In this document: in pieces, positions 1 through 64,000 of the stretch
Numbering within the stretch: the first letter of the stretch is position 1
Layout: every line of letters starts with the position of its first letter
Notes under the pieces: model-generated
The model's input: the letters and a program-made list of their open reading frames with translations, nothing else
Told to the model about the DNA's origin: nothing
Database searches by the model: none
Position numbers and translations under genes: made by a program
Origin: an uncultured virus (IMG/VR IMGVR_UViG_3300008266_011401)
Lineage: Duplodnaviria; Heunggongvirae; Uroviricota; Caudoviricetes
Length of the DNA: 64,000 nt
Virus record (IMG/VR): IMGVR_UViG_3300008266_011401
Direction: 5' to 3' (one strand)

Positions 1-98
1 ACCACAAAAATGATAAAACGATAATAGAAAATGATAAAACGGACCTTTCCTATATAGGGCACGATATGAGGTATTTTCTGGTATAATATAGGGTATAA

Positions 99-136
99 AG
101 ACAAAAACATCATGACTATTATCATGATGCTTGTCT
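99..136 (-). terminator. Probable intrinsic terminator
   Basis: CATCATGA(108-115)/TCATGATG(122-129) inverted repeat, followed by a T run on the minus strand, just downstream of the 161..637 stop. Confidence 0.5.
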
Positions 137-160
137 ATACCTCTCTTGTATCTATATTAT

Positions 161-637
161 TTATTGTTGGTGTGACCGATAGCTCTTTCTATACTTTACC
201 GGTAATGCCACACTATATTCTTTCATACCTAATATAAGTTCTTTTTTAGATATGCCTGCATATTTCTTTAAGAGATAGATGTACTTCCCCACGAACCTAC
301 TATCATGATAATCATATCCTAATGCGTGGACCATTTCATGTATAAGGGTTATCATATCTCGTTGGGTAGGCGCTAGCTCTATGGTTTGACGATCACACCA
401 GGAATAATAAAAGTTTTTCCCACGTGCTTGTGTATGATATATGCCTTTACCAAATCGTATTTCAGGAATTAAATACTTTCCATTTGACTCATTATCCCAG
501 ATGAGTTGACCCAAGGTACGGAGTCTAGTAATAGGTAATTGTTTAATAAATGGTTTATATTCCGGTTGGTAAAAGAACTCGCCCTCGAACTTATACAATC
601 GTCGGGTATTAATCATTTCACGATATTGTTTGTCCAT
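161..637 (-). CDS. Zn-metallopeptidase-like protein (SprT/M48-like)
   Basis: LIHEMVHA (HExxH) followed by HD..F motif. Confidence 0.55.
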   Translation of the reverse strand: MDKQYREMINTRRLYKFEGEFFYQPEYKPFIKQLPITRLRTLGQLIWDNESNGKYLIPEIRFGKGIYHTQARGKNFYYSWCDRQTIELAPTQRDMITLIHEMVHALGYDYHDSRFVGKYIYLLKKYAGISKKELILGMKEYSVALPVKYRKSYRSHQQ

Positions 638-731
638 TCTCTTTTTGCTCCGCTTTCTTACAGAGTTGGTATTGATAGTATACTAACCAATAACCAATTC
701 CTATTGATACTAACCAAGCAATTGCCCACAT
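618..731 (-). CDS. Small membrane peptide (37 aa)
   Basis: Hand-translated MWAIAWLVSIGIGYWLVYYQY...; hydrophobic N-terminus. Confidence 0.35.
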   Translation of the reverse strand: MWAIAWLVSIGIGYWLVYYQYQLCKKAEQKENGQTIS

Positions 732-786
732 AACATTCTCTATTAATAGGTGTGTTTATATGTATCACCGACCTCTATGATTATAT

Positions 787-939
787 TCATAGATTTCCAT
801 CTACATCGTACCATTCAAACTTGGTAATCTTTGGCTTCTTATGGGTATACACTTCTTTGTAATCTTTCTGACCTTTCTTATCAGATTTATCGTTTTGCTT
901 CTTTGACCACTTGTTTTTATCTTTCCACGTTTTACCCAT
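787..939 (-). CDS. Small basic hypothetical protein (50 aa)
   Basis: Hand-translated MGKTWKDKNKWSKK...; AGGA upstream. Confidence 0.5.
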   Translation of the reverse strand: MGKTWKDKNKWSKKQNDKSDKKGQKDYKEVYTHKKPKITKFEWYDVDGNL

Positions 940-941
940 AA

Positions 942-1031
942 TTAATCCTTGTGACGGCGTTTAAACCACTTACCAATACCCATCAGTAACAGACCAAACC
1001 CAAATACAAACAGTCCCCACAGTTCGTCCAT
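942..1031 (-). CDS. Small membrane peptide (29 aa)
   Basis: Hand-translated MDELWGLFVFGFGLLLMGIGKWFKRRHKD. Confidence 0.4.
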   Translation of the reverse strand: MDELWGLFVFGFGLLLMGIGKWFKRRHKD

Positions 1032-1046
1032 ATTGTCATCGTTCAC

Positions 1047-1253
1047 TTAATTATCCTCGTCGAGCATAAGTTCGTCAGCGGTAAACTCCATTTCATACCC
1101 ATCGTTATCCAATCGAACATAGTATACATACTGACCAATATAATCACGATACTCATCCTCAGTGATTACCCCTGTCTTACCCTCATAGAAATCATCCACG
1201 GGTTCACTAATAATAACCTGCTCACCACGGTTAAACACTGGCGCCTTGGGCAT
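1047..1253 (-). CDS. Small acidic SH3/KOW-like hypothetical protein
   Basis: F..G..V....G..G.I pattern; AAGGAG RBS; directly behind a sigma70 promoter. Confidence 0.6.
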   Translation of the reverse strand: MPKAPVFNRGEQVIISEPVDDFYEGKTGVITEDEYRDYIGQYVYYVRLDNDGYEMEFTADELMLDEDN

Positions 1254-1283
1254 TTGTTTCTCCTTACGGTTAGGGTTACCTGA

Positions 1284-1312
1284 AATATACTACATTGTTA
1301 AGTCTTTGTCAA
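1284..1312 (-). promoter_or_regulatory. Sigma70-type early promoter
   Basis: Minus strand TTGACA-17 nt-TATATT. Confidence 0.8.
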
Positions 1313-1330
1313 GAGAACATTAAATATGAT

Positions 1331-1573
1331 TTATTTAGGATATACTTCTTCGTGACAATCTCTACATAGCTGACCAGACCCCTGTATATAATACAATCGT
1401 TCTTCTATTGGTGTTGATTTATTAATAGCTATTATTGTATTACAAGATATACAGCGTTCTGAATTACTTATTGCTTTTACATATTTGTATTTTTGAATTT
1501 CAGTGTCACGAATAATATATCCGATAAGGAAAACATATGTGACCGCGGTGGCGGCAATTAGTACGGTTATCAT
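1331..1573 (-). CDS. Hypothetical membrane-anchored Zn-finger protein
   Basis: N-terminal hydrophobic helix; CISC...CRDC. Confidence 0.55.
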   Translation of the reverse strand: MITVLIAATAVTYVFLIGYIIRDTEIQKYKYVKAISNSERCISCNTIIAINKSTPIEERLYYIQGSGQLCRDCHEEVYPK

Positions 1574-1574
1574 A

Positions 1575-2414
1575 TTACAATAAATGCTTTATTTGTTTTG
1601 CATCATAAAAGAAATCAGCAGTCCACTTACTCACACCCAACATTAATCGCTGACCCTGCGGGGTAAACTTACCCACCTTCCACAATTCATCAAGACACTT
1701 ATCGAATCGTGACCCCCATAGTTGAGCTTTGTATCGTGACTCACCATTGTCTGGTTCATATTTTAGATTATGAATATGTGTATGTGCCACCCCGAGAAAT
1801 GATAGGTAGGCGTGTAGTGAGGCAGACACAGGACGATTGGTAGGTTTGTTACCCACCGCAGGTTGTGCCGTGTTGGCGTAACTGTTTACAATAGACCAAC
1901 ACAATTCACTTTCGTGATTGAGGATAAACTCTTCTGTGGTAGGAAAGAATGTGTTTGCTCCCGTACCAAATCCCAACGCAACTAACTTCCAGTGCATCAG
2001 TTCGTGCACAAGATTAGCTAACGCAGCAACGGGATTGTACTGGTCAATTGAAGTCATAATTGCCCATGCCCCAGGATGACCAAATTCATTACCATCGTGT
2101 TGACCACTATAATTCTGACCCACTTCAAGATTAGGAACGATTACATCTACCAATCCACGGACATTATTATATCCCAACGGCCACACTTGCTGATAAATGT
2201 TAGCGAACGATTCAAAGTCTAAGGTTTTAATCGTCTGATAATCTTGTTCAGAACGAGGAACGATTGCAACCTTTCCATGAAACTTTGTCATAGACGACGG
2301 ATACTCAACAGGAACATATCCATTGTTCTTTTTAATCTTCGTGAATACATCTATGTCGTAACCATCTTCTTGTGGTTGTAAGATACGACTGTAATCAATA
2401 TCGTGAAATAACAT
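1575..2414 (-). CDS. aKG-HExxH-like peptide-modifying protein (paralog 1)
   Basis: LVHELMHWKL plus downstream RPVSASLHAYLSF, matching the HExxH...RP..LH.Y pattern; paralog of 47229..48083. Confidence 0.65.
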   Translation of the reverse strand: MLFHDIDYSRILQPQEDGYDIDVFTKIKKNNGYVPVEYPSSMTKFHGKVAIVPRSEQDYQTIKTLDFESFANIYQQVWPLGYNNVRGLVDVIVPNLEVGQNYSGQHDGNEFGHPGAWAIMTSIDQYNPVAALANLVHELMHWKLVALGFGTGANTFFPTTEEFILNHESELCWSIVNSYANTAQPAVGNKPTNRPVSASLHAYLSFLGVAHTHIHNLKYEPDNGESRYKAQLWGSRFDKCLDELWKVGKFTPQGQRLMLGVSKWTADFFYDAKQIKHLL

Positions 2415-3029
2415 TTATCTACCCTCCGGATGCATCCATCCAATTTTCTTTGAAATTTTTTCTTTAACAATATGTTCCGGCACACATGCGCCTAAACTTA
2501 ATACCACCCTTGGTCGGTTACCAACAACAGGGGTAGAACCGTGCAACCATTCCGATGCGTAGTTCATCCAACATTCACCTTCATCAACCCAATATTCTTT
2601 TCCATCAATAATTGGATTACCACCGATATCTGGTTTCTGTATCATGAAATTAAATCGTAAATGAATATTCCCATTACTGTCACGACTGTCTTGGTGTTCA
2701 TGCACACTACCACCTGTTAAGTTGACACCGATAAAATTTCCAAACTGTGGTTCTGGTAAAATATTAGAGACACCGATTTGCTCGTATACAATTTCTCTAT
2801 ACGCGGATACTATTTGTGACAGTTCCAGTTCTGGATATTTGGTAAGCATACAAAAGCGTCTGCTACACTTGGCAGCATCCGCTCGGGGGTCCATGTTATA
2901 TTTAAAATATTCCAATCCAGAGTGTAATGCAAAATCTAGGATTTTATTTTTTATAAAGGTAGGAATGGTGACATTATACTTTGGATTCATAATAACCTCA
3001 TTACATTGTACTTCAATACATATACTCAA
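2415..3029 (-). CDS. 2OG-Fe(II) oxygenase
   Basis: HQD...HGSTPV...R.VLS facial triad and 2OG-binding Arg; start may be at 2990. Confidence 0.75.
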   Translation of the reverse strand: MSICIEVQCNEVIMNPKYNVTIPTFIKNKILDFALHSGLEYFKYNMDPRADAAKCSRRFCMLTKYPELELSQIVSAYREIVYEQIGVSNILPEPQFGNFIGVNLTGGSVHEHQDSRDSNGNIHLRFNFMIQKPDIGGNPIIDGKEYWVDEGECWMNYASEWLHGSTPVVGNRPRVVLSLGACVPEHIVKEKISKKIGWMHPEGR

Positions 3030-3086
3030 ACGAACGGGAATACGCCCGTTACCGTAGTAACAGGCGTACCCACTATCACGTTTCCC

Positions 3087-4247
3087 TTAAACGTTAGAAA
3101 CGAAGTCAGCTTGCTCCCACGGTACACTAGCGGTAATGTTGGGGTTCACAAAGTACTTCTGCACCACTTGCCGCATGTACGTGCGTTCCGAATCATTACC
3201 ACCAGCGGGAGAGAAGAAGGGATAGACACACGCCTCAGCAGCCTCTGCGAGAGTGAACCCATCATTCAACAGACCAGCCATCTCTACCGTCATACGTGAT
3301 GAGATAGAAGTAGTAACCTTTGGATCTTCGCTACGAACCTGCGTACGAGTGTGGTCTGCAATCTCTGCGATTGCACGAAGCGCATCGGGATTAACCTCTG
3401 GATACGTCATCGTGAGAAGAGAAAGTTCATCGTCCCTGTTAAGCGGTTCCATCTCGACCACCGAAGCAAATCGGTCCATCATCGCTCGGTCAAGGACACG
3501 GGTGGCGGTGTACTCACTACCGATATTTGCCGTAGCGATAAACGTTACACCCCTCGCCACCTTAATCGTCGGCGTGTCTGGCATCTCATCAATGCGAAGG
3601 TAACGCTGGTTCTCATCAAGAACCGTCATCAGAATGTTCCAGGCGTCAGCGTGTCCACGCGTCAGCTCGTCAAGAAGAATGATGGCGTTGTCATCCTGAA
3701 TTGCCTTGACGAACAGAGCCTCAGCCACGAACGTACCCTTGTCCTTGCTGAAATGGGTATTACCGATAAGCGTGGAGCGGGGATCCTGTGTAGCGCCGAG
3801 GTTGAAGTAGTAGAACCGCCGGCCATCCAGCACGTTTGCGATAGTCTGTGCGGCGAGAGTCTTACCACAACCAGAAGGACCAGTCATCATAATGTTCTTA
3901 CCACGAAGTACCGAACGCATCAGATATCGCCACTTCAACGAATCCATAATCAGATGCGAGGGCTTGAGAGTTTCACAGTTCTTCAAAAACTCTACCACAT
4001 CATTTTCCAGTTCATTTTTCACATTCTCTACCTTCTTGGAGGGAACCGCAGTCTTGCGGAGAGCATCGTAGTCTGCCATATCAGTATCACGCCACTGCGT
4101 ACGACCAGTCTTGGTGTTCAACATACGGAGTGCAGTACCGTTTGCGTTGGCTCGCTTTCGAGCGTGGAGTGGAATATCAACAGTCATGTCATTGCCATGC
4201 TGGTCAATTGCCGTGAGATTATCCAGAACCTTTACAAGAGTGGTCAT
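3087..4247 (-). CDS. MoxR/CbbQ/NorQ/CobS-type AAA+ ATPase
   Basis: GPSGCGKT Walker A, ILLDE Walker B, ATAN sensor, LDRAMMDRF arginine finger. Confidence 0.9.
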   Translation of the reverse strand: MTTLVKVLDNLTAIDQHGNDMTVDIPLHARKRANANGTALRMLNTKTGRTQWRDTDMADYDALRKTAVPSKKVENVKNELENDVVEFLKNCETLKPSHLIMDSLKWRYLMRSVLRGKNIMMTGPSGCGKTLAAQTIANVLDGRRFYYFNLGATQDPRSTLIGNTHFSKDKGTFVAEALFVKAIQDDNAIILLDELTRGHADAWNILMTVLDENQRYLRIDEMPDTPTIKVARGVTFIATANIGSEYTATRVLDRAMMDRFASVVEMEPLNRDDELSLLTMTYPEVNPDALRAIAEIADHTRTQVRSEDPKVTTSISSRMTVEMAGLLNDGFTLAEAAEACVYPFFSPAGGNDSERTYMRQVVQKYFVNPNITASVPWEQADFVSNV

Positions 4248-4290
4248 AATTCCTCAGAGAGTGTAGTTGGTCGTGAACTTCATACTCTGT

Positions 4291-4329
4291 AATATAATAC
4301 GGGGACTCATCATAAGACAAGTCCCCGTA
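4291..4329 (-). promoter_or_regulatory. Sigma70-type promoter inside an inverted repeat
   Basis: TTGTCT-18 nt-TATATT; perfect 10-bp IR TACGGGGACT(4298-4307)/AGTCCCCGTA(4320-4329). Confidence 0.6.
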
Positions 4330-4373
4330 CATTAGGATTCCATTAATGTTACAATTGTATTAAATAGTATTTA

Positions 4374-5744
4374 TTAATATACTTCTGTCCATGATAAGGT
4401 ACACCCAACATCGGTACTGGTTCCTGTCATATTCTTCATAGCGAGTATATAAATTTCGCTATCATTACTAGGAATATTTTGTGAGATGAAATTTACTTTT
4501 TGGTTGACCACAGGGGTTTGTTGTTGACCTGCCACATTGTTTCCACCACCAACACCACCTGCGAAAATAAATCCACCAGAAAGTTCTTGACCACCAGTAT
4601 AGGCTGTTGCAGTGACATTGTATTCTACCACCGAGTTAGGATCAAAAGACACCCAACTACCACCTGTTAGTGACGAGGATTGTGGCAGTTTAACTAATTT
4701 GTATTGGCAGGTTTGGTCCTCAGTAAATGCACTCGCGGCGGTAACTCTAACGAATGCACGATTTGGTACACCACTATATGAATTCTTTAAACGGATTGCC
4801 ATCACTGGTAATGTAGATCCAGATGATACTGGACGTAACGCAGGGCTACCAAATGCAAAACTGATACCTTGTTCTTCGTATCCACCATCACTCAACACGG
4901 TAGAACAAATCTGCTCCATACTACCTGTTGCGGCAGGTGCGGATGTATTCACAATTTCACATCGTACTGGAAGGTTTGGATTTGCCATATATACTACGTC
5001 TGTTGTGTTTGAGTGGTCAAAGGTGTGACAGATTACGGTAATACCTTTGTGTACAAATCCACAACGAACACGACCAACACCTAACCATTGAAAGTCGGTG
5101 TAGAATAGTTGTGTTTTGGTAACATCAAACGTAAACGGACCAGATAATAAATTATTAACATTCCAATTTTCTTGTTTAACACGATTTTCTACTATTGACC
5201 CAGTTCCATTGGTAGATGAACGAATAACAAATTGTAAACTTCCAGTTTGGTCCTGTTCTACGAAAATACCATTAAAATCATCAAAATAACCCGTACGTTT
5301 TACTACACCAGGTTCTGCGGTACCGAATATAAAACTACTGAGAATAGTCTGGCTTTTTCCAGGTAAATAATTGTGATACATTTTTGTTTGATGTATCGCT
5401 CGGCTACCGGATGTTAAACTGGTTTTTAGTGTGACCGATGCTCTGTTCACATTGAAAGTTAAGGACGCTGCACTTGATGTAAAATCTACGAAATTTTTGT
5501 CAATGGAATAAATGTGTTTGTAGTCATTGAGAGTAAATGGGATTGCTACACGTTGACGACCGAATGCATCATACAACGGGTCTACTGAACCACTGCTCAG
5601 TGTTCCACCTTGTGAAGATTTGAACACACCAAGATTATTGTACAAATGTAATAATTCCCATCCATCCTTACCCTTTTCATTCATATTATCCAATGCGTTT
5701 GGTAATAATGATGGAAGTTGGTCTATTTTATATTGTATTGACAT
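4374..5744 (-). CDS. Putative virion structural protein (beta-rich)
   Basis: Ser/Thr/Gly-rich, DAFGR motif, C-terminal W.E; start refined to MSIQYK; ACTATTTATA motif upstream. Confidence 0.5.
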   Translation of the reverse strand: MSIQYKIDQLPSLLPNALDNMNEKGKDGWELLHLYNNLGVFKSSQGGTLSSGSVDPLYDAFGRQRVAIPFTLNDYKHIYSIDKNFVDFTSSAASLTFNVNRASVTLKTSLTSGSRAIHQTKMYHNYLPGKSQTILSSFIFGTAEPGVVKRTGYFDDFNGIFVEQDQTGSLQFVIRSSTNGTGSIVENRVKQENWNVNNLLSGPFTFDVTKTQLFYTDFQWLGVGRVRCGFVHKGITVICHTFDHSNTTDVVYMANPNLPVRCEIVNTSAPAATGSMEQICSTVLSDGGYEEQGISFAFGSPALRPVSSGSTLPVMAIRLKNSYSGVPNRAFVRVTAASAFTEDQTCQYKLVKLPQSSSLTGGSWVSFDPNSVVEYNVTATAYTGGQELSGGFIFAGGVGGGNNVAGQQQTPVVNQKVNFISQNIPSNDSEIYILAMKNMTGTSTDVGCTLSWTEVY

Positions 5745-5770
5745 GTATATTACCCAGAGAAAGTCCAGTA

Positions 5771-5780
5771 TATAAATAGT
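5771..5780 (-). promoter_or_regulatory. Putative late promoter motif ACTATTTATA
   Basis: One of four identical intergenic copies, 27 nt upstream of an ATG. Confidence 0.55.
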
Positions 5781-5792
5781 ACAAATGTAAAG

Positions 5793-5826
5793 AAAATCCC
5801 CCGCCAACTCTGACGGGGGATTTTTT
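5793..5826. terminator. Intrinsic terminator (possibly bidirectional)
   Basis: AAAATCCCCCG...CGGGGGATTTT hairpin flanked by A/T runs. Confidence 0.8.
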
Positions 5827-6118
5827 ATTTTTCTGCCGTTATATTTAAACTATTTTGTACTCTGTCAATCAATCCTTTGGCGAGTTGTTCCAGTTCACCA
5901 ATACAGTAATTATTCTTTCGAACTTTCCACGGTTTATTCAAATCGGCATATAACTCACTGACTTCACCGGTTTGTGTGTTGTAATGTAAATACAACCCAT
6001 ACATCATTGCACCCAAATTCCCTGAATCGTGTTTCCGTTTTCGATACAAATATTTCGAGAAACGATTTAGATGCTCCGCCAATGTCTCATTGCCGTGTGG
6101 CCAACTGATATGTGTCAT
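5825..6118 (-). CDS. Hypothetical protein
   Basis: 97-aa ORF translationally coupled to the vWA gene. Confidence 0.6.
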   Translation of the reverse strand: MTHISWPHGNETLAEHLNRFSKYLYRKRKHDSGNLGAMMYGLYLHYNTQTGEVSELYADLNKPWKVRKNNYCIGELEQLAKGLIDRVQNSLNITAEK

Positions 6119-8376
6119 TAGGACTTTTTGAGTAGAAGGTTATTCATAGTACGAAGTACCTCAGTTACATTCTGCACATTCACAAACACAGCGTTTTCAC
6201 CATACATCTTTTTGAAAGCGATATGCGAATAGCTGTGGGGTCTGCTAGTTACGTACTCAGAAATGAAATACGACATAACCTTGACACCAGCATCACGCAT
6301 CGCTTGTACCTGTCGCCGTGTATGATTGAATGCTTCCTCACCACCATAACTACGATATTCACCACCACGACGAACAGATGTACCAGGTTCACCATCCGAA
6401 AAGTTAATGAAGTACGTATCGTATTCACCAGAGCATTCCGTAATAAGGTCTAGCGTTGCGTTGAAGCACAATCCCTCAGGAGTAGAACCTGTCGGACACA
6501 GAGAAGGAAAGAGGTTACGAACCTTTTGGAAATTATCAACTCGACTGTCATGCACCACAGCGACCATAGGAATTTCACTATCACCACGAATCGTAACAAC
6601 AACTTCAATATTACGAATTTTACTAGCGACATAGGACAATGCAGTAGCCACGGTAATACACTGTTCCCACTTCCTGCCACTCATAGAACCAGACGCGTCC
6701 AGAGACAGATGGAGCATCGCAGGCTTAAAGTTTTCAACCGTGGTTCGCTTGAACACACTCTCAATATCCATACCCAGCTGAGCGAGGATACGGCGGTCAA
6801 TACGACCGTGATCCTGACGGGTAAATGTTGTTACAACAGGATCGTTACGAACCTGCAACCTATGCACAAGAACCTGACCCATACGAACACCAGATACCAC
6901 TGCATTCTTGTTACGTTCAGTAGAGTACAGAACCTTTTCACCCTTATGATGCGTAACATGCGAAAATGGGAAGAACTCCGACTGCATAATTTGTTTATTA
7001 ATTTTACGTGTAACAAGACACGGGAACATACCGACAATCTTATCACCAGCCTCAACAATCTTCGCATCTGCGGATTCGAGATGCTGAATGTCAGCCCGTT
7101 CCTTCGCCTTCAACTTCTTACGACGATTCTGACCACGCATTACCTGCTCCATCTTCTTCATCGCATCCAACGCCTTCTTCTCATTGAACTTACCAGGAAC
7201 AACCGATGACTGCGTGTTGCCAATATCAAGATTTTCCAAGCCATCCAAATTCATATCAAACTGCACACCATCCATCTGAATCTGCACAGTTTGTGTGGAC
7301 GTATCCGAGTTAGCCTTTTGCATCTGCTGTTCATAATCGCCAATGTGCTTCATAATTTCATACAGTACATCATTGGCAACAGTCCACAACGGTGGGAGGG
7401 TTTCGTAATCCAACAACGTAATATACGAAGGGCCGCCCGAATATGATTTACTACCACCATTGATATACCAGTTTTGCCAAGGAGAATTGGTGAACGAAAA
7501 ACTCCACTCAGCAAAACGTTCTGGCATCCGCTTAGTAATATCAAATCGGCGGATATTCTTCAAATCAATCATACCGACCATCTTAGACAGCCCGGGCAGT
7601 GCATTGCGGTCAAAGTTCGGATGAAAAATATTAATCAACCAGTTCGTGTAATTCTGAAACGTAGGAGTACGCCACGATGGATTGTGCTTCAAGTTTTTGG
7701 TAACTTCGGTATTAAAGAAATACTTGGTATACATCGCATCGTAATAAGGACGATACCCCGATGCGTTCTTATACACATACGAATCAATACGACGATCTTC
7801 GATTACGTTCATAATAACACCCAACATCTTCTGCATCGCCAGCACCTGCAAACGAATTTTGTTGAGGCCGATATCGTTACGATTATAATCAATCTGATAA
7901 TCGGGATGAAGCAGACCACGGAGTTCAGGACTCAACGCAATGTAGCACTGCTCCCAATTCTTCTCAGTAATCAAATGTTCCAACATATTGAAATCCGAAA
8001 GGAGACAATGTGACCCCTCGTGTAGTGCAAGACCCACCATAGAATCGAAATGTTTCGAATCATCTTCAGCAGCAATTACAACACGCTTACCATCGGTATA
8101 CGAATCCTTGCCGGAAGAAAAAGCCACTTCAATCGTTTCATCGTTGGTGAGAATACGAACAAAATTAGCAATAGCTCGACGAACAGAGGCAAGCTTGACA
8201 ATACGCTCTGGATTTATAAAGTCATCTTTGATTGTAGATGTGGTGTACTCATCATCATCAAAATCCATCCAATACGAACTGTAATTAGTAGCCTGCTTCT
8301 TCTTAACACCTGTCCGCGTGTTAAGTGTCCACAGAGTTTCTTGTTCATATGTGTCGTAGTATCTTGACATAATCAC
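6118..8376 (-). CDS. vWA-domain protein with N-terminal HExxH metallopeptidase-like domain (MoxR partner, CobT-like)
   Basis: HEGSH...NVIEDRRI; MIDAS DASGSM, TPE, FSDGEP. Confidence 0.85.
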   Translation of the reverse strand: MIMSRYYDTYEQETLWTLNTRTGVKKKQATNYSSYWMDFDDDEYTTSTIKDDFINPERIVKLASVRRAIANFVRILTNDETIEVAFSSGKDSYTDGKRVVIAAEDDSKHFDSMVGLALHEGSHCLLSDFNMLEHLITEKNWEQCYIALSPELRGLLHPDYQIDYNRNDIGLNKIRLQVLAMQKMLGVIMNVIEDRRIDSYVYKNASGYRPYYDAMYTKYFFNTEVTKNLKHNPSWRTPTFQNYTNWLINIFHPNFDRNALPGLSKMVGMIDLKNIRRFDITKRMPERFAEWSFSFTNSPWQNWYINGGSKSYSGGPSYITLLDYETLPPLWTVANDVLYEIMKHIGDYEQQMQKANSDTSTQTVQIQMDGVQFDMNLDGLENLDIGNTQSSVVPGKFNEKKALDAMKKMEQVMRGQNRRKKLKAKERADIQHLESADAKIVEAGDKIVGMFPCLVTRKINKQIMQSEFFPFSHVTHHKGEKVLYSTERNKNAVVSGVRMGQVLVHRLQVRNDPVVTTFTRQDHGRIDRRILAQLGMDIESVFKRTTVENFKPAMLHLSLDASGSMSGRKWEQCITVATALSYVASKIRNIEVVVTIRGDSEIPMVAVVHDSRVDNFQKVRNLFPSLCPTGSTPEGLCFNATLDLITECSGEYDTYFINFSDGEPGTSVRRGGEYRSYGGEEAFNHTRRQVQAMRDAGVKVMSYFISEYVTSRPHSYSHIAFKKMYGENAVFVNVQNVTEVLRTMNNLLLKKS

Positions 8377-8398
8377 CTTTCGTTTAGGGTATACTATA

Positions 8399-8433
8399 AA
8401 GATATATCCCCCTCACCGAAAAGGAAAGGGGGA
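8399..8433 (-). promoter_or_regulatory. Promoter-like element inside an inverted repeat
   Basis: TTTCCT-17 nt-TATCTT; IR TCCCCCT(8407-8413)/AGGGGGA(8427-8433). Confidence 0.45.
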
Positions 8434-8467
8434 CATCATTACGTTTTGATTAATATTGTAATAAATA

Positions 8468-9382
8468 CTATTTAACAAATATACATTGTTTATTACCTTT
8501 TTTAATTACCTTGTAAGGTGTTGCCGTTACATCAGTTAACGTATGTATGGTAAATACTGGTGTATCAATTGTGGCTACACCATATTCCGCGGTCCACGTT
8601 ATTTCCCAATCCAACATCTTACATAACATATTATATTCGTATCCATATCCATATTTCGTTGCAATACCAAGATTTTCCAATGCAATTCGTTTAGATTCGG
8701 TACAATTAAATGAACACGGTAAATGTGTAACTAACTTTAACCCAGCCCATCGAAGAAGATTACTAGCCCAGATTGGTGTTGTTTCAGGTAATTCGATAGC
8801 ATTATATTCACCAAGAATATTTTCTGCTTCAACATAATCGGATGTATTGGTAATTGTACAGGCTGCTTGTTGCCACGTTGTATCAATACCACCTCGTCGC
8901 ATCCACACTTCCGTAAAATGCTCTGAACAACAATGTGGGTATCCTAATCCACGACCAATGAGATATTCTCCCATAAATACATCACGTTCACGAGTTTTCC
9001 AGATGTCATTCCACTTGGAAACCAATTCTGGTTTGGTTACAATAGAACGCCATACAAATTGTGCCTGTCCATCCCACGGAAGTGAGTGATTACCGTAGTT
9101 ACCACTCATATTGTCTGCTTCTTTGTTTAGTAAAACAATCTCCAATCCATATTTACGAAATTCTGCACGTTTTTGTTCAACATCGGCGGGTCGAATAAAC
9201 AATAAATGTGCATCACGAGTTCCTTCAATTACCGAAAGATATTCAATGTGGTTGAATACGCCAACGATATTAGACATTAATTTTCTGTATTTATCCGCGT
9301 CTTTTTCATATTCTTGTTTAAAAGAAATATTAGTAAAGTTTGGACGTTCAATGTCTGTTTTTATAATCTGCATAATTACCAA
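8468..9382 (-). CDS. Cys-motif protein, DUF483-like
   Basis: GRGLGYPHCCSEHF and HLPCSFNC motifs. Confidence 0.5.
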   Translation of the reverse strand: MVIMQIIKTDIERPNFTNISFKQEYEKDADKYRKLMSNIVGVFNHIEYLSVIEGTRDAHLLFIRPADVEQKRAEFRKYGLEIVLLNKEADNMSGNYGNHSLPWDGQAQFVWRSIVTKPELVSKWNDIWKTRERDVFMGEYLIGRGLGYPHCCSEHFTEVWMRRGGIDTTWQQAACTITNTSDYVEAENILGEYNAIELPETTPIWASNLLRWAGLKLVTHLPCSFNCTESKRIALENLGIATKYGYGYEYNMLCKMLDWEITWTAEYGVATIDTPVFTIHTLTDVTATPYKVIKKGNKQCIFVK

Positions 9383-10395
9383 TTACCCAACTGTATGAGG
9401 TCTATTAATTTCGGAATAACTGTCTTTGGCGATGCTTGTTCTAATATTCTACGTTGTCCATTATAAGCAATATTATTTAGTCGCCATTTATTACTAGGTT
9501 TAATCCATTCTCTGTGTGCTTTAATTATCTGGTCGGCTGCTCTCATTGGATTGGAAGCCATACCAATAGACAGCCGTGAACCAACAGGTACGGCAATATA
9601 ATGATAGTTGGGTATTAAGTCAATAGCCAGATGATGCGTGTGTTCATATAACATAACGGGAAGTCCCAATGTCCACAATTCATGTTCACGGGAACACCAC
9701 TGATGTCCTGGTAGTCCTAGATTAATTGTATGCGTCGCTGCTTTTCTAAAAAAGTCTTGCATTGGAAGTTTTTTCTCTGTACTACCAACACAAACCTCAT
9801 CGGGATATTTGTATTCCAGTGCGGATATTACTTCTCTAATTTTAACCCCATCGTGTAAATAATCATCACGATTATTTCCAAAGAAAAATACTCTATCGTC
9901 CAATTGAGATGAATTTCTAATATCTTGAATTTCTTCAATCATAGATTCAACAACATTTGGATAATATGGGAAATAAACAAATGGTAGTAATTTCGTAAAA
10001 TCTAACCACGGATTTTCGTGATGATAACGTTCCAGCGAATACTGACCAAGTAACGACATGACATAACCTGGAAGTGTTTGTAGATACCGCGTCACAGATG
10101 GAGCGTCTTGTAAATCTACAATAACAAAATTTTTTGTTTCGTCGTTAACTATTATAAACCATAGGGAGTCAGGTATATACGGTCCATTTGAACTTACATT
10201 AATATCCACTTCTGGAATGTATAACACCTTATTGTCTGCACACAAATTAATATAGGTAATATTTGCTTCGTGTCCCATATCAAACAGTACAGTTTTTAAT
10301 TCATACGCCAGAAGTTCGGTGAAATATGTGTTGATACCAACTGGACTTGGATTATGTCCCTTATGTGCTGGATGATATATTGTGTAACTCGCCAT
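9376..10395 (-). CDS. Putative glycosyltransferase (GT-B-like)
   Basis: FFFG...R, L.LPG..CSRE.E...G.P, L.PN.HY, IA.NG pattern. Confidence 0.5.
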   Translation of the reverse strand: MASYTIYHPAHKGHNPSPVGINTYFTELLAYELKTVLFDMGHEANITYINLCADNKVLYIPEVDINVSSNGPYIPDSLWFIIVNDETKNFVIVDLQDAPSVTRYLQTLPGYVMSLLGQYSLERYHHENPWLDFTKLLPFVYFPYYPNVVESMIEEIQDIRNSSQLDDRVFFFGNNRDDYLHDGVKIREVISALEYKYPDEVCVGSTEKKLPMQDFFRKAATHTINLGLPGHQWCSREHELWTLGLPVMLYEHTHHLAIDLIPNYHYIAVPVGSRLSIGMASNPMRAADQIIKAHREWIKPSNKWRLNNIAYNGQRRILEQASPKTVIPKLIDLIQLGNW

Positions 10396-10403
10396 AAATA
10401 CCT

Positions 10404-10574
10404 TTATTGTTTTTCTTCTACATAGTCGTCATCATGCCCGAAATCCATTCCCATCGCCTCATAATACATCTGGACATTCCATTCACGGAGGTCATTCCGT
10501 GTAGAGTCCCGATGAGAAACTTGACGAGGAGTTGATTCTTGCACGAATTCCCGTAACATTTCGTTTTCGGACAT
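10404..10574 (-). CDS. Small acidic hypothetical protein (56 aa)
   Basis: Hand-translated MSENEMLREFVQES...; GGAGA RBS. Confidence 0.55.
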   Translation of the reverse strand: MSENEMLREFVQESTPRQVSHRDSTRNDLREWNVQMYYEAMGMDFGHDDDYVEEKQ

Positions 10575-10607
10575 CGTGTTTCTCCAAGTTTAATTGTGAA
10601 AGGGTAT

Positions 10608-10617
10608 TATAAATAGT
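10608..10617 (-). promoter_or_regulatory. Putative late promoter motif ACTATTTATA
   Basis: Identical intergenic copy, 34 nt upstream of an ATG. Confidence 0.5.
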
Positions 10618-10635
10618 AAAATAAAATTTTAAAAT

Positions 10636-11307
10636 TCATCTCCCCAATTCACGCAATATTTCGTCTTGGAGATTACGGATGTCGGACTGATGTTGGTTGA
10701 CCGTTTCCTCTATTTCGGCATCCTCCACAGGATCCATAGAATCTGTTGGCTTAGGTCCGTCATCCTTTTGTTTCTTGGCGTGTTCTGGGTCAGTTAAACT
10801 AGTTTCCACATACTTCTGGTGGGCCACCCACGGTGCGCCGGTAGTCAAAAACATACAATTATAACATAACAGATGTAGGTTATCTCTTGAAAAATCTCCC
10901 ATCTTGTCTTTGAAAGTTAACATCAACGGGGATTTACCATCTGACAATCGTTTCTCATTAAATCCACACAGACCACATTGTTCATTTAACATATGACGAG
11001 CTACCATACGATATTTTAATCGTATCATACTATAATCCGTATGCTTGTTGGCAAATATGTCTCGTAGTGGAATACTTTTCGGATTCTTTGCAAATCCCTT
11101 GGTGGTACCTAATCCAAGAGGATTTGAATGCTGGTCATACAAATTATATATCTTGGCGTAACGTCGGTAACGAGGTTCACTGACACCCAACCATTTCGCA
11201 GCCTGTCGGTTACTGTTGGTGTTTCGTTGTGCCTCTTCTATTTCAGATTTCAATAAGGGTATAGACTTTCTACCCGTGTTGGAACTACCTACCTGTTTTT
11301 TCGCCAT
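10636..11307 (-). CDS. HTH plus degenerate HNH/Zn-finger protein
   Basis: AAKWLGVS HTH; CGLCG...NLHLLCYNC. Confidence 0.6.
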   Translation of the reverse strand: MAKKQVGSSNTGRKSIPLLKSEIEEAQRNTNSNRQAAKWLGVSEPRYRRYAKIYNLYDQHSNPLGLGTTKGFAKNPKSIPLRDIFANKHTDYSMIRLKYRMVARHMLNEQCGLCGFNEKRLSDGKSPLMLTFKDKMGDFSRDNLHLLCYNCMFLTTGAPWVAHQKYVETSLTDPEHAKKQKDDGPKPTDSMDPVEDAEIEETVNQHQSDIRNLQDEILRELGR

Positions 11308-11428
11308 AATTTATATATAAAACTGGAAATTTCTATTAATATCATTGCGGTCAGACACACCATTAAACAAACTATGGCAACGAAGGTAAATAACGACCAA
11401 CCAAAAATATTAAAGAGTAAGGTGAGCA

Positions 11429-12094
11429 TTAGTGTGTAAAATTAGTAATCAATGGAAATAATTTACCAATGGCTTCGGCACATGCTATAGCAATTTCCCG
11501 ATGTTCTTTCTGCGTTGCTTCATCACTTCTGATATCAATATAATGAATCCAACTACGAATCGTTCCATTCACATACATACGTGACATTGTAAGTCCTTCC
11601 GGAAGAACGGCACGTGCCACTTCCTTGGCGATACCTTTATCCAACGCCCATACATAGGCGTCCAACGCTGCATCCCATGCTTCAAGCTGCTTTCGTTGCC
11701 ACTGTGATTGTAGTGAAGAATCCGTGGTTACTATACTTGCCTGACGATTCTTAACGTCTTGTAAACGTGCTTCCCGTAGACATGGTTTCATATCCAATGA
11801 TTCTACCGAAGCGTATCGTTGACTGAATTCTTGAAACGTGAAACTACGATGCCTGAGAATCTGTCGGGCAATGTCACGGGTTGTTTCAATTTCAAGTGTA
11901 AGATTGGCCATCTCAAATGGTGACCAATGTTTATGTTTAATCAGATAACTAATAAGTTTATCTGTTGTGTCGGTATTTGTTTGGTTGCTCGGATTACTTA
12001 CACGAGCACAAAATGCTATTAAATCAGTAAGGTCACTGTCTGGACCTAACTCTTCGACACACGGAGTTGTGTACGAAACCAATTTGACTTTCAT
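11429..12094 (-). CDS. thyX: Flavin-dependent thymidylate synthase
   Basis: HWSPFE and RHRSFTFQEFSQRY ThyX motif. Confidence 0.97.
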   Translation of the reverse strand: MKVKLVSYTTPCVEELGPDSDLTDLIAFCARVSNPSNQTNTDTTDKLISYLIKHKHWSPFEMANLTLEIETTRDIARQILRHRSFTFQEFSQRYASVESLDMKPCLREARLQDVKNRQASIVTTDSSLQSQWQRKQLEAWDAALDAYVWALDKGIAKEVARAVLPEGLTMSRMYVNGTIRSWIHYIDIRSDEATQKEHREIAIACAEAIGKLFPLITNFTH

Positions 12095-12330
12095 TAATGA
12101 TCACCGTAAATGCTAAATGTTGGAATTTCTGGTTCGGGGTCTTTCTCTTGTCTGACCATATATATCTTCCCTTCACCCGCATCAAAGAAGTATTGTTTAC
12201 ATTTGGTCTTTTGGAACATATATTCTAATGCGGCAGTGAGTGTAGGAAATATACGCGTCCCGTCACCATTAGTTTCACGCCACCTATCACCAGGTGGAAC
12301 TCTCTTTAAAATTTCTTCTCGTGTTTCCAT
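12094..12330 (-). CDS. Hypothetical protein
   Basis: Coupled 78-aa ORF. Confidence 0.6.
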   Translation of the reverse strand: METREEILKRVPPGDRWRETNGDGTRIFPTLTAALEYMFQKTKCKQYFFDAGEGKIYMVRQEKDPEPEIPTFSIYGDH

Positions 12331-12333
12331 AAT

Positions 12334-14127
12334 TTATCGTATCTTTGTATAAAAGTCAATATCCTTTTGCATTTCCATTCTTTCTTGTTTGGTAAGTGAA
12401 GGATTTTTTGATTGCAATTCTAAGAATTTAATAGTACTTTCTGCATGTTTTTTACGTTGCTGTGGTGTCCAATCCGCTGGGTTAGGACTTTTACTTGCCA
12501 GTGTATACGTCCAAGATTCATGCTGATATAATTCAAATGCCGCGGCAGTACTCAAGCCTCGTGCTCGCAATGCCAACGTTGCAATAGTTGGATAATAATA
12601 GTTTGGTGGTGGAGTTTTATTGGTGATGCGTAAACGAATCATACCAACACGTTTATCTGATTCTGGATCAATAATGAATCGTGTACGTAATTCTTTCAAT
12701 GCATCTTCCGAACTCACCGTTTTACTAATACCGAATGTGTCTCTTAATGATTTGTCGTTGACATACATGGGGATTGGATTCCCGTCACTGTCAATATTTC
12801 CTTCACCGTACACAGTCACTACCTTATCAACACCTTCGGTTGGCGTATCAGACAACATCTGAGGAATATCCAATGCATCCAACAGATATCTGGTAGTAGC
12901 TTCACGTACAGCTCTGTCAGATTCTATTGTATTTAAAAATTGTTTTGTGGCTATGTTATCTACATTTCTAATAGAATCCATCACCTTTTTTATTGATGGA
13001 TAATTCTTTTTTATACCTTCCAACGATTTTAATAAAGCTTTAAATTCGTTGGAGGCTAATTTCTCACCAGAAGTTGCTCTACTTAAAAACTGTTTATTGA
13101 GAGTACCGTTTGGATTAAAATAAGCATCATACTTAGGACTACTCAAACTCTTAATACCAGTACGATTAAATGTTGACAACGCACTACGTACTTCCTTTTG
13201 ATTTGCTTTTAAGAATTTTGAAAGTGCAACAAACGCCTTGTCAGCTTCTTGTTTGTGTAGTTTTTTCAACGCTTGAATTTTGGTTTTTGCTTTTGTGTCG
13301 TCGGTAAATGTTTCAATGGTACCGATAATTTTGGCATACCCTTGGTTTGCCAAAAATATATTTCCACTCTTCTTTAACGAAACACCAATCACATCACCAG
13401 ATACAGTTCGTATATACAAATCAGATCGGTCATTCATGTCCTTACCTTTTGGTAATCCCATGTTTGCACGACCTTCTGCATTATCCCAGACTAATGAATC
13501 TATACGACCATATTGCTTTTCTGTTTGTGACAGAGTTGCCACGATTTGGGCTTTGACACTTTTTGTCCAATCTTGTGTAAGTTTCGACCCTTTCATTGAT
13601 GATAATTGTGATATCATTTCATCTATCAATGCATCGTTATTACGTAGATACGCGTCCATGTCACCCTTGAAGGATTTACGTCCCTGCAATAACGTGTTGG
13701 AAACTAGTACAACTGATGCTTCAGCAGCTCGTGACTCAGGTGTTCCGGCCCCAGCACTACCCTTATCAGTCACACCAATAATAGCATCATACACACCCTT
13801 ACCACCAGGTAACTTCCCTATGGATTGTGCAACATTGACTGTCCCTTTTCCAGATACTCGTGGTGTAGAAGGTTTTGTTGCTGATACCGATTTCTTTTGT
13901 GGGGTGGTTGGTTTGCCAACAGGTTCTTGTTTGGGAGCAGATTTTTGTCTACCTCTGGCAAATACATCTGCTGTCTTTTTATCTTTAAAATAATCTGTAT
14001 TTCCCACTTGATTTTTAGCACCAAATCCACCTTTGGTTCTCCAAACATCACCTGGGTTATGAGTTGCGGGAACTGCTTCCGACAACGATAATATATCAGT
14101 TATAAATTCTTTTAATAATTCTTTCAT
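12334..14127 (-). CDS. Large basic protein, possibly virion-packaged, with PD-(D/E)XK-like motif
   Basis: E.....SDLY...IGVSLKK resembles a nuclease core; ACTATTTATA motif upstream. Confidence 0.45.
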   Translation of the reverse strand: MKELLKEFITDILSLSEAVPATHNPGDVWRTKGGFGAKNQVGNTDYFKDKKTADVFARGRQKSAPKQEPVGKPTTPQKKSVSATKPSTPRVSGKGTVNVAQSIGKLPGGKGVYDAIIGVTDKGSAGAGTPESRAAEASVVLVSNTLLQGRKSFKGDMDAYLRNNDALIDEMISQLSSMKGSKLTQDWTKSVKAQIVATLSQTEKQYGRIDSLVWDNAEGRANMGLPKGKDMNDRSDLYIRTVSGDVIGVSLKKSGNIFLANQGYAKIIGTIETFTDDTKAKTKIQALKKLHKQEADKAFVALSKFLKANQKEVRSALSTFNRTGIKSLSSPKYDAYFNPNGTLNKQFLSRATSGEKLASNEFKALLKSLEGIKKNYPSIKKVMDSIRNVDNIATKQFLNTIESDRAVREATTRYLLDALDIPQMLSDTPTEGVDKVVTVYGEGNIDSDGNPIPMYVNDKSLRDTFGISKTVSSEDALKELRTRFIIDPESDKRVGMIRLRITNKTPPPNYYYPTIATLALRARGLSTAAAFELYQHESWTYTLASKSPNPADWTPQQRKKHAESTIKFLELQSKNPSLTKQERMEMQKDIDFYTKIR

Positions 14128-14152
14128 AATATAACGTGGTTAAATATACTGA

Positions 14153-14162
14153 TATAAATAGT
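14153..14162 (-). promoter_or_regulatory. Putative late promoter motif ACTATTTATA
   Basis: Identical intergenic copy, 26 nt upstream of an ATG. Confidence 0.55.
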
Positions 14163-14176
14163 TGATAGGTACGAAG

Positions 14177-14383
14177 TTATTCCTTATCTGGACGTTTCTG
14201 ATGTTTCAAACTGTTCTTCTTTTTTCCACCCTTGTGTTCTTCTTCCGAACGTCTGGGGTGACGGATTTTCTCAAACCCCTCGTAGTTATCTTCCAACCCG
14301 AACTCTTCCTCATAATAGTCAAGTTCGTCATCATAGAATTCATCATCGTCATCAAACACAACATCACCTTGCCACTTTGGCAT
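14177..14383 (-). CDS. Small protein with acidic N-half and basic C-half
   Basis: GGAG RBS; D/E-rich then K/R-rich. Confidence 0.55.
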   Translation of the reverse strand: MPKWQGDVVFDDDDEFYDDELDYYEEEFGLEDNYEGFEKIRHPRRSEEEHKGGKKKNSLKHQKRPDKE

Positions 14384-14409
14384 CGTACAATCTCCTAAAT
14401 ATTATAAAG

Positions 14410-14796
14410 TTATTTTGCCCACTTACCACGCTTGACCAACTGACAGATAACCCCGTAAACCGATAGGTCTTGAAAGGTGTCGTCTATCGCCTCTCCTACA
14501 TTGTCCTTCTTACCTAATACGACCAACTGCTTCAACCGTTGAATCTTATCATTCATACGAAACCACAAACCAGTTAACGACAACTGAACATCATCAGGTG
14601 TTGATAACGAAGTCCCAACAGAAATATTACTTGGTCCATAGTTGGACTGTTTGACACAAAACGTTTCGTATTGCTCCATCATAATATTCCAGTATTCTTT
14701 GGTCATCTCTGGATATTCTCGTTCAATCTGTGCAACTATATCGGGTTTTTTATACACTGTTAAGTTGCCTGTAATACGATGTGACTCAATTTGCAT
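14410..14796 (-). CDS. DUF1599-like nucleotide-modification-associated protein
   Basis: KQSNYG...RMNDKIQRL...E.I.DT..DL.VY. Confidence 0.7.
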   Translation of the reverse strand: MQIESHRITGNLTVYKKPDIVAQIEREYPEMTKEYWNIMMEQYETFCVKQSNYGPSNISVGTSLSTPDDVQLSLTGLWFRMNDKIQRLKQLVVLGKKDNVGEAIDDTFQDLSVYGVICQLVKRGKWAK

Positions 14797-15586
14797 GTAA
14801 CCCTCTTATAGTAGACGAATCCCCGTTTGGGAATTTTGTATTGTTAAGACCATTGTGTGGAGGAACACCCCACTTATAGTAATATTGTTGCATTGCGAAT
14901 TGTTCTCTTTCTCTGAACTTCTGTGCTTCCGAATTCTTCTTTGTTGATACAGAACCAAAATGATACGAATGTAAGAAATGTGTACGTGATCTGGTAAGAC
15001 CAGGTATCAATTCTAACTTTGCGAAGAAATCCCAATCACAAAGATTTGGAGAATTGTAAAAGGTGTCAAATCCACCAACTGCCATATACCATTTCTTGTT
15101 TATCAAGAATGGAAATATATTTCCATCTGGTGTTTTCTTATTGGTAGACAATCTCCGTTCTTCATCAATGAACTTTTCCATATCAAATGTTTCAACCGTT
15201 TGTCCACAATCCATTACCGGAAAGTTAAACATTCCAGGACCAGTAGGTTCTATTTGATTGACTGTTAAGATTTCATTTGGGTCGTACTGCGACTCCAATT
15301 TCTTATCCCAATTTGGTGCGAACACATTATCATCGTTGATGATGAATATCTTTTCGTTGTTTGCATTCCACACACCCATGTTTAATGCGTGTTGCATCCC
15401 TTTATTTTCGGGAAGAGTGATAACGTCAATACCTTTGTGTTTGTTTATTACGTATTCACTTTCTTCTGCATATCCATCCAAGATAACAATTATTTCGTTA
15501 CCATTATGTTGTCCCCGTAACAATGAATGTAAACACAAATCCAAATATTTTGGATTACGATACGAGGGAATAATAACCGAAATCAT
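14786..15586 (-). CDS. Glycosyltransferase family 2
   Basis: ISVIIPSY, ILDG, NDD, GGFD, DWD. Confidence 0.9.
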   Translation of the reverse strand: MISVIIPSYRNPKYLDLCLHSLLRGQHNGNEIIVILDGYAEESEYVINKHKGIDVITLPENKGMQHALNMGVWNANNEKIFIINDDNVFAPNWDKKLESQYDPNEILTVNQIEPTGPGMFNFPVMDCGQTVETFDMEKFIDEERRLSTNKKTPDGNIFPFLINKKWYMAVGGFDTFYNSPNLCDWDFFAKLELIPGLTRSRTHFLHSYHFGSVSTKKNSEAQKFREREQFAMQQYYYKWGVPPHNGLNNTKFPNGDSSTIRGLHAN

Positions 15587-15587
15587 A

Positions 15588-16631
15588 TTAGTTTTTAAGT
15601 TTAGCTGTCTTGGCTTCCTGCACTAGTACATCGGTTTTCCAGAAGGGATAAATACCTTTTTCTACTTCATACTTACTCCACACTTGTCGTGGACGTTCTG
15701 GTTGTACTCGTGCCCATTCCCACATCTTCTTCAATCCTTCATATAAGTCTGTCTTGTGTTCGAATCCAAGAACATCAACCGATTTCTGCCAAGTAGGATA
15801 TGCATATTTCACTTCGTGTCGTGGGGGAAGATGTTTGATTTCACCACCACCCATCACATCAATCAATGTGTCTGCTGCTTCGTTGATACTATATTCCTTG
15901 ATACCACCCAAGTTAATAATTTGCTTGGATGCCTTCGGGTCGGTTCCTGCTCTCCACAAAGGTTCAAGAGAATCATCAATACAGCTAAATGCACGAACCT
16001 GATTACCATCACCGAAGATAGTTAATGGTTGATTGGTTAGCTTCTTATACATCCAGATACCTAACACATTACGATAGCTGTCCCAAATATTCTGGTTCGC
16101 ACCGAATACGTTGTGTGGTCGGATAATACACCAATCTAATCCATGCTGGACACCGGCGGTTTCAATATCCATTTCACACGCTGCCTTCGCAATACCATAC
16201 GAATCAATAGGTGCACGTGCCATATCTTCGTGGAATGGTGGTTCACCAGCACCAAATCCATACACACCCATCGAAGAAGTGAATACCAATCTCTTTACAC
16301 TGTGCTTAATACACTGGTTGATAACTCCCGCAGTTGCGAGAAGATTATTGGTGTAATTATACTGTCTGATGAATGGGGACAACGCTTCCGCTGCGTATGC
16401 TGCAAAGTGATACACGATATCAATTTGATGTGCATCGAAAACATATCCACAGTTCTGCGTGCCCAAATCAATATTATAAAACTTTACCTTTGGATTAATA
16501 TTTTCTTTATACCCACCACTAAAATCGTCAATACCAATAACGTCTACATCGGGTTGGTTTTCGATAATCCAATCAGCCAATCGTGATCCTAGAAGTCCAG
16601 CAACACCAGTGATTAATACAGTTTGTTTCAT
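15588..16631 (-). CDS. NAD-dependent sugar epimerase/dehydratase
   Basis: GVAGLLG, FTSS, YGIAK. Confidence 0.93.
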   Translation of the reverse strand: MKQTVLITGVAGLLGSRLADWIIENQPDVDVIGIDDFSGGYKENINPKVKFYNIDLGTQNCGYVFDAHQIDIVYHFAAYAAEALSPFIRQYNYTNNLLATAGVINQCIKHSVKRLVFTSSMGVYGFGAGEPPFHEDMARAPIDSYGIAKAACEMDIETAGVQHGLDWCIIRPHNVFGANQNIWDSYRNVLGIWMYKKLTNQPLTIFGDGNQVRAFSCIDDSLEPLWRAGTDPKASKQIINLGGIKEYSINEAADTLIDVMGGGEIKHLPPRHEVKYAYPTWQKSVDVLGFEHKTDLYEGLKKMWEWARVQPERPRQVWSKYEVEKGIYPFWKTDVLVQEAKTAKLKN

Positions 16632-16661
16632 TGTAAAGTAATTGTTAAAGGTTCATTAATA

Positions 16662-16690
16662 AGTATAACATCGTGACTGCTCTACGTCAA
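16662..16690 (-). promoter_or_regulatory. Sigma70-type promoter
   Basis: TTGACG-17 nt-TATACT. Confidence 0.75.
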
Positions 16691-16693
16691 GTA

Positions 16694-17440
16694 TCAAATA
16701 TCTTCCCACGAGTCAATTGAAAGACCAACCGTGGGTGCTTCATATCCTTTTAAACAATGTGTTGCTAATGACGGTAGTGGTTGTACTAATGCACGACCTT
16801 TTTCACGAAGTTTAAGAAAGATTGCAAAATCTTTTGTATTAATTAAATCTTCCGTTCCCCACATCCATACATCCATATCGTTCTTTATGGTACCAACAGT
16901 TGTTGCGAACGTATTGGTTGTAGAATTTGTTATCATCCAAAAATGGTCCTTCGTCTTAATAACTTGCGTAGGTTCCGATACATTTTCCATAGGAGTATAC
17001 GGATTCCCACCACGAGAGGGATCCCAAAACTTATCAGGATGTAAGTATCCAGTTGCGTAGTGTGCATAATTCAATGCCTCAATAATTTTATGTTCGGAAC
17101 CAGGAAGATATAAATAATCATCTTCTTGAAACAAAACAATTTCTTCATCATTTGTAATCTTTTGCACTTCGTCTAACAATACTCGCATAGACTTAGCATC
17201 GGACCCAGCCTGTATCTTGACGAGATTAACTCGTTCCGTTGCATCCGATAATTCATTTAACCATTTCCACGTTTCATCGGTGATGGAATCCACGAATATC
17301 GTAATCTCCGCCGTGGGGAAACAATTCAATGTATTCAACAAACACCGTTGTTTAGTGGCGTTTGGTAACTTCACCTGCCACGTTCGTTGTTGTGCATGTT
17401 GTGAATTACTGGACTCACTTATTCTGTAAAATATTTTCAT
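16694..17440 (-). CDS. Putative GT-A glycosyltransferase
   Basis: FQEDDYLY DxD-like motif; PSLATH. Confidence 0.65.
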   Translation of the reverse strand: MKIFYRISESSNSQHAQQRTWQVKLPNATKQRCLLNTLNCFPTAEITIFVDSITDETWKWLNELSDATERVNLVKIQAGSDAKSMRVLLDEVQKITNDEEIVLFQEDDYLYLPGSEHKIIEALNYAHYATGYLHPDKFWDPSRGGNPYTPMENVSEPTQVIKTKDHFWMITNSTTNTFATTVGTIKNDMDVWMWGTEDLINTKDFAIFLKLREKGRALVQPLPSLATHCLKGYEAPTVGLSIDSWEDI

Positions 17441-18329
17441 TATAAAACCGTTCTAATTCTTTTGGAAAGTGTTGTGTTGCAATTTGTCTAAACTCATCTT
17501 TACGATCAATACTGGACACTAAATCATTTAGGTATTTGTTGTTTTGTTGATGATTCTCACAAACTAATATACCGTCCAATACATACTGCTGCACAGGAAG
17601 TTTTTTGGATTCTCGTAACATTTGTGCACAAGTTAATACATAGGTATCTTCCAATCCGTAGTGACCGAATGATTCGGGTATTCCTGTTACTTTCAACAGT
17701 TTATTACTGATAACCGTTCCCCACCCACCAGCAGCTTTAAATGTATTGATTGGTCGAACCGCAACCCCAGTATCTCGTAATCCCAGATCAAATACATTTG
17801 CTGTTAGATTATCATTTAATTCTCTGGACAATAAATCGTCATGTACCAACACATCCCACGTAGTGTCCCACTGTCGTGTTATCTGTGGAGTTACTACATA
17901 GTAATCCACTCCACTATTTTTTATGGCTTTTACTGCATTACCAAGGTATCCAAGAAATCTGTCACCGAAGAATAAATCATTGTCCATCCACAAAGTAAAA
18001 TCGTAATCATCTACATATTTTAATGTATGTCGTCGTTGCGAAACACAGCCAAGTATTTCTGATTTGTATTCTATTCTAAATGTACTATCTGATGATTCCC
18101 AGGTACATAACGAACTTACTATATCAGAGAATTTATTAGCAAAATAAACTTGTGGTAGTTTTGAAGTTGACCAATCAATCATTTCATCACTTAAACATAA
18201 TGTGATATCAAATGTGTATTCCACATCCTCTGGTATCCATTCCGCGTTACGACGAAGATTATATAAAGTTAGATGTAAATTATCAATTTCGTGTGGTAAT
18301 ACAAAAATAGAAATTAAACCTTTGGTCAT
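17415..18329 (-). CDS. Putative GT-A glycosyltransferase
   Basis: WMDND; YGLEDT. Confidence 0.6.
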   Translation of the reverse strand: MTKGLISIFVLPHEIDNLHLTLYNLRRNAEWIPEDVEYTFDITLCLSDEMIDWSTSKLPQVYFANKFSDIVSSLCTWESSDSTFRIEYKSEILGCVSQRRHTLKYVDDYDFTLWMDNDLFFGDRFLGYLGNAVKAIKNSGVDYYVVTPQITRQWDTTWDVLVHDDLLSRELNDNLTANVFDLGLRDTGVAVRPINTFKAAGGWGTVISNKLLKVTGIPESFGHYGLEDTYVLTCAQMLRESKKLPVQQYVLDGILVCENHQQNNKYLNDLVSSIDRKDEFRQIATQHFPKELERFYNENILQNK

Positions 18330-18985
18330 ACCTTTATTCTCTGAACCACACCCACTCCCCAATCAGCTTCTCCACGACCAAACCATTCAACTGAGAAAAT
18401 ATCTGTGTCAATTGCATCTAACAATGCCACTGGACCTGGGTGGTAGTTTGTATCGTGGAATGCCATCACTCCATTTGGAATCATCTTTTCCCAATACTTC
18501 CATTCTTTGATTACTTGATTGACAGAATGCCATCCATCCACGAACATAAAGTCAATTTGTTCATGACCGTACCATTCCATCAATTGATACAAGCTTTCAT
18601 AGTTGGCGGAATCACCTTGAATTGTAAATATATTATTTTCTATACTATTCAAATATGTTTTGGGTTTAAGATCCATTCCAACATACATGCAGTCTGTTGG
18701 TTTGATACTGAGTAATGTGTTCGTGGAGGAAACACCACCACATTCATCTACACCAATTTCAACTATTAATTTAGGTTGGTGGGGTAATTTATTAAATGCA
18801 TATTTTAATGCTTCGTGATTAAGTGACGAAAAATGTACATTGGGTGAAGCATCAAAGTCACCTAACCAATCGGTATCATTGGAAATGCTAGGTTCCAGAG
18901 AGGGAAGATATTTTAGTCCATAAATATCTGTGGGTAACTTGGTTACCTTTGATAAAATATCATTCGTTCTGTCAAGTAAATTCAT
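18326..18985 (-). CDS. Class I SAM methyltransferase (Methyltransf_24-like)
   Basis: VEIGV..G.S, GDS, FVDGWHS, FHDT. Confidence 0.85.
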   Translation of the reverse strand: MNLLDRTNDILSKVTKLPTDIYGLKYLPSLEPSISNDTDWLGDFDASPNVHFSSLNHEALKYAFNKLPHQPKLIVEIGVDECGGVSSTNTLLSIKPTDCMYVGMDLKPKTYLNSIENNIFTIQGDSANYESLYQLMEWYGHEQIDFMFVDGWHSVNQVIKEWKYWEKMIPNGVMAFHDTNYHPGPVALLDAIDTDIFSVEWFGRGEADWGVGVVQRIKV

Positions 18986-18994
18986 AGTATTCTC

Positions 18995-20224
18995 TTAGAA
19001 AATTCTGTATTGTAAATCAGCGTTGACTGCTTTGTATCCCCACTTTTTAACAGCTGCGTCATATTCTGCTCCGTGGTTACCATCAATTGCTTGACGCATT
19101 GCCAATCCACCGGCGAGTGTACCCATTGGATGTCCATGCATTGCACCACCAACATTTGCCATCCAGTTATGACTATCAAGTAATCCGTTAATGTGCTGCA
19201 CCAATCCAGGATGCATTCCACAACTGAGTGCGGGGATAACATTGTAGTTCCACAACACCTTCAAGGCGTCTTGTAGTTCTGTGTCATCCTGATTCATATA
19301 CCCACCAATCATACCTGCGTGGATAGAGTCTGCACCAGACCACCCTGCAATCTTACAGATAACGGGCCAGTAGATATGATTCGGAGCACGACGGTCAGTG
19401 AAGAATTTATCCCCAGACTTCTGAAAGTGAATCCACAGATTAGGATTCTGTTTACGGATTGCACGATATGCACCCAACCCACTCCACACATTAATATGAA
19501 CACCCAATCCACCTTCATCCGAAACGAATTGTGCTCGTTGTAGTGCGTACGGACTGTCACCATTAATACAGAATGTGTACATTACATTCGGGGCGTTATT
19601 CGCCAACCAGTTGGTAATCAGTGGAACTCTCTTTGTCAACGGACAATGTGCCGGACTACCAAGGAGTTCATCTTCTTTAATAAAGTTTACACCACCATAT
19701 ACCATTTCCTTCACGGCTTCTAACAATACTTCTGGACTCATTCCAACCTTGGGTTTGATAATACCACCGAAGAATGGTTTGCCCTCGACACCATTAAACT
19801 TACGGAATCCATCAATACCATATGCTGGTTTCAATGTAAACTGTTGTTCAATATGTGCAGGTAGTGTTACGTCCAATACATGACATTGCTCAATTTCCAG
19901 AATGTCTACTTGACCACCGGCGATGTGGCAGAGGATTTGTGAGATACCATCTTCTTCTAAGTCTAGATTTTCTAGTGGAAATGCGATATCAACTTCACCG
20001 GAAAACTTCGACTTTAATTCATTTTCATCAGCGAGAACAAAACAACTGTGGTCACGAAACATCTGGTCAGTTTCCCATACACTACGATTGTTTGGATTAC
20101 CGATGCTTTGACCAATTGCCAAATTCCACGCGGCATCTCGTAGTGAAGTTTTCCCTGCAAGGAAGTACTTAACTATAAAATATTTGGATAAATCAATATC
20201 TCTTGTAAAAATATTTACGCTCAT
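18995..20224 (-). CDS. RuBisCO-like protein (form IV)
   Basis: GGIIKPKVG, GGVNFIKEDE, GADSIHAG, PALSCG, GGAMHGHP.G. Confidence 0.93.
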   Translation of the reverse strand: MSVNIFTRDIDLSKYFIVKYFLAGKTSLRDAAWNLAIGQSIGNPNNRSVWETDQMFRDHSCFVLADENELKSKFSGEVDIAFPLENLDLEEDGISQILCHIAGGQVDILEIEQCHVLDVTLPAHIEQQFTLKPAYGIDGFRKFNGVEGKPFFGGIIKPKVGMSPEVLLEAVKEMVYGGVNFIKEDELLGSPAHCPLTKRVPLITNWLANNAPNVMYTFCINGDSPYALQRAQFVSDEGGLGVHINVWSGLGAYRAIRKQNPNLWIHFQKSGDKFFTDRRAPNHIYWPVICKIAGWSGADSIHAGMIGGYMNQDDTELQDALKVLWNYNVIPALSCGMHPGLVQHINGLLDSHNWMANVGGAMHGHPMGTLAGGLAMRQAIDGNHGAEYDAAVKKWGYKAVNADLQYRIF

Positions 20225-20553
20225 TGTTTGTCTGTGACCTCGTATTTGTCGCCTATGACGGACGGTAATTTAACAACAATTAATTCACAATCTTCTAAAA
20301 ATTCTGGGTCTGCTATTTCATACGGAAATATAGTAAATATATCTCCTGTTGTCAATAGCTGTCCTTGTATTCGCATCTTGCCACGAATTAAATAGTTAAT
20401 TTCTATAGCCCTCTTGTGATAATGCTTACCCCAGATTTCACCTTTTTTATGACGAAGATATCCGACTTCAAAATCACTGGTCATCAATACGGATGGTGTA
20501 AAGTTTCCAATAAACCATCCACGAGTCATATCTTCAATTCTTTTTATTTCCAT
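20221..20553 (-). CDS. Cupin-fold protein
   Basis: GWFIGNF.P, HYH...E, G.M. Confidence 0.7.
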   Translation of the reverse strand: MEIKRIEDMTRGWFIGNFTPSVLMTSDFEVGYLRHKKGEIWGKHYHKRAIEINYLIRGKMRIQGQLLTTGDIFTIFPYEIADPEFLEDCELIVVKLPSVIGDKYEVTDKQ

Positions 20554-21265
20554 ATAATGCTCTGTATCGTTCAATATCTTCCAAGGTTCCTACTGCATAG
20601 TGTTCGGACGGAGTTATATCGTATACTCGTTTAGTTCCGTCCAGATAGTTGTATGAGGGACCAATATAATATTCACCATTAACAGTGTCTTTCACTTGTT
20701 TCATAGTATTCACCGAAGATGCGAAATCTTTGCCATACTTCCACCAGTGAATACCATTCAGTGAATAGTTACTAATCACTTCCTTTTCTTTTACCATTGT
20801 GAATTTTGGATATTTGTGTTCTACATTAGCCACCAACGCGTAACTATTTTTAGGCGTGTTAGTTTCGTAGGTCACCACCGCACCAATAGCATCGGTGGTT
20901 TTGGTAAACTCAATAAACTTATCGGCGTCCCAATGCATGATTTGGTCACAGTTGGTAACTAATAAATCAGTTTCTCCAAAAAATAATTGTGGAGCATGTA
21001 ACGCCGAAATGGCTGGACCATCGGTAAGATAATCAATTTCTACTACAACAGCCTGACCAACGGTTTTACGAATCGCATCACGAAGAGCCACATTCCAATC
21101 TTGATTGTTGTATCTACGAACAATGAAACAATAATGGCCATCTATGTTCAACGATTCCAATGCCATTTCAATCATAACTTTACCTGGTAATACTTCTACC
21201 AGTGGTTTGGGGACCGTGCTTTTTACACGAGTCCCCTCACCAGCCATTGGAATAATAATATTCAT
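20534..21265 (-). CDS. Sugar-phosphate nucleotidyltransferase
   Basis: IIIPMAGEGTR...PKPL, NCDQ, EK, NGEYY. Confidence 0.9.
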   Translation of the reverse strand: MNIIIPMAGEGTRVKSTVPKPLVEVLPGKVMIEMALESLNIDGHYCFIVRRYNNQDWNVALRDAIRKTVGQAVVVEIDYLTDGPAISALHAPQLFFGETDLLVTNCDQIMHWDADKFIEFTKTTDAIGAVVTYETNTPKNSYALVANVEHKYPKFTMVKEKEVISNYSLNGIHWWKYGKDFASSVNTMKQVKDTVNGEYYIGPSYNYLDGTKRVYDITPSEHYAVGTLEDIERYRALYGNKKN

Positions 21266-21269
21266 TTAA

Positions 21270-22163
21270 TCAAGCAACTGTTGAAGTAGTAAACTGTATG
21301 TCTGCGTGCTCACCCAATGATTCTGCCGACTTGGTACGCATGAATTCTTCATGTAGTGATTGACCCAACTGGTCCATTTGATTGAAGAACTGCTTACTCA
21401 AATCAAGATTCTTGTCAGTTACTAATGGAGTATAATCTGCTTGTGGGAAGTCAACCACCGAGTATGTATAATTCCAGTATGAAGCAAATTCCTCCCAACG
21501 ATTTTCTGCATCAATTAAATCCCAAACACGACTACCGATTGTTGGTACGGTGTGATAGTAAATAGATCTCTTTAATCCATCAAGTGTTCGCATACTACCA
21601 GCGATAATGTTTTGGTGACGTTGGATTTGTTGGTTTGCCAAATATTCCAAGTGTGCATCTGCATCAATTCCAACTTCTTCCATACGTCCTGGAATGATAC
21701 TAGCGAAGAACACACTTTGATAACTCAAAGACTTAATGATGGTATTTGCATCAGAAACACCTGTTACATTTAGATATAACTTACGAAGTTCTGGTGCGTC
21801 GGCGATTCGAAGTACATAACTGAAATGTGGAATCTTCAATGCCATAGCTGCACCATTACCGTTGAACTGGTCAACATATTGTGCCCATCGAATAATATCT
21901 TCTTCTTCCATAACTGAATTAGGGACTTGTACATATACTAATCCTTCTGGACCTTCACCACGAAGTTCTCCAACAAGTGAGGTCATCTGTGGAACAAGTG
22001 TTTCAAATTTATCCAATGTATCGCAGTTGACCTTTGCCAATGCGTTTGGATTGGTAGTAATACCAATTACGGAACTACCGTCAATATACTTACCCAACTT
22101 GTCCCAAATCTTACGGATATAGTCGGTGTCTGCTGTGTCAAAAAAGAATGTTGGTTGTGACAT
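21270..22163 (-). CDS. Transaldolase/fructose-6-phosphate aldolase-like protein
   Basis: FFDTAD, GITTNP, LKIP (Schiff-base Lys), NVT, GR, AGSMR. Confidence 0.85.
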   Translation of the reverse strand: MSQPTFFFDTADTDYIRKIWDKLGKYIDGSSVIGITTNPNALAKVNCDTLDKFETLVPQMTSLVGELRGEGPEGLVYVQVPNSVMEEEDIIRWAQYVDQFNGNGAAMALKIPHFSYVLRIADAPELRKLYLNVTGVSDANTIIKSLSYQSVFFASIIPGRMEEVGIDADAHLEYLANQQIQRHQNIIAGSMRTLDGLKRSIYYHTVPTIGSRVWDLIDAENRWEEFASYWNYTYSVVDFPQADYTPLVTDKNLDLSKQFFNQMDQLGQSLHEEFMRTKSAESLGEHADIQFTTSTVA

Positions 22164-22543
22164 TATGGATTCTCCACGGTTCTTGGTCCTTTGTTTATTC
22201 TATCTTTTATTGCTAAGATTGAGGTTTCCCAATCTGTATGTCTGTGTACCGCATCATCTATTATTAAATCGGCGTGAGGTTTACTCCACCAAATTTCATC
22301 ATATGGAATATCCCATTTTTCTAACCAATCAAACAATACTTTACCTTGTAACTTTAATACCCTTCCTTGATTCCCACCACCAGTTTTCATATGTCGTGCC
22401 GTATGAAGAATAATGGTGTGCCCTTCTTCTTTTAACCATCGTAACGTTTCTAATGCTTCTGGAAACGGCTTGACATCTGCGTAGGTCATATCACCAGTTT
22501 TATTTTCACAGATAGTATTATCTATATCAAAACAAAATATCAT
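22163..22543 (-). CDS. HAD-family phosphatase (capsule-biosynthesis type)
   Basis: FDIDNTI, HTAR, KP, IDD. Confidence 0.88.
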   Translation of the reverse strand: MIFCFDIDNTICENKTGDMTYADVKPFPEALETLRWLKEEGHTIILHTARHMKTGGGNQGRVLKLQGKVLFDWLEKWDIPYDEIWWSKPHADLIIDDAVHRHTDWETSILAIKDRINKGPRTVENP

Positions 22544-23310
22544 AATGTACCCTCAAAGGCTTTTACATCTGCTGGTGTACCAAGAGGTACAACATCAGTA
22601 ACGGTATGTACATATACTGGAATCCCTATACTCACATTATACGAGGCCACCATACTCATATAATACTCTGCGTTTCCATTAAACTCAACTGGTTTGTTAA
22701 ATTCCATAATAAACTTTGCATAGTTTGTAAAGAATTGTGTTTGACCAAAGTAGAATATACCAATCATCGTAGGATAGTGAACCCACGAATCATTCTTCTC
22801 ACGAATACCCACAGCCTTTCCATCTTCAATTATAACGTTCGACCATTTATTGGGTAGTGATTTGTCTGGATTATCAAAGCATGCTACTGCGACTGCATTA
22901 CTCTTAAATTTAATACCACGAATAAAATCATCAACACCATTATGATTATATTTGTTATCGGAATCAAGAACCAATAAGTCATCAGTTTTGTGCCACATAC
23001 GAGATGCTGCTTGTCTTGCGGTGTCTAAACTTCCCGAAGTAATTTCTTTAAACGGAATGATTTCTATGTTACGACCGTAAATGGAATATAAAAATTTATC
23101 CAATCCAGCATCCAAATGTTCTTGCAAAACTGCAAAATATAAATGAATGTTACTCGACTGTCCCTTTCCATCGTGACGAATATATGGACATGATTCCGTT
23201 GTCCATTGTAAGATTGTCTTACCATTTATTTGAATTAATGGTTTGGGGTCTTTGTATCCTTCGTTTACAAAACGTTGACCCCTACCAGCCATTAACACTA
23301 AGACGTTCAT
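22540..23310 (-). CDS. Sugar-phosphate nucleotidyltransferase
   Basis: LMAGRGQRF...PKPLI, DSD, EK, EYY, LGTP. Confidence 0.88.
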   Translation of the reverse strand: MNVLVLMAGRGQRFVNEGYKDPKPLIQINGKTILQWTTESCPYIRHDGKGQSSNIHLYFAVLQEHLDAGLDKFLYSIYGRNIEIIPFKEITSGSLDTARQAASRMWHKTDDLLVLDSDNKYNHNGVDDFIRGIKFKSNAVAVACFDNPDKSLPNKWSNVIIEDGKAVGIREKNDSWVHYPTMIGIFYFGQTQFFTNYAKFIMEFNKPVEFNGNAEYYMSMVASYNVSIGIPVYVHTVTDVVPLGTPADVKAFEGTL

Positions 23311-24293
23311 AATTCCAATGCCTCGTTTAATAATCTTATACCTGTGAGGTACATTGCTCGTTGTCTTTCCAGACTATCATAATGACGAGCACACATCCCA
23401 ATAAAGATGCAGCCTTGGATAATTTTTATTTCCTTCTTATTAAACATTGGAAAGAAAATATATTCAAACTCATTCAATGCCCAATCAAGTTCACCGTCAT
23501 TCTTAATGTCCAATTGATACGCATTGCCATTTGCTGTAACCTTAAACTTATCAGTAATAAATGCTTCATACGTTCCATCCAATGAATGATATAGTTTAGC
23601 TATATCGTATCGAATATCACCGTAATTTCCAAGTTTACCAAATGAACCACGAGGATCTATGAAACGAATAATATTTTTATCTTCACCATATAAAATATTA
23701 CTAAAACAACAATCACCGTGTATAAGTGATGGAGTAAAAGTTAACATATTTTGTTCGATGTAATTCTTAATCTGTGGCCAGACTACTTCGAACATGGAGT
23801 ATTGTTTATTGTTAATGTATACTGAATGTGCACGAACTTGGTCAATAAACAACGAATCAAACTTATCGTGCCACCCAGAATAAAAATTACGGTACTCACG
23901 TTCTGTTTTTGTGATGTACATATCGTACGCTGCATTACGAATTTCTTCGTCAGTCCACTTAACTCGTGGACTGATGTTAGACCACGACACAAGAATGTTT
24001 CGTAAATTAAGGAAAAATTCAGACCACGACGGCATAATTTTGTCACCAAACAAATAATTACCAACGTTTGGATAACTATACAATTCCAAATCCATCCAAA
24101 AGTCTGCTATTAACGGTTCTACGTGATCGAGTAATCTTGGAAAAAATACTGCTTGTGATGGATGATACTTTTGTAATTTTACATAATATAATATCTCATC
24201 ACGGAGTCGTTCGGTGGAACTTAATTTCCGAACAACTCCTCGCGTTTCATCTACTTCAAATCTATTGTATGCTCGTGTGACTAATTTTTCCAT
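23307..24293 (-). CDS. APH/choline-kinase-fold sugar kinase
   Basis: HGDCCFSNIL, FIDPRG, YDIAKL. Confidence 0.85.
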   Translation of the reverse strand: MEKLVTRAYNRFEVDETRGVVRKLSSTERLRDEILYYVKLQKYHPSQAVFFPRLLDHVEPLIADFWMDLELYSYPNVGNYLFGDKIMPSWSEFFLNLRNILVSWSNISPRVKWTDEEIRNAAYDMYITKTEREYRNFYSGWHDKFDSLFIDQVRAHSVYINNKQYSMFEVVWPQIKNYIEQNMLTFTPSLIHGDCCFSNILYGEDKNIIRFIDPRGSFGKLGNYGDIRYDIAKLYHSLDGTYEAFITDKFKVTANGNAYQLDIKNDGELDWALNEFEYIFFPMFNKKEIKIIQGCIFIGMCARHYDSLERQRAMYLTGIRLLNEALEL

Positions 24294-24296
24294 AAA

Positions 24297-24932
24297 TCAT
24301 CCCACTTGGAATGGTGGTTCCCATCCTGTTTCGTTACAATATTCAATGACTTCATCAATAGAAATCGTATTCAATGCCCATCGTTCTGCGTAGGGAATGA
24401 GGTCTGGGACTCGTGCCATACTACCATCATCATTCATAATCTCACAGATGATTGCAACTGGTTTCGTTCCAGCCATCATAGCAAGTTGAACAGATGCTTC
24501 GGTATGACCCTGCCGTTCCTTCAACAAACCAGGACGGGGACGGAGTGGAAACAAGTGACCTGGGTATGCAAGTTGTTCTGGTTTGGTATTTTCATCTAGT
24601 ACCAATCCAATCGTGACCATACGATCTTCTACACTTACACCAGTAGTGACACCATCACGTGCGTCAATACTGACGGTGAATGGAGTCGAAAACTTATCGT
24701 TATTGTTAGATGGACTCATAGGAATTTCTAAACGATCTAACATAAACTTTGGTGTAGGAATACACATGATACCTCGTGCTTCCTTTGCGATAAAAGCCAG
24801 TGTTTCTGGTGTTGCTTTTTCCGCTGCAATCATCAAGTCACCTTCATTTTCTCTATCGTAACTATCTACGACGATGATTGGTTTTCCGTTGCGGATATCT
24901 TCTAATACTGTTTTAATTTTTTCTGATAACAT
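24297..24932 (-). CDS. ribB: 3,4-dihydroxy-2-butanone 4-phosphate synthase
   Basis: DRENEGD, FTVSID, TGVS..DR, PGHLFPL, R.GHTEAS, ICEI. Confidence 0.96.
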   Translation of the reverse strand: MLSEKIKTVLEDIRNGKPIIVVDSYDRENEGDLMIAAEKATPETLAFIAKEARGIMCIPTPKFMLDRLEIPMSPSNNNDKFSTPFTVSIDARDGVTTGVSVEDRMVTIGLVLDENTKPEQLAYPGHLFPLRPRPGLLKERQGHTEASVQLAMMAGTKPVAIICEIMNDDGSMARVPDLIPYAERWALNTISIDEVIEYCNETGWEPPFQVG

Positions 24933-24944
24933 TTACCTTTCCCC

Positions 24945-25814
24945 TTATACGATTTTACAAATGTCGAAGTCTAATGAATTTATGTCTAACCACGGATACC
25001 AATCAATCTCTTCTTCGGTTGGCCCGTTTACGAAGTTTTCAAACGTGTTTGGTGACTGTCCTCTCCACTTTCTATCATTCCAAGTCAGCTTCTCAAACTT
25101 TTGTGTTTTTGCTCCGCACTGCGGAACTACATGCTTACTTGCTCGTGTCCAGTATTTATCCAACCCTACATCATTCCACCTAAGATATGGGAATCCATCT
25201 CCATATTCAGCGTGTCCAGTTTTACAAATCGGACTAACTATTTGACCCTCTACGTTTATTTGTTCGGGCCAATTATGCCATGCGTGATAATCAACCAACG
25301 ATGCTCTGTTGTGTCCTAAATCTCTACGTAATGCTCGTGTACTGAAATCCAGTTCGTGGTTTCCGTTTGTAGCGTATCGTTCATCCCACCATCCGAAAAA
25401 TCGTAATCCTTCCAATGTCATTAAGGTAACTTGGTCACCTTGTGGGGCCATATATAAATCATAATCGGTTTGCTTGATAATGTCAACCCACCCATCCTTA
25501 ATAATCATATTGTCGTGAGCAGTTATACAATATTTTTTACCGGAAAGAAAAGTGTGAACATATGCTTGATTGTAGTTTTCAACCATAGGACCGATTGCGT
25601 AATCGTGTCTCATCACATTATTCCAAATCTTAACACGAGATTTAATATCATCTGCGAAGTCATCAATGGTGACTGATGAATGATTGGTGATGATGTTGAC
25701 TCGTTCAAAGTCAAAGGTATTTAACCACTCACGTGCAAATCCATCCATCAACTCCTTTCTTCGCCAGTTGGAAATCCAAAGTTCAACGTTATCTGGTGTA
25801 AAATCTGTTCTCAT
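24945..25814 (-). CDS. Putative glycosyltransferase
   Basis: HDN, GWWDERY, ELD; cluster context. Confidence 0.5.
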   Translation of the reverse strand: MRTDFTPDNVELWISNWRRKELMDGFAREWLNTFDFERVNIITNHSSVTIDDFADDIKSRVKIWNNVMRHDYAIGPMVENYNQAYVHTFLSGKKYCITAHDNMIIKDGWVDIIKQTDYDLYMAPQGDQVTLMTLEGLRFFGWWDERYATNGNHELDFSTRALRRDLGHNRASLVDYHAWHNWPEQINVEGQIVSPICKTGHAEYGDGFPYLRWNDVGLDKYWTRASKHVVPQCGAKTQKFEKLTWNDRKWRGQSPNTFENFVNGPTEEEIDWYPWLDINSLDFDICKIV

Positions 25815-25815
25815 C

Positions 25816-26598
25816 CTATCCTCGCGTCAATTCTAAATGATTTATTACTGTATTGTATGGTAGTCCCATATGTTTTACGTAAAAAAATAATAATGTATGT
25901 GGATTCAAAAACCTATCTACACCTGGTATCTCTACGTTATTCCCTGCCGAACGTGTTGGTTTTTCTAGTTCTAGTACAGATTCCATCTCTTCTATATGAT
26001 TATACAAGTTATTGTATACTTTCATATTATCAAAATTACCCACCGCATAGTAATCGTGTGGTTCTGAGTAGTGTTCTTTTGTTGAGTTATACCACGGCCA
26101 ATTAATACATTCCAAATCTATATCGTCTAAATTAAAACTGTCTTTTAATTTAATATCTGGTCTACATTTTATTACCAAGTCATAATCTGTACTGTGTGAC
26201 TCTAATAACTCAAAACACTTTAATGCTTTGTACCACATAGAGTATAGATGCGTTACTCGTCGAGTTGTCCAATCTATACTGTTTTGTGATACACCTGCCT
26301 CGTTTCGTAGTTTTCTAACTCTCTTACTTTTATCTAAAAATTCTTGTAAAGGTTCTTCGTAAGGTTGTATTACTACATCGGTAAGATTATATTTTTGTTT
26401 TAACTCTGTTTCTGTATGTATTAATTTGTCTCGGTTCTCTACAACATTTACATCATCTGATTTTTTACGATTTCCCATCACATCCCACGTATGTAAAAAT
26501 ACATCACAGTCGTGTTTTGAGAATAATAATTTATCCCAAGAATCGTAATTATAATCAAAATTTCTATAATGTCCAGATAAACACACTCCTATCTTCAT
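25816..26598 (-). CDS. Putative glycosyltransferase-like protein
   Basis: VCLSGHYR, DVFLHTW, YDLVIKCRPD; paralog of the adjacent gene. Confidence 0.6.
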   Translation of the reverse strand: MKIGVCLSGHYRNFDYNYDSWDKLLFSKHDCDVFLHTWDVMGNRKKSDDVNVVENRDKLIHTETELKQKYNLTDVVIQPYEEPLQEFLDKSKRVRKLRNEAGVSQNSIDWTTRRVTHLYSMWYKALKCFELLESHSTDYDLVIKCRPDIKLKDSFNLDDIDLECINWPWYNSTKEHYSEPHDYYAVGNFDNMKVYNNLYNHIEEMESVLELEKPTRSAGNNVEIPGVDRFLNPHTLLFFYVKHMGLPYNTVINHLELTRG

Positions 26599-27365
26599 GC
26601 GTACTGCTTTTCCAATTCTTCTATATTGTTGATATTTACTACACGATGCATGATTTCGTAGTTGAACGGAGCACAGTATGCTTCAATTCCACCCATTACT
26701 CGTACACGATATCCGATATAGTTTTCACCATATGGAATCTGAATCTGTGAATGAATAAAGGAAAAGTGTGGATATGTGTCACAGAATACATCCATATTCT
26801 TTGATGTGGAGAATGCGAATATATCCGTCATCGTATATCCACCTTGATGAAAGTTTGGGTCATTACGAATCCCCTGAAACTTATCCGCGGTGACGATATG
26901 TGTTCGTGATTGTTCCAAATAATCCATTACATTGATAGGATTCTCGTACCACAAATCATATCTTGCACGAATCACCAAATCATATTCAAATCCATTTAAC
27001 AGTTCGTATCGCTTCTTCAACATATTCGCTGTATAGATTGAATAGAAGATACTAGCCATACGTTCTTGATTTGCTTCTGGTGGTGATGTGAACCTACGTG
27101 CGAATGGAAATTCCTTCTGTGGTTCAAAGATATAATCTTTTGGATTAAGACTGAGTAACATCTCTTCCGTTTGTGGATGAACCAATCCTACTCTACCTTG
27201 TTGATGTGCTTGCGCACTATCGTATGGTTGACCAATAGTATTTGGGTCAAACCATGCGTGTAAGAAGATATCCATATCTTCTATACCAACGAGGTTTGCC
27301 TTTAACATTTTTAATGACAAAGGCAATCCACGAGGTTGGCCAGATAAACAAAGTGCTATTTTCAT
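26595..27365 (-). CDS. Putative glycosyltransferase-like protein
   Basis: LCLSGQPR, DIFLHAW, YDLVIRARYD. Confidence 0.6.
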   Translation of the reverse strand: MKIALCLSGQPRGLPLSLKMLKANLVGIEDMDIFLHAWFDPNTIGQPYDSAQAHQQGRVGLVHPQTEEMLLSLNPKDYIFEPQKEFPFARRFTSPPEANQERMASIFYSIYTANMLKKRYELLNGFEYDLVIRARYDLWYENPINVMDYLEQSRTHIVTADKFQGIRNDPNFHQGGYTMTDIFAFSTSKNMDVFCDTYPHFSFIHSQIQIPYGENYIGYRVRVMGGIEAYCAPFNYEIMHRVVNINNIEELEKQYA

Positions 27366-27366
27366 A

Positions 27367-27966
27367 TTAATTAAAGAACTGTATTATAATCATCACATCA
27401 TCTGCGAGTCCGTTCGGACGCATGTGTTGATCTAGTATGGTTACTGCATAGTTACGGTCGGGTATCATATATACACCACGAGTTAAATAATCAAATAGAT
27501 TTGGTAAGTACATATCCTCACAGATATAATATCCACCTGGTTTTACAAGTGCGTGGTATTTTAATATTGCTTTGACTTGGTTATCAATATCATGTGCACC
27601 ATCTTCAATAAACACATCTTGCTTCGGTAAGTTCTGTACTAGATAGTTACCATTATCTTCATTGTATGCGTCACCAAATATCATATTAACATTAGGTAAC
27701 GTTGAAAGATAATCCTTTCGTACAGGTTCTACAATATCAAGTCCGGTAATTATACCCTTTGTAAAATATTGCGACCACATCAACAGACTTGCACCAGATG
27801 CAATACCCAATTCCATCAATTGAACAGGTTCGTCTTTCCATGCAGAGAATAATGCATCGTACGTATCAATATAAAAATGCTTATGTAACGGATGCCTATC
27901 TCCTTTGTCAGACAAACCAATATCAGGAATATCTTCCATTTGGTAGTAAAATTCTTTTAGTCTCAT
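27367..27966 (-). CDS. SAM-dependent (sugar O-)methyltransferase
   Basis: ELGIASGASL, GLDI, IEDGAH, PGGYYICED. Confidence 0.85.
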   Translation of the reverse strand: MRLKEFYYQMEDIPDIGLSDKGDRHPLHKHFYIDTYDALFSAWKDEPVQLMELGIASGASLLMWSQYFTKGIITGLDIVEPVRKDYLSTLPNVNMIFGDAYNEDNGNYLVQNLPKQDVFIEDGAHDIDNQVKAILKYHALVKPGGYYICEDMYLPNLFDYLTRGVYMIPDRNYAVTILDQHMRPNGLADDVMIIIQFFN

Positions 27967-28799
27967 ATCCAAAACCATTCACTTGGTAGAAGGTCTATAA
28001 TACTGTTATGACGAAGGTTTGGTCCGAACCACTGTGACGGTGCGGTTACAATCTTCTTGGGGTTTGGATTTAACCATGCTCCCCACCAACTAAACGAACT
28101 ATTTGCAATGATGTGATGGTCACACATACTCATCATACACATTTCTACATATGAGTTATTGATATCTACAATATATCCACCTTCGAACATTTCCTTACAC
28201 CATTCTGGATCATCGGAGAATACTACAAACCGATAAGGTTCTTTCGAAAAGAACTTGTTGATAGCCTCCGCATAGTATTCCATTCCAGTGACCGTATGGT
28301 TTGCAGAGTTTGCCACATAATCTCCACGACGAACGTGGATAGATACTCGTGGTGCATCATCCTTTACCTTTGCCAGTTCTAATTCAGCTTGCTGTCGAAT
28401 TTCTGGACGAAAGGTAAATACTTCACGGACTTTTTGTTCTGCATGTTTGAAATATTTTTCACTTTGAAAGAACCCAGCAATATCAATATTATCTGGGATA
28501 TCTAATGCTGCACCATTAAAATGAAAGAATTGTTCTTGATATCGTTGCTTGACAACATCTGAAATTTCTGCCATTGGTGCAAAGTAACTGTCGGGAATAA
28601 GAAATGGTCTACGAAGTTCCATACCAGTTGGTTCTGCTTGCTGCTTTGCCAAATCATAAAATACGAAGTTATCACCAGTATTTTCTATTGGAATTTTTAC
28701 ATCATATCCGTTCTTTTCTGCGATACCAATGAGTGCAGCCATTTGAAACATTTGGTTACCAAATCTCCCAGAGTTTCCTATACCGACATGCGTAATCAT
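27963..28799 (-). CDS. Alpha-1,2-fucosyltransferase family (GT11)
   Basis: GRFGNQMFQ, HVRRGDY, FSDD, NSSFSWW. Confidence 0.95.
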   Translation of the reverse strand: MITHVGIGNSGRFGNQMFQMAALIGIAEKNGYDVKIPIENTGDNFVFYDLAKQQAEPTGMELRRPFLIPDSYFAPMAEISDVVKQRYQEQFFHFNGAALDIPDNIDIAGFFQSEKYFKHAEQKVREVFTFRPEIRQQAELELAKVKDDAPRVSIHVRRGDYVANSANHTVTGMEYYAEAINKFFSKEPYRFVVFSDDPEWCKEMFEGGYIVDINNSYVEMCMMSMCDHHIIANSSFSWWGAWLNPNPKKIVTAPSQWFGPNLRHNSIIDLLPSEWFWI

Positions 28800-29815
28800 A
28801 TAGAGGTAACCTGTTCGTTAATCCAGTGATATGTTTTGGTAATGCCGTCAACCAATGGAGAATTTGGCTCCCAATTGAGGTGTTGACGAATTAACCGATT
28901 GTCAGAGGAACGTCCACGAACCCCTAACGGACCTGGAATATGATTAATAGTTAACTTCTTACCAGCGATTCCCATAATCATATAAGCAAAATCGTTAATT
29001 GAAATCATTTCTTCCGAACCGATATTAACAGGACCAGTAAAATCTGAATGGGTTAACCGTAAGATACCTTCGACACATTCATCTACATAAAGGAATGAAC
29101 GGGTTTGCTTTCCGTCACCAAACATATCAATTGAACCACCTTCTGGTGTCTGCGCAATCTTTCTGCACATCGCAGCGGGTGCCTTTTCACGCCCACCTTC
29201 CCATGTCCCTTCTACACCATATACATTATGGAAACGAGCAATGCGTGGTTCTATGCCGAAGTTACGCTTGTACGACATATACAATCGTTCACTGAATAAT
29301 TTTTCCCATCCATATTCACTATCTGGGTTTGCTGGATATGCTGAACTTTCTTCACAGTTTGGATTATCTGGGTCTAACTGGTTATGCTCTGGATAGATAC
29401 ACGCCGATGACGAATAGAATACTCGTTTTAATCCCAACGTCACCATTGCTTTCAATGTATTTAAATTGATTAACGCCGAGTTGGTCATTACATTTGCGTC
29501 ATGCTCACCAGTAAAGATGTATGATGCTCCACCCATATCAGCAGCTAATTGATATACTTCGACATCGGTACGGCCCAAACTTAATGCGTTCAAGCATGTT
29601 TGATAATCCGATAAATCTCCGTGTACAACATCGTCTGCAAATGTGTTTACATCACAATGTTCTGGAAGTTTAATATCTGCCACACGAACCCAGTAACCTT
29701 CGTTCTGTAATCGTCGTGCGAGGTGGTGGCCTATAAAACCACAACCACCGAGTACCACAGCGACTTTATCCGCTGTGCTCAGTGGTTTTTTACTAACGTT
29801 ACCTTCTTCTGTCAT
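28796..29815 (-). CDS. GDP-mannose 3,5-epimerase-like protein
   Basis: GGCGFIG, AADMGG, SSACIYPE, YGWEK, GGREKAPAA.CRK, GVRGR.SDN. Confidence 0.88.
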   Translation of the reverse strand: MTEEGNVSKKPLSTADKVAVVLGGCGFIGHHLARRLQNEGYWVRVADIKLPEHCDVNTFADDVVHGDLSDYQTCLNALSLGRTDVEVYQLAADMGGASYIFTGEHDANVMTNSALINLNTLKAMVTLGLKRVFYSSSACIYPEHNQLDPDNPNCEESSAYPANPDSEYGWEKLFSERLYMSYKRNFGIEPRIARFHNVYGVEGTWEGGREKAPAAMCRKIAQTPEGGSIDMFGDGKQTRSFLYVDECVEGILRLTHSDFTGPVNIGSEEMISINDFAYMIMGIAGKKLTINHIPGPLGVRGRSSDNRLIRQHLNWEPNSPLVDGITKTYHWINEQVTSI

Positions 29816-29975
29816 GTAACCCTTCCTATTGTATTAGTTTTATTCTTTTGCTACTGCTACGTGCTTACCAGTACAGATGTAGTACCAAACAGTCCACCAT
29901 TCTTTTTCTGGTATATATCTTTTTAAGTTTATTCTATCTTGTTTTGATTCCGTTAATGGGTGTTCTGTTATAACA

Positions 29976-30359
29976 TTATTCCCCATACATATTCTCCGTT
30001 ACGTTTTCTTCTGTCTTTAACACAGTTTTCTTAATGAATACTTCACGTAACGTAGATATCTTCGTTAATAAATAGGTTCGATAGGGTCTGTCACCAACGA
30101 AATTTGAGTTTTTGAAACGGTCGTAAATTACCTGAGTATCAGTTTCATCACCAATCAATTTAAATATTTGACCAAGTTTTTCTGGTGTTAGAGAACCCAG
30201 TGACAAAGCGTGCATTTTACCTTCCCAATTGGGATTGAGTACGAGTGCATATTTCTGCTCATTATCGTAGGTAAACTGCACCACTTTGCCAGTAGTCAAA
30301 TCTTTTCGAGAAACGAAAGTACGAACACCTAATGTACCTTTATACCCTTCTATTGCCAT
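29976..30359 (-). CDS. Hypothetical protein
   Basis: 127-aa coupled ORF. Confidence 0.55.
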   Translation of the reverse strand: MAIEGYKGTLGVRTFVSRKDLTTGKVVQFTYDNEQKYALVLNPNWEGKMHALSLGSLTPEKLGQIFKLIGDETDTQVIYDRFKNSNFVGDRPYRTYLLTKISTLREVFIKKTVLKTEENVTENMYGE

Positions 30360-31666
30360 TAGTTAATCTTCTTTAATGTTGGAAGAACCAATTTAGTTTC
30401 AACGGAAAATTGTGGAACATATTTGTCTAACAACTCAACTGTTCTGTTAAAAATAGTTTGATACGAGAACTTCTTAACATTTTGTTTTGCTAACAACTGT
30501 GCCTTCTTTTTAAAATTACTGTAATTCTTAAATACGGCGTACATTGCGTTTGCTGATTGGTTCATATCAGGAGCGAACCACGTAGACTCCCGAATCAATA
30601 CACCGTCCCACACAGAACTTTCGTGGATAGGTTTGAGTTCACCACCAATTAGTAATGAATTGTCTTTATCCAAGAAATCAAGTTGACCACTCCATCCAGA
30701 TGCGATTACGGGTTTGCCACTAATTGATGCTTCAAGTAATGGTCTACCAAACCCTTCACCCTTGGTTAAACTTACGTGTGCTTTTACCTTTGAGTGGTTA
30801 TATAAAGAATTCATTTCTTTGTCTGTTAACTCACCATGCAATAAATAAATATTCGGCATGCTCTGTCCAACGTTCAAAGTAACAGATTTCTTGATTTGTT
30901 CTATTTTCTTTAATATATCTTCTCTGTCCAAGATAGAAAATCCAGCACTACTAGTTTTTAAAATAAGCGCAGGCTTTTCTTTTTCTGGAACTTGTCGGAA
31001 TGTTTCAAGGAATATTTTCACCAACAGTGCAACATTCTTACGGTCCTCTCCAAATTCACCACGGAGCCAGTGACCAACGAAAAGATAACAGAACTTCTCT
31101 GGGATGCTATCCAATGTTTCTCGTATTTTTGGCTCTAAATTAAAATCATATTCGATTTTTTTAAATATGTTATTGTCAATACAATTGTGTAATACTTCAA
31201 TTGGTTTGGTGACTGCTAGTTCACCAATGATATTACCTTGTTGATTTTGCTGTGAGTACTTTGAGAAATGAAAAACATTCTTTGAGTGTTCGGAAATAGT
31301 CAGTACTAAATCCATTTTATTACATGCTTGTATCCATTCAGCAGAAGCCACGGTGGTTTCAATGCCGGCGGTTATACCGATATTGTACTTTCCTAACGGT
31401 TCAAATTCTGTTGGGATGGTAATTGTAACATACAATGATGGTTGTGGTAATTGTCCACCACGAATGATTCTATCCAAAATCATTTTGTCCTTTGGATTAG
31501 TTTCATCCAGTGCATTCATAGGAGTATCACCCCACGGTACACTGTGCACCTTCACATCAAACTTATCCCATTCAATGATGTGACGGATAATGTCTCTACT
31601 CATATCACCATAACCAGAACGAGTCTGGCATGGTGCTCTAACTATACATAACGGTTTGCCTGTCAT
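30359..31666 (-). CDS. Glycosyltransferase family 4-like (GT-B)
   Basis: RKN, GEGFGRPLLEA, WSGQLDF. Confidence 0.88.
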   Translation of the reverse strand: MTGKPLCIVRAPCQTRSGYGDMSRDIIRHIIEWDKFDVKVHSVPWGDTPMNALDETNPKDKMILDRIIRGGQLPQPSLYVTITIPTEFEPLGKYNIGITAGIETTVASAEWIQACNKMDLVLTISEHSKNVFHFSKYSQQNQQGNIIGELAVTKPIEVLHNCIDNNIFKKIEYDFNLEPKIRETLDSIPEKFCYLFVGHWLRGEFGEDRKNVALLVKIFLETFRQVPEKEKPALILKTSSAGFSILDREDILKKIEQIKKSVTLNVGQSMPNIYLLHGELTDKEMNSLYNHSKVKAHVSLTKGEGFGRPLLEASISGKPVIASGWSGQLDFLDKDNSLLIGGELKPIHESSVWDGVLIRESTWFAPDMNQSANAMYAVFKNYSNFKKKAQLLAKQNVKKFSYQTIFNRTVELLDKYVPQFSVETKLVLPTLKKIN

Positions 31667-31667
31667 A

Positions 31668-33068
31668 TTATGCCTTCACCAAAGTAAAACGTTCCCGTGG
31701 GGTCCAATTATCCCACGCATTTTCCATATGTTCGATAAATAATTCACACATACGTTCTGCCGTAAATTGTCCAGCTCCAAGTGCGTATTGACGACCCAAC
31801 TCACCACGGCGTTTACGTTCCTCACGCGACATCTTATACACTTCCATTATCTTCTCCGCTGCTTCTTCCCACGAACAACGGTCATCAAAAATGTACGGGG
31901 TCAACGGAGAACCTTGTAAAGAACGACTTACTGGAAATAATGGGAATGCCCATTCACCGTGATTCTTGAAACGTCCATCGTGATTACTACCCCAATCATA
32001 ATTGAAATCACGTTCAGGGTCAAGGTACTCACCTTCATCATTTGTGAATCCACACTGGTCTTGCAATCCACCCGTGACATTAACAATGATTGGTGTACCA
32101 GCAACTAGACTTTCACACGTACCCAAACCAAAACCTTCGTTACTAGACATATTAATGGTAACGTCTGCGATGTTATACAGAATGTTGATATGCTTCGATT
32201 CAATGCGTTCGTTTGAGAAAATAACATACTTTTCTAATTCTGGCATTACGTCACGAATCACCACAGGTAAGTCAGTACCGTGTTCATCAACGGGTTGTGT
32301 ATGTAATACAAGACGGCACTTTGAACGTTCTTCTTCTGGTAGCTTTTTCATAAACGTGTTAAATGCCAACAGAATATCCGATGTCATCTTTCTACGAATA
32401 TTTCTACTATTGTAGAACACTACATATTTAACGTCTTGACCGTTAAACAATCGTTCACGAACTTCCAAGAGTTCTTTGTCATCTTCTGGTAGTGGATGGA
32501 ACTTCTTTGTATCAATTCCATGTGGAATGTAGGATAGTGACCACGGAGCACGTGGTTCCTTTCTTGATACGTGCTTTACGATATTGTAGGTTTGTTTACT
32601 AATACATCCAATCCAATCATCGGAACGATAATAATTTTCATTATAGAATGGATACGGAAGGTCATCCCAAATAGCGTAGAAGAACATAGGAATCTTTTGA
32701 CGAATCTCATGCTCAATCTGATATAACCAAATCCAATATCTTGGGTCTGTGAAATGGAGAATAGCATCTGGCTTTTCTAATTCTATTAACTGACGAATCA
32801 ATCTACTGTCACCGTATCCATTATAGGGAACAATCTTAACACTAGCGTCAGTCAATCCAACTTCATTATTAATTGCGTCGGACATATCAATCATTTTACC
32901 GGCCTCAGGATGAGAAACCGCTGCACCTACCTGTACCCAATTAAATCTATGCGAAGTTCCTTCAATTATTTCACGGGACATAACACCAACACCTGATGTT
33001 ACTCGCATATCGTCTGAGAGGAATAAAATCTTCTTACGTTGTTCTTTTGGAATATAACCGTGTTTCAT
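31668..33068 (-). CDS. Glycosyltransferase family 4-like (GT-B)
   Basis: PHGID, RNIRRK, NEGFGL..CES, TGGLQDQ. Confidence 0.88.
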   Translation of the reverse strand: MKHGYIPKEQRKKILFLSDDMRVTSGVGVMSREIIEGTSHRFNWVQVGAAVSHPEAGKMIDMSDAINNEVGLTDASVKIVPYNGYGDSRLIRQLIELEKPDAILHFTDPRYWIWLYQIEHEIRQKIPMFFYAIWDDLPYPFYNENYYRSDDWIGCISKQTYNIVKHVSRKEPRAPWSLSYIPHGIDTKKFHPLPEDDKELLEVRERLFNGQDVKYVVFYNSRNIRRKMTSDILLAFNTFMKKLPEEERSKCRLVLHTQPVDEHGTDLPVVIRDVMPELEKYVIFSNERIESKHINILYNIADVTINMSSNEGFGLGTCESLVAGTPIIVNVTGGLQDQCGFTNDEGEYLDPERDFNYDWGSNHDGRFKNHGEWAFPLFPVSRSLQGSPLTPYIFDDRCSWEEAAEKIMEVYKMSREERKRRGELGRQYALGAGQFTAERMCELFIEHMENAWDNWTPRERFTLVKA

Positions 33069-33092
33069 CTAAACTCCTATAATATTTTTATT

Positions 33093-34190
33093 TTAAAATG
33101 CTATAATTTCACTGCCACCACCACCTCCACCGCCACCACCACTATCTCCGTGTTGTATGTAGGTATCTGTGTGTGGAATTATTTCCGTATCGGAATGAGG
33201 AATGTCTGAGTGTGGTACATATGTGTCATTATGAACTGGTGTATCCGTATGCTGTGTGTCGGTGTGTTGCACCTGTGTATCATTATGCACCGTATCGTTG
33301 TGTGATGTATCTGCGTGTGTTGTGTCGTTGTGTGTGGTATCCGCGTGTTGAACAACAACGGTATCTAAATGCCCAGCTGCTCCATCAGCACCAGGCGTCC
33401 CTGCTGCACCGGCAGGTCCTGGTGGACCTGGTGGACCTGGGGTCATAGCCCTATCCAACGCTGCTTGTGCTGATTGTGCCGCTGCAGCTGCGGAAGCCGC
33501 TGCAGCTTGAGCCGTTGCAAGGGCTTGTTGTGCTAATGCACGTACAGGAGCAACTTGTGATTCTACGTACGCTACAATTCTACGCCAATACGGACCATCA
33601 AGATATTCATAAATTGGTGTACCGACATCTTCTGCAAATATTCTGTTACCTTTTTTTGCCGTAGAATCTTCACGGGTACGTTGTGCTTGTGGAACGAATT
33701 TCGCATTTAAATGCGTTTCAATCATATCATTCAATTCGTTATTTGTTCTGAATAATTGACCCGTTGCCTGTGTTAACGTAGGTGTTTGTGGTGGTGTAAC
33801 CGTTACCGGAGTAGTATCCGTTACGGGTTGTGGTATTTCTTGTGCAGGTGTAAACGATTGTGGTGGATAGAAATTGGCACCAATACCCTTGTCAGGCAAC
33901 AATCGTAGGTATACACCACCTGGAGCGATTTCATCATAATCACCAGTGAACAATCCACTTCTGTATGCATTGAATAGTTCCTCTGCATCAACATAGTCTG
34001 GATTAATGAACACCCAACCACCCGAAGTTGTTGCGGTACTTAATACGTTGGCTGGTAAATTATTTAATTTACGAGTTTCCTCTGCACGTTCTGGTGTAAT
34101 TACTATACGGCTGTATTTGCCAGAATTAAATTCGGCTACATCCCCGGCTCCAGCCGCAAAATATATATCTTGTTTTGTTGGTATAGCCAT
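33093..34190 (-). CDS. Collagen-like protein with C-terminal His-x-Asp repeats
   Basis: Ala-rich helix, GPPGPPGPAGAAGTPGADGAAG, 13 HxD motifs, poly-Gly tail. Confidence 0.8.
   Translation of the reverse strand: MAIPTKQDIYFAAGAGDVAEFNSGKYSRIVITPERAEETRKLNNLPANVLSTATTSGGWVFINPDYVDAEELFNAYRSGLFTGDYDEIAPGGVYLRLLPDKGIGANFYPPQSFTPAQEIPQPVTDTTPVTVTPPQTPTLTQATGQLFRTNNELNDMIETHLNAKFVPQAQRTREDSTAKKGNRIFAEDVGTPIYEYLDGPYWRRIVAYVESQVAPVRALAQQALATAQAAAASAAAAAQSAQAALDRAMTPGPPGPPGPAGAAGTPGADGAAGHLDTVVVQHADTTHNDTTHADTSHNDTVHNDTQVQHTDTQHTDTPVHNDTYVPHSDIPHSDTEIIPHTDTYIQHGDSGGGGGGGGGSEIIAF
33144..33371 (-). repeat. Coding repeat of 13 HxD(T) motifs
   Basis: HLD,HAD,HND,HAD,HND,HND,HTD,HTD,HND,HSD,HSD,HTD,HGD. 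Confidence 0.9.
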
Positions 34191-34199
34191 ATAATTCTC

Positions 34200-34364
34200 T
34201 TATAAAGTGATACTACCGGACATACTAGAAGAAATAAAATTAGACCATAACTTTTCTGTAATGGTACTTGCAACAAACCCGTTAAGTTTACAAAACTCAC
34301 GAATGTGTTGATTTATTTCTTTCGTAATTTGCACGGTAGTATATGAATATTTATCTTTTCTCAT
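34200..34364 (-). CDS. Small ribbon-helix-helix-like protein (54 aa)
   Basis: Hand-translated MRKDKYSYTTVQITKEINQHIREFCKLNG... Confidence 0.5.
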   Translation of the reverse strand: MRKDKYSYTTVQITKEINQHIREFCKLNGFVASTITEKLWSNFISSSMSGSITL

Positions 34365-34387
34365 GTTTGACCTTTTCTATAACCTTC

Positions 34388-34397
34388 TATAAATAGT
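34388..34397 (-). promoter_or_regulatory. Putative late promoter motif ACTATTTATA
   Basis: Identical intergenic copy, 24 nt upstream of an ATG. Confidence 0.55.
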
Positions 34398-34399
34398 GG

Positions 34400-35077
34400 T
34401 CAAACTGCCAAAAGTTCGTTTATATCCAAAATTCTATATGTCATTCCCTTAACAACCCTATGCATATGTCCTGAATAAACCATAGGTGTTCCCAGTGCAT
34501 GCCATAAAGTTTCAATCTGCTTCTGCGTCGGATCTTCCCAATCCAATCCCACATCAAATTGAAGTTTTGCGGAGTTATCAAAATGTTCTTCGATAACACT
34601 GTTGGGTGGGCAATGCGTAATAAACATATCAATAGTCTTACCCTCTGCATTATTCAGCATACGAGTATATTGTTCATCACTGATAAGTTCGTTTTCATCC
34701 CAATGCATTCCGTCCGCCAATCTCCACTTTTTGTCAATGGATGCTGCACCACCCATAAATGCGATGGTCCGACCATCCAACTCCATTACTGTTCCACGAG
34801 GAATATAATAGAATGGAATGTCTGGATATACTTGTGAGACTTCCGTGTAACTAATCCAACGGGTGCAATCATCGTGGTTACCATCAATAAAATACACGGG
34901 AACTGATGACCTATTCAATACATTTTTAAATTGCTCTTCATTATCCATTCCATGTCCACGGAACAAACAAAAATCACCGACTTGAATAATGGCAGCGGCA
35001 CCGACTTGTCCAGCTAAATCAATAGCTCTCTCCATTACTTTGTAATCACCGTGAATATCACCTAATAGTAAAATCAT
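34400..35077 (-). CDS. Metallophosphoesterase
   Basis: GDIHG, VGD, GNHD, TH, GHMH. Confidence 0.93.
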   Translation of the reverse strand: MILLLGDIHGDYKVMERAIDLAGQVGAAAIIQVGDFCLFRGHGMDNEEQFKNVLNRSSVPVYFIDGNHDDCTRWISYTEVSQVYPDIPFYYIPRGTVMELDGRTIAFMGGAASIDKKWRLADGMHWDENELISDEQYTRMLNNAEGKTIDMFITHCPPNSVIEEHFDNSAKLQFDVGLDWEDPTQKQIETLWHALGTPMVYSGHMHRVVKGMTYRILDINELLAV

Positions 35078-35079
35078 AA

Positions 35080-35439
35080 TTACCGTCCGTATCTGTCTTT
35101 TATTCGTACCAAATCATCCAAATGATTTGTAGATGCTTCTAATACTTGCATATCTTCAAACGCTTCAACGGAATGAACTTGTGTTGGTGGGATATGAATT
35201 GAATCTCCTGGATTCATAACATATACTGCTGTCAACACGGGTACGTTTTCTTCCATTGTATAAAATTTAACAATACCTTTACCAGACAACACATACATAG
35301 TTTCGTCTTTGTGGTGATGATATTGAATACTCAAAGATTCACCACCGCGAATATTTAAAATTTTTCCTACATAATGTTCCGTATGTGCCCAAATGGTTTC
35401 ACTTCCCCAGGGTTTATTTATAAACTTAACTTCATTCAT
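35080..35439 (-). CDS. Cupin (mannose-6-phosphate isomerase type II-like)
   Basis: KPWG, LSIQYHHHKDET, H, DLVRIKDRYGR. Confidence 0.85.
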   Translation of the reverse strand: MNEVKFINKPWGSETIWAHTEHYVGKILNIRGGESLSIQYHHHKDETMYVLSGKGIVKFYTMEENVPVLTAVYVMNPGDSIHIPPTQVHSVEAFEDMQVLEASTNHLDDLVRIKDRYGR

Positions 35440-35674
35440 CTTTGTTTAACTCATTTTCATAAAAGTAATTTACTACTGCATCATTAAATGCATCTTCGTC
35501 AAATGTCAGTCCCACCATCAAGGTTTTAAATGCCTCGAACACTTCATTTGAAGTACTATCCATAGGAATTTCAATACTGATTTTTCGATTGTAACTTGAT
35601 GCCGTCAAAGTCAGTTCATTGTATTTATATTTTTCATACATCGGATTTAATATCTCCATTTCGGACGAGTTCAC
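35432..35674 (-). CDS. Hypothetical protein
   Basis: Coupled ORF. Confidence 0.5.
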   Translation of the reverse strand: MNSSEMEILNPMYEKYKYNELTLTASSYNRKISIEIPMDSTSNEVFEAFKTLMVGLTFDEDAFNDAVVNYFYENELNKDE

Positions 35675-35870
35675 TGAACAAATTCATCGTACTATTAAAC
35701 TTCTGATTATATAGTGTACGCATCCCAAACAACATATTCAACAACTGGTCTTGATGTACTGGTGAAATATCACTGTCTGCAATATACTCAGAAATCGTAT
35801 CCATATCATCCGTCACATTCCAACACTGCATAATTTTCTGTTCCAGTAGAAATCGGTCACGCTTTTCCAT
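35634..35870 (-). CDS. Hypothetical phage protein
   Basis: DRF.LEQ.IM.CW.V.DD pattern; GGAG RBS. Confidence 0.6.
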   Translation of the reverse strand: MEKRDRFLLEQKIMQCWNVTDDMDTISEYIADSDISPVHQDQLLNMLFGMRTLYNQKFNSTMNLFSELVRNGDIKSDV

Positions 35871-36117
35871 TGTTTTTCTCCTTTGGTAGATACACGGTGC
35901 CACCACACTCTTCAATAAAAGTAATAAACTCTTCAAGACTTGCTCCTGCAAACAACGCTTTGTCAGGCCACTTCGTCAACCACATAATCTTATTCCACTG
36001 CCACATCTGCCGAATGAAATTGAAACATCCATCGGTATCCTGCCACGGCCAGGTCTTAATCAGTTCCAATGCATGTTCCGTAGGATATCCTTCTTCGTCA
36101 TCATATTGTATCCGCAA
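35857..36117 (-). CDS. Hypothetical protein
   Basis: D..GYPT...L..I..W pattern. Confidence 0.55.
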   Translation of the reverse strand: MRIQYDDEEGYPTEHALELIKTWPWQDTDGCFNFIRQMWQWNKIMWLTKWPDKALFAGASLEEFITFIEECGGTVYLPKEKNNGKA

Positions 36118-36496
36118 TTAGTTTTTTAAATTTGGTTGTTGACCAACCGTGGTCACGGTTAATCCAATAGACAGGACAAAATCCCTTACCAGTATAATTC
36201 TTGTCTTTATAATCTTCACCAAGAAATCTAATAGAAGGATTGTATAAAATCAATAGCCTCCACAAATCGTGTTCTGTATTATAAGGTACTATTTCATCAA
36301 TATATCTAATACCTTGTAATATCTCTGTGCGTTCCTCTACCGATAAAATAGGCTTAATCTTTTCTGGTCGTTCAATAGTAGGGTCTGTATGAAGGAATAC
36401 CATAAACTTATCACAGTTTGCCTTACACTCCTTGAACATCTTCATATAACCAGGATGTATGATGTCAAAGTTTCCGGCGATTACTCCCAACCTCAT
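36101..36496 (-). CDS. Cytidylyltransferase (TagD/RfaE-like)
   Basis: GNFDIIHPGY, ER, G.DY, R.HGWSTT. Confidence 0.85.
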   Translation of the reverse strand: MRLGVIAGNFDIIHPGYMKMFKECKANCDKFMVFLHTDPTIERPEKIKPILSVEERTEILQGIRYIDEIVPYNTEHDLWRLLILYNPSIRFLGEDYKDKNYTGKGFCPVYWINRDHGWSTTKFKKLIADTI

Positions 36497-37104
36497 AGAT
36501 ACATCTCCTTGACATAATCCCATACGATAATATTCATTGCGGCACTGACGTTGAACGACCTGAGGACTCCGCGTTGCGGAATACTGACTTTATAAAAATG
36601 TTCGTTGTTCACCACTACTTCTGGAAGTCCGTGACTTTCACTTCCGAACACAAACAACGGACGGTCTACTTCCTCTTTGTAGAGTTGCTTAGTCCGATAT
36701 GAACCAATCTCTCGACCACCGTGTTCACAGAGTATCACACTATTCCATTTCAGCAAATACTCCAATCGTTCGTTGATTTCGGTATCCGCGTGTATCGGGT
36801 CATCAAACGTATACTGGACGATATTAATATATTTCTCAGCCCCTACTGTGGACCGCTTATCGAATTTCTTTCGTCCAAAGATATAGAAGTTCTCTGCACC
36901 CAATAGACACGCAGACCGAATCATCATTCCGATATTGAGTTCACCCGTAATATTGATACATCCCACGGAGAACCTACGTTGTTCACTAAGCGTTATAGCA
37001 ACATTCTGTTCATAGGTATTGGTCTTGTATTCATCTCGAACATTAAAGTGATTACTCGCGGTATCTGCGATAATTTTACTATAATTGACCATTGGATTAT
37101 CCAT
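36493..37104 (-). CDS. SpoU/TrmH-family RNA 2'-O-methyltransferase
   Basis: NIGMMIRSA, FGSESHGLP, IPQ.G..RSFNVSAA. Confidence 0.92.
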   Translation of the reverse strand: MDNPMVNYSKIIADTASNHFNVRDEYKTNTYEQNVAITLSEQRRFSVGCINITGELNIGMMIRSACLLGAENFYIFGRKKFDKRSTVGAEKYINIVQYTFDDPIHADTEINERLEYLLKWNSVILCEHGGREIGSYRTKQLYKEEVDRPLFVFGSESHGLPEVVVNNEHFYKVSIPQRGVLRSFNVSAAMNIIVWDYVKEMYL

Positions 37105-38005
37105 TCAACACCTTTGCTTTTTTGATTTTGTAAAATGATTCAGAACAATACGTTTCCTTATCGTTATACACACAATACTTACAACTATCTTTACTTGGTG
37201 TCGCGGTAATCAAATCCGTACGATAGTTTCCTTCACCATCAAAACACTCATTCAAGAACTTTTCAATATGTCCCCATGCACGGTTAACCGAAGGTTTTCC
37301 GTTAGACGGTTCGAAGGTGCTCACACGAGGAATGGGATATGGACTGTTCTCACTAATAATACGCTTGAGAATAATAAACTCCGTCCCAATCATTTCGAGT
37401 GGAGTATTAAACTTTTCAGAGATGAACTTCTTGTACAACAAAATCTGATTCAGTTTAATATGGTCACTCTTCTGTGCCTGCGTCCATCCAGACCGTGAGG
37501 TTTTCAAATCAATAATTGTAACCTTGCCCGTCTTTTCATTCTTGGTAATGATATCCACATACCCAATAAAGGTCACACCAGGACGAACTTCCGTTTCAAT
37601 AGGATATTCAATACCCGCAAGTACGGTGTCTTTTGACGGGAAAATCTTATTACGATGTTGCTGTACATACGACAGAATCTCACACCCTTGATTGTAAAAC
37701 TCCATTAGGGTTTTCTTATCACACAAGAATACTTTATTCCCGTTTGCATCAACCGTAGTGTTTTCTTGGAACAATGTAATGAACTTTGTTTTGAGGGGTT
37801 CACTGAGGTCCACACTCTTTGCAAGATTGTCCTTACCCGCATATACCGTAGTCTCCAACCATTCTTGGATAACTTCGTGCATGGCAGTACCGAACACGGT
37901 GTTAATTGATGCGTCATCAAATCGGACACCATCAACGTACTTCAACTTCCACGAGAGTGGACAGTTTGCCCACAACGAATACTGCGAGTAGCTAATCTTA
38001 TTCAT
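37097..38005 (-). CDS. PD-(D/E)XK nuclease (RecB/Cas4-like)
   Basis: ISYSQ..CP, FGTAMHE, GYVD, IIDLKT, Q..LY, CKYC. Confidence 0.88.
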   Translation of the reverse strand: MNKISYSQYSLWANCPLSWKLKYVDGVRFDDASINTVFGTAMHEVIQEWLETTVYAGKDNLAKSVDLSEPLKTKFITLFQENTTVDANGNKVFLCDKKTLMEFYNQGCEILSYVQQHRNKIFPSKDTVLAGIEYPIETEVRPGVTFIGYVDIITKNEKTGKVTIIDLKTSRSGWTQAQKSDHIKLNQILLYKKFISEKFNTPLEMIGTEFIILKRIISENSPYPIPRVSTFEPSNGKPSVNRAWGHIEKFLNECFDGEGNYRTDLITATPSKDSCKYCVYNDKETYCSESFYKIKKAKVLNG

Positions 38006-38244
38006 TCGATACCATCCAAGAGTTTCTGCATAGTTTTCTGTTCACGTTTATCGTAAGAGTTTACGGGCGTTTTATTGTTTGTGTGGTCTAGTATAACTTG
38101 TACAGCATCCTTCACCACTTGTAAATCATTCACTCGAAATTCAAGTGGTCCATGTCCTTCTAACTCAATAAGGATACTCATTTTACCTGTGAACTTCAAG
38201 TTAAGTTCTTTTTCTGATTTAGTTTTCTTCTTCGGCATCGTCAT
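38002..38244 (-). CDS. Hypothetical protein
   Basis: Coupled ORF; start refined. Confidence 0.5.
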   Translation of the reverse strand: MTMPKKKTKSEKELNLKFTGKMSILIELEGHGPLEFRVNDLQVVKDAVQVILDHTNNKTPVNSYDKREQKTMQKLLDGIE

Positions 38245-38572
38245 TTCCGTGTGTAAGGTCACCAGGTTTTGCGTGTTCAACACACGATGTATAATACCAA
38301 CCTTTACCTCGTACTTCACCAGGTTTGCCGCAGGTTTCACAAATTTTAACACTTTCATATCCCACTTCACGAATTACTTGATCAAGTTCATCATTACCAT
38401 AATCTGTGTAGATACGAAGTCCTCCAAACTTTTCCTTGACCTGTACAATCTTTACCGTACCTTTAATAGATTCCAGTACATCGTATACACGATTAATTAG
38501 GCCAGCCCACCCAGCACCAACACTTGCAAGTGCATCTTCTCTGGTATATCCTTTATATTTCACAAATGACAT
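38219..38572 (-). CDS. Conserved phage protein with Zn-ribbon
   Basis: GW..L, QVKEKFGGLRIY, CETCG...C..H; GAGG RBS. Confidence 0.7.
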   Translation of the reverse strand: MSFVKYKGYTREDALASVGAGWAGLINRVYDVLESIKGTVKIVQVKEKFGGLRIYTDYGNDELDQVIREVGYESVKICETCGKPGEVRGKGWYYTSCVEHAKPGDLTHGNDDAEEEN

Positions 38573-38599
38573 AGTTTCCTCGTGGGTAGATACACTTAA

Positions 38600-38635
38600 A
38601 ATATAACAAAAAACCCACTCAAAGTCAAGTGGGTT
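38600..38635 (-). promoter_or_regulatory. Overlapping terminator and sigma70 promoter
   Basis: AACCCAC-TTGACT-TTGAGTGGGTT-TTTT hairpin with -35 in the loop; TATATT 17 nt downstream. Confidence 0.75.
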
Positions 38636-38861
38636 ATGCAATAATATCTATTTTTGAACCTATTGGAAATCTATTATATAACTCCTGTTCCAGTAATAAT
38701 ATATTATTATCTAAAAATTCTATGCTTGGTGGATTTTCAAAACCTTCGTATATTACGAAATCACCTTTACCAACACTTATGTGAAACATATTATTTTCTT
38801 GAAGTATAGAATACCAACATCCAGTGTTAGTCGTTCCCTTTTTCTTCCCGTAATGTGTCAT
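38634..38861 (-). CDS. Hypothetical protein
   Basis: 75-aa ORF. Confidence 0.45.
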   Translation of the reverse strand: MTHYGKKKGTTNTGCWYSILQENNMFHISVGKGDFVIYEGFENPPSIEFLDNNILLLEQELYNRFPIGSKIDIIA

Positions 38862-39135
38862 ATAATCCCGTTAATTGTGATTCTTTGCTAAGTATGGCCA
38901 GTTTCCATCTTGCTTGGTCTTGGTTCCAATCACCAGTTAACCCAGGAAATAATTCCCAGAATAATCCAGAGGCAAGTAGTTCTGTGTATTCTTTATCAAC
39001 ATCATCATAACTTGCTGTGTGTGGGAGTCCACTATACTCACAGATGGGTGTACCGAAGGCACGTTCCCAGTTATTTGCGAATGTTTTTTGATCTACACTT
39101 AATGGTCTTGGGGAGTCACCTTTTCCATTACTCAT
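38827..39135 (-). CDS. Hypothetical phage protein
   Basis: GKGDSPRP.SV....F..NW...F pattern. Confidence 0.6.
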   Translation of the reverse strand: MSNGKGDSPRPLSVDQKTFANNWERAFGTPICEYSGLPHTASYDDVDKEYTELLASGLFWELFPGLTGDWNQDQARWKLAILSKESQLTGLYDTLREEKGND

Positions 39136-39610
39136 AATAAAGTACCTCTACACCTGCTTCACTGAACATAATCATACTTCGTTTAATACTTTCTTCCCAT
39201 ATTGGACCCTTTGCTCCATCTTGACTAAAATGCTCAATATAAATTTTCTTAATGCCGGCGTTTATAATTCCACGTGCACAATCTGCACACGGCATTCCAC
39301 ACGTAAGATACATTGTACAACCTGTTGTAGATACACCAATTCGTGCTGCGTTGTATATCGCATTTCGTTCTGCGTGTTCAAACCAAAAATACTTCTCAGG
39401 ACGTTCTTGCCGTTCAAGAACATCATCGTTAATACCACGAGGAAACGAATTGTATCCAGTAGAAACAATTTCATTATCTTTACCAACAATCACCGCACCG
39501 ATTTGTGTATACTTGTCTTTTGACTTTTGTTTTACATGCCCAGCAATTCCACGAAAATATCTGGCCCAACTCAGGTTAACCATTTTTATAATTTCCTCTG
39601 TTGTTGTCAT
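39128..39610 (-). CDS. dCMP deaminase
   Basis: GYN, HAERNA, PCADC. Confidence 0.93.
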   Translation of the reverse strand: MTTTEEIIKMVNLSWARYFRGIAGHVKQKSKDKYTQIGAVIVGKDNEIVSTGYNSFPRGINDDVLERQERPEKYFWFEHAERNAIYNAARIGVSTTGCTMYLTCGMPCADCARGIINAGIKKIYIEHFSQDGAKGPIWEESIKRSMIMFSEAGVEVLYYE

Positions 39611-40086
39611 AGTTTAGCCTTCTTGATTACTTTTTCTTCCGTTCCGTACATTTGACACAACTTTCGTAATTCTTCTTTGTTGTGCTTGTAGTAGATTTCG
39701 AGGTAGTCTGTAGCTTCTGCTGCGCTAATGTCATAATGTTTCCTAACCAAGTCAACCATCCACGACTCATATACCGACTCCTTTTTACTCTTAATGTACT
39801 TATTAAACTGTCGCCCTTTCGGAATAACTCGGCTGAAGAAGGCGTAGTGTATATCATTTGGTAATGTGTATTTCTGCATCTCGTTCACGAACGGAGATTG
39901 ATGCGGATTCATACTCAGAAATTTATTGACCATATACACACTGTATGATTTCTTATCAGCATCGGACAATGTATCAAAATAGTCTGGATTCTGCCCAACA
40001 TAAATTTGCTCTATGTGGTCAAACAGTCCCTTCGTTTTCGATTGATTCGTTTCCTTCGTCTGTGCTTGTTTCTTCTTCGGTGGCAT
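39607..40086 (-). CDS. Clamp loader small subunit (T4 gp62-like)
   Basis: Y.VNKFLSM...NEMQ...Y.F....PK...Y.K, near the clamp loader ATPase. Confidence 0.6.
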   Translation of the reverse strand: MPPKKKQAQTKETNQSKTKGLFDHIEQIYVGQNPDYFDTLSDADKKSYSVYMVNKFLSMNPHQSPFVNEMQKYTLPNDIHYAFFSRVIPKGRQFNKYIKSKKESVYESWMVDLVRKHYDISAAEATDYLEIYYKHNKEELRKLCQMYGTEEKVIKKAKL

Positions 40087-40765
40087 TGGTTAGCTCTCGT
40101 TTAATTTCTTCTATTACATCACGAAGTTTGTGGGCTTCAATGAAGGGTGTATAATCAATATACGTTGGATTTGAAATTTTGTCAACATCTTCTTGTGTAA
40201 AATCAATCCCCAAACGTTCATTTAACTCTGGTAGATATTCCGTAGATGGTTTCTGCATCATTTCGTGGTCAACCATACTAACGTGTAATCCAGACTTTAA
40301 TAAATGTGGTTTAATTACATCGTAATAATATAGAATAGTTTCCAAAATATACTTTAATAAACTTCTGTCAAGTGGAATATTTTCGGGTGTTTCCAATTGC
40401 TCAGTTAAAAACTCTACCAGTGCTGCGTGTTCACCATTACCATTTTCCTGTGCATACGACAATAGTAACCAACTTGCAGCTTGTTGCGTGATATCCAATC
40501 TTTCGGCCAAAACAATTCTATCAAATGCATGCCACGGAAATGTCTGGTAATCTAATATATTTTTATAACTTGTCAATGTGGTACTGGTAATCTTAACAGA
40601 AAAATCATCCGTGTTCGTCATCATGTCTAATTTTTCTTCCACGGATTTTACAATCGGACCTTCGGAAAACAATTCCGAATAATCTGTTAAATTAAACTTT
40701 GTAGAGAAAAGTGTTCCCAACATACTTGAACACGTACGTGGGGTCGAAACAATAGCTACTCTCAT
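40019..40765 (-). CDS. Sulfotransferase-like protein
   Basis: STPRTCSS 5'-PSB loop, ELF, L.R.D...Q..S. Confidence 0.6.
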   Translation of the reverse strand: MRVAIVSTPRTCSSMLGTLFSTKFNLTDYSELFSEGPIVKSVEEKLDMMTNTDDFSVKITSTTLTSYKNILDYQTFPWHAFDRIVLAERLDITQQAASWLLLSYAQENGNGEHAALVEFLTEQLETPENIPLDRSLLKYILETILYYYDVIKPHLLKSGLHVSMVDHEMMQKPSTEYLPELNERLGIDFTQEDVDKISNPTYIDYTPFIEAHKLRDVIEEIKRELTNATEEETSTDEGNESIENEGTV

Positions 40766-41589
40766 ACATTCTCCTTCAATTCTACTTTCTGAGGTTTCCA
40801 CCCATTATCTACACCTTGAATAACTTCGATGTTTTCCACAACTCCATCGGTAACAGTGACCTTTTGAATCAACTGTACGTATTCTTTAATATCGTTATAT
40901 GGTATGACTGGAATTTTTAAGTTTTTCATCATACGCTTCTTTTCCTTCTTGTCACAGAGAAAATAAATATACCGATGTTTGGCTGTTTCCTCTTTTCTCC
41001 AAAAAGTACGACCAATTCGTTTTGCTAGATTCTCCACGGATTTATTACCAAACTTTGCCCCCACTGTTCGTGAGTGCATCCACAATCCTCCTTCCTCTAA
41101 GAGAAGTGAGAAATCAGGCATCAACTTGGAATATCCACATCCCTGATATATCCAATTCGTTGCTCGGTAAATACCACCCGTGTGTGATTGTTCTGGGTCT
41201 GCGTAACTGACCAATACTTTTACTCGTGAATCATTATCTCTCATCCAGTGGAAGGATTGTGCAATAGAATAACTTTCAATATTCTTTCCATACCCATCAA
41301 GAATAACCAATCTGGTGAGTTCTAATACTTCGTCTAGTTCTAATCCGTCTACAATACTATCAACCGTTCTATTACTTACAGGATGCCCATAAGTCATACA
41401 ACCAATCAACTGTTCGTTTTCACCGGCAAAGAACATATGTTCAGTTTCCTCACGATAAAAAATCCCTAGGGCATATCGTGTGGAACTGAACTTATGTGTG
41501 TAATGGTGCTTTTCGATAAAATCCCGTGCCACAGCTTTACTAATTTCTCTAACTGAGACACGGGACTTATCAACAAACGTTTGTTCCAT
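40762..41589 (-). CDS. Mom-family (GNAT-fold) DNA modification protein
   Basis: FIEKHHY, G..TYG.P, LELTRL, ES, LVSYADP.Q.H.G.IYRATNW.Y.G. Confidence 0.78.
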   Translation of the reverse strand: MEQTFVDKSRVSVREISKAVARDFIEKHHYTHKFSSTRYALGIFYREETEHMFFAGENEQLIGCMTYGHPVSNRTVDSIVDGLELDEVLELTRLVILDGYGKNIESYSIAQSFHWMRDNDSRVKVLVSYADPEQSHTGGIYRATNWIYQGCGYSKLMPDFSLLLEEGGLWMHSRTVGAKFGNKSVENLAKRIGRTFWRKEETAKHRYIYFLCDKKEKKRMMKNLKIPVIPYNDIKEYVQLIQKVTVTDGVVENIEVIQGVDNGWKPQKVELKENV

Positions 41590-41592
41590 ATA

Positions 41593-42180
41593 TTACTTGA
41601 TGTCCTGTACCTTATCACAGATTTTATATTTCAACGCTTCCTGCGGAGCTAACCACACATCCTGCGGTGGAAGAAGTCGTTCACGAACAACCTTTTCTGC
41701 CAATCCAGTACACTTCTTGTAATGATTAATCATACGAATCGTAGTCAACTCAAACTCACGCATCGTTGCGATGAGTTCGTGCTCCTTACCTACCTGTCCC
41801 CACGACCACTGATGTGAGAGAATACTCGTATTCGGCGTAATGATACGATGTCCCTTCTCACCAGAAATGAATGTTAACAACCCAGCCGATGCGATACATC
41901 CAAGACCAATCGTACGAACAGGGATTGCACTACCTCGCATTACGTCAATAATAGCGAATGCAGCTGACAAGTCACCACCATAACTGGTAATCATCAATGT
42001 AAGATGGTCATGCTTCTTACTTTTCTGAATGTTTGAATCTAGTATCCACGTAACGACATCTTTTGCTACATTGGTATTAAACTCATCACACAAGTAATAA
42101 ATTCCAGCATCTCGCATAGTTGTTACTGGTGCTGCTGGTACCGATACGATTGGTGCTACTGCGTTAGTAGTTTTTGACAT
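41593..42180 (-). CDS. clpP: ClpP-family protease
   Basis: ITSYGG, ASAG (Ser), SHQ (His), D.WL...EALKY..CD. Confidence 0.88.
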   Translation of the reverse strand: MSKTTNAVAPIVSVPAAPVTTMRDAGIYYLCDEFNTNVAKDVVTWILDSNIQKSKKHDHLTLMITSYGGDLSAAFAIIDVMRGSAIPVRTIGLGCIASAGLLTFISGEKGHRIITPNTSILSHQWSWGQVGKEHELIATMREFELTTIRMINHYKKCTGLAEKVVRERLLPPQDVWLAPQEALKYKICDKVQDIK

Positions 42181-42181
42181 A

Positions 42182-42499
42182 TTACTTCTCTAAAATGAGT
42201 GAGGGCTTGCTCGGAGCCTTTTCCACTTCGGTTGCTGCTTCCTCTTCCATTCCCTTGGGAATTACAGGAAGAAATGACTTATTAATATGACCACATGCAT
42301 TACACGAAAAGGTAGGAATAGGTACAATTGCTTCCTTACCAGTTGGTGAAATAAGTGCAGACATCCGCTTCATCAACATCACTTGTTCAAAGGTGTAATT
42401 ACCACAACGTTCGCAGGAAACATCGTCTGCCTTTGACAAATCCACATTCAACTGCGGCTGTTGCGGTGGTGGTCCACCAAATCGGTTATTCTTTGACAT
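42182..42499 (-). CDS. Zn-ribbon hypothetical protein
   Basis: CERCG...CNACG. Confidence 0.65.
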   Translation of the reverse strand: MSKNNRFGGPPPQQPQLNVDLSKADDVSCERCGNYTFEQVMLMKRMSALISPTGKEAIVPIPTFSCNACGHINKSFLPVIPKGMEEEAATEVEKAPSKPSLILEK

Positions 42500-42505
42500 A
42501 ATTCC

Positions 42506-43420
42506 TCAACCATTTAAAATGTTATACAACGCTGCTACAAAATTAATTTCCTTATCTACTACAAAACTATCACGATACTGTCCCTCTGCGATTTCTCGGA
42601 TAGTATGTGGTACTTTTGCCGGTGCGTAATCAGTTACCTTATCAAAGAGTAATCTATACAGTTCAGCAAAATCCTTTACATTACTATCTGCCACAATCTG
42701 TCTTATTTCATTAACCTTATCTTTCAATGGAAGATTACTCATCAAGACATCTAACACCTTCAACTTGTAATCCCCAGCGATTACTTCCTCAACGTTGAGT
42801 TCCAGTCTACCGCCACTTGTTTGATTTTGCGAAGTATTAATAATCCGGCGAATGTCTGGGTAATATGCGTTAACCAGGGTTGCGATAACAGACTTATCAA
42901 ATCCAACATGTTCCTTCTCCAAAATTTTCATTAAGTGAACTGCCACCTCTTTTTTAGATGGTGGGGTCAACTTGAATACTTGTGCTCTACTAATCAGAGG
43001 ATCAATAATACGTTCCACATAATTACAGGTCAAGATGAAACGAGTATTCTTACTGAACACTTCCATCAAGTTACGAAGTGCTGCCTGTGCCTGTGGGGTA
43101 ATGTAATCCGCCTCGTCGAGTACGATAATCTTCAAGGGTTTAAAACTCATTGTTGCTGCGAAGTTCTTAATCTTAGTACGAATCGTATCTACGGAGTTTT
43201 CATCCGATGCATTGATAAACAAGTAATCACAATCAATATTCTTGACCAGAATCTTCGCTGCGGTGGTCTTACCAGTGCCAGCTGTACCGCAGAAGAGTAG
43301 ATGCGGAACATCTTGCTCTGCGATAAATTGAGTTAACTTGTTCTTTACGTGTTCGTTACCAATGTAATTCTCCAACGTATCAGGCCGGTAGCGTTCTGCC
43401 CAGATTGTATTATCAATCAT
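42506..43420 (-). CDS. Clamp loader ATPase (RFC small subunit/T4 gp44-like)
   Basis: WAERYRP, GTAGTGKT, NASD, LDEAD, AQAALR, SR. Confidence 0.95.
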   Translation of the reverse strand: MIDNTIWAERYRPDTLENYIGNEHVKNKLTQFIAEQDVPHLLFCGTAGTGKTTAAKILVKNIDCDYLFINASDENSVDTIRTKIKNFAATMSFKPLKIIVLDEADYITPQAQAALRNLMEVFSKNTRFILTCNYVERIIDPLISRAQVFKLTPPSKKEVAVHLMKILEKEHVGFDKSVIATLVNAYYPDIRRIINTSQNQTSGGRLELNVEEVIAGDYKLKVLDVLMSNLPLKDKVNEIRQIVADSNVKDFAELYRLLFDKVTDYAPAKVPHTIREIAEGQYRDSFVVDKEINFVAALYNILNG

Positions 43421-44856
43421 TATCTTCCAACCTCATTCAAGTAAGTGTTCTTGGTTTCATCCCAAGTCATCTGAACCATTTTACGATAATATAATGTTTC
43501 ACCATTTAAACGATTATTATCAAATAGATTCAAATATCTTTTGATTGCTTTATCTCTCCACCATAACATAACACTCTCAACATCATTTGTCAACTTCTGT
43601 GATAATATTAGTTTATCTTCGTTGATTTCTCCACGAAGAAATTCACGAGTATTTTCATAGACAGGTGCGAAGTATACACCACGTTGAAATCCATGCTCAT
43701 AATCACTTGCTTTAATACCTAATATCTTAAACAACAATAACATAGTCTGTTGCTTTGGTCCCGTTGGTGGGAATTTGTGTCGTGATTTTTTATCGTATAC
43801 TTCACCAGATGTATGAACAGAATAATTGTCTGCTTCTAATTTAGCAATCAATTCTTCTTTGGTGGTTGCAGTGATACGGATAAACTCGTCCGCACATACC
43901 CATTCTTCACCTTCTTGTGTAATATCTGCGACATACGGAATTGTTGCTTTATCAAATCCTTCCGAATGATTAACTTTTAGATAGTTTGCCCACTCTTGGA
44001 AAATATCATCGTCTGGTTTCAATGCAATCTTACCGGCGGTAACTCCTAATTCTTTCCAGAATGGAATTCGTTGGTACATACTGTGTGAACCATACAACGA
44101 TGTGGTGGTTAATCCCACAAGGATATTTCCAAATTTAGAATTCCAGTAATCACGGACAGACTTCGTTGCCAACAACGATGCAACCAATTTACCACCAAGG
44201 AAATTATACCCAAACGGTTGTGTTGGTACGATGGTGGTTCCGATTGATGTTGAGTTGAGTAATCCATCTTCAAATTTATTCTCCTTAGTCCATCCAATCC
44301 ATTTATCACGAACACCAACAGAGGCAACATCAGAACCCAATGCACAAACGCCAAGGTACTTACCAGAGTTCTTGTCACGAATAAGAATACGAACAAGACG
44401 ACCTGGATTTGCCGTAAACTCAAACGTAGAACACATAACACGAAGATATTTCCAATCACTAAATAACGAAGTATTATCGGGTTCAACAATAACAACTTCT
44501 GGATCTAATTTATTGATTTCTTCAACAGTTAAATCTTTGTTGAGAATATCTGTTGGCCGCCATATTTTGGCTTCAACAATTTGTGCAAGCTGAATATCTT
44601 TTGTATTATTAAAATCCGTTGTTAGTTCTTTCCACTTCTTATACAACGTATTTTCTTGCACCGATTGATTTTTCAACATACCCATATGTTGAACAAACTT
44701 ATTTTTTTCTACATCAAAATCAAACGATGTACCTTCACCACTGAAAAAATCAGTGGCACTGGTGTTCAAGACAACACCACCCTTCGGCGGTTTCTTCGCA
44801 GAAGGGGGTGTATACTGTGCTTGCTTTGGAGTATCGTTGAACTCAAAGAATGACAT
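43420..44856 (-). CDS. DUF4338/DruA-like protein
   Basis: PGR, LG...LGS, RDKWIGW, PFGYNFLGGKL, TTSLYG..S.Y. Confidence 0.7.
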   Translation of the reverse strand: MSFFEFNDTPKQAQYTPPSAKKPPKGGVVLNTSATDFFSGEGTSFDFDVEKNKFVQHMGMLKNQSVQENTLYKKWKELTTDFNNTKDIQLAQIVEAKIWRPTDILNKDLTVEEINKLDPEVVIVEPDNTSLFSDWKYLRVMCSTFEFTANPGRLVRILIRDKNSGKYLGVCALGSDVASVGVRDKWIGWTKENKFEDGLLNSTSIGTTIVPTQPFGYNFLGGKLVASLLATKSVRDYWNSKFGNILVGLTTTSLYGSHSMYQRIPFWKELGVTAGKIALKPDDDIFQEWANYLKVNHSEGFDKATIPYVADITQEGEEWVCADEFIRITATTKEELIAKLEADNYSVHTSGEVYDKKSRHKFPPTGPKQQTMLLLFKILGIKASDYEHGFQRGVYFAPVYENTREFLRGEINEDKLILSQKLTNDVESVMLWWRDKAIKRYLNLFDNNRLNGETLYYRKMVQMTWDETKNTYLNEVGR

Positions 44857-45575
44857 TAGGAAGCTGTCTGAATCTGAACGAGGTAGTAGTCGGTGTTGTA
44901 ATCAGTGACACCAAACTTGACATATGCCAATCCCTTACTACTAACCTTCAAGACACCACTAGCTGCTTCCTTATTTGCAGCGATAATTTCCTTAAAGTAT
45001 CGTGCAGAGAAATTGATGGGAGTAATTTTTGCATTCTTTGTAGTTTCTACATCAAGAGTGATACGATTGGTATTCATATCAGAATATCCAAGAACAATCT
45101 GTGCAGAATCACCATCACTAAGGACGGTAAAAGTTTCTACATCGGACAATGCACCTCGAGCCTTCAAGAAGGTATTCATCACCTTCTGGTCCAGCTTGAT
45201 TTCAATATCAAATGCGGGGAGTTGCTTCAAATCAGGCGCAGCGGGGATAACTGCGGAATCCGCCAATACGTAATCAACCTTTGCGTTACTATCGGTGAGG
45301 TGGATAGCAGAAACTCTATCACCGACCTTCTTAGTGGTAATCGTAACAGCTTCACCAAGAACTGATAGCATTGATGACAACTGCTTAGTATCAAAGATAC
45401 CATAGTCACCTTCGTCCAGCTTGGCGTCCTTAACCGTGACGATACCAAGTACATTCTTGTCGTCGGAAATACACTTTACGGTGATATCATTACCGTCCGA
45501 CTTCCACAACACACTTTCACAAGAACCACCAAGAGAATACTTACTAATGAACTTTTCTAACTTTGTCTTTTCCAT
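44856..45575 (-). CDS. DNA sliding clamp (T4 gp45-like)
   Basis: GIFD..QL..MLS, Y.LAD..VI; size and position upstream of the clamp loader. Confidence 0.8.
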   Translation of the reverse strand: MEKTKLEKFISKYSLGGSCESVLWKSDGNDITVKCISDDKNVLGIVTVKDAKLDEGDYGIFDTKQLSSMLSVLGEAVTITTKKVGDRVSAIHLTDSNAKVDYVLADSAVIPAAPDLKQLPAFDIEIKLDQKVMNTFLKARGALSDVETFTVLSDGDSAQIVLGYSDMNTNRITLDVETTKNAKITPINFSARYFKEIIAANKEAASGVLKVSSKGLAYVKFGVTDYNTDYYLVQIQTAS

Positions 45576-45595
45576 AACCGTTTAACCTCTGTTGT

Positions 45596-46264
45596 TTAAT
45601 TAAAACCGAACCAATCACCGTAATGTGATGGGCGTACCGTACCAAAATCTGCACTTATACTTGCTGACAATCGTTTACTTCTTGGAATACACTTATGATA
45701 CCTTCTGTATGGAATATACAACACATCCCCAGGATGTAAAGTGTACACCAAATCTTTTTTTAATAAATCATCATTTAAACAAATAACTTCATTTGGATTT
45801 CCGTTCCAAGTTTCTGCGTATACTGTCCAATCGGAAATTCCATCTAATTGTAATATTAACACATATTGGGAATCTGCGTGTGCGTGGAATGACTTGGAAG
45901 TATTTTTCAATCCACCGTAAATATTTGTACTGACATATCTATTTTGTATCTGTGAAAATATATTTGATGCGTAGAATAGTCCTTTGGTATACCGTTCCAT
46001 TGCATTTAATATAAATGATTTACCATCATAAATTTCAGAAGCTATAGTTTTAGTAGGTGTACTACTTGTTTCTGTACTTCTGTATGTTTCTATTTTTGAT
46101 TTATTATCACCAATAATAACAATATCGGAATTGTGGTAATTATCATTTATATAACTTTCTACATTACTCCACGTAAATATAGATTTGGGTGTACAAGAAT
46201 TGGTAAGAACAAATGTACGTTCTTTATCTTCAATAATTTTTTCAAAAACTACATCGTTTACCAT
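45596..46264 (-). CDS. JmjC/cupin 2OG oxygenase (RoxA-like)
   Basis: HAD...LQLDG...W...L.PGDVLYIP...H. Confidence 0.82.
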   Translation of the reverse strand: MVNDVVFEKIIEDKERTFVLTNSCTPKSIFTWSNVESYINDNYHNSDIVIIGDNKSKIETYRSTETSSTPTKTIASEIYDGKSFILNAMERYTKGLFYASNIFSQIQNRYVSTNIYGGLKNTSKSFHAHADSQYVLILQLDGISDWTVYAETWNGNPNEVICLNDDLLKKDLVYTLHPGDVLYIPYRRYHKCIPRSKRLSASISADFGTVRPSHYGDWFGFN

Positions 46265-46620
46265 CTATCCCACTCCCGCATCCACAATCTGTCAAGTTTA
46301 CCATAACTAAATCGTGCGAAGTAATCGTATTTTTTCCCGTCTATCGGAATACCATTGTAAAATCTAATATCACCGTGCAAATCTGTCAAGTAGTCCCTGC
46401 GATAAGTACCTTCTACTTTTTTTAAATATCCTTTTACAATAGGTCGTGTTTCATCGTCTACCCATTCATAATCCCACTTCTCACAATATATCTGACCCTT
46501 TGCAGTAATAACATATTGTTCCATAACATTATCAAATGATTTTGTTTGGAATTCTTCGTTAGTAATAAAGGAATATCCCGGTAATTGTATTTCACATTTT
46601 ATATAATCAAACATTCCCAT
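46258..46620 (-). CDS. Conserved hypothetical phage protein
   Basis: MGMFD.I...FQTK...G.IRFY. Confidence 0.65.
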   Translation of the reverse strand: MGMFDYIKCEIQLPGYSFITNEEFQTKSFDNVMEQYVITAKGQIYCEKWDYEWVDDETRPIVKGYLKKVEGTYRRDYLTDLHGDIRFYNGIPIDGKKYDYFARFSYGKLDRLWMREWDRW

Positions 46621-46623
46621 ACT

Positions 46624-47229
46624 TTACTCCTTTACAAAAGCAGTTTCTTCTGGATTAATTCCTATACTTTCTACATAATATATTTTGTGATTCACTTTTA
46701 ATTTTATTGGTAATTTCCAATTAGTGAAGCTATCTTCCCACCATCGTACCCGATTGTTTGGCATGGCTGCGAGATACCCCTCTTCCGACACCAACATATT
46801 AAAACTTTTATCTTGTTGTGGTGCGTTGGAATAACCATCATCATAAAATTCGATTGCCCATCCCAATCCACGGCCGGAAAATTTGTTACCGTGCGAATCT
46901 ATCCACTCAGCACTTAATCCTTTGGAAAACTTCATATCTATAATACCAAATTCTGTACCGAAACATCCCCACACTTGATGAGTATGTAAATTTTTTGCAG
47001 GAGGTATTTGTTTGGTGGTATCTTGTCCAATAACAAGTCCGTGAATGGGTACACCACGATATTGTGCACCATTTTCCAATAACACAGAAAATGTCAACGC
47101 CTGTGTGGGTCTAACCGATACTGCATGAATAATACAATTATCTAGTCCAGTGTCCGTTCCATTGGTAATAAATTCACGACGAACTTTACCATATAAGTGA
47201 TACGGAAGAGATGCGGTCAACGAATACAT
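46624..47229 (-). CDS. Hypothetical protein
   Basis: 201-aa coupled ORF; GA...P.H, PNNR. Confidence 0.6.
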   Translation of the reverse strand: MYSLTASLPYHLYGKVRREFITNGTDTGLDNCIIHAVSVRPTQALTFSVLLENGAQYRGVPIHGLVIGQDTTKQIPPAKNLHTHQVWGCFGTEFGIIDMKFSKGLSAEWIDSHGNKFSGRGLGWAIEFYDDGYSNAPQQDKSFNMLVSEEGYLAAMPNNRVRWWEDSFTNWKLPIKLKVNHKIYYVESIGINPEETAFVKE

Positions 47230-48083
47230 TACATTAATTTGGATAATGTTTTAAGTGTGTCTTTATATTCTTCTTGATAATCACGAGTCCATCGGTACAA
47301 TCCAAGAAGTAATTGTGCTCCCTTTTCCGTGGTATGTGCCTTTAACATCAAAGCCTCCAAGGATTCGTTCAATCTGTCTCCCCACTTCTTCGCGTAACCC
47401 AACCAATGGTAATGTGCTTTAAAATCGTGTTGTACGAAACGTAGAGATACTTCAGCTTCACCTAAGAATGAGGCATATGCATGAAGTGACGCACTAATGG
47501 GACGGCCTGATGCTTTGTGTCCAACAGCAGCTTGTGCTGTGTCATCATAACTATTCACAATAGAGTGATGTAGTTCTTCAACTGGATTTAAGACAAATTC
47601 ATTATTGTGATGTAACATATCGAATACTTCTGGTGTACATCCCTTTCCAAATCCTAGTGCTGTAAATTTCCAATGAATCATTTCGTGATACATGTTTCGA
47701 ACCGTAACCACTGCATCACCAGGAAGAGGAGCCATAACAATCCAAGAATTTGGATATTCAACTGCCGCCAACTGACATGAGAATTCGTTCCTATCGGCTG
47801 CAAGTTCGATTGGAGTGAATACATCCACTAAATTTGTTATGGTATTCCATATAGTAGGTACTGCTCGTGGAGCAATTTGTGCCAATGTATTTAAGTGAGA
47901 ATCGTTATTGGCAAATGAGGTGGGTAATGTAGATGGATTAAAAGAATGAACATACATACCAGAAACTTTCTTATATGGAAATTCTTTTTTAACAAATCCC
48001 TTTTGCAACTTAATTTGTTTAAACACCTCTACATCATAACCATCGGGTTGTGCTTGGATAACCCTACTATAATCTATTGTCAT
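47229..48083 (-). CDS. aKG-HExxH-like peptide-modifying protein (paralog 2)
   Basis: YHEMIHWKF plus RPISASLHAYASF. Confidence 0.65.
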   Translation of the reverse strand: MTIDYSRVIQAQPDGYDVEVFKQIKLQKGFVKKEFPYKKVSGMYVHSFNPSTLPTSFANNDSHLNTLAQIAPRAVPTIWNTITNLVDVFTPIELAADRNEFSCQLAAVEYPNSWIVMAPLPGDAVVTVRNMYHEMIHWKFTALGFGKGCTPEVFDMLHHNNEFVLNPVEELHHSIVNSYDDTAQAAVGHKASGRPISASLHAYASFLGEAEVSLRFVQHDFKAHYHWLGYAKKWGDRLNESLEALMLKAHTTEKGAQLLLGLYRWTRDYQEEYKDTLKTLSKLM

Positions 48084-48454
48084 AAAACCTCTTCCCATGC
48101 ATACTGGGCGTTTAATTTAAAGGTACCGACATATCCACCCCAGAACGCTTGAGCAGGATTTACCAGTGATATAAAAGCAGATCCATTTTGCTTCTTATAT
48201 AGATAGTAAGTATCCCCAATATTCGGCTTAAAACTTATTGAACTTTCATACAACATTTTATTGATAGAATATTCTCGTACCAACTTTTCATAATCCCGTA
48301 CAACAACATCATACCGTTCTTTAAAATAATGTTTAAACGTGGGAGACACTTCTGCTTTCCAAGTATCAACATCAACTGGATGAATTGTTGCTGGTGCGTT
48401 AGGTGTGATTCCATACGTTAATGCGTTTGGATTTTTATTTTCATCATCGTTCAT
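48080..48454 (-). CDS. DUF2452-like protein
   Basis: F.P.IG.TYYLY, G.FKL....W. Confidence 0.55.
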   Translation of the reverse strand: MNDDENKNPNALTYGITPNAPATIHPVDVDTWKAEVSPTFKHYFKERYDVVVRDYEKLVREYSINKMLYESSISFKPNIGDTYYLYKKQNGSAFISLVNPAQAFWGGYVGTFKLNAQYAWEEVL

Positions 48455-49041
48455 AATGCGTAGGTATAGATGTGTTTTGGTTTGGTTTTTATTACCTGTA
48501 CGCCTGGGTCACCACGTTTGTATCTGTTATTGATTTCCACCCCGTATGGTCTATCCACCATAGTAAGTGTGCGAACGTGGAACGATTTTCCATCTACCAT
48601 TAATGTAGTTCCTGGCGCAGTCATACCTTCGTATTTAAAGTTTGCTGCTTTATAAATAATACCTTTGTGTCCTTGCTGTTCGTCTGCATAGCTGACTACG
48701 AATTTCCACTCACTATTTTTTCGTAACCATTTTAATGTCCTACCTACAAAAAAACTTTCAGCGTTCTTTGGCGTGTCATCAATTAAACATAATCTACGAA
48801 GTTCTAAACATTTGTCAGGATCGGTGGGATAATATTTCTGTGCCGCAGAAGCACCTGCTGGACGGGTATAAACGCAAACACCCACCAATTCTGGCAGGAA
48901 TGTTCCTTCACGAAATAATCCAAATGTTTCTTTTTCTTGTATATTCACATAATCTGAATAATGCCAACGACGAAGAAAATTTCTAACTGTTTCCGAAAAA
49001 CTGATATGCTCTACAAAATAGTTTTCTAATGCCATAATCAC
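48451..49041 (-). CDS. Mom-family (GNAT-fold) DNA modification protein
   Basis: WHY, LELRRL, PKNAES.F, VSYAD..QGH.G.IYKAANF.Y.G. Confidence 0.8.
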   Translation of the reverse strand: MIMALENYFVEHISFSETVRNFLRRWHYSDYVNIQEKETFGLFREGTFLPELVGVCVYTRPAGASAAQKYYPTDPDKCLELRRLCLIDDTPKNAESFFVGRTLKWLRKNSEWKFVVSYADEQQGHKGIIYKAANFKYEGMTAPGTTLMVDGKSFHVRTLTMVDRPYGVEINNRYKRGDPGVQVIKTKPKHIYTYAL

Positions 49042-49048
49042 CTCATAG

Positions 49049-49165
49049 TGGCGGTGGGGGATTCGAACCCCACATAGGTTTCCCTAAGTCCTTGGCTAGC
49101 GTAGTAAAAGATATAACGAGTAGCGAGCCCAATTTACTACCGTCGTCCCGACCGACTGCACCGCC
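49049..49165 (-). ncRNA. tRNA-like RNA, 117 nt, with extended anticodon and variable arms
   Basis: Acceptor GGCGGTG/CACCGCC, D-arm GTCG/CGAC, T-loop GGGG-TTCGAAT-CCCC. Confidence 0.65.
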
Positions 49166-49171
49166 TGTATT

Positions 49172-50272
49172 TTAAAAGTCTCCCAATTCTCTAATACCGA
49201 CTCCCACTGGGAAGATGGGTATACCATCTCTGGATAATTCTTGATACCTCACAGTCACATATAGACCAATCAGTTTAGAGCGGTTCTTGTAAAGTTCTCT
49301 ACGATTTTCTTGTGATCCCTCCGGACGGCAATTAAAATGCTGTCCATCATCGGTTTCGAGAATAAATATGGCGAGATTCTTATCGCTTCCATCACCGTCA
49401 ATAATATCAACAATACGATATTCAGCATCAATAAAATCCTTTAATTTAAGTAGTGAATATGACCGTTTTCCAATTTCATACTGCATATCTGGATTTCGAA
49501 TCATCGTTCCTTCAAACCCATCACGAGTGAATGACTTATGCCAGACCAACACATCCGCCTCATTGAAAGCTTCCCACGTAGGAACACGAACAACGTTGGG
49601 GGGAGCATCGTGGAGAATATCGTGAATAATCTGCTGACGTTTCGCATAAGGAAGTTCACTATCCACAATATCATATACGTGATATAAAAGATTTGGTGAC
49701 AATTCTGGACGATATTTCTTGATTGCCGTCATACTCTCCTGCAACAGTACGTTGTTCGGCAACATCAGCTCACCATCAAGAATAAACCCGCCTGCATCAA
49801 ACTTCAAGTGCTGAATCACTTCGGGAATCACTTCCTTGTTTCCCCGACTCCAGCCGTTCTCACCATCGAACAGCATTCGCATCCCGTTCAACTTGGGCTG
49901 AACGTAAACAGGAAACTCCACCTTTCCCTTGTGGTCGGAGAACTTATGGGCGAGCATCGGCATTGGACGAACATCTTTCCGTTCACCCTTTGCACGGAAT
50001 CCCTTGTCACGTTGCTTCTTGATAACGGCATCATACTCAAAGTCTGCCTGCTCTTGGGAATTTCGTTCATTTGCACGACCAACGTTCGTGGGAGCAGCAA
50101 AGTATGGTTCGGAGGTCTGACGTTTCGTTTCACGACCAGTCTTACTAATCTGGTACCATTCAGTCTGCGTGTAATAGTCTGCACCGTCCTTGACGATGTG
50201 TAAACGCCAGAACTTTTCACCACCATTCTTGTTTTCGGAAATTAACCATTCACTTGACTTGACGATTTTCAT
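49172..50272 (-). CDS. ATP-dependent DNA ligase
   Basis: QPKLNGMR (motif I), LDGEL, YD, EGTMIR, RS..LLKLK, P.FP. Confidence 0.93.
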   Translation of the reverse strand: MKIVKSSEWLISENKNGGEKFWRLHIVKDGADYYTQTEWYQISKTGRETKRQTSEPYFAAPTNVGRANERNSQEQADFEYDAVIKKQRDKGFRAKGERKDVRPMPMLAHKFSDHKGKVEFPVYVQPKLNGMRMLFDGENGWSRGNKEVIPEVIQHLKFDAGGFILDGELMLPNNVLLQESMTAIKKYRPELSPNLLYHVYDIVDSELPYAKRQQIIHDILHDAPPNVVRVPTWEAFNEADVLVWHKSFTRDGFEGTMIRNPDMQYEIGKRSYSLLKLKDFIDAEYRIVDIIDGDGSDKNLAIFILETDDGQHFNCRPEGSQENRRELYKNRSKLIGLYVTVRYQELSRDGIPIFPVGVGIRELGDF

Positions 50273-50352
50273 TTGATAACCCTGTCGAGGATGAACATAA
50301 TGATTAAAGAAATCAGAAACAACTTTGCACCGAATAACCAGTCCCATGTCAT
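50269..50352 (-). CDS. Small membrane peptide (27 aa)
   Basis: MTWDWLFGAKLFLISLIIMFILDRVIK; ATGA-coupled on both sides. Confidence 0.4.
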   Translation of the reverse strand: MTWDWLFGAKLFLISLIIMFILDRVIK

Positions 50353-50471
50353 GAAATATCCCTCTCCGAATCCATCTTCATAATAGCATAACTGATATGG
50401 GCATATATTGCACTAATCAACACGAAGATTGCGAACAATCCCACAATGATAACACTGGTTTTGAATAGCAT
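50349..50471 (-). CDS. Small membrane peptide (40 aa)
   Basis: MLFKTSVIIVGLFAIFVLISAIY...; GGAG RBS directly behind a promoter. Confidence 0.45.
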   Translation of the reverse strand: MLFKTSVIIVGLFAIFVLISAIYAHISYAIMKMDSERDIS

Positions 50472-50490
50472 GTTAATCTCCAAGGAATAG

Positions 50491-50530
50491 GGGATGTATG
50501 AAATATATCACACATCCCACAAAATGTCAA
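50491..50530 (-). promoter_or_regulatory. Sigma70-type promoter with IR around -10
   Basis: TTGACA-17 nt-TATATT; GGGATGT(50491-50497)/ACATCCC(50512-50518). Confidence 0.78.
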
Positions 50531-50545
50531 GTCCTTTATTAAATA

Positions 50546-51808
50546 CTATTTAAGAACTTCTAACTTAGGTTTAGTATTTTCTAATTTATAAGTACCCAAA
50601 ATTTCTTCACCCAAACTAATATCTTTTAATGCTTTTCCTGTGTTGGAATCCACGTTACCATTTTCTTCTGCGGTGTTCATATACACATAGGGATTAGCTA
50701 AGTTAAAACAACCGTCTTTATGTAACTTGAACCAATAGAAATTTTCTTTGGTATTTTCATACGATTTCAGAATAATATTCTGCACGTATGTTGGCAATGC
50801 ATTAAATTCTTTTGGGGTTACACCATATGTACCACTTTCACCCGTCCATTTTGGAAATACTTCTTCACCTTTTTTAATATCACAGAGAGCAAACGTCCCG
50901 ATACCATGAATTGGACTTGGCGCTGTATCGGTTTTGATACAGTCTCGTACATACTCGTATGCTGTCTTTTTCACTTCATTTACATTGACAAACGTATCGG
51001 TGTGATTGTGATTATACTGGGTGTTAGTTACGATAACAGTATTGGACACCAATTTTTGATCTTTGGGATCAACCAAGTTTAATTTGATAGCGTGTCTGTC
51101 CTCACCGATTTCCGTATTATTTCCTACTTCCATTCCATTAAAATAATGCCGCTGCCAATCCTTGTTATGCTTTCCAGCTTTTTTATCTGCACTGAATTGC
51201 ATACGTGAATTATTATACGTATGAAATTTTTCATACAACTCAGGATTTTCATCCAAATGTTTGATTTCAAAATCAAACGTTTCCGCATAATTGTGTGGAA
51301 TTGGTTGAATGAAACAGATGGGGTCACCCTTTTTAAACTTTACAATTTTATTTATTTCTGTAACACGCCAGTTCATTGTAAATGTGTAGTTTAACCAATC
51401 TGTTTCAACTACACCCTCCAAAGGATGTGCCCCATCAATAAAGAAATTCGGTGCACCACGAACCAACATATTAACTTTTTCGTTTGTTTTAACTAAGAAA
51501 TCAAATTCAAACGTGATAACTCCGCCAACAAAATGACACTTCACCCACTGATTTGATACGTTATATTCTGGGTCCAACCAAAAGTGCATAGAACGTTTGT
51601 CTTGTCCACCAAACCAAACAGCACTGATGTCACACGGACATTCAATAACCCATCCGTTTTGATTTGCGATAGTCATTGGAAGGCATCGGTACATATGCTT
51701 ATACTCGTCCATCCACGTTCTTTTTGGTGATGCAGAACGAACGTTCCACCCAGGGATTAACTTATTTCTTTGATTTCTATAAAACGTAATCTTGTTTGGT
51801 CGTTCCAT
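50546..51808 (-). CDS. DUF6065-like domain fused to a SET domain
   Basis: RCLPMTIANQNGW...GVVETDW..FTMNW; C-terminal SPIHGIGTFA..DIKKGE...YMN...ALKDI..GEEI...Y. Confidence 0.7.
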   Translation of the reverse strand: MERPNKITFYRNQRNKLIPGWNVRSASPKRTWMDEYKHMYRCLPMTIANQNGWVIECPCDISAVWFGGQDKRSMHFWLDPEYNVSNQWVKCHFVGGVITFEFDFLVKTNEKVNMLVRGAPNFFIDGAHPLEGVVETDWLNYTFTMNWRVTEINKIVKFKKGDPICFIQPIPHNYAETFDFEIKHLDENPELYEKFHTYNNSRMQFSADKKAGKHNKDWQRHYFNGMEVGNNTEIGEDRHAIKLNLVDPKDQKLVSNTVIVTNTQYNHNHTDTFVNVNEVKKTAYEYVRDCIKTDTAPSPIHGIGTFALCDIKKGEEVFPKWTGESGTYGVTPKEFNALPTYVQNIILKSYENTKENFYWFKLHKDGCFNLANPYVYMNTAEENGNVDSNTGKALKDISLGEEILGTYKLENTKPKLEVLK

Positions 51809-51817
51809 AATAACCTC

Positions 51818-54340
51818 TTAGAATGAAAAGAATTCATCTGCTTTTTGATTGACATCAGTAGGAAGAAGTCCCCATCCTAATGCACTGTAAAAATCTTCTA
51901 GTTTTGTTTTTAATTCGTTCACAAACAATGCCTCGTAATCAATATACTGCGAAGCGATATCCGTAATTTCCTTCGGGTCATTGTATCCCTTTACGGCAAT
52001 GGTTTCTAGATTCCACGGATTTGTTTTGAGATACACATACTTAATCTTTTCACCGTCTGAAATTTTTTCATACTTGTTTTGTATGTTAAAATGACGCAAC
52101 ATTCGGTTGTATGTAATACACGCCTTTACGTGTGCGGGAGTTCCCTTCTTAAACTCACCCAATTGTTTACCAGCACCCTTTTCATATTCTGAGATGTTTT
52201 TAACAGATGTGTTTCTAGCAACGTTGATATAGTTCTCATTATCCAACGCGACACGAAAATCTAATACTTTTTTATCCATATCACCCTTGGTGATGCCACC
52301 TAGTACGTCCTTCAATACCCCATTCATAAACGTACGGAATGCCGGCGGAAATGTTGACCGTACTACATCCAATCCCTTAATCTTGATTTTATTATCAACA
52401 TCTAGGTTAGATTCCAAATCATACACCGCGTTCATAGCGTATCGCTTCTTAGCAATCCACACACCCTTACTGGCGACAGACTCACCCTTAATATAGAACC
52501 TGTGCTTATCACAGAAAAACAATTCCTTCGACATTACGTTATAGTAGTCGTTCAACTTGTTTTCCACCGCACGAGCCAATTTAATAGTAAAGTCCTTTGG
52601 TTCTGCGTTTTCTGGTAGTAGTGCTTTGGATGAAAAGTATAACGAGTCGGTATCAATATAGATACAATAATCCTTATCGTCTTTCAGTCTGTCGTTATAC
52701 AAATTATTTGCAAACTCTGCACTATTCTTAATAACATCTTGGCCCGTTGCTGTAACGGCCAATGCGTTGTCAATGTCAAAGAAACGGAAGATAGGAAGTC
52801 CAAGAACACCATACAAGGAATTCAAGAAAATCTTCTGAATGTGTTGACGACGATCGTAATAGTCTGCCAACTCTGCGTTACCTTCGTTCTTATACTTCTT
52901 CATCAAATTCTTATATTCTACTCGTTCTGCGAACCAACGGTCAAGTACTTCTGGAATAATACCCGTCTTGTTAGCATCATACAATACACCATTAGAACTG
53001 ATGTACATATTTGCCGTGTTCATAAACTTAATAAAGTTTTCACGAGGCAAACGAGTAATCGCGTCCGTGTCCTTATCACGTACCAGATAGATATCAATTT
53101 CACCCTTACGGTGCTTCTCAACGTCCCAATTCGTCACAAACCCGCGTTTAGTCTCTGGACTAATATTGAGACTCATAATGATACTTGGGTATAGTGATTG
53201 CAAGTCGAGTGAATAAATCCAATCGTACAAACCTGGTACAGGAGGTTTCACGTATGCACCAGAGAATCCTTCATCATTATTCTCTACACGGTCATTCATC
53301 AACTGCCGACCATCGGCAGGCTTGTTGCTTACCACCAATCCCTTGCGGTGTAGATAGGTAATGATTGTTCCTTCGAGGAACTTGGAGCTGTAACAATAAT
53401 CTTCGTATTGTACATGACCAACGTGACAAATACCACGAACCAACTCAATCAACTTCATTTTCTTGTCAATTTCCACGATGATACGTACGTCTTGCACGTT
53501 ATAATCAATAAACTTATCAAGGTCATTTTCAAACAGGTCATCAAGTGACCCTTCGTATTCTACCTTACCCATACCAACTTCAATACGACCAATCGTATCC
53601 AGACGGTAGTTTTGCTGTTGTCCGTAGGTGAACTTCTTATAAAGGTCAAGATAATCCAGTGATGTCACACCGGCAATCATCCACTTCTTTCGAAACTTGG
53701 AATACTTCAACTTTCCAATAGGGGACAGTCGGTTTGCAATACCGTTTCCACACTGTTGCTTTAACCGATTGTAAAGATAAGGTACGTCAAAATAATCACT
53801 ATTCCATCCCGTAATAATAGTGGGACCGATAGCTTCATATACATCAATGAACTTGTAAAGTAAGTCTAGTTCGTTATCAAAGAAGTACGTGTCAATATCA
53901 CCCTTCTTATAGTTTTGTCTAGACCCTGTTTTGTCTAGTACCAATACCGTATATTCCTTCGTGACATTATCATAAAGGGTAACGGCGGTAACTTCATTGT
54001 TCGGGTTTTCAATATTCGGAATACCATTTTCCATTGACACCTCAATGTCAAAGAAAATAACTTTGTGACCCTTTGATGGTTCGTCACTATCCAAATATAA
54101 ATCTGTGATTACACGAGTTTCACGGGGAATATCACTTTCAAATAAGGTTGGGTCATCCCACTTATACATCTTGGTTTTACTAACACGAACACCTGTCATA
54201 CTCAACTTAGACCCATTACGGTCAGCCTTATATGCATAATCAAACTGTGAAAACGGCAACGTGGTATAGCCTTCCTGGTCATCCCAGAGATGTACTATAC
54301 CACGACCTTCACCATCTTCAATAAAAATATTCTGATACAT
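51818..54340 (-). CDS. Family B DNA polymerase
   Basis: FDIE, GWN...FD, DLQSLYPS, K..LNSLYG, YIDTDS, KKRY. Confidence 0.98.
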   Translation of the reverse strand: MYQNIFIEDGEGRGIVHLWDDQEGYTTLPFSQFDYAYKADRNGSKLSMTGVRVSKTKMYKWDDPTLFESDIPRETRVITDLYLDSDEPSKGHKVIFFDIEVSMENGIPNIENPNNEVTAVTLYDNVTKEYTVLVLDKTGSRQNYKKGDIDTYFFDNELDLLYKFIDVYEAIGPTIITGWNSDYFDVPYLYNRLKQQCGNGIANRLSPIGKLKYSKFRKKWMIAGVTSLDYLDLYKKFTYGQQQNYRLDTIGRIEVGMGKVEYEGSLDDLFENDLDKFIDYNVQDVRIIVEIDKKMKLIELVRGICHVGHVQYEDYCYSSKFLEGTIITYLHRKGLVVSNKPADGRQLMNDRVENNDEGFSGAYVKPPVPGLYDWIYSLDLQSLYPSIIMSLNISPETKRGFVTNWDVEKHRKGEIDIYLVRDKDTDAITRLPRENFIKFMNTANMYISSNGVLYDANKTGIIPEVLDRWFAERVEYKNLMKKYKNEGNAELADYYDRRQHIQKIFLNSLYGVLGLPIFRFFDIDNALAVTATGQDVIKNSAEFANNLYNDRLKDDKDYCIYIDTDSLYFSSKALLPENAEPKDFTIKLARAVENKLNDYYNVMSKELFFCDKHRFYIKGESVASKGVWIAKKRYAMNAVYDLESNLDVDNKIKIKGLDVVRSTFPPAFRTFMNGVLKDVLGGITKGDMDKKVLDFRVALDNENYINVARNTSVKNISEYEKGAGKQLGEFKKGTPAHVKACITYNRMLRHFNIQNKYEKISDGEKIKYVYLKTNPWNLETIAVKGYNDPKEITDIASQYIDYEALFVNELKTKLEDFYSALGWGLLPTDVNQKADEFFSF

Positions 54341-54377
54341 TAACGAGTTCTCCTTGATAGTCTCTCTTAATATATCC

Positions 54378-54596
54378 TTAGTCGGCGTCTTTGTCAACTC
54401 CGAATTTTATCCATCTATACCAAACTCTCTCGTGAATATAATATTGTATTGGTTTCCACAATAATTCTGCTATACCAAACGCAGCACCAACTTTTATAGA
54501 TCCACTAACAACCCATATAGTAAAAAATCCAATAGTAGTACTAAGAATTCTATAACTTATTGTTTTTGCTATATGTCGTTTTGGGTGAATCATCAT
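54378..54596 (-). CDS. DUF2061 membrane protein
   Basis: RHIAKTISYR...YYIHERVW. Confidence 0.8.
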   Translation of the reverse strand: MMIHPKRHIAKTISYRILSTTIGFFTIWVVSGSIKVGAAFGIAELLWKPIQYYIHERVWYRWIKFGVDKDAD

Positions 54597-55321
54597 ATCA
54601 CATCCTTGTATATAGAACAATATTTGTTCCAGTTTTTATTAAATTCATCTATATTTGTTATTTTAGCTACTAAATTATTATCTATCGTTTTTTGAACTAC
54701 TTTGGAATAATTATCTAATTCTGGTAAATCTAAATATTTTAACAATTTTTCTGGATCGTTTACATAATCTTCAATATAAAACACATAATCCGTTAATTGT
54801 TTTATTCTGTGTAATCTGCACAACCACTCAAACCACATAGTAAACATATCTTCGGAAACATATATGCCCGACATCATCTGTCTTTTTTGGTGTATGATAT
54901 GTGGATCTCCGTGAAATGTTTTTGTGTACATAGACAAAATAAAACTTAAAAATTGTTGTCGCAAATCTCGTCTTAGTAGGGTTATAGTCTTGTATCTTTG
55001 GTTTTTTATAAATTTATTTATTATGTTATACGACTTACCAACTTTTAAATTAATTATTGGGAGTGGTGTAGTGTCAATTATCTGCTCATACAGTACATAC
55101 GGACTGATTTGTTCATATACCGAATTTTCTCTATGTAATATATTTTCTACACCAGCTTTATATTCAAATATTTCTATACTTTTTTGAAAAATTTCAGGAG
55201 TAGTATTTAATAAATTATCAGCATATTGTTTGTATTCCGGATACTTTATACTCAAACTTTCTAATATCCACGAATGTATTGCAACACTGCTTGCCCTTGG
55301 TAAGCTTATAATGCAGAACAT
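54593..55321 (-). CDS. Sulfotransferase-like protein
   Basis: SLPRASS, L.RRD...Q.LS, Y.ED. Confidence 0.55.
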   Translation of the reverse strand: MFCIISLPRASSVAIHSWILESLSIKYPEYKQYADNLLNTTPEIFQKSIEIFEYKAGVENILHRENSVYEQISPYVLYEQIIDTTPLPIINLKVGKSYNIINKFIKNQRYKTITLLRRDLRQQFLSFILSMYTKTFHGDPHIIHQKRQMMSGIYVSEDMFTMWFEWLCRLHRIKQLTDYVFYIEDYVNDPEKLLKYLDLPELDNYSKVVQKTIDNNLVAKITNIDEFNKNWNKYCSIYKDVI

Positions 55322-55432
55322 TATAATTGCAGTTGTTTAGGAATATTTATTGCGGAAATAATTTCAATTTTATCATCTAATTTAACATGTACCATTATAA
55401 AATATCCTTATGTCGCTTTGGATGAACCATAA

Positions 55433-56095
55433 TTAATCAGTTAAATAATTTAATGGGTAATTAAATGTAATAAAATCTTCGTGGAACAAATGCTCCGCCA
55501 ACTCAATAAATTCAGGGTCAGTAAAGTCTAGGTTATTCAAAGGATCGGTTTCTATCAAGTCCAATGCTTCAAGTTTACTGATGTCATATGTAAAATTATT
55601 TGTTATCCAGTTATTAAATTCAGATATGTTTTCATATTTAAACACAGTGATTTCCGAACTGCTTGCCCAGAACTTTTGTGTTTTAAAGAATGCACCAATA
55701 AACCATTCAGATTGCGTATTAAATATTTCACTTAATGTGTTTCCTTTTGGTTGACAATTTCTATTGAAATTTTCATAGAAAAAAGTAACCATATTGTGAA
55801 TAGTATCATGTGGAAGCACAAAAGAAATTCGCGGGTCTGTTGCTTTACGTTCAAACATATAACGTAAAGAAGAAATAAATCTATCAACAGGATTTCTAAC
55901 TACTGTGAAGTACTTAACAGAACTATCATTGACTGTTGATAATATACTGTATGATGAATGACCCAGTGGATAAAATTTATTAGCTTTCAATTCACTTGCA
56001 AATGATTCATCAAATAAACTGTTATATGCTTTCGTACCAGTTCGTGGTATTTTTACATAGCACCACTGGTTACCGTTCGTATCATTTATAATCAT
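55433..56095 (-). CDS. Sulfotransferase family 2 protein
   Basis: KIPRTGT, VRNPVDRFIS, KYEN, D...FNY. Confidence 0.8.
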   Translation of the reverse strand: MIINDTNGNQWCYVKIPRTGTKAYNSLFDESFASELKANKFYPLGHSSYSILSTVNDSSVKYFTVVRNPVDRFISSLRYMFERKATDPRISFVLPHDTIHNMVTFFYENFNRNCQPKGNTLSEIFNTQSEWFIGAFFKTQKFWASSSEITVFKYENISEFNNWITNNFTYDISKLEALDLIETDPLNNLDFTDPEFIELAEHLFHEDFITFNYPLNYLTD

Positions 56096-56448
56096 ATTCC
56101 GAGTTCCTTACGAATTTGGGTTGCACTAATTGATTCAATTTCATCATCCAACTTAATTTGTTCGACTTTATAACCAACATCACGACCATAGTATACACCA
56201 GAAATATTTGGCAATTGCCAAATGGTATACTTACCTGCGTAATCTTGTTCTAAATCTTCGTGGATTCTAGAAATAACATCTTCGATTGGCAATGGGTCTT
56301 TTTCGGTTGTTCCGTGAGTATCACGAACGCCGATACATACTTGTCCGGCAATAGACAAAATCTTTTCAAATAGAGCACGATGACCTCTGTGCCAGGGTTG
56401 ATATCTTCCCACCATAAGTCCAGTGGGTGCTTTGGGGTTAAACTGCAT
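56092..56448 (-). CDS. HxGH nucleotidyltransferase (NadM/cytidylyltransferase-like)
   Basis: GRYQPWHRGH, ISATQIR; GAGGTG RBS. Confidence 0.85.
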   Translation of the reverse strand: MQFNPKAPTGLMVGRYQPWHRGHRALFEKILSIAGQVCIGVRDTHGTTEKDPLPIEDVISRIHEDLEQDYAGKYTIWQLPNISGVYYGRDVGYKVEQIKLDDEIESISATQIRKELGI

Positions 56449-57100
56449 GTTCACCTCTGTGTTTTTTCTTTAAGGTTTCACTAATTTTTCTTTTCGTTTC
56501 TTCCGATACATGTTTTGTTTTTCGTTGCCCACTTTTCCATGCATCTTTTTGTTTTTTTCGCATCATTTCTTTATTTTTTGGATTGCTCCAAAATTCTTTA
56601 ATTTTTTCTGATCGTTTTTGTATGGTTTCATCACTCTGTTTTTTTCCAGTTAAACTATCAGATATTTTATTTTTCCAATCTTCGGTTCTTCGTAAATTTG
56701 CTTCTTTTATTTTTTCACGAGTTTCCAGTGAATGTTTGTAATTTTTACTCAATCTACTTTTAGTCACTTTTTCAATATGCTCTTTTGTTTTGTATTTCAT
56801 AGCATATGTTAGATTACCAGTTCCAAAACACCCTTCATTCAGCCAATTTGTGTTATGTATTAAATTACATTTCTTTATTAATTTTTGTTCCCACGCAAAT
56901 GCTTCTTCTGGGGTATCAAATAGTTTTCTAACCTCTGCTATAAAACTATCCTTACCATATGATTTTATTAAATCTTTTACTATTTTAGAACTTGAAAAAT
57001 AAGTAATCCATAAATTTTCTGGATGTGAGTTTTTACCGTATTTTACACCATAGTATCGTTTTCCAGTGGGTATGTGAGTTAATAAATAAGTATAAGCCAT
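56438..57100 (-). mobile_element. GIY-YIG-like homing endonuclease with NUMOD3 repeats
   Basis: YTY...YYG, YFSSS, E, N; HS.ETREKI, SDETIQK, SEETKRKIS repeats. Confidence 0.85.
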
Positions 57101-57175
57101 GTGTATCTCCAAAAATACCATATACTTATACTTATCATTAAGCCTCTCAAAAACACCGATTTTTACAAAAAATCA

Positions 57176-57613
57176 TTAACACTGTTGATGCTTTAGAATT
57201 AAATTGCATATTCTCTGTGCCTCTTCCTCTACGGGATTAAATTGTGTAATACGATCGTTATATTCGTTATCAGTAGGTACTTGCCACACTTTGTTAGTAT
57301 CTTCAAACCGACCCTCTGTAATAGTGTCCATCCATACTGCAAAGTGTGGTTCGTAGATAGCACGGAGTTCTGCGGTTGGGGCCACGAAATCAGATACTAC
57401 ATATTGCACCCGACCCTCTTCCAAAATATTATCGGACATGGTTCTCATACGAAGTGCTTGTCGTGCTCGTCCGGCGGGACTAAAATCCCAATCTTCAAAT
57501 GCTTTACGGATGGCGTCTGCGTTTAGATGACCTGCGTTTGGAAGTAACTTAACCAACTCTTGTGCTAATGTAGTTTTTCCAGAACCAGGTAAACCAAATA
57601 GTAAAATTCTCAT
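57176..57613 (-). CDS. cysC: Adenylylsulfate (APS) kinase-like protein
   Basis: GLPGSGKTT, NADAIR, DFS..GR..Q..R, FVAP. Confidence 0.75.
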   Translation of the reverse strand: MRILLFGLPGSGKTTLAQELVKLLPNAGHLNADAIRKAFEDWDFSPAGRARQALRMRTMSDNILEEGRVQYVVSDFVAPTAELRAIYEPHFAVWMDTITEGRFEDTNKVWQVPTDNEYNDRITQFNPVEEEAQRICNLILKHQQC

Positions 57614-57996
57614 GACCCCTCATCTAATTTAATATGTTTCTTTATTTTTGATTGAACAATTTTCGGATTATTTCTAATGTCATTTTCCCATAAACATAAA
57701 AATTTAAATCCCATCTGCTCAAATTTTTTCTTTCGTTCATTATCACGTTGCCAAATTTCTTCGGCTGTCTTTTTCTTACCTTTATTAAAATAGGAAGAAG
57801 TATATTGCTGCGGGTTACAGTGCCAAAAGTCACCATAACATTCCACGATATATTTTTTATTTACCAAAAAATCAACGGTGTATCTATCCACCGAAACTTG
57901 TTCTTCAAAAGGAAGATTAAGTCTTGTTAATATTGTAGAAACCGTTTGTTCAATTTTATTACTTGTACACTTAGTTTCTTTTTTCTTACGACTCAT
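57610..57996 (-). CDS. Vsr/DUF559-like endonuclease
   Basis: E, VDF, ECYGDFWH, D..R, G...L.LWE. Confidence 0.8.
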   Translation of the reverse strand: MSRKKKETKCTSNKIEQTVSTILTRLNLPFEEQVSVDRYTVDFLVNKKYIVECYGDFWHCNPQQYTSSYFNKGKKKTAEEIWQRDNERKKKFEQMGFKFLCLWENDIRNNPKIVQSKIKKHIKLDEGS

Positions 57997-58565
57997 AAGT
58001 TATATTGTGTATTGAAACTCAACGTAATTCTCATATTGGTTTTATTTGGTGGAACGTAATGTTGAACCCAACTTGGAAATAATACTAACTGTCCTGTTTT
58101 CGACTCCACGTTTTCTATATTAGATGTATACATACCAGGTGCATCTTTTCTTGTATGCTGTACGTCCAACATTCTAAATCCTTCCGTTGCACTTACAAAT
58201 GTAATTGGTGCGCTTCCTTCGTCCACATAAGGATAATATGCTCCACTAATTACACTATCATAATGTCTATGAACACCAACAGAACCATTCATACTTAGAA
58301 TATTCATCCAGCTTTCATAAATATAACTGGTGTGAATTCCAATTCTATTTGAGTACTCGTCAATACACTCTTGGAATTTATTGTATAATGGTTTTAGTGC
58401 GGGTATCTTACTTGGGTCTGCGTCACCACGAATTCCATCTACTAAACTATTCGTTGTGTATCCAATATTTTGTAATGCGTGGTTTACATCATCGGTGACG
58501 AAATCCGATAAATTAAAAATTGCTACTGGTGTGGAAAATAACCATAGAGTATTTATTTCTGTCAT
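57993..58565 (-). CDS. 2OG-Fe(II) oxygenase (phage TIGR02466-like)
   Basis: LFSTP, W.N, HRH...SG.YY, LFPSW..H.V, R..LSFN. Confidence 0.85.
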   Translation of the reverse strand: MTEINTLWLFSTPVAIFNLSDFVTDDVNHALQNIGYTTNSLVDGIRGDADPSKIPALKPLYNKFQECIDEYSNRIGIHTSYIYESWMNILSMNGSVGVHRHYDSVISGAYYPYVDEGSAPITFVSATEGFRMLDVQHTRKDAPGMYTSNIENVESKTGQLVLFPSWVQHYVPPNKTNMRITLSFNTQYNL

Positions 58566-58574
58566 ATAGATTTC

Positions 58575-58925
58575 TTATGCGGAAAAACTACTTCCACATC
58601 CACATTTAGCAGTAGCGTTTGGATTTTTAAAGGTAAACCCAGATCCCATCATGTCTATGACATAATGAACCAATGTACCATTTAAGTAAGAGCTGGAAAA
58701 GGGGTCTATGACAATCTTCAACCCATTTTCCTGCTCTACAACAACATCATCCTCTTCTGGATTATCAATGATATTGAAGTTATACTTAAATCCCGAACAA
58801 CCACCAGGTAATACCGAAATACGGAAATATTCACTATTTTCCGCTTCGGAAAACTTTTTCATTTCACCCAATGCCGCGTTGGTGAAGGTAATACTAAAAT
58901 CAGCCGCCTGTTGAACCGAATCCAT
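58575..58925 (-). CDS. iscA: A-type Fe-S cluster carrier (IscA/ErpA/HesB)
   Basis: GGCSG..Y, NPNA...CGCGSSF. Confidence 0.93.
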   Translation of the reverse strand: MDSVQQAADFSITFTNAALGEMKKFSEAENSEYFRISVLPGGCSGFKYNFNIIDNPEEDDVVVEQENGLKIVIDPFSSSYLNGTLVHYVIDMMGSGFTFKNPNATAKCGCGSSFSA

Positions 58926-59319
58926 TGCTCCCCCTTCCATCTTCCGATGTGAGTTCAGTAACCTCTTCTACTGCAAAATCCACTGTTGGTATTAAGATTA
59001 GTTGTGCAATCTTGTCACCAATGTAAACTGTCTTAATATCTGGTCCACCGTTGTGTAATGCTACCTGAATTTCACCTGTATATCCGTTATCAATTATACC
59101 CGCTACTACAAATAATTTTTTCTTCGTAGCGATGGAAGAACGATCACGAATAATACCACCATACCCAGCGGGAAATCCTATAGCGATACCGGTCTTTACC
59201 AATAATGTTTCATCTGGATATATTGAGACTTGTGCATTGGCGTATAAATCATACCCCAAATCTCCAGCGTGTGCTTTTGATGGGAGTATAGCCGTGTCAT
59301 ATAATCTTTGTACTTTCAA
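58900..59319 (-). CDS. dut: dUTPase
   Basis: GYDL, RSS, GIIDNGYTGE, AQLI, RG..GFGSTG. Confidence 0.96.
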   Translation of the reverse strand: MKVQRLYDTAILPSKAHAGDLGYDLYANAQVSIYPDETLLVKTGIAIGFPAGYGGIIRDRSSIATKKKLFVVAGIIDNGYTGEIQVALHNGGPDIKTVYIGDKIAQLILIPTVDFAVEEVTELTSEDGRGSNGFGSTGG

Positions 59320-59348
59320 GTTAGTGCTCCTGATATAATTAGTTTTAA

Positions 59349-59627
59349 TTATTTGTCAAATTTACCATTTATAACATCATTAATTAATTCGGTATATCCA
59401 GCTTTTGAATTTGCACCTGTTAACGATACAACATCAATATCATTTTTAAAGATAATAATTGTTGGAACTGATCGAACTTTATACTGCGTTGCCAAATCAG
59501 GACTTGCATCAACATCAACTGTTTCAAATGTAACTGCTGGCATTTCTTCCTGCAATTGCTTAAAAATAGGAGCAATCATTTTACACGGCGCACACCACGG
59601 TGCGGTAAATCTCATTACTTTAATCAT
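59349..59627 (-). CDS. trxA: Thioredoxin
   Basis: WCAPC, VPT. Confidence 0.92.
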   Translation of the reverse strand: MIKVMRFTAPWCAPCKMIAPIFKQLQEEMPAVTFETVDVDASPDLATQYKVRSVPTIIIFKNDIDVVSLTGANSKAGYTELINDVINGKFDK

Positions 59628-59636
59628 ATTAACCTC

Positions 59637-62600
59637 TTAAAAATTAATTCGGATACCTGCTTGCATTTGCCAACGTGATAACAAATCATCGTACTGATAT
59701 GTTTTTACGGTTGGGTCGAAACTATACGTAGGTGTTCCACCCACTGCGCGTCCAGAACGGTATTGTAACGGATATACGTTTTGGTTATTGAGATTAGGAA
59801 CGAAATACGACCTGCCCCACGAATCATTCAGTAAATTACCAATATTCGCTATATCAAATGTATACTGCATTCTACCATGCGTTTCTGTTACACGAACATC
59901 TACTCTATGGTTCCACGGTGTTCTTCCACCATTACGTTCCGTGTACTGTCCTCGACGACTGTTTAAATATACATCATTTGATATAAACTTGTCAAGGTCT
60001 GCCCAGATTTGTGCTTCCGTTCGTGTATCGGTTTGTCCAGTAGGTCGTGCTGAAGGGACCAATTTAATTTCCGAGGCGTTTCGTGGTACATATAATAAGT
60101 CATTATGACTGGACCCATCTCCATTCAAATCACCCGAATACACATATGAGAACGGTGAACCAGATGCTCCTGTATACACTGCGGAAATTACGGTATTCTT
60201 TTTTACATTCCACGAGGCGTTAGACACGATTCTATGACGAACATCATAGTTGGACCATGTTAATTCATATTCATTAGCTTTCACTAATTGATTATATTCT
60301 ACGTGCGATTGAAATGAGTTACGTTGACCATTGGCCAAATCCTTTGCTTGACCATAGCTATACGCTGTCATCATATCCCACCGATTCCACTTTTTACTAA
60401 GATTTGCTGTTAAATTATACCGATATCCTAGATTGGTATTTTGTAATGCAAACACCGATGTGTAGGGATTTGTTGCCGTTGTGGACAATCGCGTTGAGGT
60501 GTATACAGGACGAGTATCAGCTCCTCCCAAATTACCCGCAGCTCCAGGTAATCCCACATTGGTGAATAAAATATCATTCAATGTTTTTGTATAGGTTCCA
60601 TCTAACACCAACAATGCATCACCAGGAAGTTTAATATCCAATGCCAAATTTCCACGTACCATTTGTGGTTGTACATATTTGTCCGTGATGATGTTCATTT
60701 CATAGTTGGTTGTACTACTCACGGAACGTTGACGTAGTGGGTCAACAATTAAAGGAACTGTGGTTGTTGGTCGGGCATCCACATTTCCTACCACCAAACC
60801 ATTATGAATGAAGGGGTAAGCAAACCATGCGAATGGCATACGTCCTTGGAACAATCCTGCACCACCACGAACAGTAACTTTATTTGTTTCCCAAATGAAT
60901 CCCGCACGAGGCGCAATCATTAATGACGTACCATAATTGTTAGTAAACTTGGTATATGGTTGTGTCCCGTCCGTTAATGTTAGATTGGTAAACTCTGTCG
61001 CCTGTGTTGGTGTATCAATGATGTTCCAATCCGCACGAATGCCCAGACTTACTTTCAATCTGTCGGTTAGTGTAATTTCATCTTGCAGATACACGCTTGG
61101 TACTGCGATATTGAAATTCGCTCCAGGATTATTCAATACATAATCTAAACTGTTATCCGTTAAATCAAAAGTGGAACGAATACGATTAGGTCTGTTAGCA
61201 AAGAATGATGCAATGTTTGAATATTGCCAACGTCCCGCATATCCATTCACGAATGTGTACTGGACATTATAGAATTCATTGTGTGTACCCAAAGTAACTG
61301 TATGATTGTTCTTGGACCAGATTAAATTATCTGTGAGTTCAAACGTGCTAGTTCGGGTACGATACACCACGCCTTCACGATCTGCGCCAGCATTAATTTG
61401 TCCAAATTGAATATCTTGGATTTCAATCTGTGGTGCGTATTCTGAACCGTAAGGGTCACGATGGTCATTTACCAACGAATATCCTGCTAGTAAACTATTG
61501 GACACACCCACACCTAATTGTGATTTCAACTCTGCTACTGTGCTCAATGTTCTACTGATGTGATTGAAATCTTGTGAGGCAAGTTTATTTAATGCTTGAC
61601 CACGTTCTAAATTACCTGCCGATGCATTAACAAAATTACTTCGAACTGTGAGAATGGAATTACCAACGTTCCAATCTAACCGCCCGAAGTATTTTTCACT
61701 ATTTGCCTGAATGTTGTATGCTCCAATCGTACCAGGATCAAAGTTTGATATACCTGATTTTGCTGCAAATGAAATTAAACTATCTTGAATTTGTTGTGCA
61801 ATTTCTTTACTTAACAATGCACCTTGACTTCCTGGTGCGAATAGCACAGGGTCCGTTCTACGAGAAATTTCCGTATTGAAGAAATAGAACAATTTATCTT
61901 TGATTACAGGACCACCAATACGACCGCCGAATTGATATTCATTGAATGATGATGGAATATCACCCGACAATCCATTTCCCACCAATTGCGGTGCTCTTCC
62001 AAAACTATAAATTGATCCTTCTTGTTTGTTTGTTCCCGAACGAGTCACCGCATTAACACTACCGCCTGTGAAGTTACCAATCTTTACATCATATGGAGCA
62101 ATAGCAACAGACACTTGTTCGATAGCATCTAATGAAATAGGTTGGGTACGTGATAGTGAACCTGGGGTTCCAGTAGGTACAGATGCAGTAGATTGACCAG
62201 ATGACTGACTAAATCCGAATGCATCATTAGATGCTGCACCATCAATAGTTAAGTTGTTATACCGATAATTGGAACCTGCAAATGACACACCATTACCTTG
62301 TGGTGTCATTCTGGTCATATCCTGCAAACTACGACCCAACGTTGGTAATACTTCCAACTTATCTCTATTTAACTGTGCAGTCACCCCATCTTTTCTTGCC
62401 TGCGCCGCTACATCGGAAACAACTTGTACACCCTCTAACTGTACAACAATCTTATCTAAAATAATTTCTTTATTAGTTGTTCTACCCAACTCAACGGAAA
62501 TATCGCCCAAAGACTTTGGACGATATCCCAATGAAGTTATAGAAATAACATAAGGACTTCCTGGTTTCAGGTTAGTAATACTAAACTTACCGTATTCATT

Positions 62601-62777
62601 TGTACGTGTCATCACCTTTTGTGATGTTGGAACAAATGTGACTGTAACCGTTGCATTACTAATAACATTACCAGTATTATCTTTTGTTATACCGCTTAAA
62701 GTTCCACTCGTAACCTGTGCGAAGGATGCGTTGGCGCACAATACTGTCAGCGCAAGAATGCTCTTCAAAAATCTCAT
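59637..62777 (-). CDS. TonB-dependent receptor, Oar-like, with N-terminal carboxypeptidase-regulatory-like domain
   Basis: Signal peptide, GNFTGG.VNAVTRSGTN plug, PR.GF, C-terminal GIRINF. Confidence 0.92.
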   Translation of the reverse strand: MRFLKSILALTVLCANASFAQVTSGTLSGITKDNTGNVISNATVTVTFVPTSQKVMTRTNEYGKFSITNLKPGSPYVISITSLGYRPKSLGDISVELGRTTNKEIILDKIVVQLEGVQVVSDVAAQARKDGVTAQLNRDKLEVLPTLGRSLQDMTRMTPQGNGVSFAGSNYRYNNLTIDGAASNDAFGFSQSSGQSTASVPTGTPGSLSRTQPISLDAIEQVSVAIAPYDVKIGNFTGGSVNAVTRSGTNKQEGSIYSFGRAPQLVGNGLSGDIPSSFNEYQFGGRIGGPVIKDKLFYFFNTEISRRTDPVLFAPGSQGALLSKEIAQQIQDSLISFAAKSGISNFDPGTIGAYNIQANSEKYFGRLDWNVGNSILTVRSNFVNASAGNLERGQALNKLASQDFNHISRTLSTVAELKSQLGVGVSNSLLAGYSLVNDHRDPYGSEYAPQIEIQDIQFGQINAGADREGVVYRTRTSTFELTDNLIWSKNNHTVTLGTHNEFYNVQYTFVNGYAGRWQYSNIASFFANRPNRIRSTFDLTDNSLDYVLNNPGANFNIAVPSVYLQDEITLTDRLKVSLGIRADWNIIDTPTQATEFTNLTLTDGTQPYTKFTNNYGTSLMIAPRAGFIWETNKVTVRGGAGLFQGRMPFAWFAYPFIHNGLVVGNVDARPTTTVPLIVDPLRQRSVSSTTNYEMNIITDKYVQPQMVRGNLALDIKLPGDALLVLDGTYTKTLNDILFTNVGLPGAAGNLGGADTRPVYTSTRLSTTATNPYTSVFALQNTNLGYRYNLTANLSKKWNRWDMMTAYSYGQAKDLANGQRNSFQSHVEYNQLVKANEYELTWSNYDVRHRIVSNASWNVKKNTVISAVYTGASGSPFSYVYSGDLNGDGSSHNDLLYVPRNASEIKLVPSARPTGQTDTRTEAQIWADLDKFISNDVYLNSRRGQYTERNGGRTPWNHRVDVRVTETHGRMQYTFDIANIGNLLNDSWGRSYFVPNLNNQNVYPLQYRSGRAVGGTPTYSFDPTVKTYQYDDLLSRWQMQAGIRINF

Positions 62778-62817
62778 AAATCTCCGATGTATGGGTAATA
62801 TAACCCGTTATTGTTTA

Positions 62818-64000
62818 TCAAACAACTTCACAGGCACCACCACCACATGCTACCTCGCCAGACAGATTAGTACCATCTACGAATTCTACTACATCGTCTA
62901 GGTTGATATCGTGTAAATGCCCAATAAGTTCATTATAGGTTTCTTCGTTTACATCTTCGAATGGTGCTTGAATATATGAGTGGTCGGAATACGGGAGTAC
63001 TGACAATGCTGTGAAGTTCTCGCGGTTTTCCCACATCCACTCACCCACTTCTTGCCATTCACCATCCTTAATAGACACGGTAACGGATACATTATTCTTA
63101 TTTGCACCCTTACGATGACCTGGCTTCACCCATTCCTTCCATACCTTAGATACACGCTTCAACAAATCCAATGCGGATTCCTGACGAGTGACCGCGCCTT
63201 CGGGTGCCTTTTGTGGCACTTCAATGACAGCTTGAAGATTTGGTTTAAAATACTCGTCTGTAATTAATTCTGGGTGATTAATTTTTAGATAGCTATAGAT
63301 ACTTTCATTCTTTCCAACACGGATACGACGAATGTAGTGCTTGTTATGCCAAGCGTGGATACCACTACTCGTACCCAAAACGAGGGACGATGTGCCTTCC
63401 GGCTTCACGGTTGTGCAACGGGCCGCTGGCATCGTACCAATTATGGACGATACACGTGCATTCTCTTCCTTTACCATATTTGCAGCTTCCTTCATGTCGA
63501 GTTTCAACACTCCACCCGATGCGATTCCAGTCATACTCACGCCGATTAACGCTTCCTTCTCCGTGGTTCTCTTCCATATATCTCTCAAATAGTGAAAATC
63601 TGTGTACGATGCTTGTAATGTGCCAATAAATGCTGCTGCCTTTGCACGCGCATTCAAATCATCTTGATCAACAACATCACCAGCATGAATAGTGGTAAGA
63701 TTACAGAATTGGAAAGGACGAAGTGAAATTTCTGCACACGGGTTCATGCCCCAATCCTTGTCATTTGTAAAGAAGAATCCAGGTTCACCAGAACCAGAGA
63801 GTTCAATCTTCTTCCACAATTCAAAGAATGTTTCTTCTTCAACCTTTGAACGAACGATTACTGCACTATTATTTGCACGACCACGTTGTGGATTATTTTC
63901 CCACCAGTTGCCGAACTTACAAGTCAACATATCATCATCGTCAATGTCGAACAACGAAATCATAGCGGAACGACGAATTCCACCAGCAAGTACAGCGTCA
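62818..64000 (-). CDS. nrdJ: Class II (adenosylcobalamin) ribonucleotide reductase, 5' end beyond window
   Basis: GGIRRSA, GEPG, NPCAEI, TTVKPEGT, C-terminal CGGGAC. Confidence 0.92.
   Translation of the reverse strand, partial: DAVLAGGIRRSAMISLFDIDDDDMLTCKFGNWWENNPQRGRANNSAVIVRSKVEEETFFELWKKIELSGSGEPGFFFTNDKDWGMNPCAEISLRPFQFCNLTTIHAGDVVDQDDLNARAKAAAFIGTLQASYTDFHYLRDIWKRTTEKEALIGVSMTGIASGGVLKLDMKEAANMVKEENARVSSIIGTMPAARCTTVKPEGTSSLVLGTSSGIHAWHNKHYIRRIRVGKNESIYSYLKINHPELITDEYFKPNLQAVIEVPQKAPEGAVTRQESALDLLKRVSKVWKEWVKPGHRKGANKNNVSVTVSIKDGEWQEVGEWMWENRENFTALSVLPYSDHSYIQAPFEDVNEETYNELIGHLHDINLDDVVEFVDGTNLSGEVACGGGACEVV

Follow-up and report, generated by a model that had tools for sequence, protein, structure and literature searches.

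Two abutting genes, OG and HExxH_A, on the minus strand of the window (the whole 64-kb stretch of DNA analysed) are predicted to encode a bifunctional Fe(II)/2OG oxygenase unit of a large, uncultured freshwater phage (~190 kb). The unit probably modifies proteins, possibly fibre proteins of the phage with His-x-Asp repeats, and the reading as a whole is assigned a probability of about 0.6. OG would be a small DSBH oxygenase similar in size to prolyl hydroxylases and PHD-like enzymes, and HExxH_A would have the ChlH/SjiH fold, with both domains binding Fe(II) and 2OG and hydroxylating side chains on a single protein or peptide substrate. The unit comprises the following features:

1575..2414, minus strand: HExxH_A, a predicted, divergent aKG-HExxH-type oxygenase of 279 aa
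2415..2990, minus strand: OG, a predicted DSBH Fe(II)/2OG oxygenase of 191 aa with H99-x-D101...H150...R161
2412..2427, minus strand: OG/HExxH_A junction, GGAGGG-N4-TAA-ATG

The motifs named in the earlier note, HELMH and, about 55 aa later, RPVSASLHAYLSF, are both present in HExxH_A, at aa 137–141 (nt 1992–2006) and aa 194–206 (nt 1797–1835), respectively, with a counted spacing of 52 residues between H141 and R194. HELMH is kept in 27 of 27 and in 71 of 71 relatives in two alignments of the family. The larger alignment comes from searching 1.84 billion representatives with a profile (172 matches at E≤0.001; 71 of the 150 listed were aligned), and in it H137, E138, H141, R194 and P195 are invariant (71/71), as is G254, with H201 conserved in at least 90 %. 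In the search against domain models that the earlier note had proposed, HExxH_A matched the aKG-HExxH oxygenase model TIGR04267 (IPR026337) with an E value of 7.2e-9 and 35.9 bits, below the curated NCBIfam cut-off of 40 bits. On this score it is placed in a divergent, virus-restricted clade and is not a member by the curated threshold. The same model was matched by 22 of 27 close homologues and, at E≤0.001, by 69 of the 71 aligned relatives. Profile–profile alignment (hhalign) of the family with seven bona fide TIGR04267 members gave a probability of 87.6 % (E 3.5e-6) and paired HExxH, R194-P195, H201-A202 and F250-T-P-Q-G254, which corresponds to (L/F)TxxG. Residues of the RP..HA and (L/F)TxxG motifs are assumed to take part in Fe/2OG binding. 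Pfam gave no match for HExxH_A or OG, searches of the PDB by sequence gave nothing relevant for HExxH_A (single or profile query) or for OG, and GenBank phages gave zero matches to megablast of window positions 1–9500 and to tblastn of the 279-aa protein.

The AlphaFold model of HExxH_A (pLDDT 90.8, pTM 0.91) was compared with known structures. All five PDB matches found by Foldseek at E≤0.001 were SjiH or ChlB-HExxH (probability 1.00). VIA-align superposed the model on ChlB-HExxH (8s5f_E) with Z 18.9, rmsd 3.2 and 224 of 279 residues aligned, and on SjiH (22ob) with Z 18.1, while the best chain outside these two proteins reached Z 8.6. No match to the model at E≤0.001 was found among the viral structures of BFVD. 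A bare HExxH motif often arises by chance, and it is the support at family level, from TIGR04267, profile–profile alignment and fold, that makes the motif of HExxH_A credible.

For OG, the ORF listing gives a longer TTG start at 3029 (ORF 2415..3029), but the ATG at 2990 (MNPKYN...) is the most likely start because 23 of 23 aligned homologues start there. All 24 aligned sequences share H99, D101, H150 and R161, which, from their positions in the fold family, would form the HxD...H facial triad and the Arg for the 2OG C5 carboxylate. The model of OG (pLDDT 91.7) had 233 PDB matches at E≤0.001, of which all those among the matches listed were 2OG oxygenases, and VIA-align scores against 2OG oxygenases were Z 12.4–14.0. 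OG is thus modelled as a double-stranded beta-helix Fe/2OG oxygenase with an intact HxD...H and a conserved Arg, as the earlier note had predicted for the gene upstream of HExxH_A. Its structural neighbours include BesD, HalA, WelO5, SnoN and the EF-Tu prolyl hydroxylase, which tie within 1.5 Z. Small P4H/PHD-like enzymes (P. putida P4H 4j25, algal P4H 3gze and the PBCV-1 collagen prolyl hydroxylase 5c5t) share with OG the ~190-aa DSBH core, HxD...H and a distal Arg (Z 13.5–14.0). However, identity is 8–15 %, and with SnoN, BesD/HalA and WelO5 tied with them, prolyl hydroxylases are not singled out. No Pfam or NCBIfam family matched OG at E≤0.1, and the one weak match was to phrog_13746 (function not assigned).

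At the junction the TAA of OG (2417–2415, minus strand) is followed directly by the ATG of HExxH_A (2414–2412), as the earlier note had stated, and the ribosome-binding site of HExxH_A (GGAGGG, 2427–2422) falls within the OG gene. This abutment indicates translational coupling. Of 33 group-A loci, 28 were informative, with OG adjacent to HExxH in 20, fused to it in five and absent from three. Fourteen fused OG–HExxH proteins (450–479 aa) were found, and the fused state requires two changes on the tree. The coupling is therefore tighter than the earlier note knew. The fusion is a novel natural protein predicted to join two unrelated Fe/2OG oxygenase folds in a single polypeptide, and it provides a ready test object for cooperation between two oxygenase chemistries. 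Complex prediction for OG with HExxH_A (score 0.00, mark 0.32) gave no answer and counts neither way.

The genes and elements surrounding the pair, several of which belong to a conserved block, are as follows:

161..637, minus strand: HEMVH mini-zincin-like protein of 158 aa, syntenic downstream
1047..1253, minus strand: g68, a small acidic protein of 68 aa and the most constant downstream neighbour, fused forms included
1331..1573, minus strand: g80, 80 aa, with a hydrophobic N-terminal helix (by eye) and CxxC...CxxC
3038..3071, minus strand: terminator-like hairpin (15 pairs) separating OG from the AAA+ gene (consensus match only)
3087..4247, minus strand: MoxR/CobS-like AAA+ ATPase, immediately upstream of OG
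4374..5807, minus strand: virion structural protein (phrog_1645), within the conserved block
6118..8376, minus strand: CobT-like protein, 752 aa, which contains HEGSH and matches the CobT vWA domain weakly
8468..9382, minus strand: g304, a DUF483-like protein, part of the conserved block

The g80 gene begins 1 nt past the HExxH_A stop and is kept downstream in unfused relatives. Both small proteins were considered as RiPP-like precursors and rejected: g68 has no His and resembles a folded small acidic protein, and g80 resembles a membrane-anchored Cys4 protein and is missing directly after the gene in five of five fused loci, one of which (L038) has a g80 homologue ~1.6 kb further downstream. 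Homologues of g304 occur with radical-SAM maturases next to tail proteins that bear HxD repeats, and in distant relatives they form fusions with HExxH domains. In the ESM Atlas, g304 matched only DUF483-like viral clusters without assigned function, and a literature search on DUF483 found no useful account. The phage carries many further auxiliary genes.

HExxH is also the signature of the zincins, and HExxH_A could instead be a Zn metalloprotease acting in the processing of a protein of the phage or its host, while the adjoining oxygenase works independently. The conserved block does contain the HExxH mini-protein at 161–637 and the HEGSH of the CobT-like protein, and within the aKG-HExxH family itself PflC is described, in the accessible text of PMC12636437, as also hydrolysing peptides under some conditions, truncated peptides being the case in point. 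A protease, however, accounts poorly for repeated fusion with a 2OG oxygenase, and the RP..HA motif common to TIGR04267 is invariant or nearly so. In fold, the model matches the 2OG-dependent HExxH oxygenases much better than any peptidase. The best zinc peptidase, the putative enzyme 4l7a, was a weak Foldseek match (E 0.058, probability 0.16) with a TM score of 0.21 against 0.52 for the aKG-HExxH oxygenases, and all chains other than the latter scored Z 8.6 or less. This supports, at the level of a predicted model, the assignment of HExxH_A to the aKG-HExxH fold and family and not to the ordinary zincins, as the earlier note had proposed. From fold and motifs we infer that HExxH_A is probably a hydroxylase; the protease reading is disfavoured and considered very improbable.

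A paralogue of HExxH_A and an associated oxygenase gene lie elsewhere in the window:

47229..48098, minus strand: HExxH_B, 289 aa, 37 % identity to HExxH_A, in the replication module
45596..46264, minus strand: JmjC_2 cupin oxygenase

HExxH_B scored 23.9 bits against TIGR04267. In 20 of the 27 loci that were informative, the JmjC_2 gene is located downstream of HExxH_B, two to three genes away. HExxH_B adjoins Mom-family and JmjC genes; a role in DNA modification was considered because of the Mom-family genes, and no positive evidence for it was found. The HExxH_A/B family was represented by one locus in 185,579 species genomes versus 14 viral and 51 metagenome loci, and the HExxH_A clade is restricted to viral or metagenomic DNA. 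Judged by sequence comparison, this appears to be a novel, virus-restricted aKG-HExxH clade with two paralogues per genome. No phage-encoded example was found in a search of the literature on aKG-HExxH oxygenases and phages.

Characterised aKG-HExxH enzymes hydroxylate the beta-carbon of Asp, His, Phe, Gln or Pro. In the accessible text of the published accounts (PMC12636437, PMC13060819, PMC12707348), the group was not recognised until 2024 and its enzymes are described solely from bacterial RiPP clusters, with bacterial peptide-natural-product clusters as the only setting studied and ribosomal peptides as the only reported substrates, in agreement with the earlier note, which had called them mainly bacterial. 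HExxH_A resembles ChlH (ChlB-HExxH) and SjiH in fold and in having HExxH, a downstream R-P-x2-[GA]-x2-H-A and a C-terminal (L/F)TxxG. It differs in sequence (13–17 % identity, with a TIGR04267 score below the cut-off) and in the distance from HExxH to RP, which is ~25–30 residues by hand count in bacterial enzymes and 52 in HExxH_A, where the insert holds an invariant ELxxSIVNSY. It is also phage-encoded, is coupled or fused to a DSBH oxygenase and not to a radical-SAM enzyme, and has no recognised small precursor peptide or RRE nearby. Among the proteins of the window, none was seen to have a peptide-recognition domain of the RRE/PqqD kind; PqqD-type peptide-binding domains occur in 11 of 71 relatives.

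Pairing of the two enzyme types has bacterial parallels. In the available text on biphenomycin, the JmjC enzyme BipG and the aKG-HExxH enzyme BipH, a cupin 2OG oxygenase and an aKG-HExxH enzyme, act on one peptide (PMC12707348), which parallels OG with HExxH_A and likewise HExxH_B with the JmjC gene at 45596–46264. MicC-type aKG enzymes are also described as co-occurring with aKG-HExxH genes, in the part of PMC12912966 available. These bacterial enzymes are nevertheless encoded, as far as those texts go, by separate genes of RiPP clusters with precursor, protease and transporter, whereas the phage pair is coupled or fused and is without these nearby. PflC/PosC and PesO are stand-alone aKG-HExxH enzymes which, according to the accessible text, depend in vitro on Fe(II), ascorbate and aKG and hydroxylate Pro or runs of a repeated residue (consecutive Gln); they differ in being bacterial and leader-peptide dependent, and PflC in addition cleaves the backbone oxidatively (PMC12636437, PMC13060819).

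The likeliest class of substrate, held tentatively at somewhat short of even odds, comprises the phage's own fibre proteins with His-x-Asp/Asn repeats and collagen-like segments. The earlier note had pointed to one such protein in the window:

33093..34190, minus strand: HxD-repeat fibre-like protein, candidate substrate

This protein contains 13 HxD motifs, 11 of them HxDT (aa 274–349, nt 33144–33371). They come after a collagen-like segment, GPPGPPGPAG... (aa 252–273, nt 33366–33437), and before poly-Gly; an Ala-rich stretch is also present. His and Asp are the residues hydroxylated by ChlH in the available text of PMC12636437, and the GPPGPPGP stretch provides a parallel to the substrates of prolyl hydroxylases. 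The unit would act on this fibre and on HTD/HTN-repeat tail-fibre proteins whose genes adjoin those of a radical-SAM/SPASM enzyme and of a DUF483-methyltransferase. In the H-x-D units, Asp or His would be hydroxylated by the HExxH domain, possibly following radical-SAM cross-linking as in ChlB/ChlH, and the DSBH domain would hydroxylate another residue, possibly Pro in the GPP stretch.

Comparative support for this candidate is circumstantial. In three contigs (L066, L105 and L141), a more distant HExxH relative directly adjoins HxD/HTD-repeat phage tail proteins, with the L066 protein, a bridging relative, reaching 49.2 bits against TIGR04267, above the 40-bit cut-off. DUF483–HExxH fusions make up 13 of 147 distant relatives, and two of the 13 carry a radical-SAM domain too. 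Among 36 viral loci chosen solely by an HxDT-repeat DNA pattern, the same radical-SAM enzyme was present in 20 and DUF483 in 17. Another record of the same phage (G307) has a tail-fibre module that encodes a radical-SAM enzyme, a DUF483-methyltransferase and three proteins with H[TS][DN] repeats; H-x-D/N repeats are thus found both there and in the window protein. The radical-SAM enzyme beside HxD-repeat tail proteins had its best scores against peptide maturases that form cyclophanes and cross-links; the triceptide systems have three-residue cyclophane radical-SAM/SPASM maturases such as ChlB, YhhB, AmcB and GrrM. The accessible text of PMC12912966 gives His-x-x cyclophane motifs in triceptides and documents a His-Ala-Ser cyclophane, and the H-x-D of the phage repeats fits the aromatic-x-x motif. 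The phage system differs in that the putative substrates are large virion fibres with tens of repeats and not leader–core peptides, in the constant DUF483(-methyltransferase) partner and in that the window phage keeps its HExxH genes far from the radical-SAM gene. No literature joining radical SAM, cyclophanes and phage tail fibres was found.

However, the repeat protein of the window stands as a candidate only. Its gene lies 31 kb from HExxH_A, and no HxD/N-dense or collagen-like ORF was found within 8–10 kb of 65 group A/B loci. No radical-SAM homologue is present in the 64-kb window; the G307 cluster is ~20 kb past it, with the radical-SAM gene ~83 kb from HExxH_A, and a radical-SAM gene was seen next to HExxH only in L066 and L141, which are distant relatives, while 2 of 147 have the two fused. 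In G302, a syntenic relative (131 kb, 67 % complete), g304, OG and HExxH_A are retained but a repeat-free 92-aa ORF stands at the position of the HxDT gene, with no radical-SAM gene seen in the sequenced part. The phage-clade records compared were 17–72 % complete.

Prolyl hydroxylases and JmjC ribosomal oxygenases act on translation factors and ribosomal proteins, and the pair could similarly be an auxiliary or host-takeover enzyme acting on such host proteins, on free amino acids or on a small molecule, with the HxD repeats being unrelated and serving, for instance, to bind metal in a trimeric fibre. The setting of the pair amid genes for proteins other than fibres (AAA+, CobT-like, small proteins), the repeat gene near none of the 65 family loci and the enzymes without repeats in the sequenced DNA of G302 are all consistent with this, as are the free-amino-acid and small-molecule enzymes and EF-Tu prolyl hydroxylase among the neighbours of OG, the position of HExxH_B in the replication module beside Mom-family and JmjC genes, and the many other auxiliary genes. 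Such a role is nevertheless considered unlikely, given that, in the accessible accounts, known aKG-HExxH substrates are ribosomal peptides only, that relatives are fused to DUF483 or radical-SAM domains and lie beside HxD tail proteins, and that some carry the PqqD-type domains noted above.

Modification of fibre proteins by the OG–HExxH_A unit may form part of a wider process resembling RiPP maturation, a doubtful extension offered as a possibility. Many uncultured phages have tail-fibre or whisker-like proteins with His-x-Asp/Asn repeats, often placed after collagen-like segments. These repeats would be cross-linked by a dedicated radical-SAM/SPASM enzyme with a DUF483(-methyltransferase) partner and then hydroxylated by phage aKG-HExxH enzymes, with the DSBH–HExxH polypeptide treating both the collagen-like and the H-x-D parts of a fibre. 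The HExxH enzyme would have been duplicated in this phage lineage and would have recruited a prolyl-hydroxylase-like DSBH oxygenase, fused in some members. If so, host-recognition fibres of phages would bear enzymatic cross-links and hydroxylations, with a bearing on host range as well as on the stability of the fibres and their binding of metals, and DUF483 would gain a function. Peptide-natural-product enzymology would then operate on virion structural proteins, perhaps giving rigid, metal-binding or protease-resistant receptor-binding tips. In dozens of phage contigs, comparative data link the wider HExxH subfamily, DUF483 and a radical-SAM enzyme of the cyclophane type with tail proteins that carry His-x-Asp repeats.

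All genes in the window are encoded on the minus strand, and the pair at issue comprises two adjoining ORFs.

2415-2990, minus strand: OG, the upstream oxygenase gene, 191 aa
1575-2414, minus strand: HExxH_A, 279 aa, with HELMH at residues 137-141 and RPVSASLHAYLSF at residues 194-206

The earlier note had described both motifs, which were located in the 279-aa ORF, and a start abutting the oxygenase stop; the OG stop codon TAA (2417-2415) is indeed followed directly by the HExxH_A ATG (2414-2412), with a GGAGGG box 4 nt ahead of the TAA. The ORF call begins OG at TTG 3029; because all 23 aligned homologues (23/23) start at the position of ATG 2990 (MNP[KR]...), OG was taken as 191 aa. The next gene, g80 (1331-1573), starts 1 nt past the HExxH_A stop. 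A terminator-like hairpin (3071-3038) between an AAA+ gene and OG and a promoter-like site ahead of the g68 gene (1047-1253), both consensus matches only, would be compatible with a three-gene unit of OG, HExxH_A and g80.

HExxH_A matched no Pfam or PHROG family, no PDB sequence (profile query included) and nothing among 50,697 GenBank phage records. Its only sequence-library match was NCBIfam TIGR04267, named "aKG-HExxH-type peptide beta-hydroxylase" (E 7.2e-9), which agrees with the proposed identity although the score of 35.9 bits is below the 40-bit cut-off. An AlphaFold2 model built from an alignment of 27 homologues was confident (pLDDT 90.8, pTM 0.91), and all five Foldseek matches in the PDB at E<=0.001 were to SjiH (22ob) or ChlB-HExxH (8s5f). 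VIA-align gave Z 18.9 (rmsd 3.2, 224 residues) for ChlB-HExxH and 18.1 for SjiH, whereas no unrelated chain exceeded 8.6. As modelled, HExxH_A thus resembles, within the PDB, just the two solved aKG-HExxH oxygenases, as the proposed fold had anticipated; a putative zinc peptidase was the next Foldseek match (E 0.058, TM 0.21). No viral structure in BFVD matched at E<=0.001.

Searched against 1.84 billion representatives, the family profile found 172 proteins at E<=0.001 and only five at E<=1e-30, so the phage HExxH clade is sharply delimited. TIGR04267 was matched (best 4.9e-26) by 69 of 71 aligned relatives, themselves taken from the 150 matches listed; Pfam matches among the 71 included DUF483 (2/71) and PqqD (11/71). 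Profile-profile comparison with a bona fide bacterial reference set of seven members (above-cut-off members were found in 8 of 301 genomes) gave a probability of 87.6 % and E 3.5e-6, aligning the HExxH, R194-P195...H201-A202 and C-terminal TxxG motifs. H137, E138, H141, G148, R194, P195 and G254 were invariant in 71/71 relatives and H201 was present in at least 90 %; catalytic roles are assumed for these residues. Compared with bacterial aKG-HExxH proteins, the insert that separates HExxH from RP is longer in the phage clade and includes an invariant ELxxSIVNSY.

OG matched no Pfam or NCBIfam family. Its model (pLDDT 91.7) is a double-stranded beta-helix, for which 233 PDB chains were found at Foldseek E<=0.001, 2OG oxygenases throughout among the matches listed, and H99-x-D101, H150 and R161 were invariant in 24/24 sequences, in line with the earlier assignment as a 2OG-Fe(II) oxygenase. 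SnoN, Pseudomonas putida prolyl 4-hydroxylase, algal P4H, PBCV-1 collagen prolyl hydroxylase, BesD/HalA, WelO5 and PHD2 were in a statistical tie (VIA-align Z 12.4-14.0). Judged by its model, OG is an intact small Fe/2OG oxygenase whose fold does not reveal the substrate class. Sequence and models together indicate that the reading of OG and HExxH_A as an oxygenase pair was right; their catalysis, like the candidate substrate, is predicted.

The homologue search for HExxH_A returned 72 proteins, every one from metagenomes or viral contigs, and 14 of these (450-479 aa) were OG-HExxH fusions with OG first. A maximum-likelihood tree of 70 proteins fully supported a split between group A (44, including HExxH_A) and its paralogues, group B (26), and the fused state required two changes. 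Among 33 group A loci, a count that includes four identical to the window and two at 99 % identity, the OG and HExxH genes were adjacent in 20 (3-8 nt between alignments) and shared a single reading frame in five; three lacked OG despite at least 669 nt of upstream DNA, and five were too short for an OG call.

Group B is represented in the window by a second paralogue.

47229-48098, minus strand: HExxH_B, 289 aa, 37 % identity to HExxH_A (tblastn E 5.7e-47)

Around it, the replication module keeps the conserved order polB, DUF6065, ligase, Mom, DUF2452, HExxH_B, (phrog_3704), p120, (JmjC), clamp. In 20 of the 27 informative loci, a gene for a JmjC_2 cupin oxygenase follows 2-3 genes downstream, and OG lies beside HExxH_A; thus, a cupin-fold oxygenase tends to accompany each paralogue. 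The biphenomycin pathway offers a parallel in BipG (JmjC) and BipH (aKG-HExxH) (PMC12707348). Mom-family DNA-modification-like genes occur at 40762-41589(-) and 48451-49041(-), one of them two genes upstream of HExxH_B. Throughout the clade, the sliding clamp gene is separated from the clamp-loader genes by a gene for a DruA (Druantia) domain protein (43420-44856(-), PF14236 E 2.9e-23), and the protein adjoining the DNA polymerase (50546-51808(-)) has a DUF6065 domain (E 1.7e-70) and a weak C-terminal SET-like region.

IMG/VR contributed 14 loci of the family and metagenome contigs 51; 185,579 species-representative prokaryote genomes gave a single locus, on a MAG contig. The literature search found no description of a phage-encoded aKG-HExxH ketoglutarate enzyme; relative to that literature, a virus-restricted, duplicated aKG-HExxH clade and its recurrent fusion with a DSBH oxygenase appear new. 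The virus record to which the window belongs is 78 kb long and was judged 41 % complete, implying a genome of ~190 kb. Within the window are replication genes of T4 type, two genes of the Mom family and a large sugar/glycosyltransferase cluster. That cluster (15-33 kb) includes a RuBisCO large-chain-like protein (18995-20224(-), PF00016 E 2.9e-33) with 88 % identity in the relative G302, and a 1046-aa phage protein (59637-62777(-)) combines a CarboxypepD_reg domain with an outer-membrane beta-barrel like that of TonB-dependent receptors. Group A gene order (g304, which is DUF483-like; CobT-like; g97; virion protein; MoxR/CobS-like AAA+; OG; HExxH_A; g80; g68; ...; HEMVH protein) is conserved to ~50 % identity; such synteny inside a single phage lineage proves little on its own. 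Two further HExxH-type motifs lie in this block: HEGSH in the CobT-like protein (6118-8376(-); weak TIGR04267 match, E 1.5e-3) and HEMVH in a 158-aa protein (161-637(-)), kept downstream in relatives.

The candidate substrate is a fibre-like protein.

33093-34190, minus strand: HxD(T) fibre-like protein with an Ala-rich stretch, seven collagen-like triplets, 13 HxD (11 HxDT) and poly-Gly

The gene has a mosaic make-up: its small conserved domain and coiled coil stand alone (92 aa) in G302 (45551-45826), are joined by collagen-like, HxD and poly-Gly parts in loci L110 and L116, and are accompanied in the window by an additional N-terminal domain. We put the probability that fibre proteins are substrates of the OG/HExxH enzymes at about 0.4-0.5. 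The link is supported by several neighbourhoods. L066, the most distant locus reached by the family profile, encodes in order two HxD-repeat proteins (the first tail host-specificity-like, its repeats long), a radical-SAM/SPASM enzyme (best scores against DynA, AmcB, YhhB, GrrM and other peptide cross-linkers), a DUF483-methyltransferase and an HExxH protein scoring above the TIGR04267 cut-off (49.2 bits). In L141 these five genes are arranged differently, and in L105 an HTD-repeat ORF and an HExxH homologue precede T4-type neck and tail-sheath-stabiliser genes. Support also comes from 36 viral stretches picked by DNA pattern for HxDTxHxDTxHxD, several of them near-duplicates, with a dense HxD ORF in 30, a radical-SAM enzyme of the L066 type in 20, a DUF483 protein homologous to g304 in 17 (E down to 8e-28) and an HExxH gene in one. 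DUF483-HExxH fusions made up 13 of 147 distant HExxH representatives, two of the 13 also with a radical-SAM domain. In G307, a longer, colinear record of the window's own phage (offset ~5,080), the tail-fibre module ~20-27 kb past the window end holds three H[TS][DN]-repeat proteins, collagen-like fibres, a radical-SAM enzyme (E 2e-153 against the radical-SAM profile built here) and a DUF483-methyltransferase; the relative G304 has the same repeat/radical-SAM/DUF483 cluster. Since DUF483 homologues recur with HxD-repeat, radical-SAM and HExxH genes, g304 is relevant here. The chemistry also fits, ChlH hydroxylating His and Asp on a cyclophane scaffold (PMC12636437); His-x-x cyclophanes are documented (PMC12912966).

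Several results count against the fibre link. No HxD/N-dense or collagen-like ORF was found within 8-10 kb of any of the 65 group A/B loci, and no radical-SAM gene in the window. In G302, a syntenic relative (131 kb, 67 % complete), g304, OG and HExxH_A are retained, but the ORF in place of the HxDT gene is 92 aa long and free of repeats; its 131 kb showed neither a repeat or collagen-like protein nor a radical-SAM gene. A host protein or small molecule as the OG/HExxH target is considered a possible reading, somewhat less probable than the fibre proteins. Metal binding within a trimeric fibre, the role of the HxH repeats at the T4 long-tail-fibre tip, could also be all that the HxD repeats do.

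A recurrent phage module was observed in which His-x-Asp/Asn-repeat tail or fibre proteins are followed by a radical-SAM/SPASM enzyme and a DUF483(-methyltransferase) protein, at loci L081-L116, L066 and L141, in G304 (100.9-109.8 kb) and in G307 (88.2-96.7 kb). Of the 36 viral stretches picked by DNA pattern, 20 have it. The literature search found no report of a radical-SAM/cyclophane module tied to phage tail fibres, and the comparative evidence that links His-x-Asp repeat tail proteins with DUF483, the wider HExxH subfamily and a radical-SAM enzyme of cyclophane type likewise appears new. The radical-SAM enzymes of the module (L066 5376-6623, L141 10599-12011 and others) end in short H-G-D or H-x-D runs, for example ...HGDAPHGDEHGDH, which look like the presumed substrates.

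Follow-up and report, generated by a model that had tools for sequence, protein, structure and literature searches.

The window, the whole 64,000-nucleotide stretch that we analysed from an uncultured virus (IMG/VR record IMGVR_UViG_3300008266_011401, only about 41% complete), is of phage origin. It codes for a DNA polymerase (phrog_262, 2e-184), a clamp loader, a ligase, an RNR and a virion protein, and its replication genes are T4-like. The nearest isolate is the Microcystis phage Mel-JY01, with a DNA polymerase 43% identical, and the cassettes described below are carried by a widespread freshwater phage. Between 18995 and 24932, all on the minus strand, eight genes that abut or overlap by 1-20 nt follow each other in the direction of transcription: RibB, kinase, NTase-1 (NT1), HAD phosphatase, transaldolase-like protein, NTase-2 (NT2), cupin and RuBisCO-like protein (RLP), confirming the run described in the original prediction (Table 1). 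Its placement inside a glycosyltransferase cluster was also borne out, the neighbours recognised by Pfam being GT2, GT11 and two GT4 glycosyltransferases, two SDR epimerase/dehydratases and methyltransferases. The run consists of module A (24932 to 21270), with RibB, an APH-fold kinase, NT1, a small HAD phosphatase and a divergent transaldolase-like aldolase, and module B (21265 to 18995), with NT2, a metal cupin and the RLP, plus the methyltransferase that follows it. Both gene sets are kept across many independent contigs, so the arrangement is not due to chance. Several of the single-protein family scores given below fall under curated cut-offs.

Table 1 Features of the cassettes and of the surrounding glycan island (coordinates in the window)
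Feature	Coordinates	Strand	Family match or remark
Downstream part of glycan island	14786-18362	-	GT2, SDR, two proteins without assigned family
GT2 (downstream island)	14786-15586	-	Pfam; weak GT2_4 match also in downstream island
SDR epimerase/dehydratase (downstream island)	15588-16631	-	Pfam
Methyltransferase directly downstream of RLP	18326-18985	-	Methyltransf_24 2.1e-7, CmcI-like 5.2e-4
RuBisCO-like protein (RLP), phage/Beckwithbacteria 'IV-like' clade	18995-20224	-	PF00016 2.9e-33
Small metal cupin	20221-20553	-	ATG start at 20553; listed ORF 20221-20574 begins at TTG
Nucleotidyltransferase NT2 (NTase-2), 4evw-like sugar-1-phosphate NTase family	20534-21265	-	Profile match
Divergent transaldolase/FSA-family Schiff-base aldolase	21270-22163	-	phrog_440 2.8e-14
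Small HAD phosphatase, EcbF/BcbF-like, AfhF-like	22163-22543	-	TIGR01689
Nucleotidyltransferase NT1 (NTase-1)	22540-23310	-	NTP_transferase family
APH/choline-kinase-fold kinase	23307-24293	-	phrog_21938 7e-51
RibB (3,4-dihydroxy-2-butanone 4-phosphate synthase)	24297-24932	-	PF00926 1.2e-73
289-aa protein just upstream of RibB	24945-25814	-	No Pfam family at E <= 1
Two tandem paralogues, GT-A-like family, candidate transferases	25816-26598 and 26595-27365	-	
Upstream island	27367-33068	-	Methyltransferase-like, GT11, SDR epimerase/dehydratase, small protein, two GT4 (Pfam)

In module A, RibB scores 214.6 bits against TIGR00506, exceeding the equivalog cut-off of 177.45. The kinase reaches just 22.3 bits with the APH model (cut-off 23.2) and carries the motifs HGD..N and DPRG, invariant among 24 homologues. 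Its tblastn matches are NTase-kinase fusion genes in T4-like phages and its Atlas structure matches are NTase-APH fusions (TM 0.89); it is a probable anomeric sugar kinase. Scanned alone, NT1 matches the NTP_transferase family weakly, and in the tree it clusters with those NTases of other module-A loci whose genes are flanked by kinase and HAD (SH-aLRT 100). The HAD phosphatase matches EcbF/BcbF (TIGR01689, 6.1e-17) and HAD-IIIA (TIGR01662, 1.6e-5), both under the model cut-offs, and has homologues in 358 phage records, RB69-type neighbourhoods among them. The aldolase stays under the Pfam transaldolase cut-off (17.7 bits, cut-off 27), and its family profile finds the solved short transaldolases 3r8r (6.5e-13) and 4xz9 (1.4e-12). 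In this family the residue that corresponds in the alignment to the Schiff-base Lys is always Lys, and the acid/base positions are occupied by Gln and Ile, i.e. neither the TAL-type nor the FSA-type acid/base residue is present.

Module A is recurrent, being found in about 38 viral loci plus the Synechococcus phage S-SKS1, and frequently has NTase and RibB fused (NTase::RibB, 6 of 29 distinct RibB ORFs). Among 57 viral loci in which the kinase is full-length, RibB was found in 38, HAD in 45, the aldolase in 37 and an NT1-type match in 40, in a fixed order. S-SKS1 (NC_020851) is the sole cultured phage found with this module; there NTase::RibB, kinase, HAD, aldolase and a GT4 are consecutive (SWZG_00042 to SWZG_00038), and the identity with the window proteins is 52% for the RibB part, 39% for the kinase, 47% for HAD and 37% for the aldolase. 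It differs from the window in the fusion of the NTase to RibB, and RLP and cupin were looked for in S-SKS1 and neither was found. Its record labels the module-A genes as hypothetical, 'phosphoheptose isomerase' or 'transaldolase'.

The RLP at the end of module B stays under every NCBIfam cut-off. Across 36 sequences K157, K159, K183-E-D-E186, H302, S334, G336 and G359-G360 are invariant, and Q268, K269, Y309 and G104 occupy the positions of RuBisCO H294, R295, K334 and N123. Going by the catalytic roles of these residues, the metal site with its carbamylated lysine is retained, as are the two KPK lysines and the P1 phosphate loop, but invariant replacements stand at the positions for carboxylation and P2, and this RuBisCO relative is predicted to be unable to fix CO2. 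In the tree it falls in a clade of 37 rows (SH-aLRT 99) together with IMG/VR phage RLPs and a Beckwithbacteria MAG protein (SH-aLRT 99-100), separate from the MtnW-like and OiaX-like clades. The RLP thus lies outside the methionine-salvage clade, and it scores 94.5 and 71.5 bits with the NCBIfam MtnW models, whose cut-offs are 409 and 513.6. The link to apiose-type sugars suggested originally was not found either, the OiaX score being 115.5 bits (cut-off 700) and the tree setting the RLP apart. Jaffe, Castelle, Dupont and Banfield (10.1101/386292, PMC6389311) described the phage and Beckwithbacteria 'form IV-like' RLPs, with about 90 phage sequences; the window RLP belongs to the same clade, divergent from other RLPs and with non-canonical key residues. 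Where that paper discusses these proteins it deals with carbon metabolism and gene transfer and leaves their function open, and its phage and viral passages make no mention of an NTase-cupin-RLP(-GDPD) module, an RLP::NTase fusion or a glycan-locus setting.

The best PDB match of the NT2 family profile is 4evw (9.2e-32), followed by ManB/RmlA types. The ATG start of the cupin is backed by homologues and gives a protein of 110 aa with the motif G-x5-HxH-x4-E-x6-G, in which H44, H46 and E51 are invariant; its model (pLDDT 95.3) has a cupin fold, and Foldseek retrieves small cupins as its top matches, Thermococcus phosphomannose isomerase and KdgF among them.

Of 80 viral loci, all of which contain the RLP, 76 have the cupin and 76 NT2; the usual order is NTase-cupin-RLP, with 0-50 nt between neighbouring genes, and when the RLPs were grouped at 95% identity the NTase cluster was present in 59 of 62 groups. 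The RLP is partnered by NT2 and the cupin, and most genomes add a mini-GDPD-like protein (63/80 loci), whose gene was not found in the window lineage; the window record, however, is only about 41% complete. One relative (P0127, 667 aa) is an RLP::NTase fusion, and a methyltransferase homologue lies immediately 3' of the RLP in 23 of the 80 loci, a frequent accessory of module B. The 26 cellular RLP loci have the NTase in 24 cases, the cupin in 10 and the mini-GDPD in 15, in glycan-type contexts; among them are the chromosomes of a Pelagibacter and of a member of the Verrucomicrobiae and a contig from an Azospirillum isolate, although some of the loci counted as 'cellular' come from MAGs or SAGs and may be phage DNA. 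Given this persistent linkage of RLP and NTase in glycan loci, and the one fusion, an anabolic sugar-nucleotide role is the best reading, and this part of the original prediction stands. The single pathway combining RLP and aldolase that it also proposed does not.

We consider it reasonably probable that the eight genes combine two recurrent cassettes, independent of each other and arranged head to tail, each of which would feed in nucleotide-activated sugars. The two sets, side by side, probably have unusual activated sugars as their putative products, one set being RLP-centred and the other RibB-centred. One eight-step pathway, in which module A would make a sugar phosphate from ribulose 5-phosphate, cupin and RLP would remodel it and one NTase would activate it, seems unlikely to us, and so does its variant in which the modules provide two entry routes into one NTase family and one class of product. 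The modules do adjoin in two gene orders, that of the window lineage and that of L135/L141, where the RLP is 50-53% and the kinase 38-40% identical to those of the window and a single NTase gene is detectable for both modules within 17 kb. The RibB-fused NTases (S-SKS1, L131) intermingle with module-B NTases in the tree (SH-aLRT 97), so some functional link between the modules is possible. In L120, L136-L139 and L144 a mini-GDPD-like gene and an NT2-like NTase accompany module A without RLP, and the window lineage without mini-GDPD also counts in favour of one pathway. However, RLP, RibB, aldolase, kinase and HAD co-occur in just 5 of the 80 viral RLP loci, all belonging to the window's own lineage, with L135/L141 as one further lineage, and the RLP is present in only 7 of 57 kinase loci. 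At the level of whole records the RLP profile was found in none of five module-A records and the kinase profile in none of nine large RLP records (L024 left out), records at least 90% complete among them, and since the controls were positive (3/3 and 3/3) the modules are independent at this level. Besides, the 26 cellular RLP loci gave no RibB, kinase or aldolase match and the HAD query matched one (L093), and the adjacency may be coincidental because both modules sit in glycan islands.

With the gene families, cassette conservation, fusions, active-site patterns, RLP clade and module independence established here, the reaction order, substrates, products and acceptor that we infer for the two cassettes would be the following. 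In module A, RibB would convert ribulose 5-phosphate to 3,4-dihydroxy-2-butanone 4-phosphate (DHBP) and formate, and the carbon skeleton would come from RibB and the transaldolase/FSA-family Schiff-base aldolase, replacing arabinose-5-phosphate isomerase. The kinase would then phosphorylate the anomeric carbon of a sugar omega-phosphate, the HAD phosphatase would take off the distal phosphate and NT1 would turn the sugar 1-phosphate into an NDP-sugar. It counts against this route that DHBP has four carbons and cannot cyclise, its conversion into a substrate of the anomeric kinase being not accounted for. The NDP-heptose pathways, with GmhA, the HddA/HldE kinase, the GmhB HAD phosphatase and the HddC/HldE NTase, share with module A this kinase/phosphatase/NTase 'phosphate walk' from distal to anomeric phosphate, and HAD-IIIA, weakly matched by the module A HAD, is the class of GmhB. 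However, the module A kinase has an APH fold while those of NDP-heptose are GHMP or PfkB, GmhA is missing, and the HddC matches are weak and concern 8 of 33 NT2-family members. The UDP-D-arabinofuranose route described in Straboviridae phages (PMC13326640), like that of module A, starts from ribulose 5-phosphate, and employs an arabinose-5-P isomerase, AfhE (NTase + kinase) and AfhF (HAD phosphatase) to proceed from sugar 5-P through 1,5-bisphosphate and 1-phosphate to the NDP-sugar. The kinase, HAD and NTase of module A are homologous parts with the same logic, remote at 25-40% identity, but here RibB and the divergent aldolase replace the SIS-type isomerase, which is absent, and kinase and NTase are separate genes whereas AfhE combines both. 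The acceptor of the Straboviridae route is DNA.

In module B the RLP would enolise or isomerise a ketose phosphate, the PMI/KdgF-like metal cupin may perform a second isomerisation or epimerisation, and NT2 would activate the resulting sugar. Glycosyltransferases and methyltransferases encoded nearby would attach the sugar units to a glycan and decorate them. A branched sugar as product, part of the original prediction, was not supported and is conjecture. A comparable pair is found in the MTA-isoprenoid shunt of Rhodospirillum rubrum and Rhodopseudomonas palustris (PMC5893883), in which a DeepYkr RLP and an adjacent small cupin, a thiol-dependent methylsulfurylase, act successively on a ketose phosphate. 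Unlike module B, this shunt is catabolic (salvage), lacks an NTase and lies outside glycan loci, and its RLP belongs to another clade in the tree.

Instead of feeding a protein or polysaccharide glycan, the activated sugars might serve to hypermodify DNA by glycosylation of its bases, as in RB69, DLP3 and HY126; this we regard as improbable. The sole characterised kinase/HAD/NTase trio of the module A type in the account of PMC13326640 serves DNA arabinosylation with GT-B transferases, and the window carries two GT4 genes, ThyX (11429-12094), a weak DUF1599 'nucleotide modification associated' match (14410-14796) and a Mom-like gene (40762-41589). But no ThyA-type hydroxylase or hydroxymethylase family appeared among the subset of ORFs scanned in this fragmentary record, and the many transferases of GT2, GT11 and GT-A-like type, together with SDR epimerases and O-methyltransferase-like genes, are what a polysaccharide locus typically contains. 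The surroundings of module B also resemble LPS/capsule loci in Pelagibacter (GT9, CMP-sugar synthetase-like) and Azospirillum (GT41, sulfate activation). Less probable still is a methionine-salvage-like recycling of 5'-methylthioadenosine or 5-deoxyribose with the kinase as MtnK, the RLP as MtnW enolase or DeepYkr isomerase, HAD as MtnX and the cupin as MtnD dioxygenase or methylsulfurylase, even if the Bacillus pathway, as presented in PMC3698126, has the same four folds. Apart from the low MtnW scores and the distinct RLP clade, no MtnK model matched the kinase at E <= 0.01, no MtnA/IF-2B-type isomerase (PF01008) was found among the window ORFs scanned, kinase and HAD belong to module A and are missing from most RLP loci, and the RLP is coupled, as a fusion in one relative, with an NTase, an enzyme that plays no part in salvage. 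We give equally little credit to a set of unrelated classical auxiliary metabolic genes, in which RibB would serve riboflavin, transaldolase the pentose phosphate pathway and RuBisCO the fixation of carbon. RibB does pass its equivalog threshold, and transaldolases are known as a family of auxiliary genes in cyanophages, with the window aldolase matching phrog_440; but the equivalents of K334, H294 and N123 are missing in 36 of 36 RLP sequences, the aldolase lacks both types of acid/base residue, no further riboflavin gene was seen, RibB is fused to an NTase in several relatives and the order within the conserved cassettes is strict.

Upstream of RibB, the 289-aa protein has homologues in 9 of 57 kinase loci. 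The GT-A-like family encoded next to it, further upstream, is found in 44 of the 80 RLP loci, and the g26595 query matches 38 of the 57 kinase loci. Its protein model (pLDDT 86.7) retrieved GT6-type GT-A glycosyltransferases as every top Foldseek match, at TM values of only 0.4-0.49.

The eight ORFs at 18995-24932 all lie on the minus strand, and each abuts its neighbour or overlaps it by a few bases. They fall into module A, comprising RibB, an APH-fold kinase, a nucleotidyltransferase (NT1), a small HAD phosphatase and a divergent transaldolase-like aldolase, and module B, comprising a second nucleotidyltransferase (NT2), a small cupin and a RuBisCO-like protein (RLP), followed by a methyltransferase. 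RibB passes the equivalog-domain cut-off as a DHBP synthase and the RLP belongs to the RuBisCO large-subunit superfamily by its gathering score, while the weak single-protein assignments were strengthened through family alignments and profiles. In a scan of 14300-34250 no minus-strand terminator-like site was found within the run; over the whole span there were 69 promoter-like sites (72.8 +/- 9.2 expected) and 16 terminator-like sites (11.7 +/- 3.6 expected), counts that carry little information. A two-copy family of the surrounding glycan island gave a model (pLDDT 86.7) whose structure matches were solely GT-A glycosyltransferases, at a modest TM of 0.4-0.49. To judge by its gene content the window is phage DNA, with a DNA polymerase (phrog_262, 2e-184), clamp loader, ligase, RNR and a virion protein. 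The closest isolate is the Microcystis phage Mel-JY01 (polymerase identity 43%), and GenBank phages had no match to the region by megablast or to the RLP by tblastn.

Coordinates and family matches of the genes discussed (positions without a locus handle are those of the window; L numbers are loci with RLP or kinase relatives)
Feature	Location	Match or description
Module A	24932-21270, minus	
RibB		PF00926 1.2e-73, 247.1 bits; TIGR00506 214.6 bits vs equivalog-domain cut-off 177.45
Kinase		APH 22.3 bits vs 23.2; phrog_21938 7e-51
HAD phosphatase		TIGR01689 EcbF/BcbF 6.1e-17, under its own cut-off
Transaldolase-like protein		PF00923 17.7 bits vs 27; phrog_440 2.8e-14
Module B	21265-18995 and downstream, minus	
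NT2, and likewise NT1 of module A		weak family matches in single-protein scan
Small protein (cupin)	start by homologues ATG 20553; listed TTG 20574	single-protein scan: no family over threshold
RLP		PF00016 2.9e-33, 115.8 bits vs gathering cut-off 30.1
Glycan island around the run		GT2, GT11, two GT4, two SDR epimerase/dehydratases, methyltransferases
AAA ATPase	3087-4247	PHROG named 'porphyrin biosynthesis', 1.8e-24
752-aa protein	6118-8376	weak 'cobalamin biosynthesis protein' PHROG match
ThyX	11429-12094	PF02511 6.9e-44
DUF1599 match	14410-14796	'nucleotide modification associated', weak, 22.7 bits, below 25
Mom-like DNA modification protein	40762-41589	phrog_1384 5.3e-51
HAD_2 domain fused to NT2-like NTase, Pelagibacter	L093:749-2119	beta-phosphoglucomutase type
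HAD_2 domain adjoining NT2-like NTase	L136:10802-12164	beta-phosphoglucomutase type
PAPS-synthesis genes, phage locus	L136:12167-14155	sulfotransferase-like gene and APS kinase
PAPS-synthesis genes, Azospirillum	L105:6771-9568	CysD and CysN/C
Small HAD of phage S-SKS1 (SWZG_00040)	L107:9947-10303	annotated 'phosphoheptose isomerase'

IMG/VR yielded 121 RLP relatives among 125 candidate stretches, and neighbours were counted at the best 80 loci (tblastn, E <= 1e-5, query cover at least 50%). NT2 and the cupin were each found at 76/80 of these best viral loci, the two GT-A-like paralogues at 30/80 and 37/80, the methyltransferase at 23/80 and the HAD at 8/80. RibB, kinase and aldolase reached 5/80 each, standing together beside the RLP in loci L001-L004 and L007, two of which (L001 and L007) come from the same phage as the window. 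The original prediction had called for aldolase, NTase, HAD and kinase to recur around the RLP; this stood for the NTase, which was found also at 24/26 of the cellular loci, and failed for kinase and aldolase, RibB being as rare. The usual viral gene order is NTase-cupin-RLP with tiny gaps, and in the window NT2, cupin and RLP follow that order with overlapping stops and starts. Matches to the NT1 query at RLP loci were mostly the same NTase that adjoins cupin and RLP. Furthermore, in one representative protein of 667 aa (P0127) the RLP and an NTase are fused. By gene order in most loci, and by this single fusion, the phage RLP clade is tied to a sugar-activating enzyme; the NT2 family profile matches 4evw, an NDP-sugar pyrophosphorylase of solved structure, at 9.2e-32.

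The cupin was recognized by motif and structure, no specific cupin subfamily reaching its Pfam cut-off. Its model (pLDDT 95.3) gave 224 matches in the PDB at E <= 0.001; of those listed at the top nearly all are cupins, and the closest folds were small cupins including an archaeal phosphomannose isomerase and KdgF. The motif 1 metal ligands H44, H46 and E51 are invariant among homologues, and the ORF encodes a metal cupin with the double-stranded beta-helix fold. A complex prediction of RLP with cupin scored 0.00, which counts neither for nor against binding. Elsewhere module B usually has a further member, a GDPD-like protein of ~150 aa (mini-GDPD) found by ORF clustering in 63/80 of the best viral RLP loci, mostly directly downstream of the RLP; at 1.1e-4 its profile hits the N-terminal motif (HRG..EN..E.D..HD) that forms the catalytic site of glycerophosphodiester phosphodiesterases. 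The window differs in that a 49-sequence profile found no mini-GDPD in it or in its source record, a 78-kb fragment with only ~41% of the genome, and the gene may lie in the remainder.

Cellular relatives of the RLP were found at 26 loci in species-representative genomes, with the cupin in 10/26 and the mini-GDPD in 15/26. Among them are two chromosomes, one of Pelagibacter (complete) and one of a member of the Verrucomicrobiae, and a contig of Azospirillum oleiclasticum; several MAG and SAG contigs counted as cellular may be phage DNA. By Pfam the cellular settings look glycan-like, with GT9, a CMP-sugar synthetase-like protein and a HAD::NTase in Pelagibacter, and GT41 and sulfate activation in Azospirillum. 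The link between RLP and NTase spans phages, SAR11, Verrucomicrobiota, CPR bacteria and DPANN archaea, which makes the function of the clade testable with three small proteins. RLP-cupin-NTase modules were seen also on five giant-virus MAG contigs (GVMAG names; L070, L073, L074, L075 and L078; RLP identity 51-52%), which are either genuine NCLDV genes or mis-binned phage DNA. The HAD_2 domains beside or fused to NT2-like NTases hint at a phosphomutase as the source of sugar 1-phosphate in some versions. PAPS-synthesis genes adjoin NT2-like NTase and mini-GDPD-like genes at two loci, and in some lineages the product may carry sulfate.

The active site of the RLP was read from an alignment to solved RuBisCOs and from a 36-sequence alignment. 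Invariant in all 36 are K157, K159, K183-E-D-E186, H302, S334, G336 and G359-G360, at positions that we take to be K175/K177, K201 with D203 and E204, H327, S379/G381 and G403/G404 of RuBisCO. The replacements Q268, K269, Y309, G104 and G38/N43/P44 are just as invariant, and presumably occupy the H294, R295, K334, N123 and E60-T65-W66 positions. Compared with bona fide RuBisCO (forms I-III), the carbamylated Lys201, its Asp203/Glu204 ligands and the Lys175/Lys177 equivalents are kept, and the carboxylation and P2 residues Lys334, His294, Arg295, Asn123 and Glu60/Thr65/Trp66 are all replaced. An invariant metal site together with invariant replacements therefore points to a constrained enzyme with a metal site competent for enolisation, and not to a carboxylase. 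In NCBIfam the RLP stays under every cut-off (form III, 153.4 vs 497.45; form II, 96.7 vs 489). A tree was built from 103 sequences (quick search, LG+G4, SH-aLRT, no bootstraps); to the window RLP were added 16 relatives (8 viral, 8 cellular) and 86 representatives, each named after its best match in NCBIfam. Ten of 96 representatives of 340-520 aa were left out, six ahead of the NCBIfam scan and four, truncated OiaX-like or weakly labelled, when the tree was built. The window RLP fell in a clade of 37 rows (SH-aLRT 99) with all 16 relatives, a Beckwithbacteria MAG protein (L084) among them, separate from forms II and III. By this placement it is a member of the phage/Beckwithbacteria 'IV-like' clade. 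A large phage RLP clade was already in print in 2018/2019, and its function is left open in the part of the work available (Jaffe et al., bioRxiv 10.1101/386292). The NTase-cupin-RLP module and the RibB cassette had no account in the literature searched, which excluded bioRxiv supplements and subscription journals.

To our knowledge few RLP clades have assigned reactions, all of them catabolic or salvage steps, and those that might apply here were weighed. In line with the original prediction, the RLP lies outside the methionine-salvage clade: its own clade stands apart from the MtnW-like one (9 rows, SH-aLRT 96), and the scores against the MtnW/YkrW DK-MTP-1-P enolases (94.5 vs 409 and 71.5 vs 513.6) are far under the cut-offs, so this reading was rejected. 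The suggested kinship with apiose-type catabolism had to be abandoned as well, the RLP scoring 115.5 vs 700 against OiaX/OiaC and the OiaX-like clade (18 rows, SH-aLRT 95) being separate. A classical auxiliary-gene role in carbon fixation, the pentose phosphate pathway or riboflavin synthesis was rejected because the carboxylation residues are replaced and the acid/base residues of the aldolase are non-standard.

The kinase of module A has the invariant family motifs HGD..N and DPRG. In the Atlas its structural neighbours (TM 0.89) are fusions of an NTase with an APH domain, and in T4-like phages it hits genes that join NTase and kinase, at E 1e-6 to 6e-14; the kinase profile had no match among PDB sequences at E <= 0.01. 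A single-protein scan of IMG/VR returned the same phage only, and a 24-sequence alignment was then used, giving 79 loci, 57 with a full-length kinase match. Among these 57 the HAD was found in 45, an NT1-type match in 40, RibB in 38 and the aldolase in 37. The RLP was present in 7, namely five loci of the window's lineage together with L135 and L141. The gene order was always RibB-kinase-(NTase)-HAD-aldolase or NTase::RibB-kinase-HAD-aldolase. NTase::RibB fusions of 449-480 aa made up 6 of 29 distinct RibB ORFs, the one in L136 being confirmed by Pfam. Module A would thus represent the recruitment of RibB, often via fusion, into a predicted sugar-nucleotide route. Synechococcus phage S-SKS1 resembles the window here, with a kinase homologue (39% identity) next to a small HAD, a transaldolase-family protein and a GT4, but its NTase is fused to RibB (475 aa) and it has no RLP by tblastn or RLP profile search. 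HAD homologues were found in 358 phage records, including RB69-type neighbourhoods. The small HAD is widely annotated as 'phosphoheptose isomerase' in S-SKS1 and many T4-like phage records, probably a propagated mis-annotation because Pfam sees only HAD/NT5C-type families.

A single-sequence PDB search with the aldolase gave chance matches only and a family profile was required, the 25-sequence version matching the short transaldolase 3r8r at 6.5e-13. Relatives score 31.3-47.6 bits against the Pfam transaldolase cut-off of 27, and the invariant K110 aligns to the Schiff-base lysine of the KIP motif. In the alignment with 4xz9 and 3r8r the Glu position is an invariant Gln and the Phe/Tyr position a near-invariant Ile. 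These we take to be the positions of the catalytic acid/base, Glu in transaldolase and Tyr in FSA (Phe there in transaldolase), and the aldolase has neither catalyst. It would therefore differ both from standard transaldolases and from standard FSAs.

The original prediction joined all eight genes in one anabolic pathway built on RLP and aldolase. Whole-record profile searches speak against it: the RLP was found in 0/5 module-A records (S-SKS1 and four from IMG/VR, two at least 90% complete) and the kinase in 0/9 large RLP records (five at least 90% complete), the positive controls giving 3/3 in both searches. Modules A and B are thus probably not one pathway. Three observations leave a link between them open. 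L135 and L141 join both modules in another gene order with a single detectable NTase in 17 kb; the RibB-fused NTase domains of S-SKS1 and L131 group with module-B NTases (SH-aLRT 97), NT1-type NTases forming their own long-branch clade; and a mini-GDPD-like gene with an NT2-like NTase accompanies module A in six loci that have no RLP.

With some reserve, we favour a reading in which each module is a feeder cassette for its own activated sugar. Module A would follow the logic of phage HY126, where, in the part of the paper available, AfhE (kinase and NTase) and AfhF (HAD) turn arabinose 5-phosphate, derived from Ru5P via an isomerase, into UDP-arabinofuranose (PMC13326640). The window shares with that set an APH-fold kinase homologous to NTase-kinase fusions, a small HAD and an NTase, the likeness running through T4-like fusion genes and HAD records and, for the HY126 proteins, through their description. 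Unlike the HY126 type, with its SIS-type isomerase feeder, the window has RibB and the aldolase at that place, family scans finding no SIS-type arabinose-5-phosphate isomerase among the eight genes or their neighbours. The skeleton would then come from RibB and aldolase, a proposal that requires a further step from four-carbon DHBP to a cyclisable sugar. In module B the RLP would enolise or isomerise a ketose phosphate, the cupin would isomerise or epimerise it and NT2 would activate the product; the neighbouring transferases and methyltransferases would use the products of both. For both modules we infer the reaction order, substrates, products and acceptor. A bolder version, which we regard as rather improbable, has ribulose phosphate as the starting point of both cassettes and a single NTase family as their outlet. 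The RLP with its cupin (and in other genomes the mini-GDPD) and RibB with the unusual aldolase, the kinase and the HAD would then be routes, used as alternatives or one after the other, to an undescribed class of activated sugars (short-chain, 1-deoxy or branched) that phages, SAR11 and ultra-small bacteria and archaea would place on surface glycans. If true, the RuBisCO fold would here have its first biosynthetic (anabolic) role, and RibB its first outside flavin synthesis.

With 0.97-0.98 of its sampled words present, the stretch recurs almost unaltered in metagenomes from freshwater and lakes, as well as in two runs labelled 'fungus metagenome'; together these represent eight studies from 2017-2024, or six once runs that may themselves be a source of this DNA are set aside. 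The glycan would thus belong to a common lake phage, with possible effects on adsorption, on evasion of defences or on remodelling of the host surface. Contigs of two metatranscriptome libraries contained short pieces, with 0-4 differences, of the HAD, of NT1, of the junction between NT2 and cupin, of the 5' end of RibB and of the methyltransferase; these were not counted as proof of transcription, DNA carry-over being possible and uncovered parts uninformative. The Mom-like gene, ThyX and the DUF1599 match suggest that this phage may modify its DNA.

Other fusions appeared among the RuBisCO-like proteins. P0225 (583 aa) carries an N-terminal TIR_2 domain (3.3e-13) before a full RuBisCO large-subunit-like protein and could be a defence-type fusion. 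P0162 (726 aa) and P0166 (742 aa) are fusions of an IF-2B-family protein of the ribose-1,5-bisphosphate isomerase type to RuBisCO, and by their domains appear to join two steps of the archaeal AMP pathway in one protein.

What the first reader, a model, noticed from the sequence alone, without database searches (positions are those of the whole stretch)
18995..20224. RLP active site keeps the enolisation residues but lacks the carboxylation residues
By eye against form I numbering: K175/K177 (IKPK), K201/D203/E204 (KEDE), H327 and the G403-G404 region are kept. E60 appears to be Gly (AIGQSIG), N123 is lost (IAGGQ), H294/R295 appear as Q/K (IHFQKSG) and loop-6 K334 as Tyr (GGYM). This points to a non-CO2-fixing enzyme with an unusual residue set, possibly a separate RLP clade.
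Basis: partly seen in the sequence, partly recalled or inferred. Interest (0 to 1): 0.7.

Follow-up and report, generated by a model that had tools for sequence, protein, structure and literature searches.

The report
Phage RuBisCO-like enzyme in sugar-activation module
A phage gene resembling the CO2-fixing enzyme RuBisCO has lost the residues needed to fix CO2 and almost always sits beside sugar-activating genes, so it probably helps make an unusual sugar for surface glycans.

Summary
Window 18995-20224 (minus strand) encodes a 409-aa RuBisCO large-subunit homologue. It keeps K175, K177, K201, D203, E204, H327, S379, G381 and G403/G404. It has E60G, T65N, W66P, N123G, H294Q, R295K, H298D, K334Y and G380C.

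This residue set is invariant in 190 unique relatives down to 50% identity. It is identical in 43 of 51 sequences aligned with cellular homologues down to about 32%.

The gene lies in an uncultured T4-like myovirus. It falls in a well-supported clade apart from forms I-III and from MtnW-like and OiaX-like RLPs. The clade matches the phage 'form IV-like' RLPs of Jaffe et al. 2019, which had no assigned function.

What appears new is the context. The RLP sits within 3 kb of a sugar-1-phosphate-type nucleotidyltransferase in 77 of 80 viral and 46 of 50 cellular loci. A metal cupin (sometimes fused to the NTase), a GDPD-like protein and a GT-A-fold DUF7796 protein are usually nearby.

Best reading: a non-carboxylating enolase/isomerase that feeds a nucleotide-activated sugar pathway. 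The substrate is unknown.

The parts
18995..20224 (-). RuBisCO-like protein (RLP), 409 aa, P0001. Signature: G38 N43 P44 G104 K157 K159 K183 D185 E186 Q268 K269 D272 H302 Y309 S334 C335 G336 G359 G360.
20221..20553 (-). Small metal-binding cupin (HxH...E motif). The listed ORF starts at TTG 20574; the likely start is ATG 20553. Its TGA overlaps the RLP ATG (ATGA).
   Evidence: Within 3 kb of the RLP in 76 of 80 viral loci. Fused to the NTase in 10-11 loci.
20534..21265 (-). Nucleotidyltransferase 1 (243 aa), sugar-1-phosphate NTase class. Its stop overlaps the cupin start by 20 nt.
   Evidence: PDB 4evw 1.2e-35; mannose-1-P guanylyltransferases about 1e-13 to 1e-12; RmlA about 1e-11. Within 3 kb of the RLP in 77 of 80 viral loci and 46 of 50 cellular loci.
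18326..18985 (-). SAM methyltransferase (Methyltransf_24 / CmcI-like). Starts 9 nt after the RLP stop codon.
   Evidence: BLAST homologue in 23 of 80 loci.
21270..22163 (-). Transaldolase-family-like protein (297 aa); weak assignment.
   Evidence: Pfam TAL_FSA E 0.0024, below cut-off but covering 1-238 of 285 profile positions. All 30 Atlas feature hits are viral transaldolase-family clusters, scores 0.91-0.93. No support from PDB phmmer.
22163..22543 (-). Small HAD-IIIA phosphatase (EcbF/BcbF capsule-biosynthesis phosphatase-like).
   Evidence: (TIGR01689 6.1e-17, below cut-off). A homologue lies next to the Pelagibacter module.
22540..23310 (-). Nucleotidyltransferase 2 (256 aa), a paralogue of NTase 1.
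   Evidence: (NTase profile 1.5e-68).
23307..24293 (-). APH/choline-kinase-fold small-molecule kinase-like protein (weak).
   Evidence: PF01636 1.3e-4, just below cut-off.
24297..24932 (-). RibB-type 3,4-dihydroxy-2-butanone-4-phosphate synthase.
   Evidence: PF00926 1.2e-73; TIGR00506 214.6 bits against cut-off 177.45.
25816..27365 (-). Two tandem DUF7796 paralogues (25816-26598 and 26595-27365), GT-A-fold glycosyltransferase-like.
   Evidence: pLDDT 80.7; Z about 12, about 190 residues aligned, rmsd 3.4-3.6 A to GT6 and other GT-A enzymes. Within 3 kb of the RLP in 39 of 80 viral loci.
14786..33068 (-). Surrounding glycan island: GT2 (14786-15586), SDR epimerase/dehydratases (15588-16631, 28796-29815), GT11 (27963-28799), two GT4 (30359-31666, 31668-33068), plus unassigned ORFs.

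Best explanation
The gene encodes a catalytically active, non-carboxylating member of the RuBisCO superfamily.

Shown: it keeps the carbamylatable lysine (K183), the two acidic Mg2+ ligands (D185, E186), K157/K159, H302 and the glycine loops that hold the C1 phosphate of RuBP. It has invariant replacements at the residues that stabilise CO2 addition (K334Y, E60G, N123G), at H294 (Q) and in the distal phosphate site (R295K, H298D).

Inferred: it binds a phosphorylated 2-keto sugar through Mg2+, forms an enediolate, and re-protonates it to give an epimer or a carbonyl-shifted isomer, as other RLPs do, rather than adding CO2.

Shown: the gene is one unit of a conserved module. A sugar-1-phosphate-type nucleotidyltransferase is nearly always present. 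A small metal cupin (sometimes fused to the NTase), a GDPD-like phosphodiesterase-fold protein and a GT-A-fold DUF7796 protein are usually present.

Inferred: the module makes a nucleotide-activated rare sugar or sugar phosphate, which is transferred onto a glycan. In this phage the module lies inside a roughly 18-kb island of glycosyltransferases, epimerases and methyltransferases. The substrate and the order of steps are not known.
For: Residue mapping.

Invariance: the signature is invariant in 190 unique sequences at 50-100% identity. It is identical in 43 of 51 rows of the cellular alignment, including Legionella at about 32% identity. This argues for a selected, active site.

Residue roles: KCX201/K175/H294 for proton transfers and K334/K177 on the carboxylate, from passages of bioRxiv 10.64898/2025.12.22.696010.

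Not a known subfamily: every NCBIfam score is below its cut-off and the clade is separate with SH-aLRT 99.

Module in viruses: NTase within 3 kb in 77 of 80 viral loci, cupin 76 of 80, GDPD-like 60 of 80, DUF7796 39 of 80.

Module in cells: NTase 46 of 50, GDPD-like 27, cupin 16, DUF7796 10.

NTase-cupin fusion ORFs: 10 of 11 long ORFs by BLAST, 11 loci by HMM.

Overlapping or near-abutting genes in the window.

NTase class. DUF7796 is GT-A-like.

Glycan enzymes beside the module in cultured or complete genomes: LicD in Legionella maceachernii, GT2 in Nonomuraea rosea and Turneriella, and GT9 plus a cytidylyltransferase in a complete Pelagibacter chromosome.
Against: There is no biochemical evidence.

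H294->Q removes a residue implicated in proton relay at O3, so enolisation chemistry may differ from RuBisCO's.

The NTase is of the sugar-1-phosphate class. How an RLP product, expected to be a ketose phosphate, becomes an anomeric phosphate is unexplained. The minimal phage cassette has no recognisable kinase or mutase.

The role of the GDPD-like protein is unexplained, and this window lacks one.

The transaldolase-like and kinase assignments in the window are weak.

Gene neighbourhood shows functional linkage, not the reaction. Some MAG or SAG 'cellular' contigs could be viral.
Confidence: 0.55

Rival explanations
1. The RLP acts after the nucleotidyltransferase, directly on a nucleotide-linked keto sugar (NDP-ketose or NDP-keto-sugar). 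It enolises the sugar while the retained glycine loops hold one phosphate of the diphosphate bridge.
For: All four partner-subunit residues that cap the C1-phosphate/CO2 side in RuBisCO are invariantly small or non-aromatic: E60G, T65N, W66P, N123G. That could open room for a larger C1 substituent. The RLP-NTase pairing is very tight: 77 of 80 viral and 46 of 50 cellular loci.
Against: No known member of the RuBisCO superfamily uses a nucleotide-linked substrate (recalled, not searched specifically). The idea rests on residue sizes alone.
Confidence: 0.15
2. It is a methionine-salvage / MTA-recycling RLP: either a DK-MTP-1-P enolase like MtnW, or a 5-methylthioribulose-1-P 1,3-isomerase working with a cupin methylsulfurylase as in Rhodospirillum and Rhodopseudomonas. 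It would be carried by the phage as a sulfur auxiliary gene.
For: An adjacent RLP-plus-cupin pair is the hallmark of the MTA-isoprenoid shunt (RPA2169/RPA2170; passages of PMC5893883). This window also has an APH-fold kinase-like gene and a HAD phosphatase, which recall MtnK and MtnX.
Against: MtnW models score 94.5 bits against cut-off 409 and 71.5 against 513.6. The query is outside the MtnW-like clade. K177 is kept here but replaced in the MtnW anchor. The kinase and the HAD phosphatase have BLAST homologues in only 5 and 7 of 80 viral loci, whereas the NTase has one in 76. No MtnA or MtnB homologue was seen in the island. A nucleotidyltransferase has no place in those pathways.
Confidence: 0.07
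3. It is a decarboxylase or C-C lyase on a phosphorylated keto-acid sugar, like the apiose-pathway RLP OiaX.
For: OiaX is the third-best NCBIfam hit. 3nwr, an RLP of unstated function, is the best PDB sequence hit. 2-hydroxyacid-dehydrogenase-type genes lie near the module in Pelagibacter and Nonomuraea.
Against: The score is 115.5 bits against cut-off 700. The clade is separate from the OiaX-like clade. The residue set differs: OiaX keeps K334 and H294 and lacks K177. The context is biosynthetic (NTase, glycosyltransferases), not catabolic.
Confidence: 0.1
4. It is a true carboxylase (form III-like) working in nucleotide salvage.
For: Form III is the best-scoring NCBIfam model, and form III enzymes are the top structural matches. 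K175, K177, K201, D203, E204 and H327 are kept.
Against: K334Y, E60G, N123G and H294Q are invariant. The form III score is 153 bits against cut-off 497. No AMP phosphorylase or ribose-1,5-bisphosphate isomerase was named by Pfam, NCBIfam or PHROGs in the window.
Confidence: 0.02
5. It is a non-catalytic scaffold or pseudoenzyme.
For: Several canonical catalytic residues are lost.
Against: The metal ligands, the carbamylatable lysine and the replacement residues are all invariant over very wide divergence. This is the pattern of a working active site.
Confidence: 0.02

Closest known systems
Phage 'form IV-like' RuBisCO-like proteins of Jaffe et al. 2019 (Mol Biol Evol; PMC6389311)
   Same: Carried by uncultured phages, some of them myoviruses. 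Highly divergent from other RLPs. Groups with Beckwithbacteria sequences: my scan finds a Beckwithbacteria MAG homologue at 48% identity with the same signature. Key residues differ from known form IV, and function is unassigned.
   Different: In the passages I read, that paper reports no gene-neighbourhood or functional hypothesis beyond possible lateral transfer. I did not compare sequences with their set directly, and their supplements were not opened.
DeepYkr RLP (5-methylthioribulose-1-P 1,3-isomerase) with adjacent cupin methylsulfurylase, Rhodospirillum rubrum / Rhodopseudomonas palustris
   Same: An RLP and a small cupin encoded side by side and acting in sequence on a ketose phosphate. 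The RLP does enediolate-based isomerisation, not carboxylation.
   Different: Here the pair is joined to a nucleotidyltransferase, and the cupin is fused to the NTase in some loci. The context is glycan biosynthesis, with no MTA genes. I had no DeepYkr reference sequence, so membership was not tested.
MtnW / YkrW 2,3-diketo-5-methylthiopentyl-1-phosphate enolase
   Same: RuBisCO fold, carbamate/Mg2+ site, enolisation without carboxylation.
   Different: Below the NCBIfam cut-offs, in a different clade, with different residues at K177, R295, H298, H327 and K334.
OiaX 3-oxo-isoapionate-4-phosphate decarboxylase (apiose catabolism RLP)
   Same: RLP acting on a sugar-derived keto phosphate. Comparable remote similarity of about 29-31% identity.
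   Different: 115.5 bits against cut-off 700. Separate clade. OiaX keeps K334 and H294 but not K177. It is catabolic and is found next to a four-carbon acid-sugar kinase.
Form III RuBisCO (archaeal)
   Same: Best profile and structural match. Same length class, no small subunit. Keeps K175, K177, K201, D203, E204, H327.
   Different: Lacks E60, N123, H294, K334 and the R295/H298 pair.
Bifunctional type II phosphomannose isomerase / GDP-mannose pyrophosphorylase (N-terminal NTase plus C-terminal cupin; architecture recalled, not tested)
   Same: Same domain order as the NTase-cupin fusions that accompany the RLP. The NTase profile hits mannose-1-P guanylyltransferases. The cupin profile hits a 'mannose-6-phosphate isomerase' cupin, 7zvm, at E 1e-4.
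   Different: This concerns the RLP's partners, not the RLP. The similarity is remote, and the cupin's activity is unknown.

Membership tests
RuBisCO large-subunit superfamily (PF00016) | Catalytic-domain profile match above Pfam's gathering score. | tested here: met
   115.8 bits against cut-off 30.1.
RuBisCO large-subunit superfamily (PF00016) | N-terminal alpha/beta domain plus C-terminal TIM barrel fold. | tested here: met
   AF2 model pLDDT 94.7. TM 0.78-0.84 to form III RuBisCOs and RLPs over about 410-440 columns.
Bona fide RuBisCO (forms I, II, III) | Full set of catalytic residues, including E60, N123, H294 and K334. | tested here: not met
   G38, G104, Q268 and Y309 at those positions.
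Bona fide RuBisCO (forms I, II, III) | Score above the NCBIfam cut-offs (TIGR03326, NF003252, NF010002). | tested here: not met
   153.4 against 497.45; 135.3 against 438; 96.7 against 489.
MtnW / YkrW enolase | Score above the NCBIfam cut-offs (NF007095, TIGR03332). | tested here: not met
   94.5 against 409; 71.5 against 513.6.
MtnW / YkrW enolase | Clusters with MtnW anchors in a tree. | tested here: not met
   The MtnW anchor P0252 lies in a different clade.
OiaX decarboxylase | Score above the NCBIfam cut-off (NF042437). | tested here: not met
   115.5 against 700. The annotated OiaX (L083) falls in another clade.
DeepYkr RLP (MTRu-1-P 1,3-isomerase) | Sequence clustering with characterised DeepYkr enzymes. 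| not tested
   No named DeepYkr reference sequence could be obtained with these tools.
DeepYkr RLP (MTRu-1-P 1,3-isomerase) | Adjacent cupin gene. | tested here: met
   The cupin is immediately upstream with an ATGA overlap. This is a resemblance only.
Phage 'form IV-like' RLP clade (Jaffe et al. 2019) | Encoded on a phage genome, some of them myoviruses. | tested here: met
   T4-type DNA polymerase, clamp, clamp loader and virion protein in the window. The genome record is a virus record.
Phage 'form IV-like' RLP clade (Jaffe et al. 2019) | Groups with Beckwithbacteria sequences and apart from other RLPs. | tested here: met
   Beckwithbacteria MAG locus L096: 48% identity and the same 19-residue signature. 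Separate clade with SH-aLRT 99 (the root is midpoint only).
Phage 'form IV-like' RLP clade (Jaffe et al. 2019) | Direct identity or clustering with the sequences of that paper. | not tested
   Their sequence set and supplements were not examined.

The most novel reading that the evidence does not exclude
This clade is a new functional class of the RuBisCO superfamily with an anabolic role. It would be the committed enolase/isomerase of a previously unrecognised nucleotide-sugar pathway (RLP + NTase + cupin + GDPD-like + GT-A DUF7796). Phages, putative giant viruses, SAR11, CPR/DPANN organisms and some Legionella, Nonomuraea and Azospirillum would use it to decorate surface glycans. The RLP may act on a nucleotide-linked keto sugar. 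All RLP functions I know of (recalled) are in salvage or catabolism.
Probability: 0.45. Interest if true: 0.8.

Novelty: new variant of a known kind. Interest (0 to 1): 0.6.

Why it matters
RuBisCO's relatives are the main evidence for how carboxylation evolved from simpler enolase chemistry. This clade has a strictly conserved hybrid active site: RuBisCO-like K175/K177/K201/D203/E204/H327, but Q294 and Y334. It is very abundant in environmental data (2625 database proteins at E <= 1e-5; 121 IMG/VR loci).

The gene-neighbourhood evidence turns an orphan clade into a testable hypothesis: a rare-sugar pathway with defined partner enzymes. The finding that cultured bacteria and a complete Pelagibacter genome carry the same module makes genetics and biochemistry feasible.

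If the reading is right, a widespread but unknown glycan building block shapes phage-host surface interactions in the ocean and in freshwater.

Tried and rejected
- tblastn of the RLP against 50,697 GenBank phage records found no match at E <= 1e-3. No sequenced cultured phage in that collection seems to carry it.
- PHROGs has no family for the RLP.
- The search of earlier findings returned nothing for this genome.
- The IQ-TREE C20 mixture tree did not finish in two 300-s calls. I used LG+G4 with SH-aLRT only. There are no bootstraps, the root is midpoint only, and no AU test was run.
- u231, conserved upstream in 16 viral loci (12 unique sequences aligned), looks like a core phage gene with an RNase-H-like 'GIDxS' N-terminus (my reading of the consensus). 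I dropped it from the module.
- The window has no GDPD-like ORF at E <= 1e-2.
- PDB phmmer gave no support for the transaldolase-like ORF. Only a sub-threshold Pfam hit and Atlas feature hits support it.
- The A3 (DUF7796) profile found nothing in PDB by sequence. Its fold was recognised only from the model.
- Whether L084 (Saprospirales MAG contig, RLP 73% identical) is cellular or a binned phage could not be decided. Only module genes are shared with the window.
- Literature searches for a function of viral RLPs, or for an RLP-glycan link, found nothing beyond Jaffe et al. 2019. The library lacks most subscription journals, and the Tabita MMBR review was not held.
Full report
OBSERVATION. 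Window 18995-20224 holds one long ORF on the minus strand. It translates to a 409-aa protein, P0001.

Three independent alignments give the same correspondence to form I numbering. These are HMMER pairwise alignments to the form III enzyme 2cwx and the RLP 3nwr, a 95-row MAFFT alignment that includes an annotated Sinorhizobium meliloti form I large subunit, and the family profiles.

Kept: K175 (K157), K177 (K159), K201 (K183), D203 (D185), E204 (E186), H327 (H302), S379 (S334), G381 (G336), G403/G404 (G359/G360).

Changed: E60G, T65N, W66P, N123G, H294Q, R295K, H298D, K334Y, G380C.

An AlphaFold2 model built on a 76-sequence alignment is confident (pLDDT 94.7, pTM 0.92). It superposes on form III RuBisCOs and on several RLP types at TM 0.78-0.84, and is not specifically close to any one of them.

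One nuance: passages of a 2025 preprint on spinach RuBisCO (10.64898/2025.12.22.696010) state that KCX201, K175 and H294 are thought to handle the proton transfers at O2/O3, and that the carboxylate of the transition-state analogue is held by K334 and K177. H294Q therefore touches the enolisation and hydration machinery, not only carboxylation.

WHAT GENOME. All long ORFs of the window run on the minus strand. PHROGs finds a T4-type DNA polymerase (2e-184), clamp loader, sliding clamp, DNA ligase, RNR, a virion structural protein and CobS-like ATPases.

The genome tool says the window is part of a 78-kb virus record, with completeness estimated at 41%. The DNA polymerase is only 43% identical to its best GenBank phage relative (Microcystis phage Mel-JY01) and about 33% identical to T4-like cyanophages. 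This is an uncultured, distant T4-like myovirus.

The RLP lies in a roughly 18-kb run of sugar genes: GT2, GT4 x2, GT11, two SDR epimerase/dehydratases, methyltransferases, two nucleotidyltransferases, a HAD phosphatase, an APH-fold kinase-like protein and a RibB-type DHBP synthase.

FAMILY PLACEMENT. P0001 passes Pfam's RuBisCO_large cut-off. It is far below every NCBIfam cut-off: form III 153 against 497, NF003252 135 against 438, OiaX 115 against 700, form II 97 against 489, MtnW 94 against 409.

A scan of 1.84 billion representatives gave 870 hits at E <= 1e-3. There is a gradient of relatives from 54% to about 35% identity, then a step down to about 30% for other RLPs and RuBisCOs.

I labelled 95 full-length hits with NCBIfam. 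None of the 18 clade members scanned reached any cut-off. Anchors above cut-off were found for form III (P0174, P0214), form II (P0241), MtnW (P0252) and the NF003252 subfamily.

The ML tree had 95 rows and used LG+G4 with SH-aLRT. It places the query in a 25-row clade (support 99) opposite the other 70 rows, which hold form I, II and III, MtnW-like and OiaX-like sequences. The C20 mixture model did not finish. The root is midpoint only.

CONSERVATION OF THE ODD RESIDUES. I examined 190 unique sequences (149 at >=65% identity, 41 at 50-65%) drawn from the 80 viral loci and 120 database proteins. G38, N43, P44, G104, K157, K159, K183, D185, E186, Q268, K269, S334, C335, G336, G359 and G360 are invariant, apart from one truncated row that is gapped from H302 to the C-terminus. 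H302 and Y309 are invariant apart from that same row. D272 varies in 5 of the 41 distant sequences.

In an alignment of the query with the RLPs of 50 cellular loci, the 19-position signature is identical in 43 of 51 rows, including Legionella species at about 32% identity. Two more rows are truncated. The rest differ only at positions 295, 298 or 404. The deepest branch, P0135, differs at four positions. This is the pattern of an active, isofunctional enzyme family, not of decay.

CONSERVED MODULE IN VIRUSES. IMG/VR holds 121 confirmed relatives, of which 80 loci were kept at 51-100% identity. Some are labelled as giant-virus MAGs; I did not verify that label.

Using profile HMMs, within 3 kb of the RLP I find a nucleotidyltransferase in 77 of 80 loci, a small cupin in 76, a ~150-aa GDPD-like protein in 60 and a DUF7796 protein in 39. 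Thirty-three loci have all four (the profiles were built from these same loci).

The order NTase-cupin-RLP, on one strand and adjacent, occurs in 62 loci. In several T4-like contigs the whole insert between core genes is NTase-cupin-RLP-GDPD-like-DUF7796. In 10 of 11 long NTase ORFs, the NTase and cupin are one fused polypeptide; the HMM count is 11 loci.

In the window, the NTase stop overlaps the cupin start by 20 nt. The cupin stop and the RLP start share ATGA. A methyltransferase starts 9 nt after the RLP stop codon. The window has two NTases and two DUF7796 paralogues but no GDPD-like ORF.

THE SAME MODULE IN CELLS. A scan of one genome per prokaryotic species found 50 loci. They include:
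- a complete Candidatus Pelagibacter chromosome (51% identity) and many SAR11 SAGs;
- a Verrucomicrobiae chromosome and a Turneriella chromosome-scale contig;
- Beckwithbacteria, Saccharibacteria, Woesearchaeota and Nanoarchaeia MAGs;
- the cultured strains Nonomuraea rosea, Azospirillum oleiclasticum and three Legionella species.

An NTase lies within 3 kb in 46 of 50 loci (three of the four exceptions are contigs under 4 kb). A GDPD-like protein does so in 27, a cupin in 16 and DUF7796 in 10.

Neighbours are glycan enzymes. In Legionella maceachernii there is a LicD-family transferase (6e-44) divergently adjacent. In Nonomuraea and Turneriella there is a GT2. In Pelagibacter there are a GT9, a HAD-NTase fusion, a 2-hydroxyacid dehydrogenase and a CMP-sugar-type cytidylyltransferase. 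MAG and SAG attributions may include viral contigs. The complete chromosomes and the isolates do not have that problem.

WHAT THE PARTNERS ARE.
- NTase: the profile matches PDB 4evw, an uncharacterised 'nucleoside-diphosphate-sugar pyrophosphorylase', over its full length (1.2e-35). Next come mannose-1-P guanylyltransferases and RmlA. LicC and IspD match only weakly and only at the N-terminus. It is therefore of the sugar-1-phosphate class.
- Cupin: it has an invariant HxH...E metal motif. Its profile hits quercetinase domains, Cupin_2 proteins and a small 'mannose-6-phosphate isomerase'.
- u153: it carries the invariant H-R, E-x-D and H(-D) motifs (N25 is also invariant). Its profile hits glycerophosphodiester phosphodiesterases (7e0v 2.4e-5, 3i10 1.1e-4), mostly over the N-terminal third. 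Pfam finds nothing for it.
- DUF7796: recognised by Pfam in 17 of 38 members. The model (pLDDT 80.7) aligns to GT-A glycosyltransferases at Z about 12, with about 190 residues at 3.4-3.6 A.

MECHANISM. What is shown:
- an intact Mg2+/carbamate site;
- intact P1-phosphate loops;
- loss of the carboxylate-stabilising residues;
- an altered distal phosphate site;
- strict conservation of the signature;
- obligate genomic association with an NTase and, usually, a cupin and a GT-A-like protein.

What is inferred: the enzyme enolises a phosphorylated 2-keto sugar and re-protonates it (epimerisation or carbonyl migration). The module then delivers a nucleotide-activated product to a glycosyl- or phospho-sugar transferase.

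What is unexplained:
- the identity of the substrate;
- how a ketose phosphate becomes a substrate for a sugar-1-phosphate-type NTase without a recognisable kinase or mutase in the minimal cassette;
- the job of the GDPD-like protein;
- whether the RLP acts before or after nucleotide activation.

The four partner-subunit residues are all small or non-aromatic (G, N, P, G). This is compatible with a bulkier C1 substituent, but that is speculation.

In this window, extra genes suggest that unusual ketose phosphates are made locally, but those assignments are partly weak. They are RibB (strong), a transaldolase-family-like protein (weak), a kinase-like protein (weak), a HAD phosphatase and a second NTase.

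RIVALS. A methionine-salvage role is suggested by the RLP-cupin pairing known from the MTA-isoprenoid shunt. It is contradicted by the scores, the tree, the residues, the lack of mtn genes and the NTase linkage. A carboxylase role is contradicted by the invariant losses. An OiaX-like decarboxylase role is not excluded chemically, but it lacks support from residues, tree or context.

NOVELTY. Jaffe et al. 2019 already reported a large divergent phage RLP clade grouping with Beckwithbacteria, 'leaving possible functionality unclear'. The GOS paper of 2007 had noted new RuBisCO-homologue branches in ocean data. The clade itself is therefore not new.

I found no paper linking any RLP to nucleotidyltransferases or glycan synthesis. 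That library omits most subscription journals, and I did not open supplements. The conserved module, the NTase-cupin fusion, the strict 19-residue signature across viruses, bacteria and archaea, and the presence in cultured strains appear to be new observations. They make the function testable.

Noticed in passing
window 59637-62777 (-): A 1046-aa ORF in a phage with a CarboxypepD_reg domain plus an outer-membrane beta-barrel (OMP_b-brl_4 6.7e-35; TonB_dep_Rec 5e-5). This is a SusC/RagA-like receptor architecture, unusual for a virus and a hint of a Bacteroidota host. PHROGs had no family for it.
   Followed up: no
window 40762-41589 (-) and 48451-49041 (-); also 14410-14796, 11429-12094, 39128-39610: Two Mom-family proteins (1.5e-46 and 4.8e-37), a DUF1599 'nucleotide modification associated' ORF (sub-threshold), ThyX and a dCMP deaminase. 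The phage may hypermodify its DNA.
   Followed up: no
window 43420-44856 (-): A 478-aa protein with a Druantia DruA domain (2.9e-23), sitting between the clamp-loader and sliding-clamp genes.
   Followed up: no
window 24297-24932 (-) and 21270-22163 (-): A bona fide RibB-type DHBP synthase (1.2e-73) and a transaldolase-family-like protein sit inside the phage glycan island, away from any riboflavin genes. BLAST homologues occur in only 5 of 80 related loci.
   Followed up: partly
window 34400-36523 (-): A second small sugar module: a metallophosphoesterase, a cupin of the mannose-6-P isomerase C-terminal type (2.1e-10) and a cytidylyltransferase-like protein that PHROGs names heptose kinase/adenylyltransferase.
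   Followed up: no
L070:8391-9461, L075:8425-9483, L080:13961-15031 and 7 more loci: NTase and cupin are fused into one ~350-370-aa protein, mostly on contigs that IMG/VR labels as giant-virus MAGs.
   Followed up: yes
L020:11217-11666 (family u153, alignment A1): A ~150-aa protein family with the catalytic motifs of glycerophosphodiester phosphodiesterases but only about 60% of their length. It accompanies the RLP in 60 of 80 viral and 27 of 50 cellular loci. Pfam has no model for it.
   Followed up: partly
L130:6952-7788 (Legionella maceachernii): A LicD-family phospho-alcohol transferase (6.3e-44) is the divergent neighbour of the RLP-NTase pair. This suggests that in some hosts the product is transferred as a phosphodiester-linked group.
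   Followed up: no
window 55433-56095 (-) and 57176-57613 (-): A weak galactose-3-O-sulfotransferase-like ORF (PHROG 3.2e-6) and an APS-kinase-like P-loop ORF. Possibly glycan sulfation.
   Followed up: no
window 56438-57121 (-) and 10636-11307 (-): A GIY-YIG/NUMOD3 homing-endonuclease-like ORF and a weak HNH-like ORF among the core genes.
   Followed up: no
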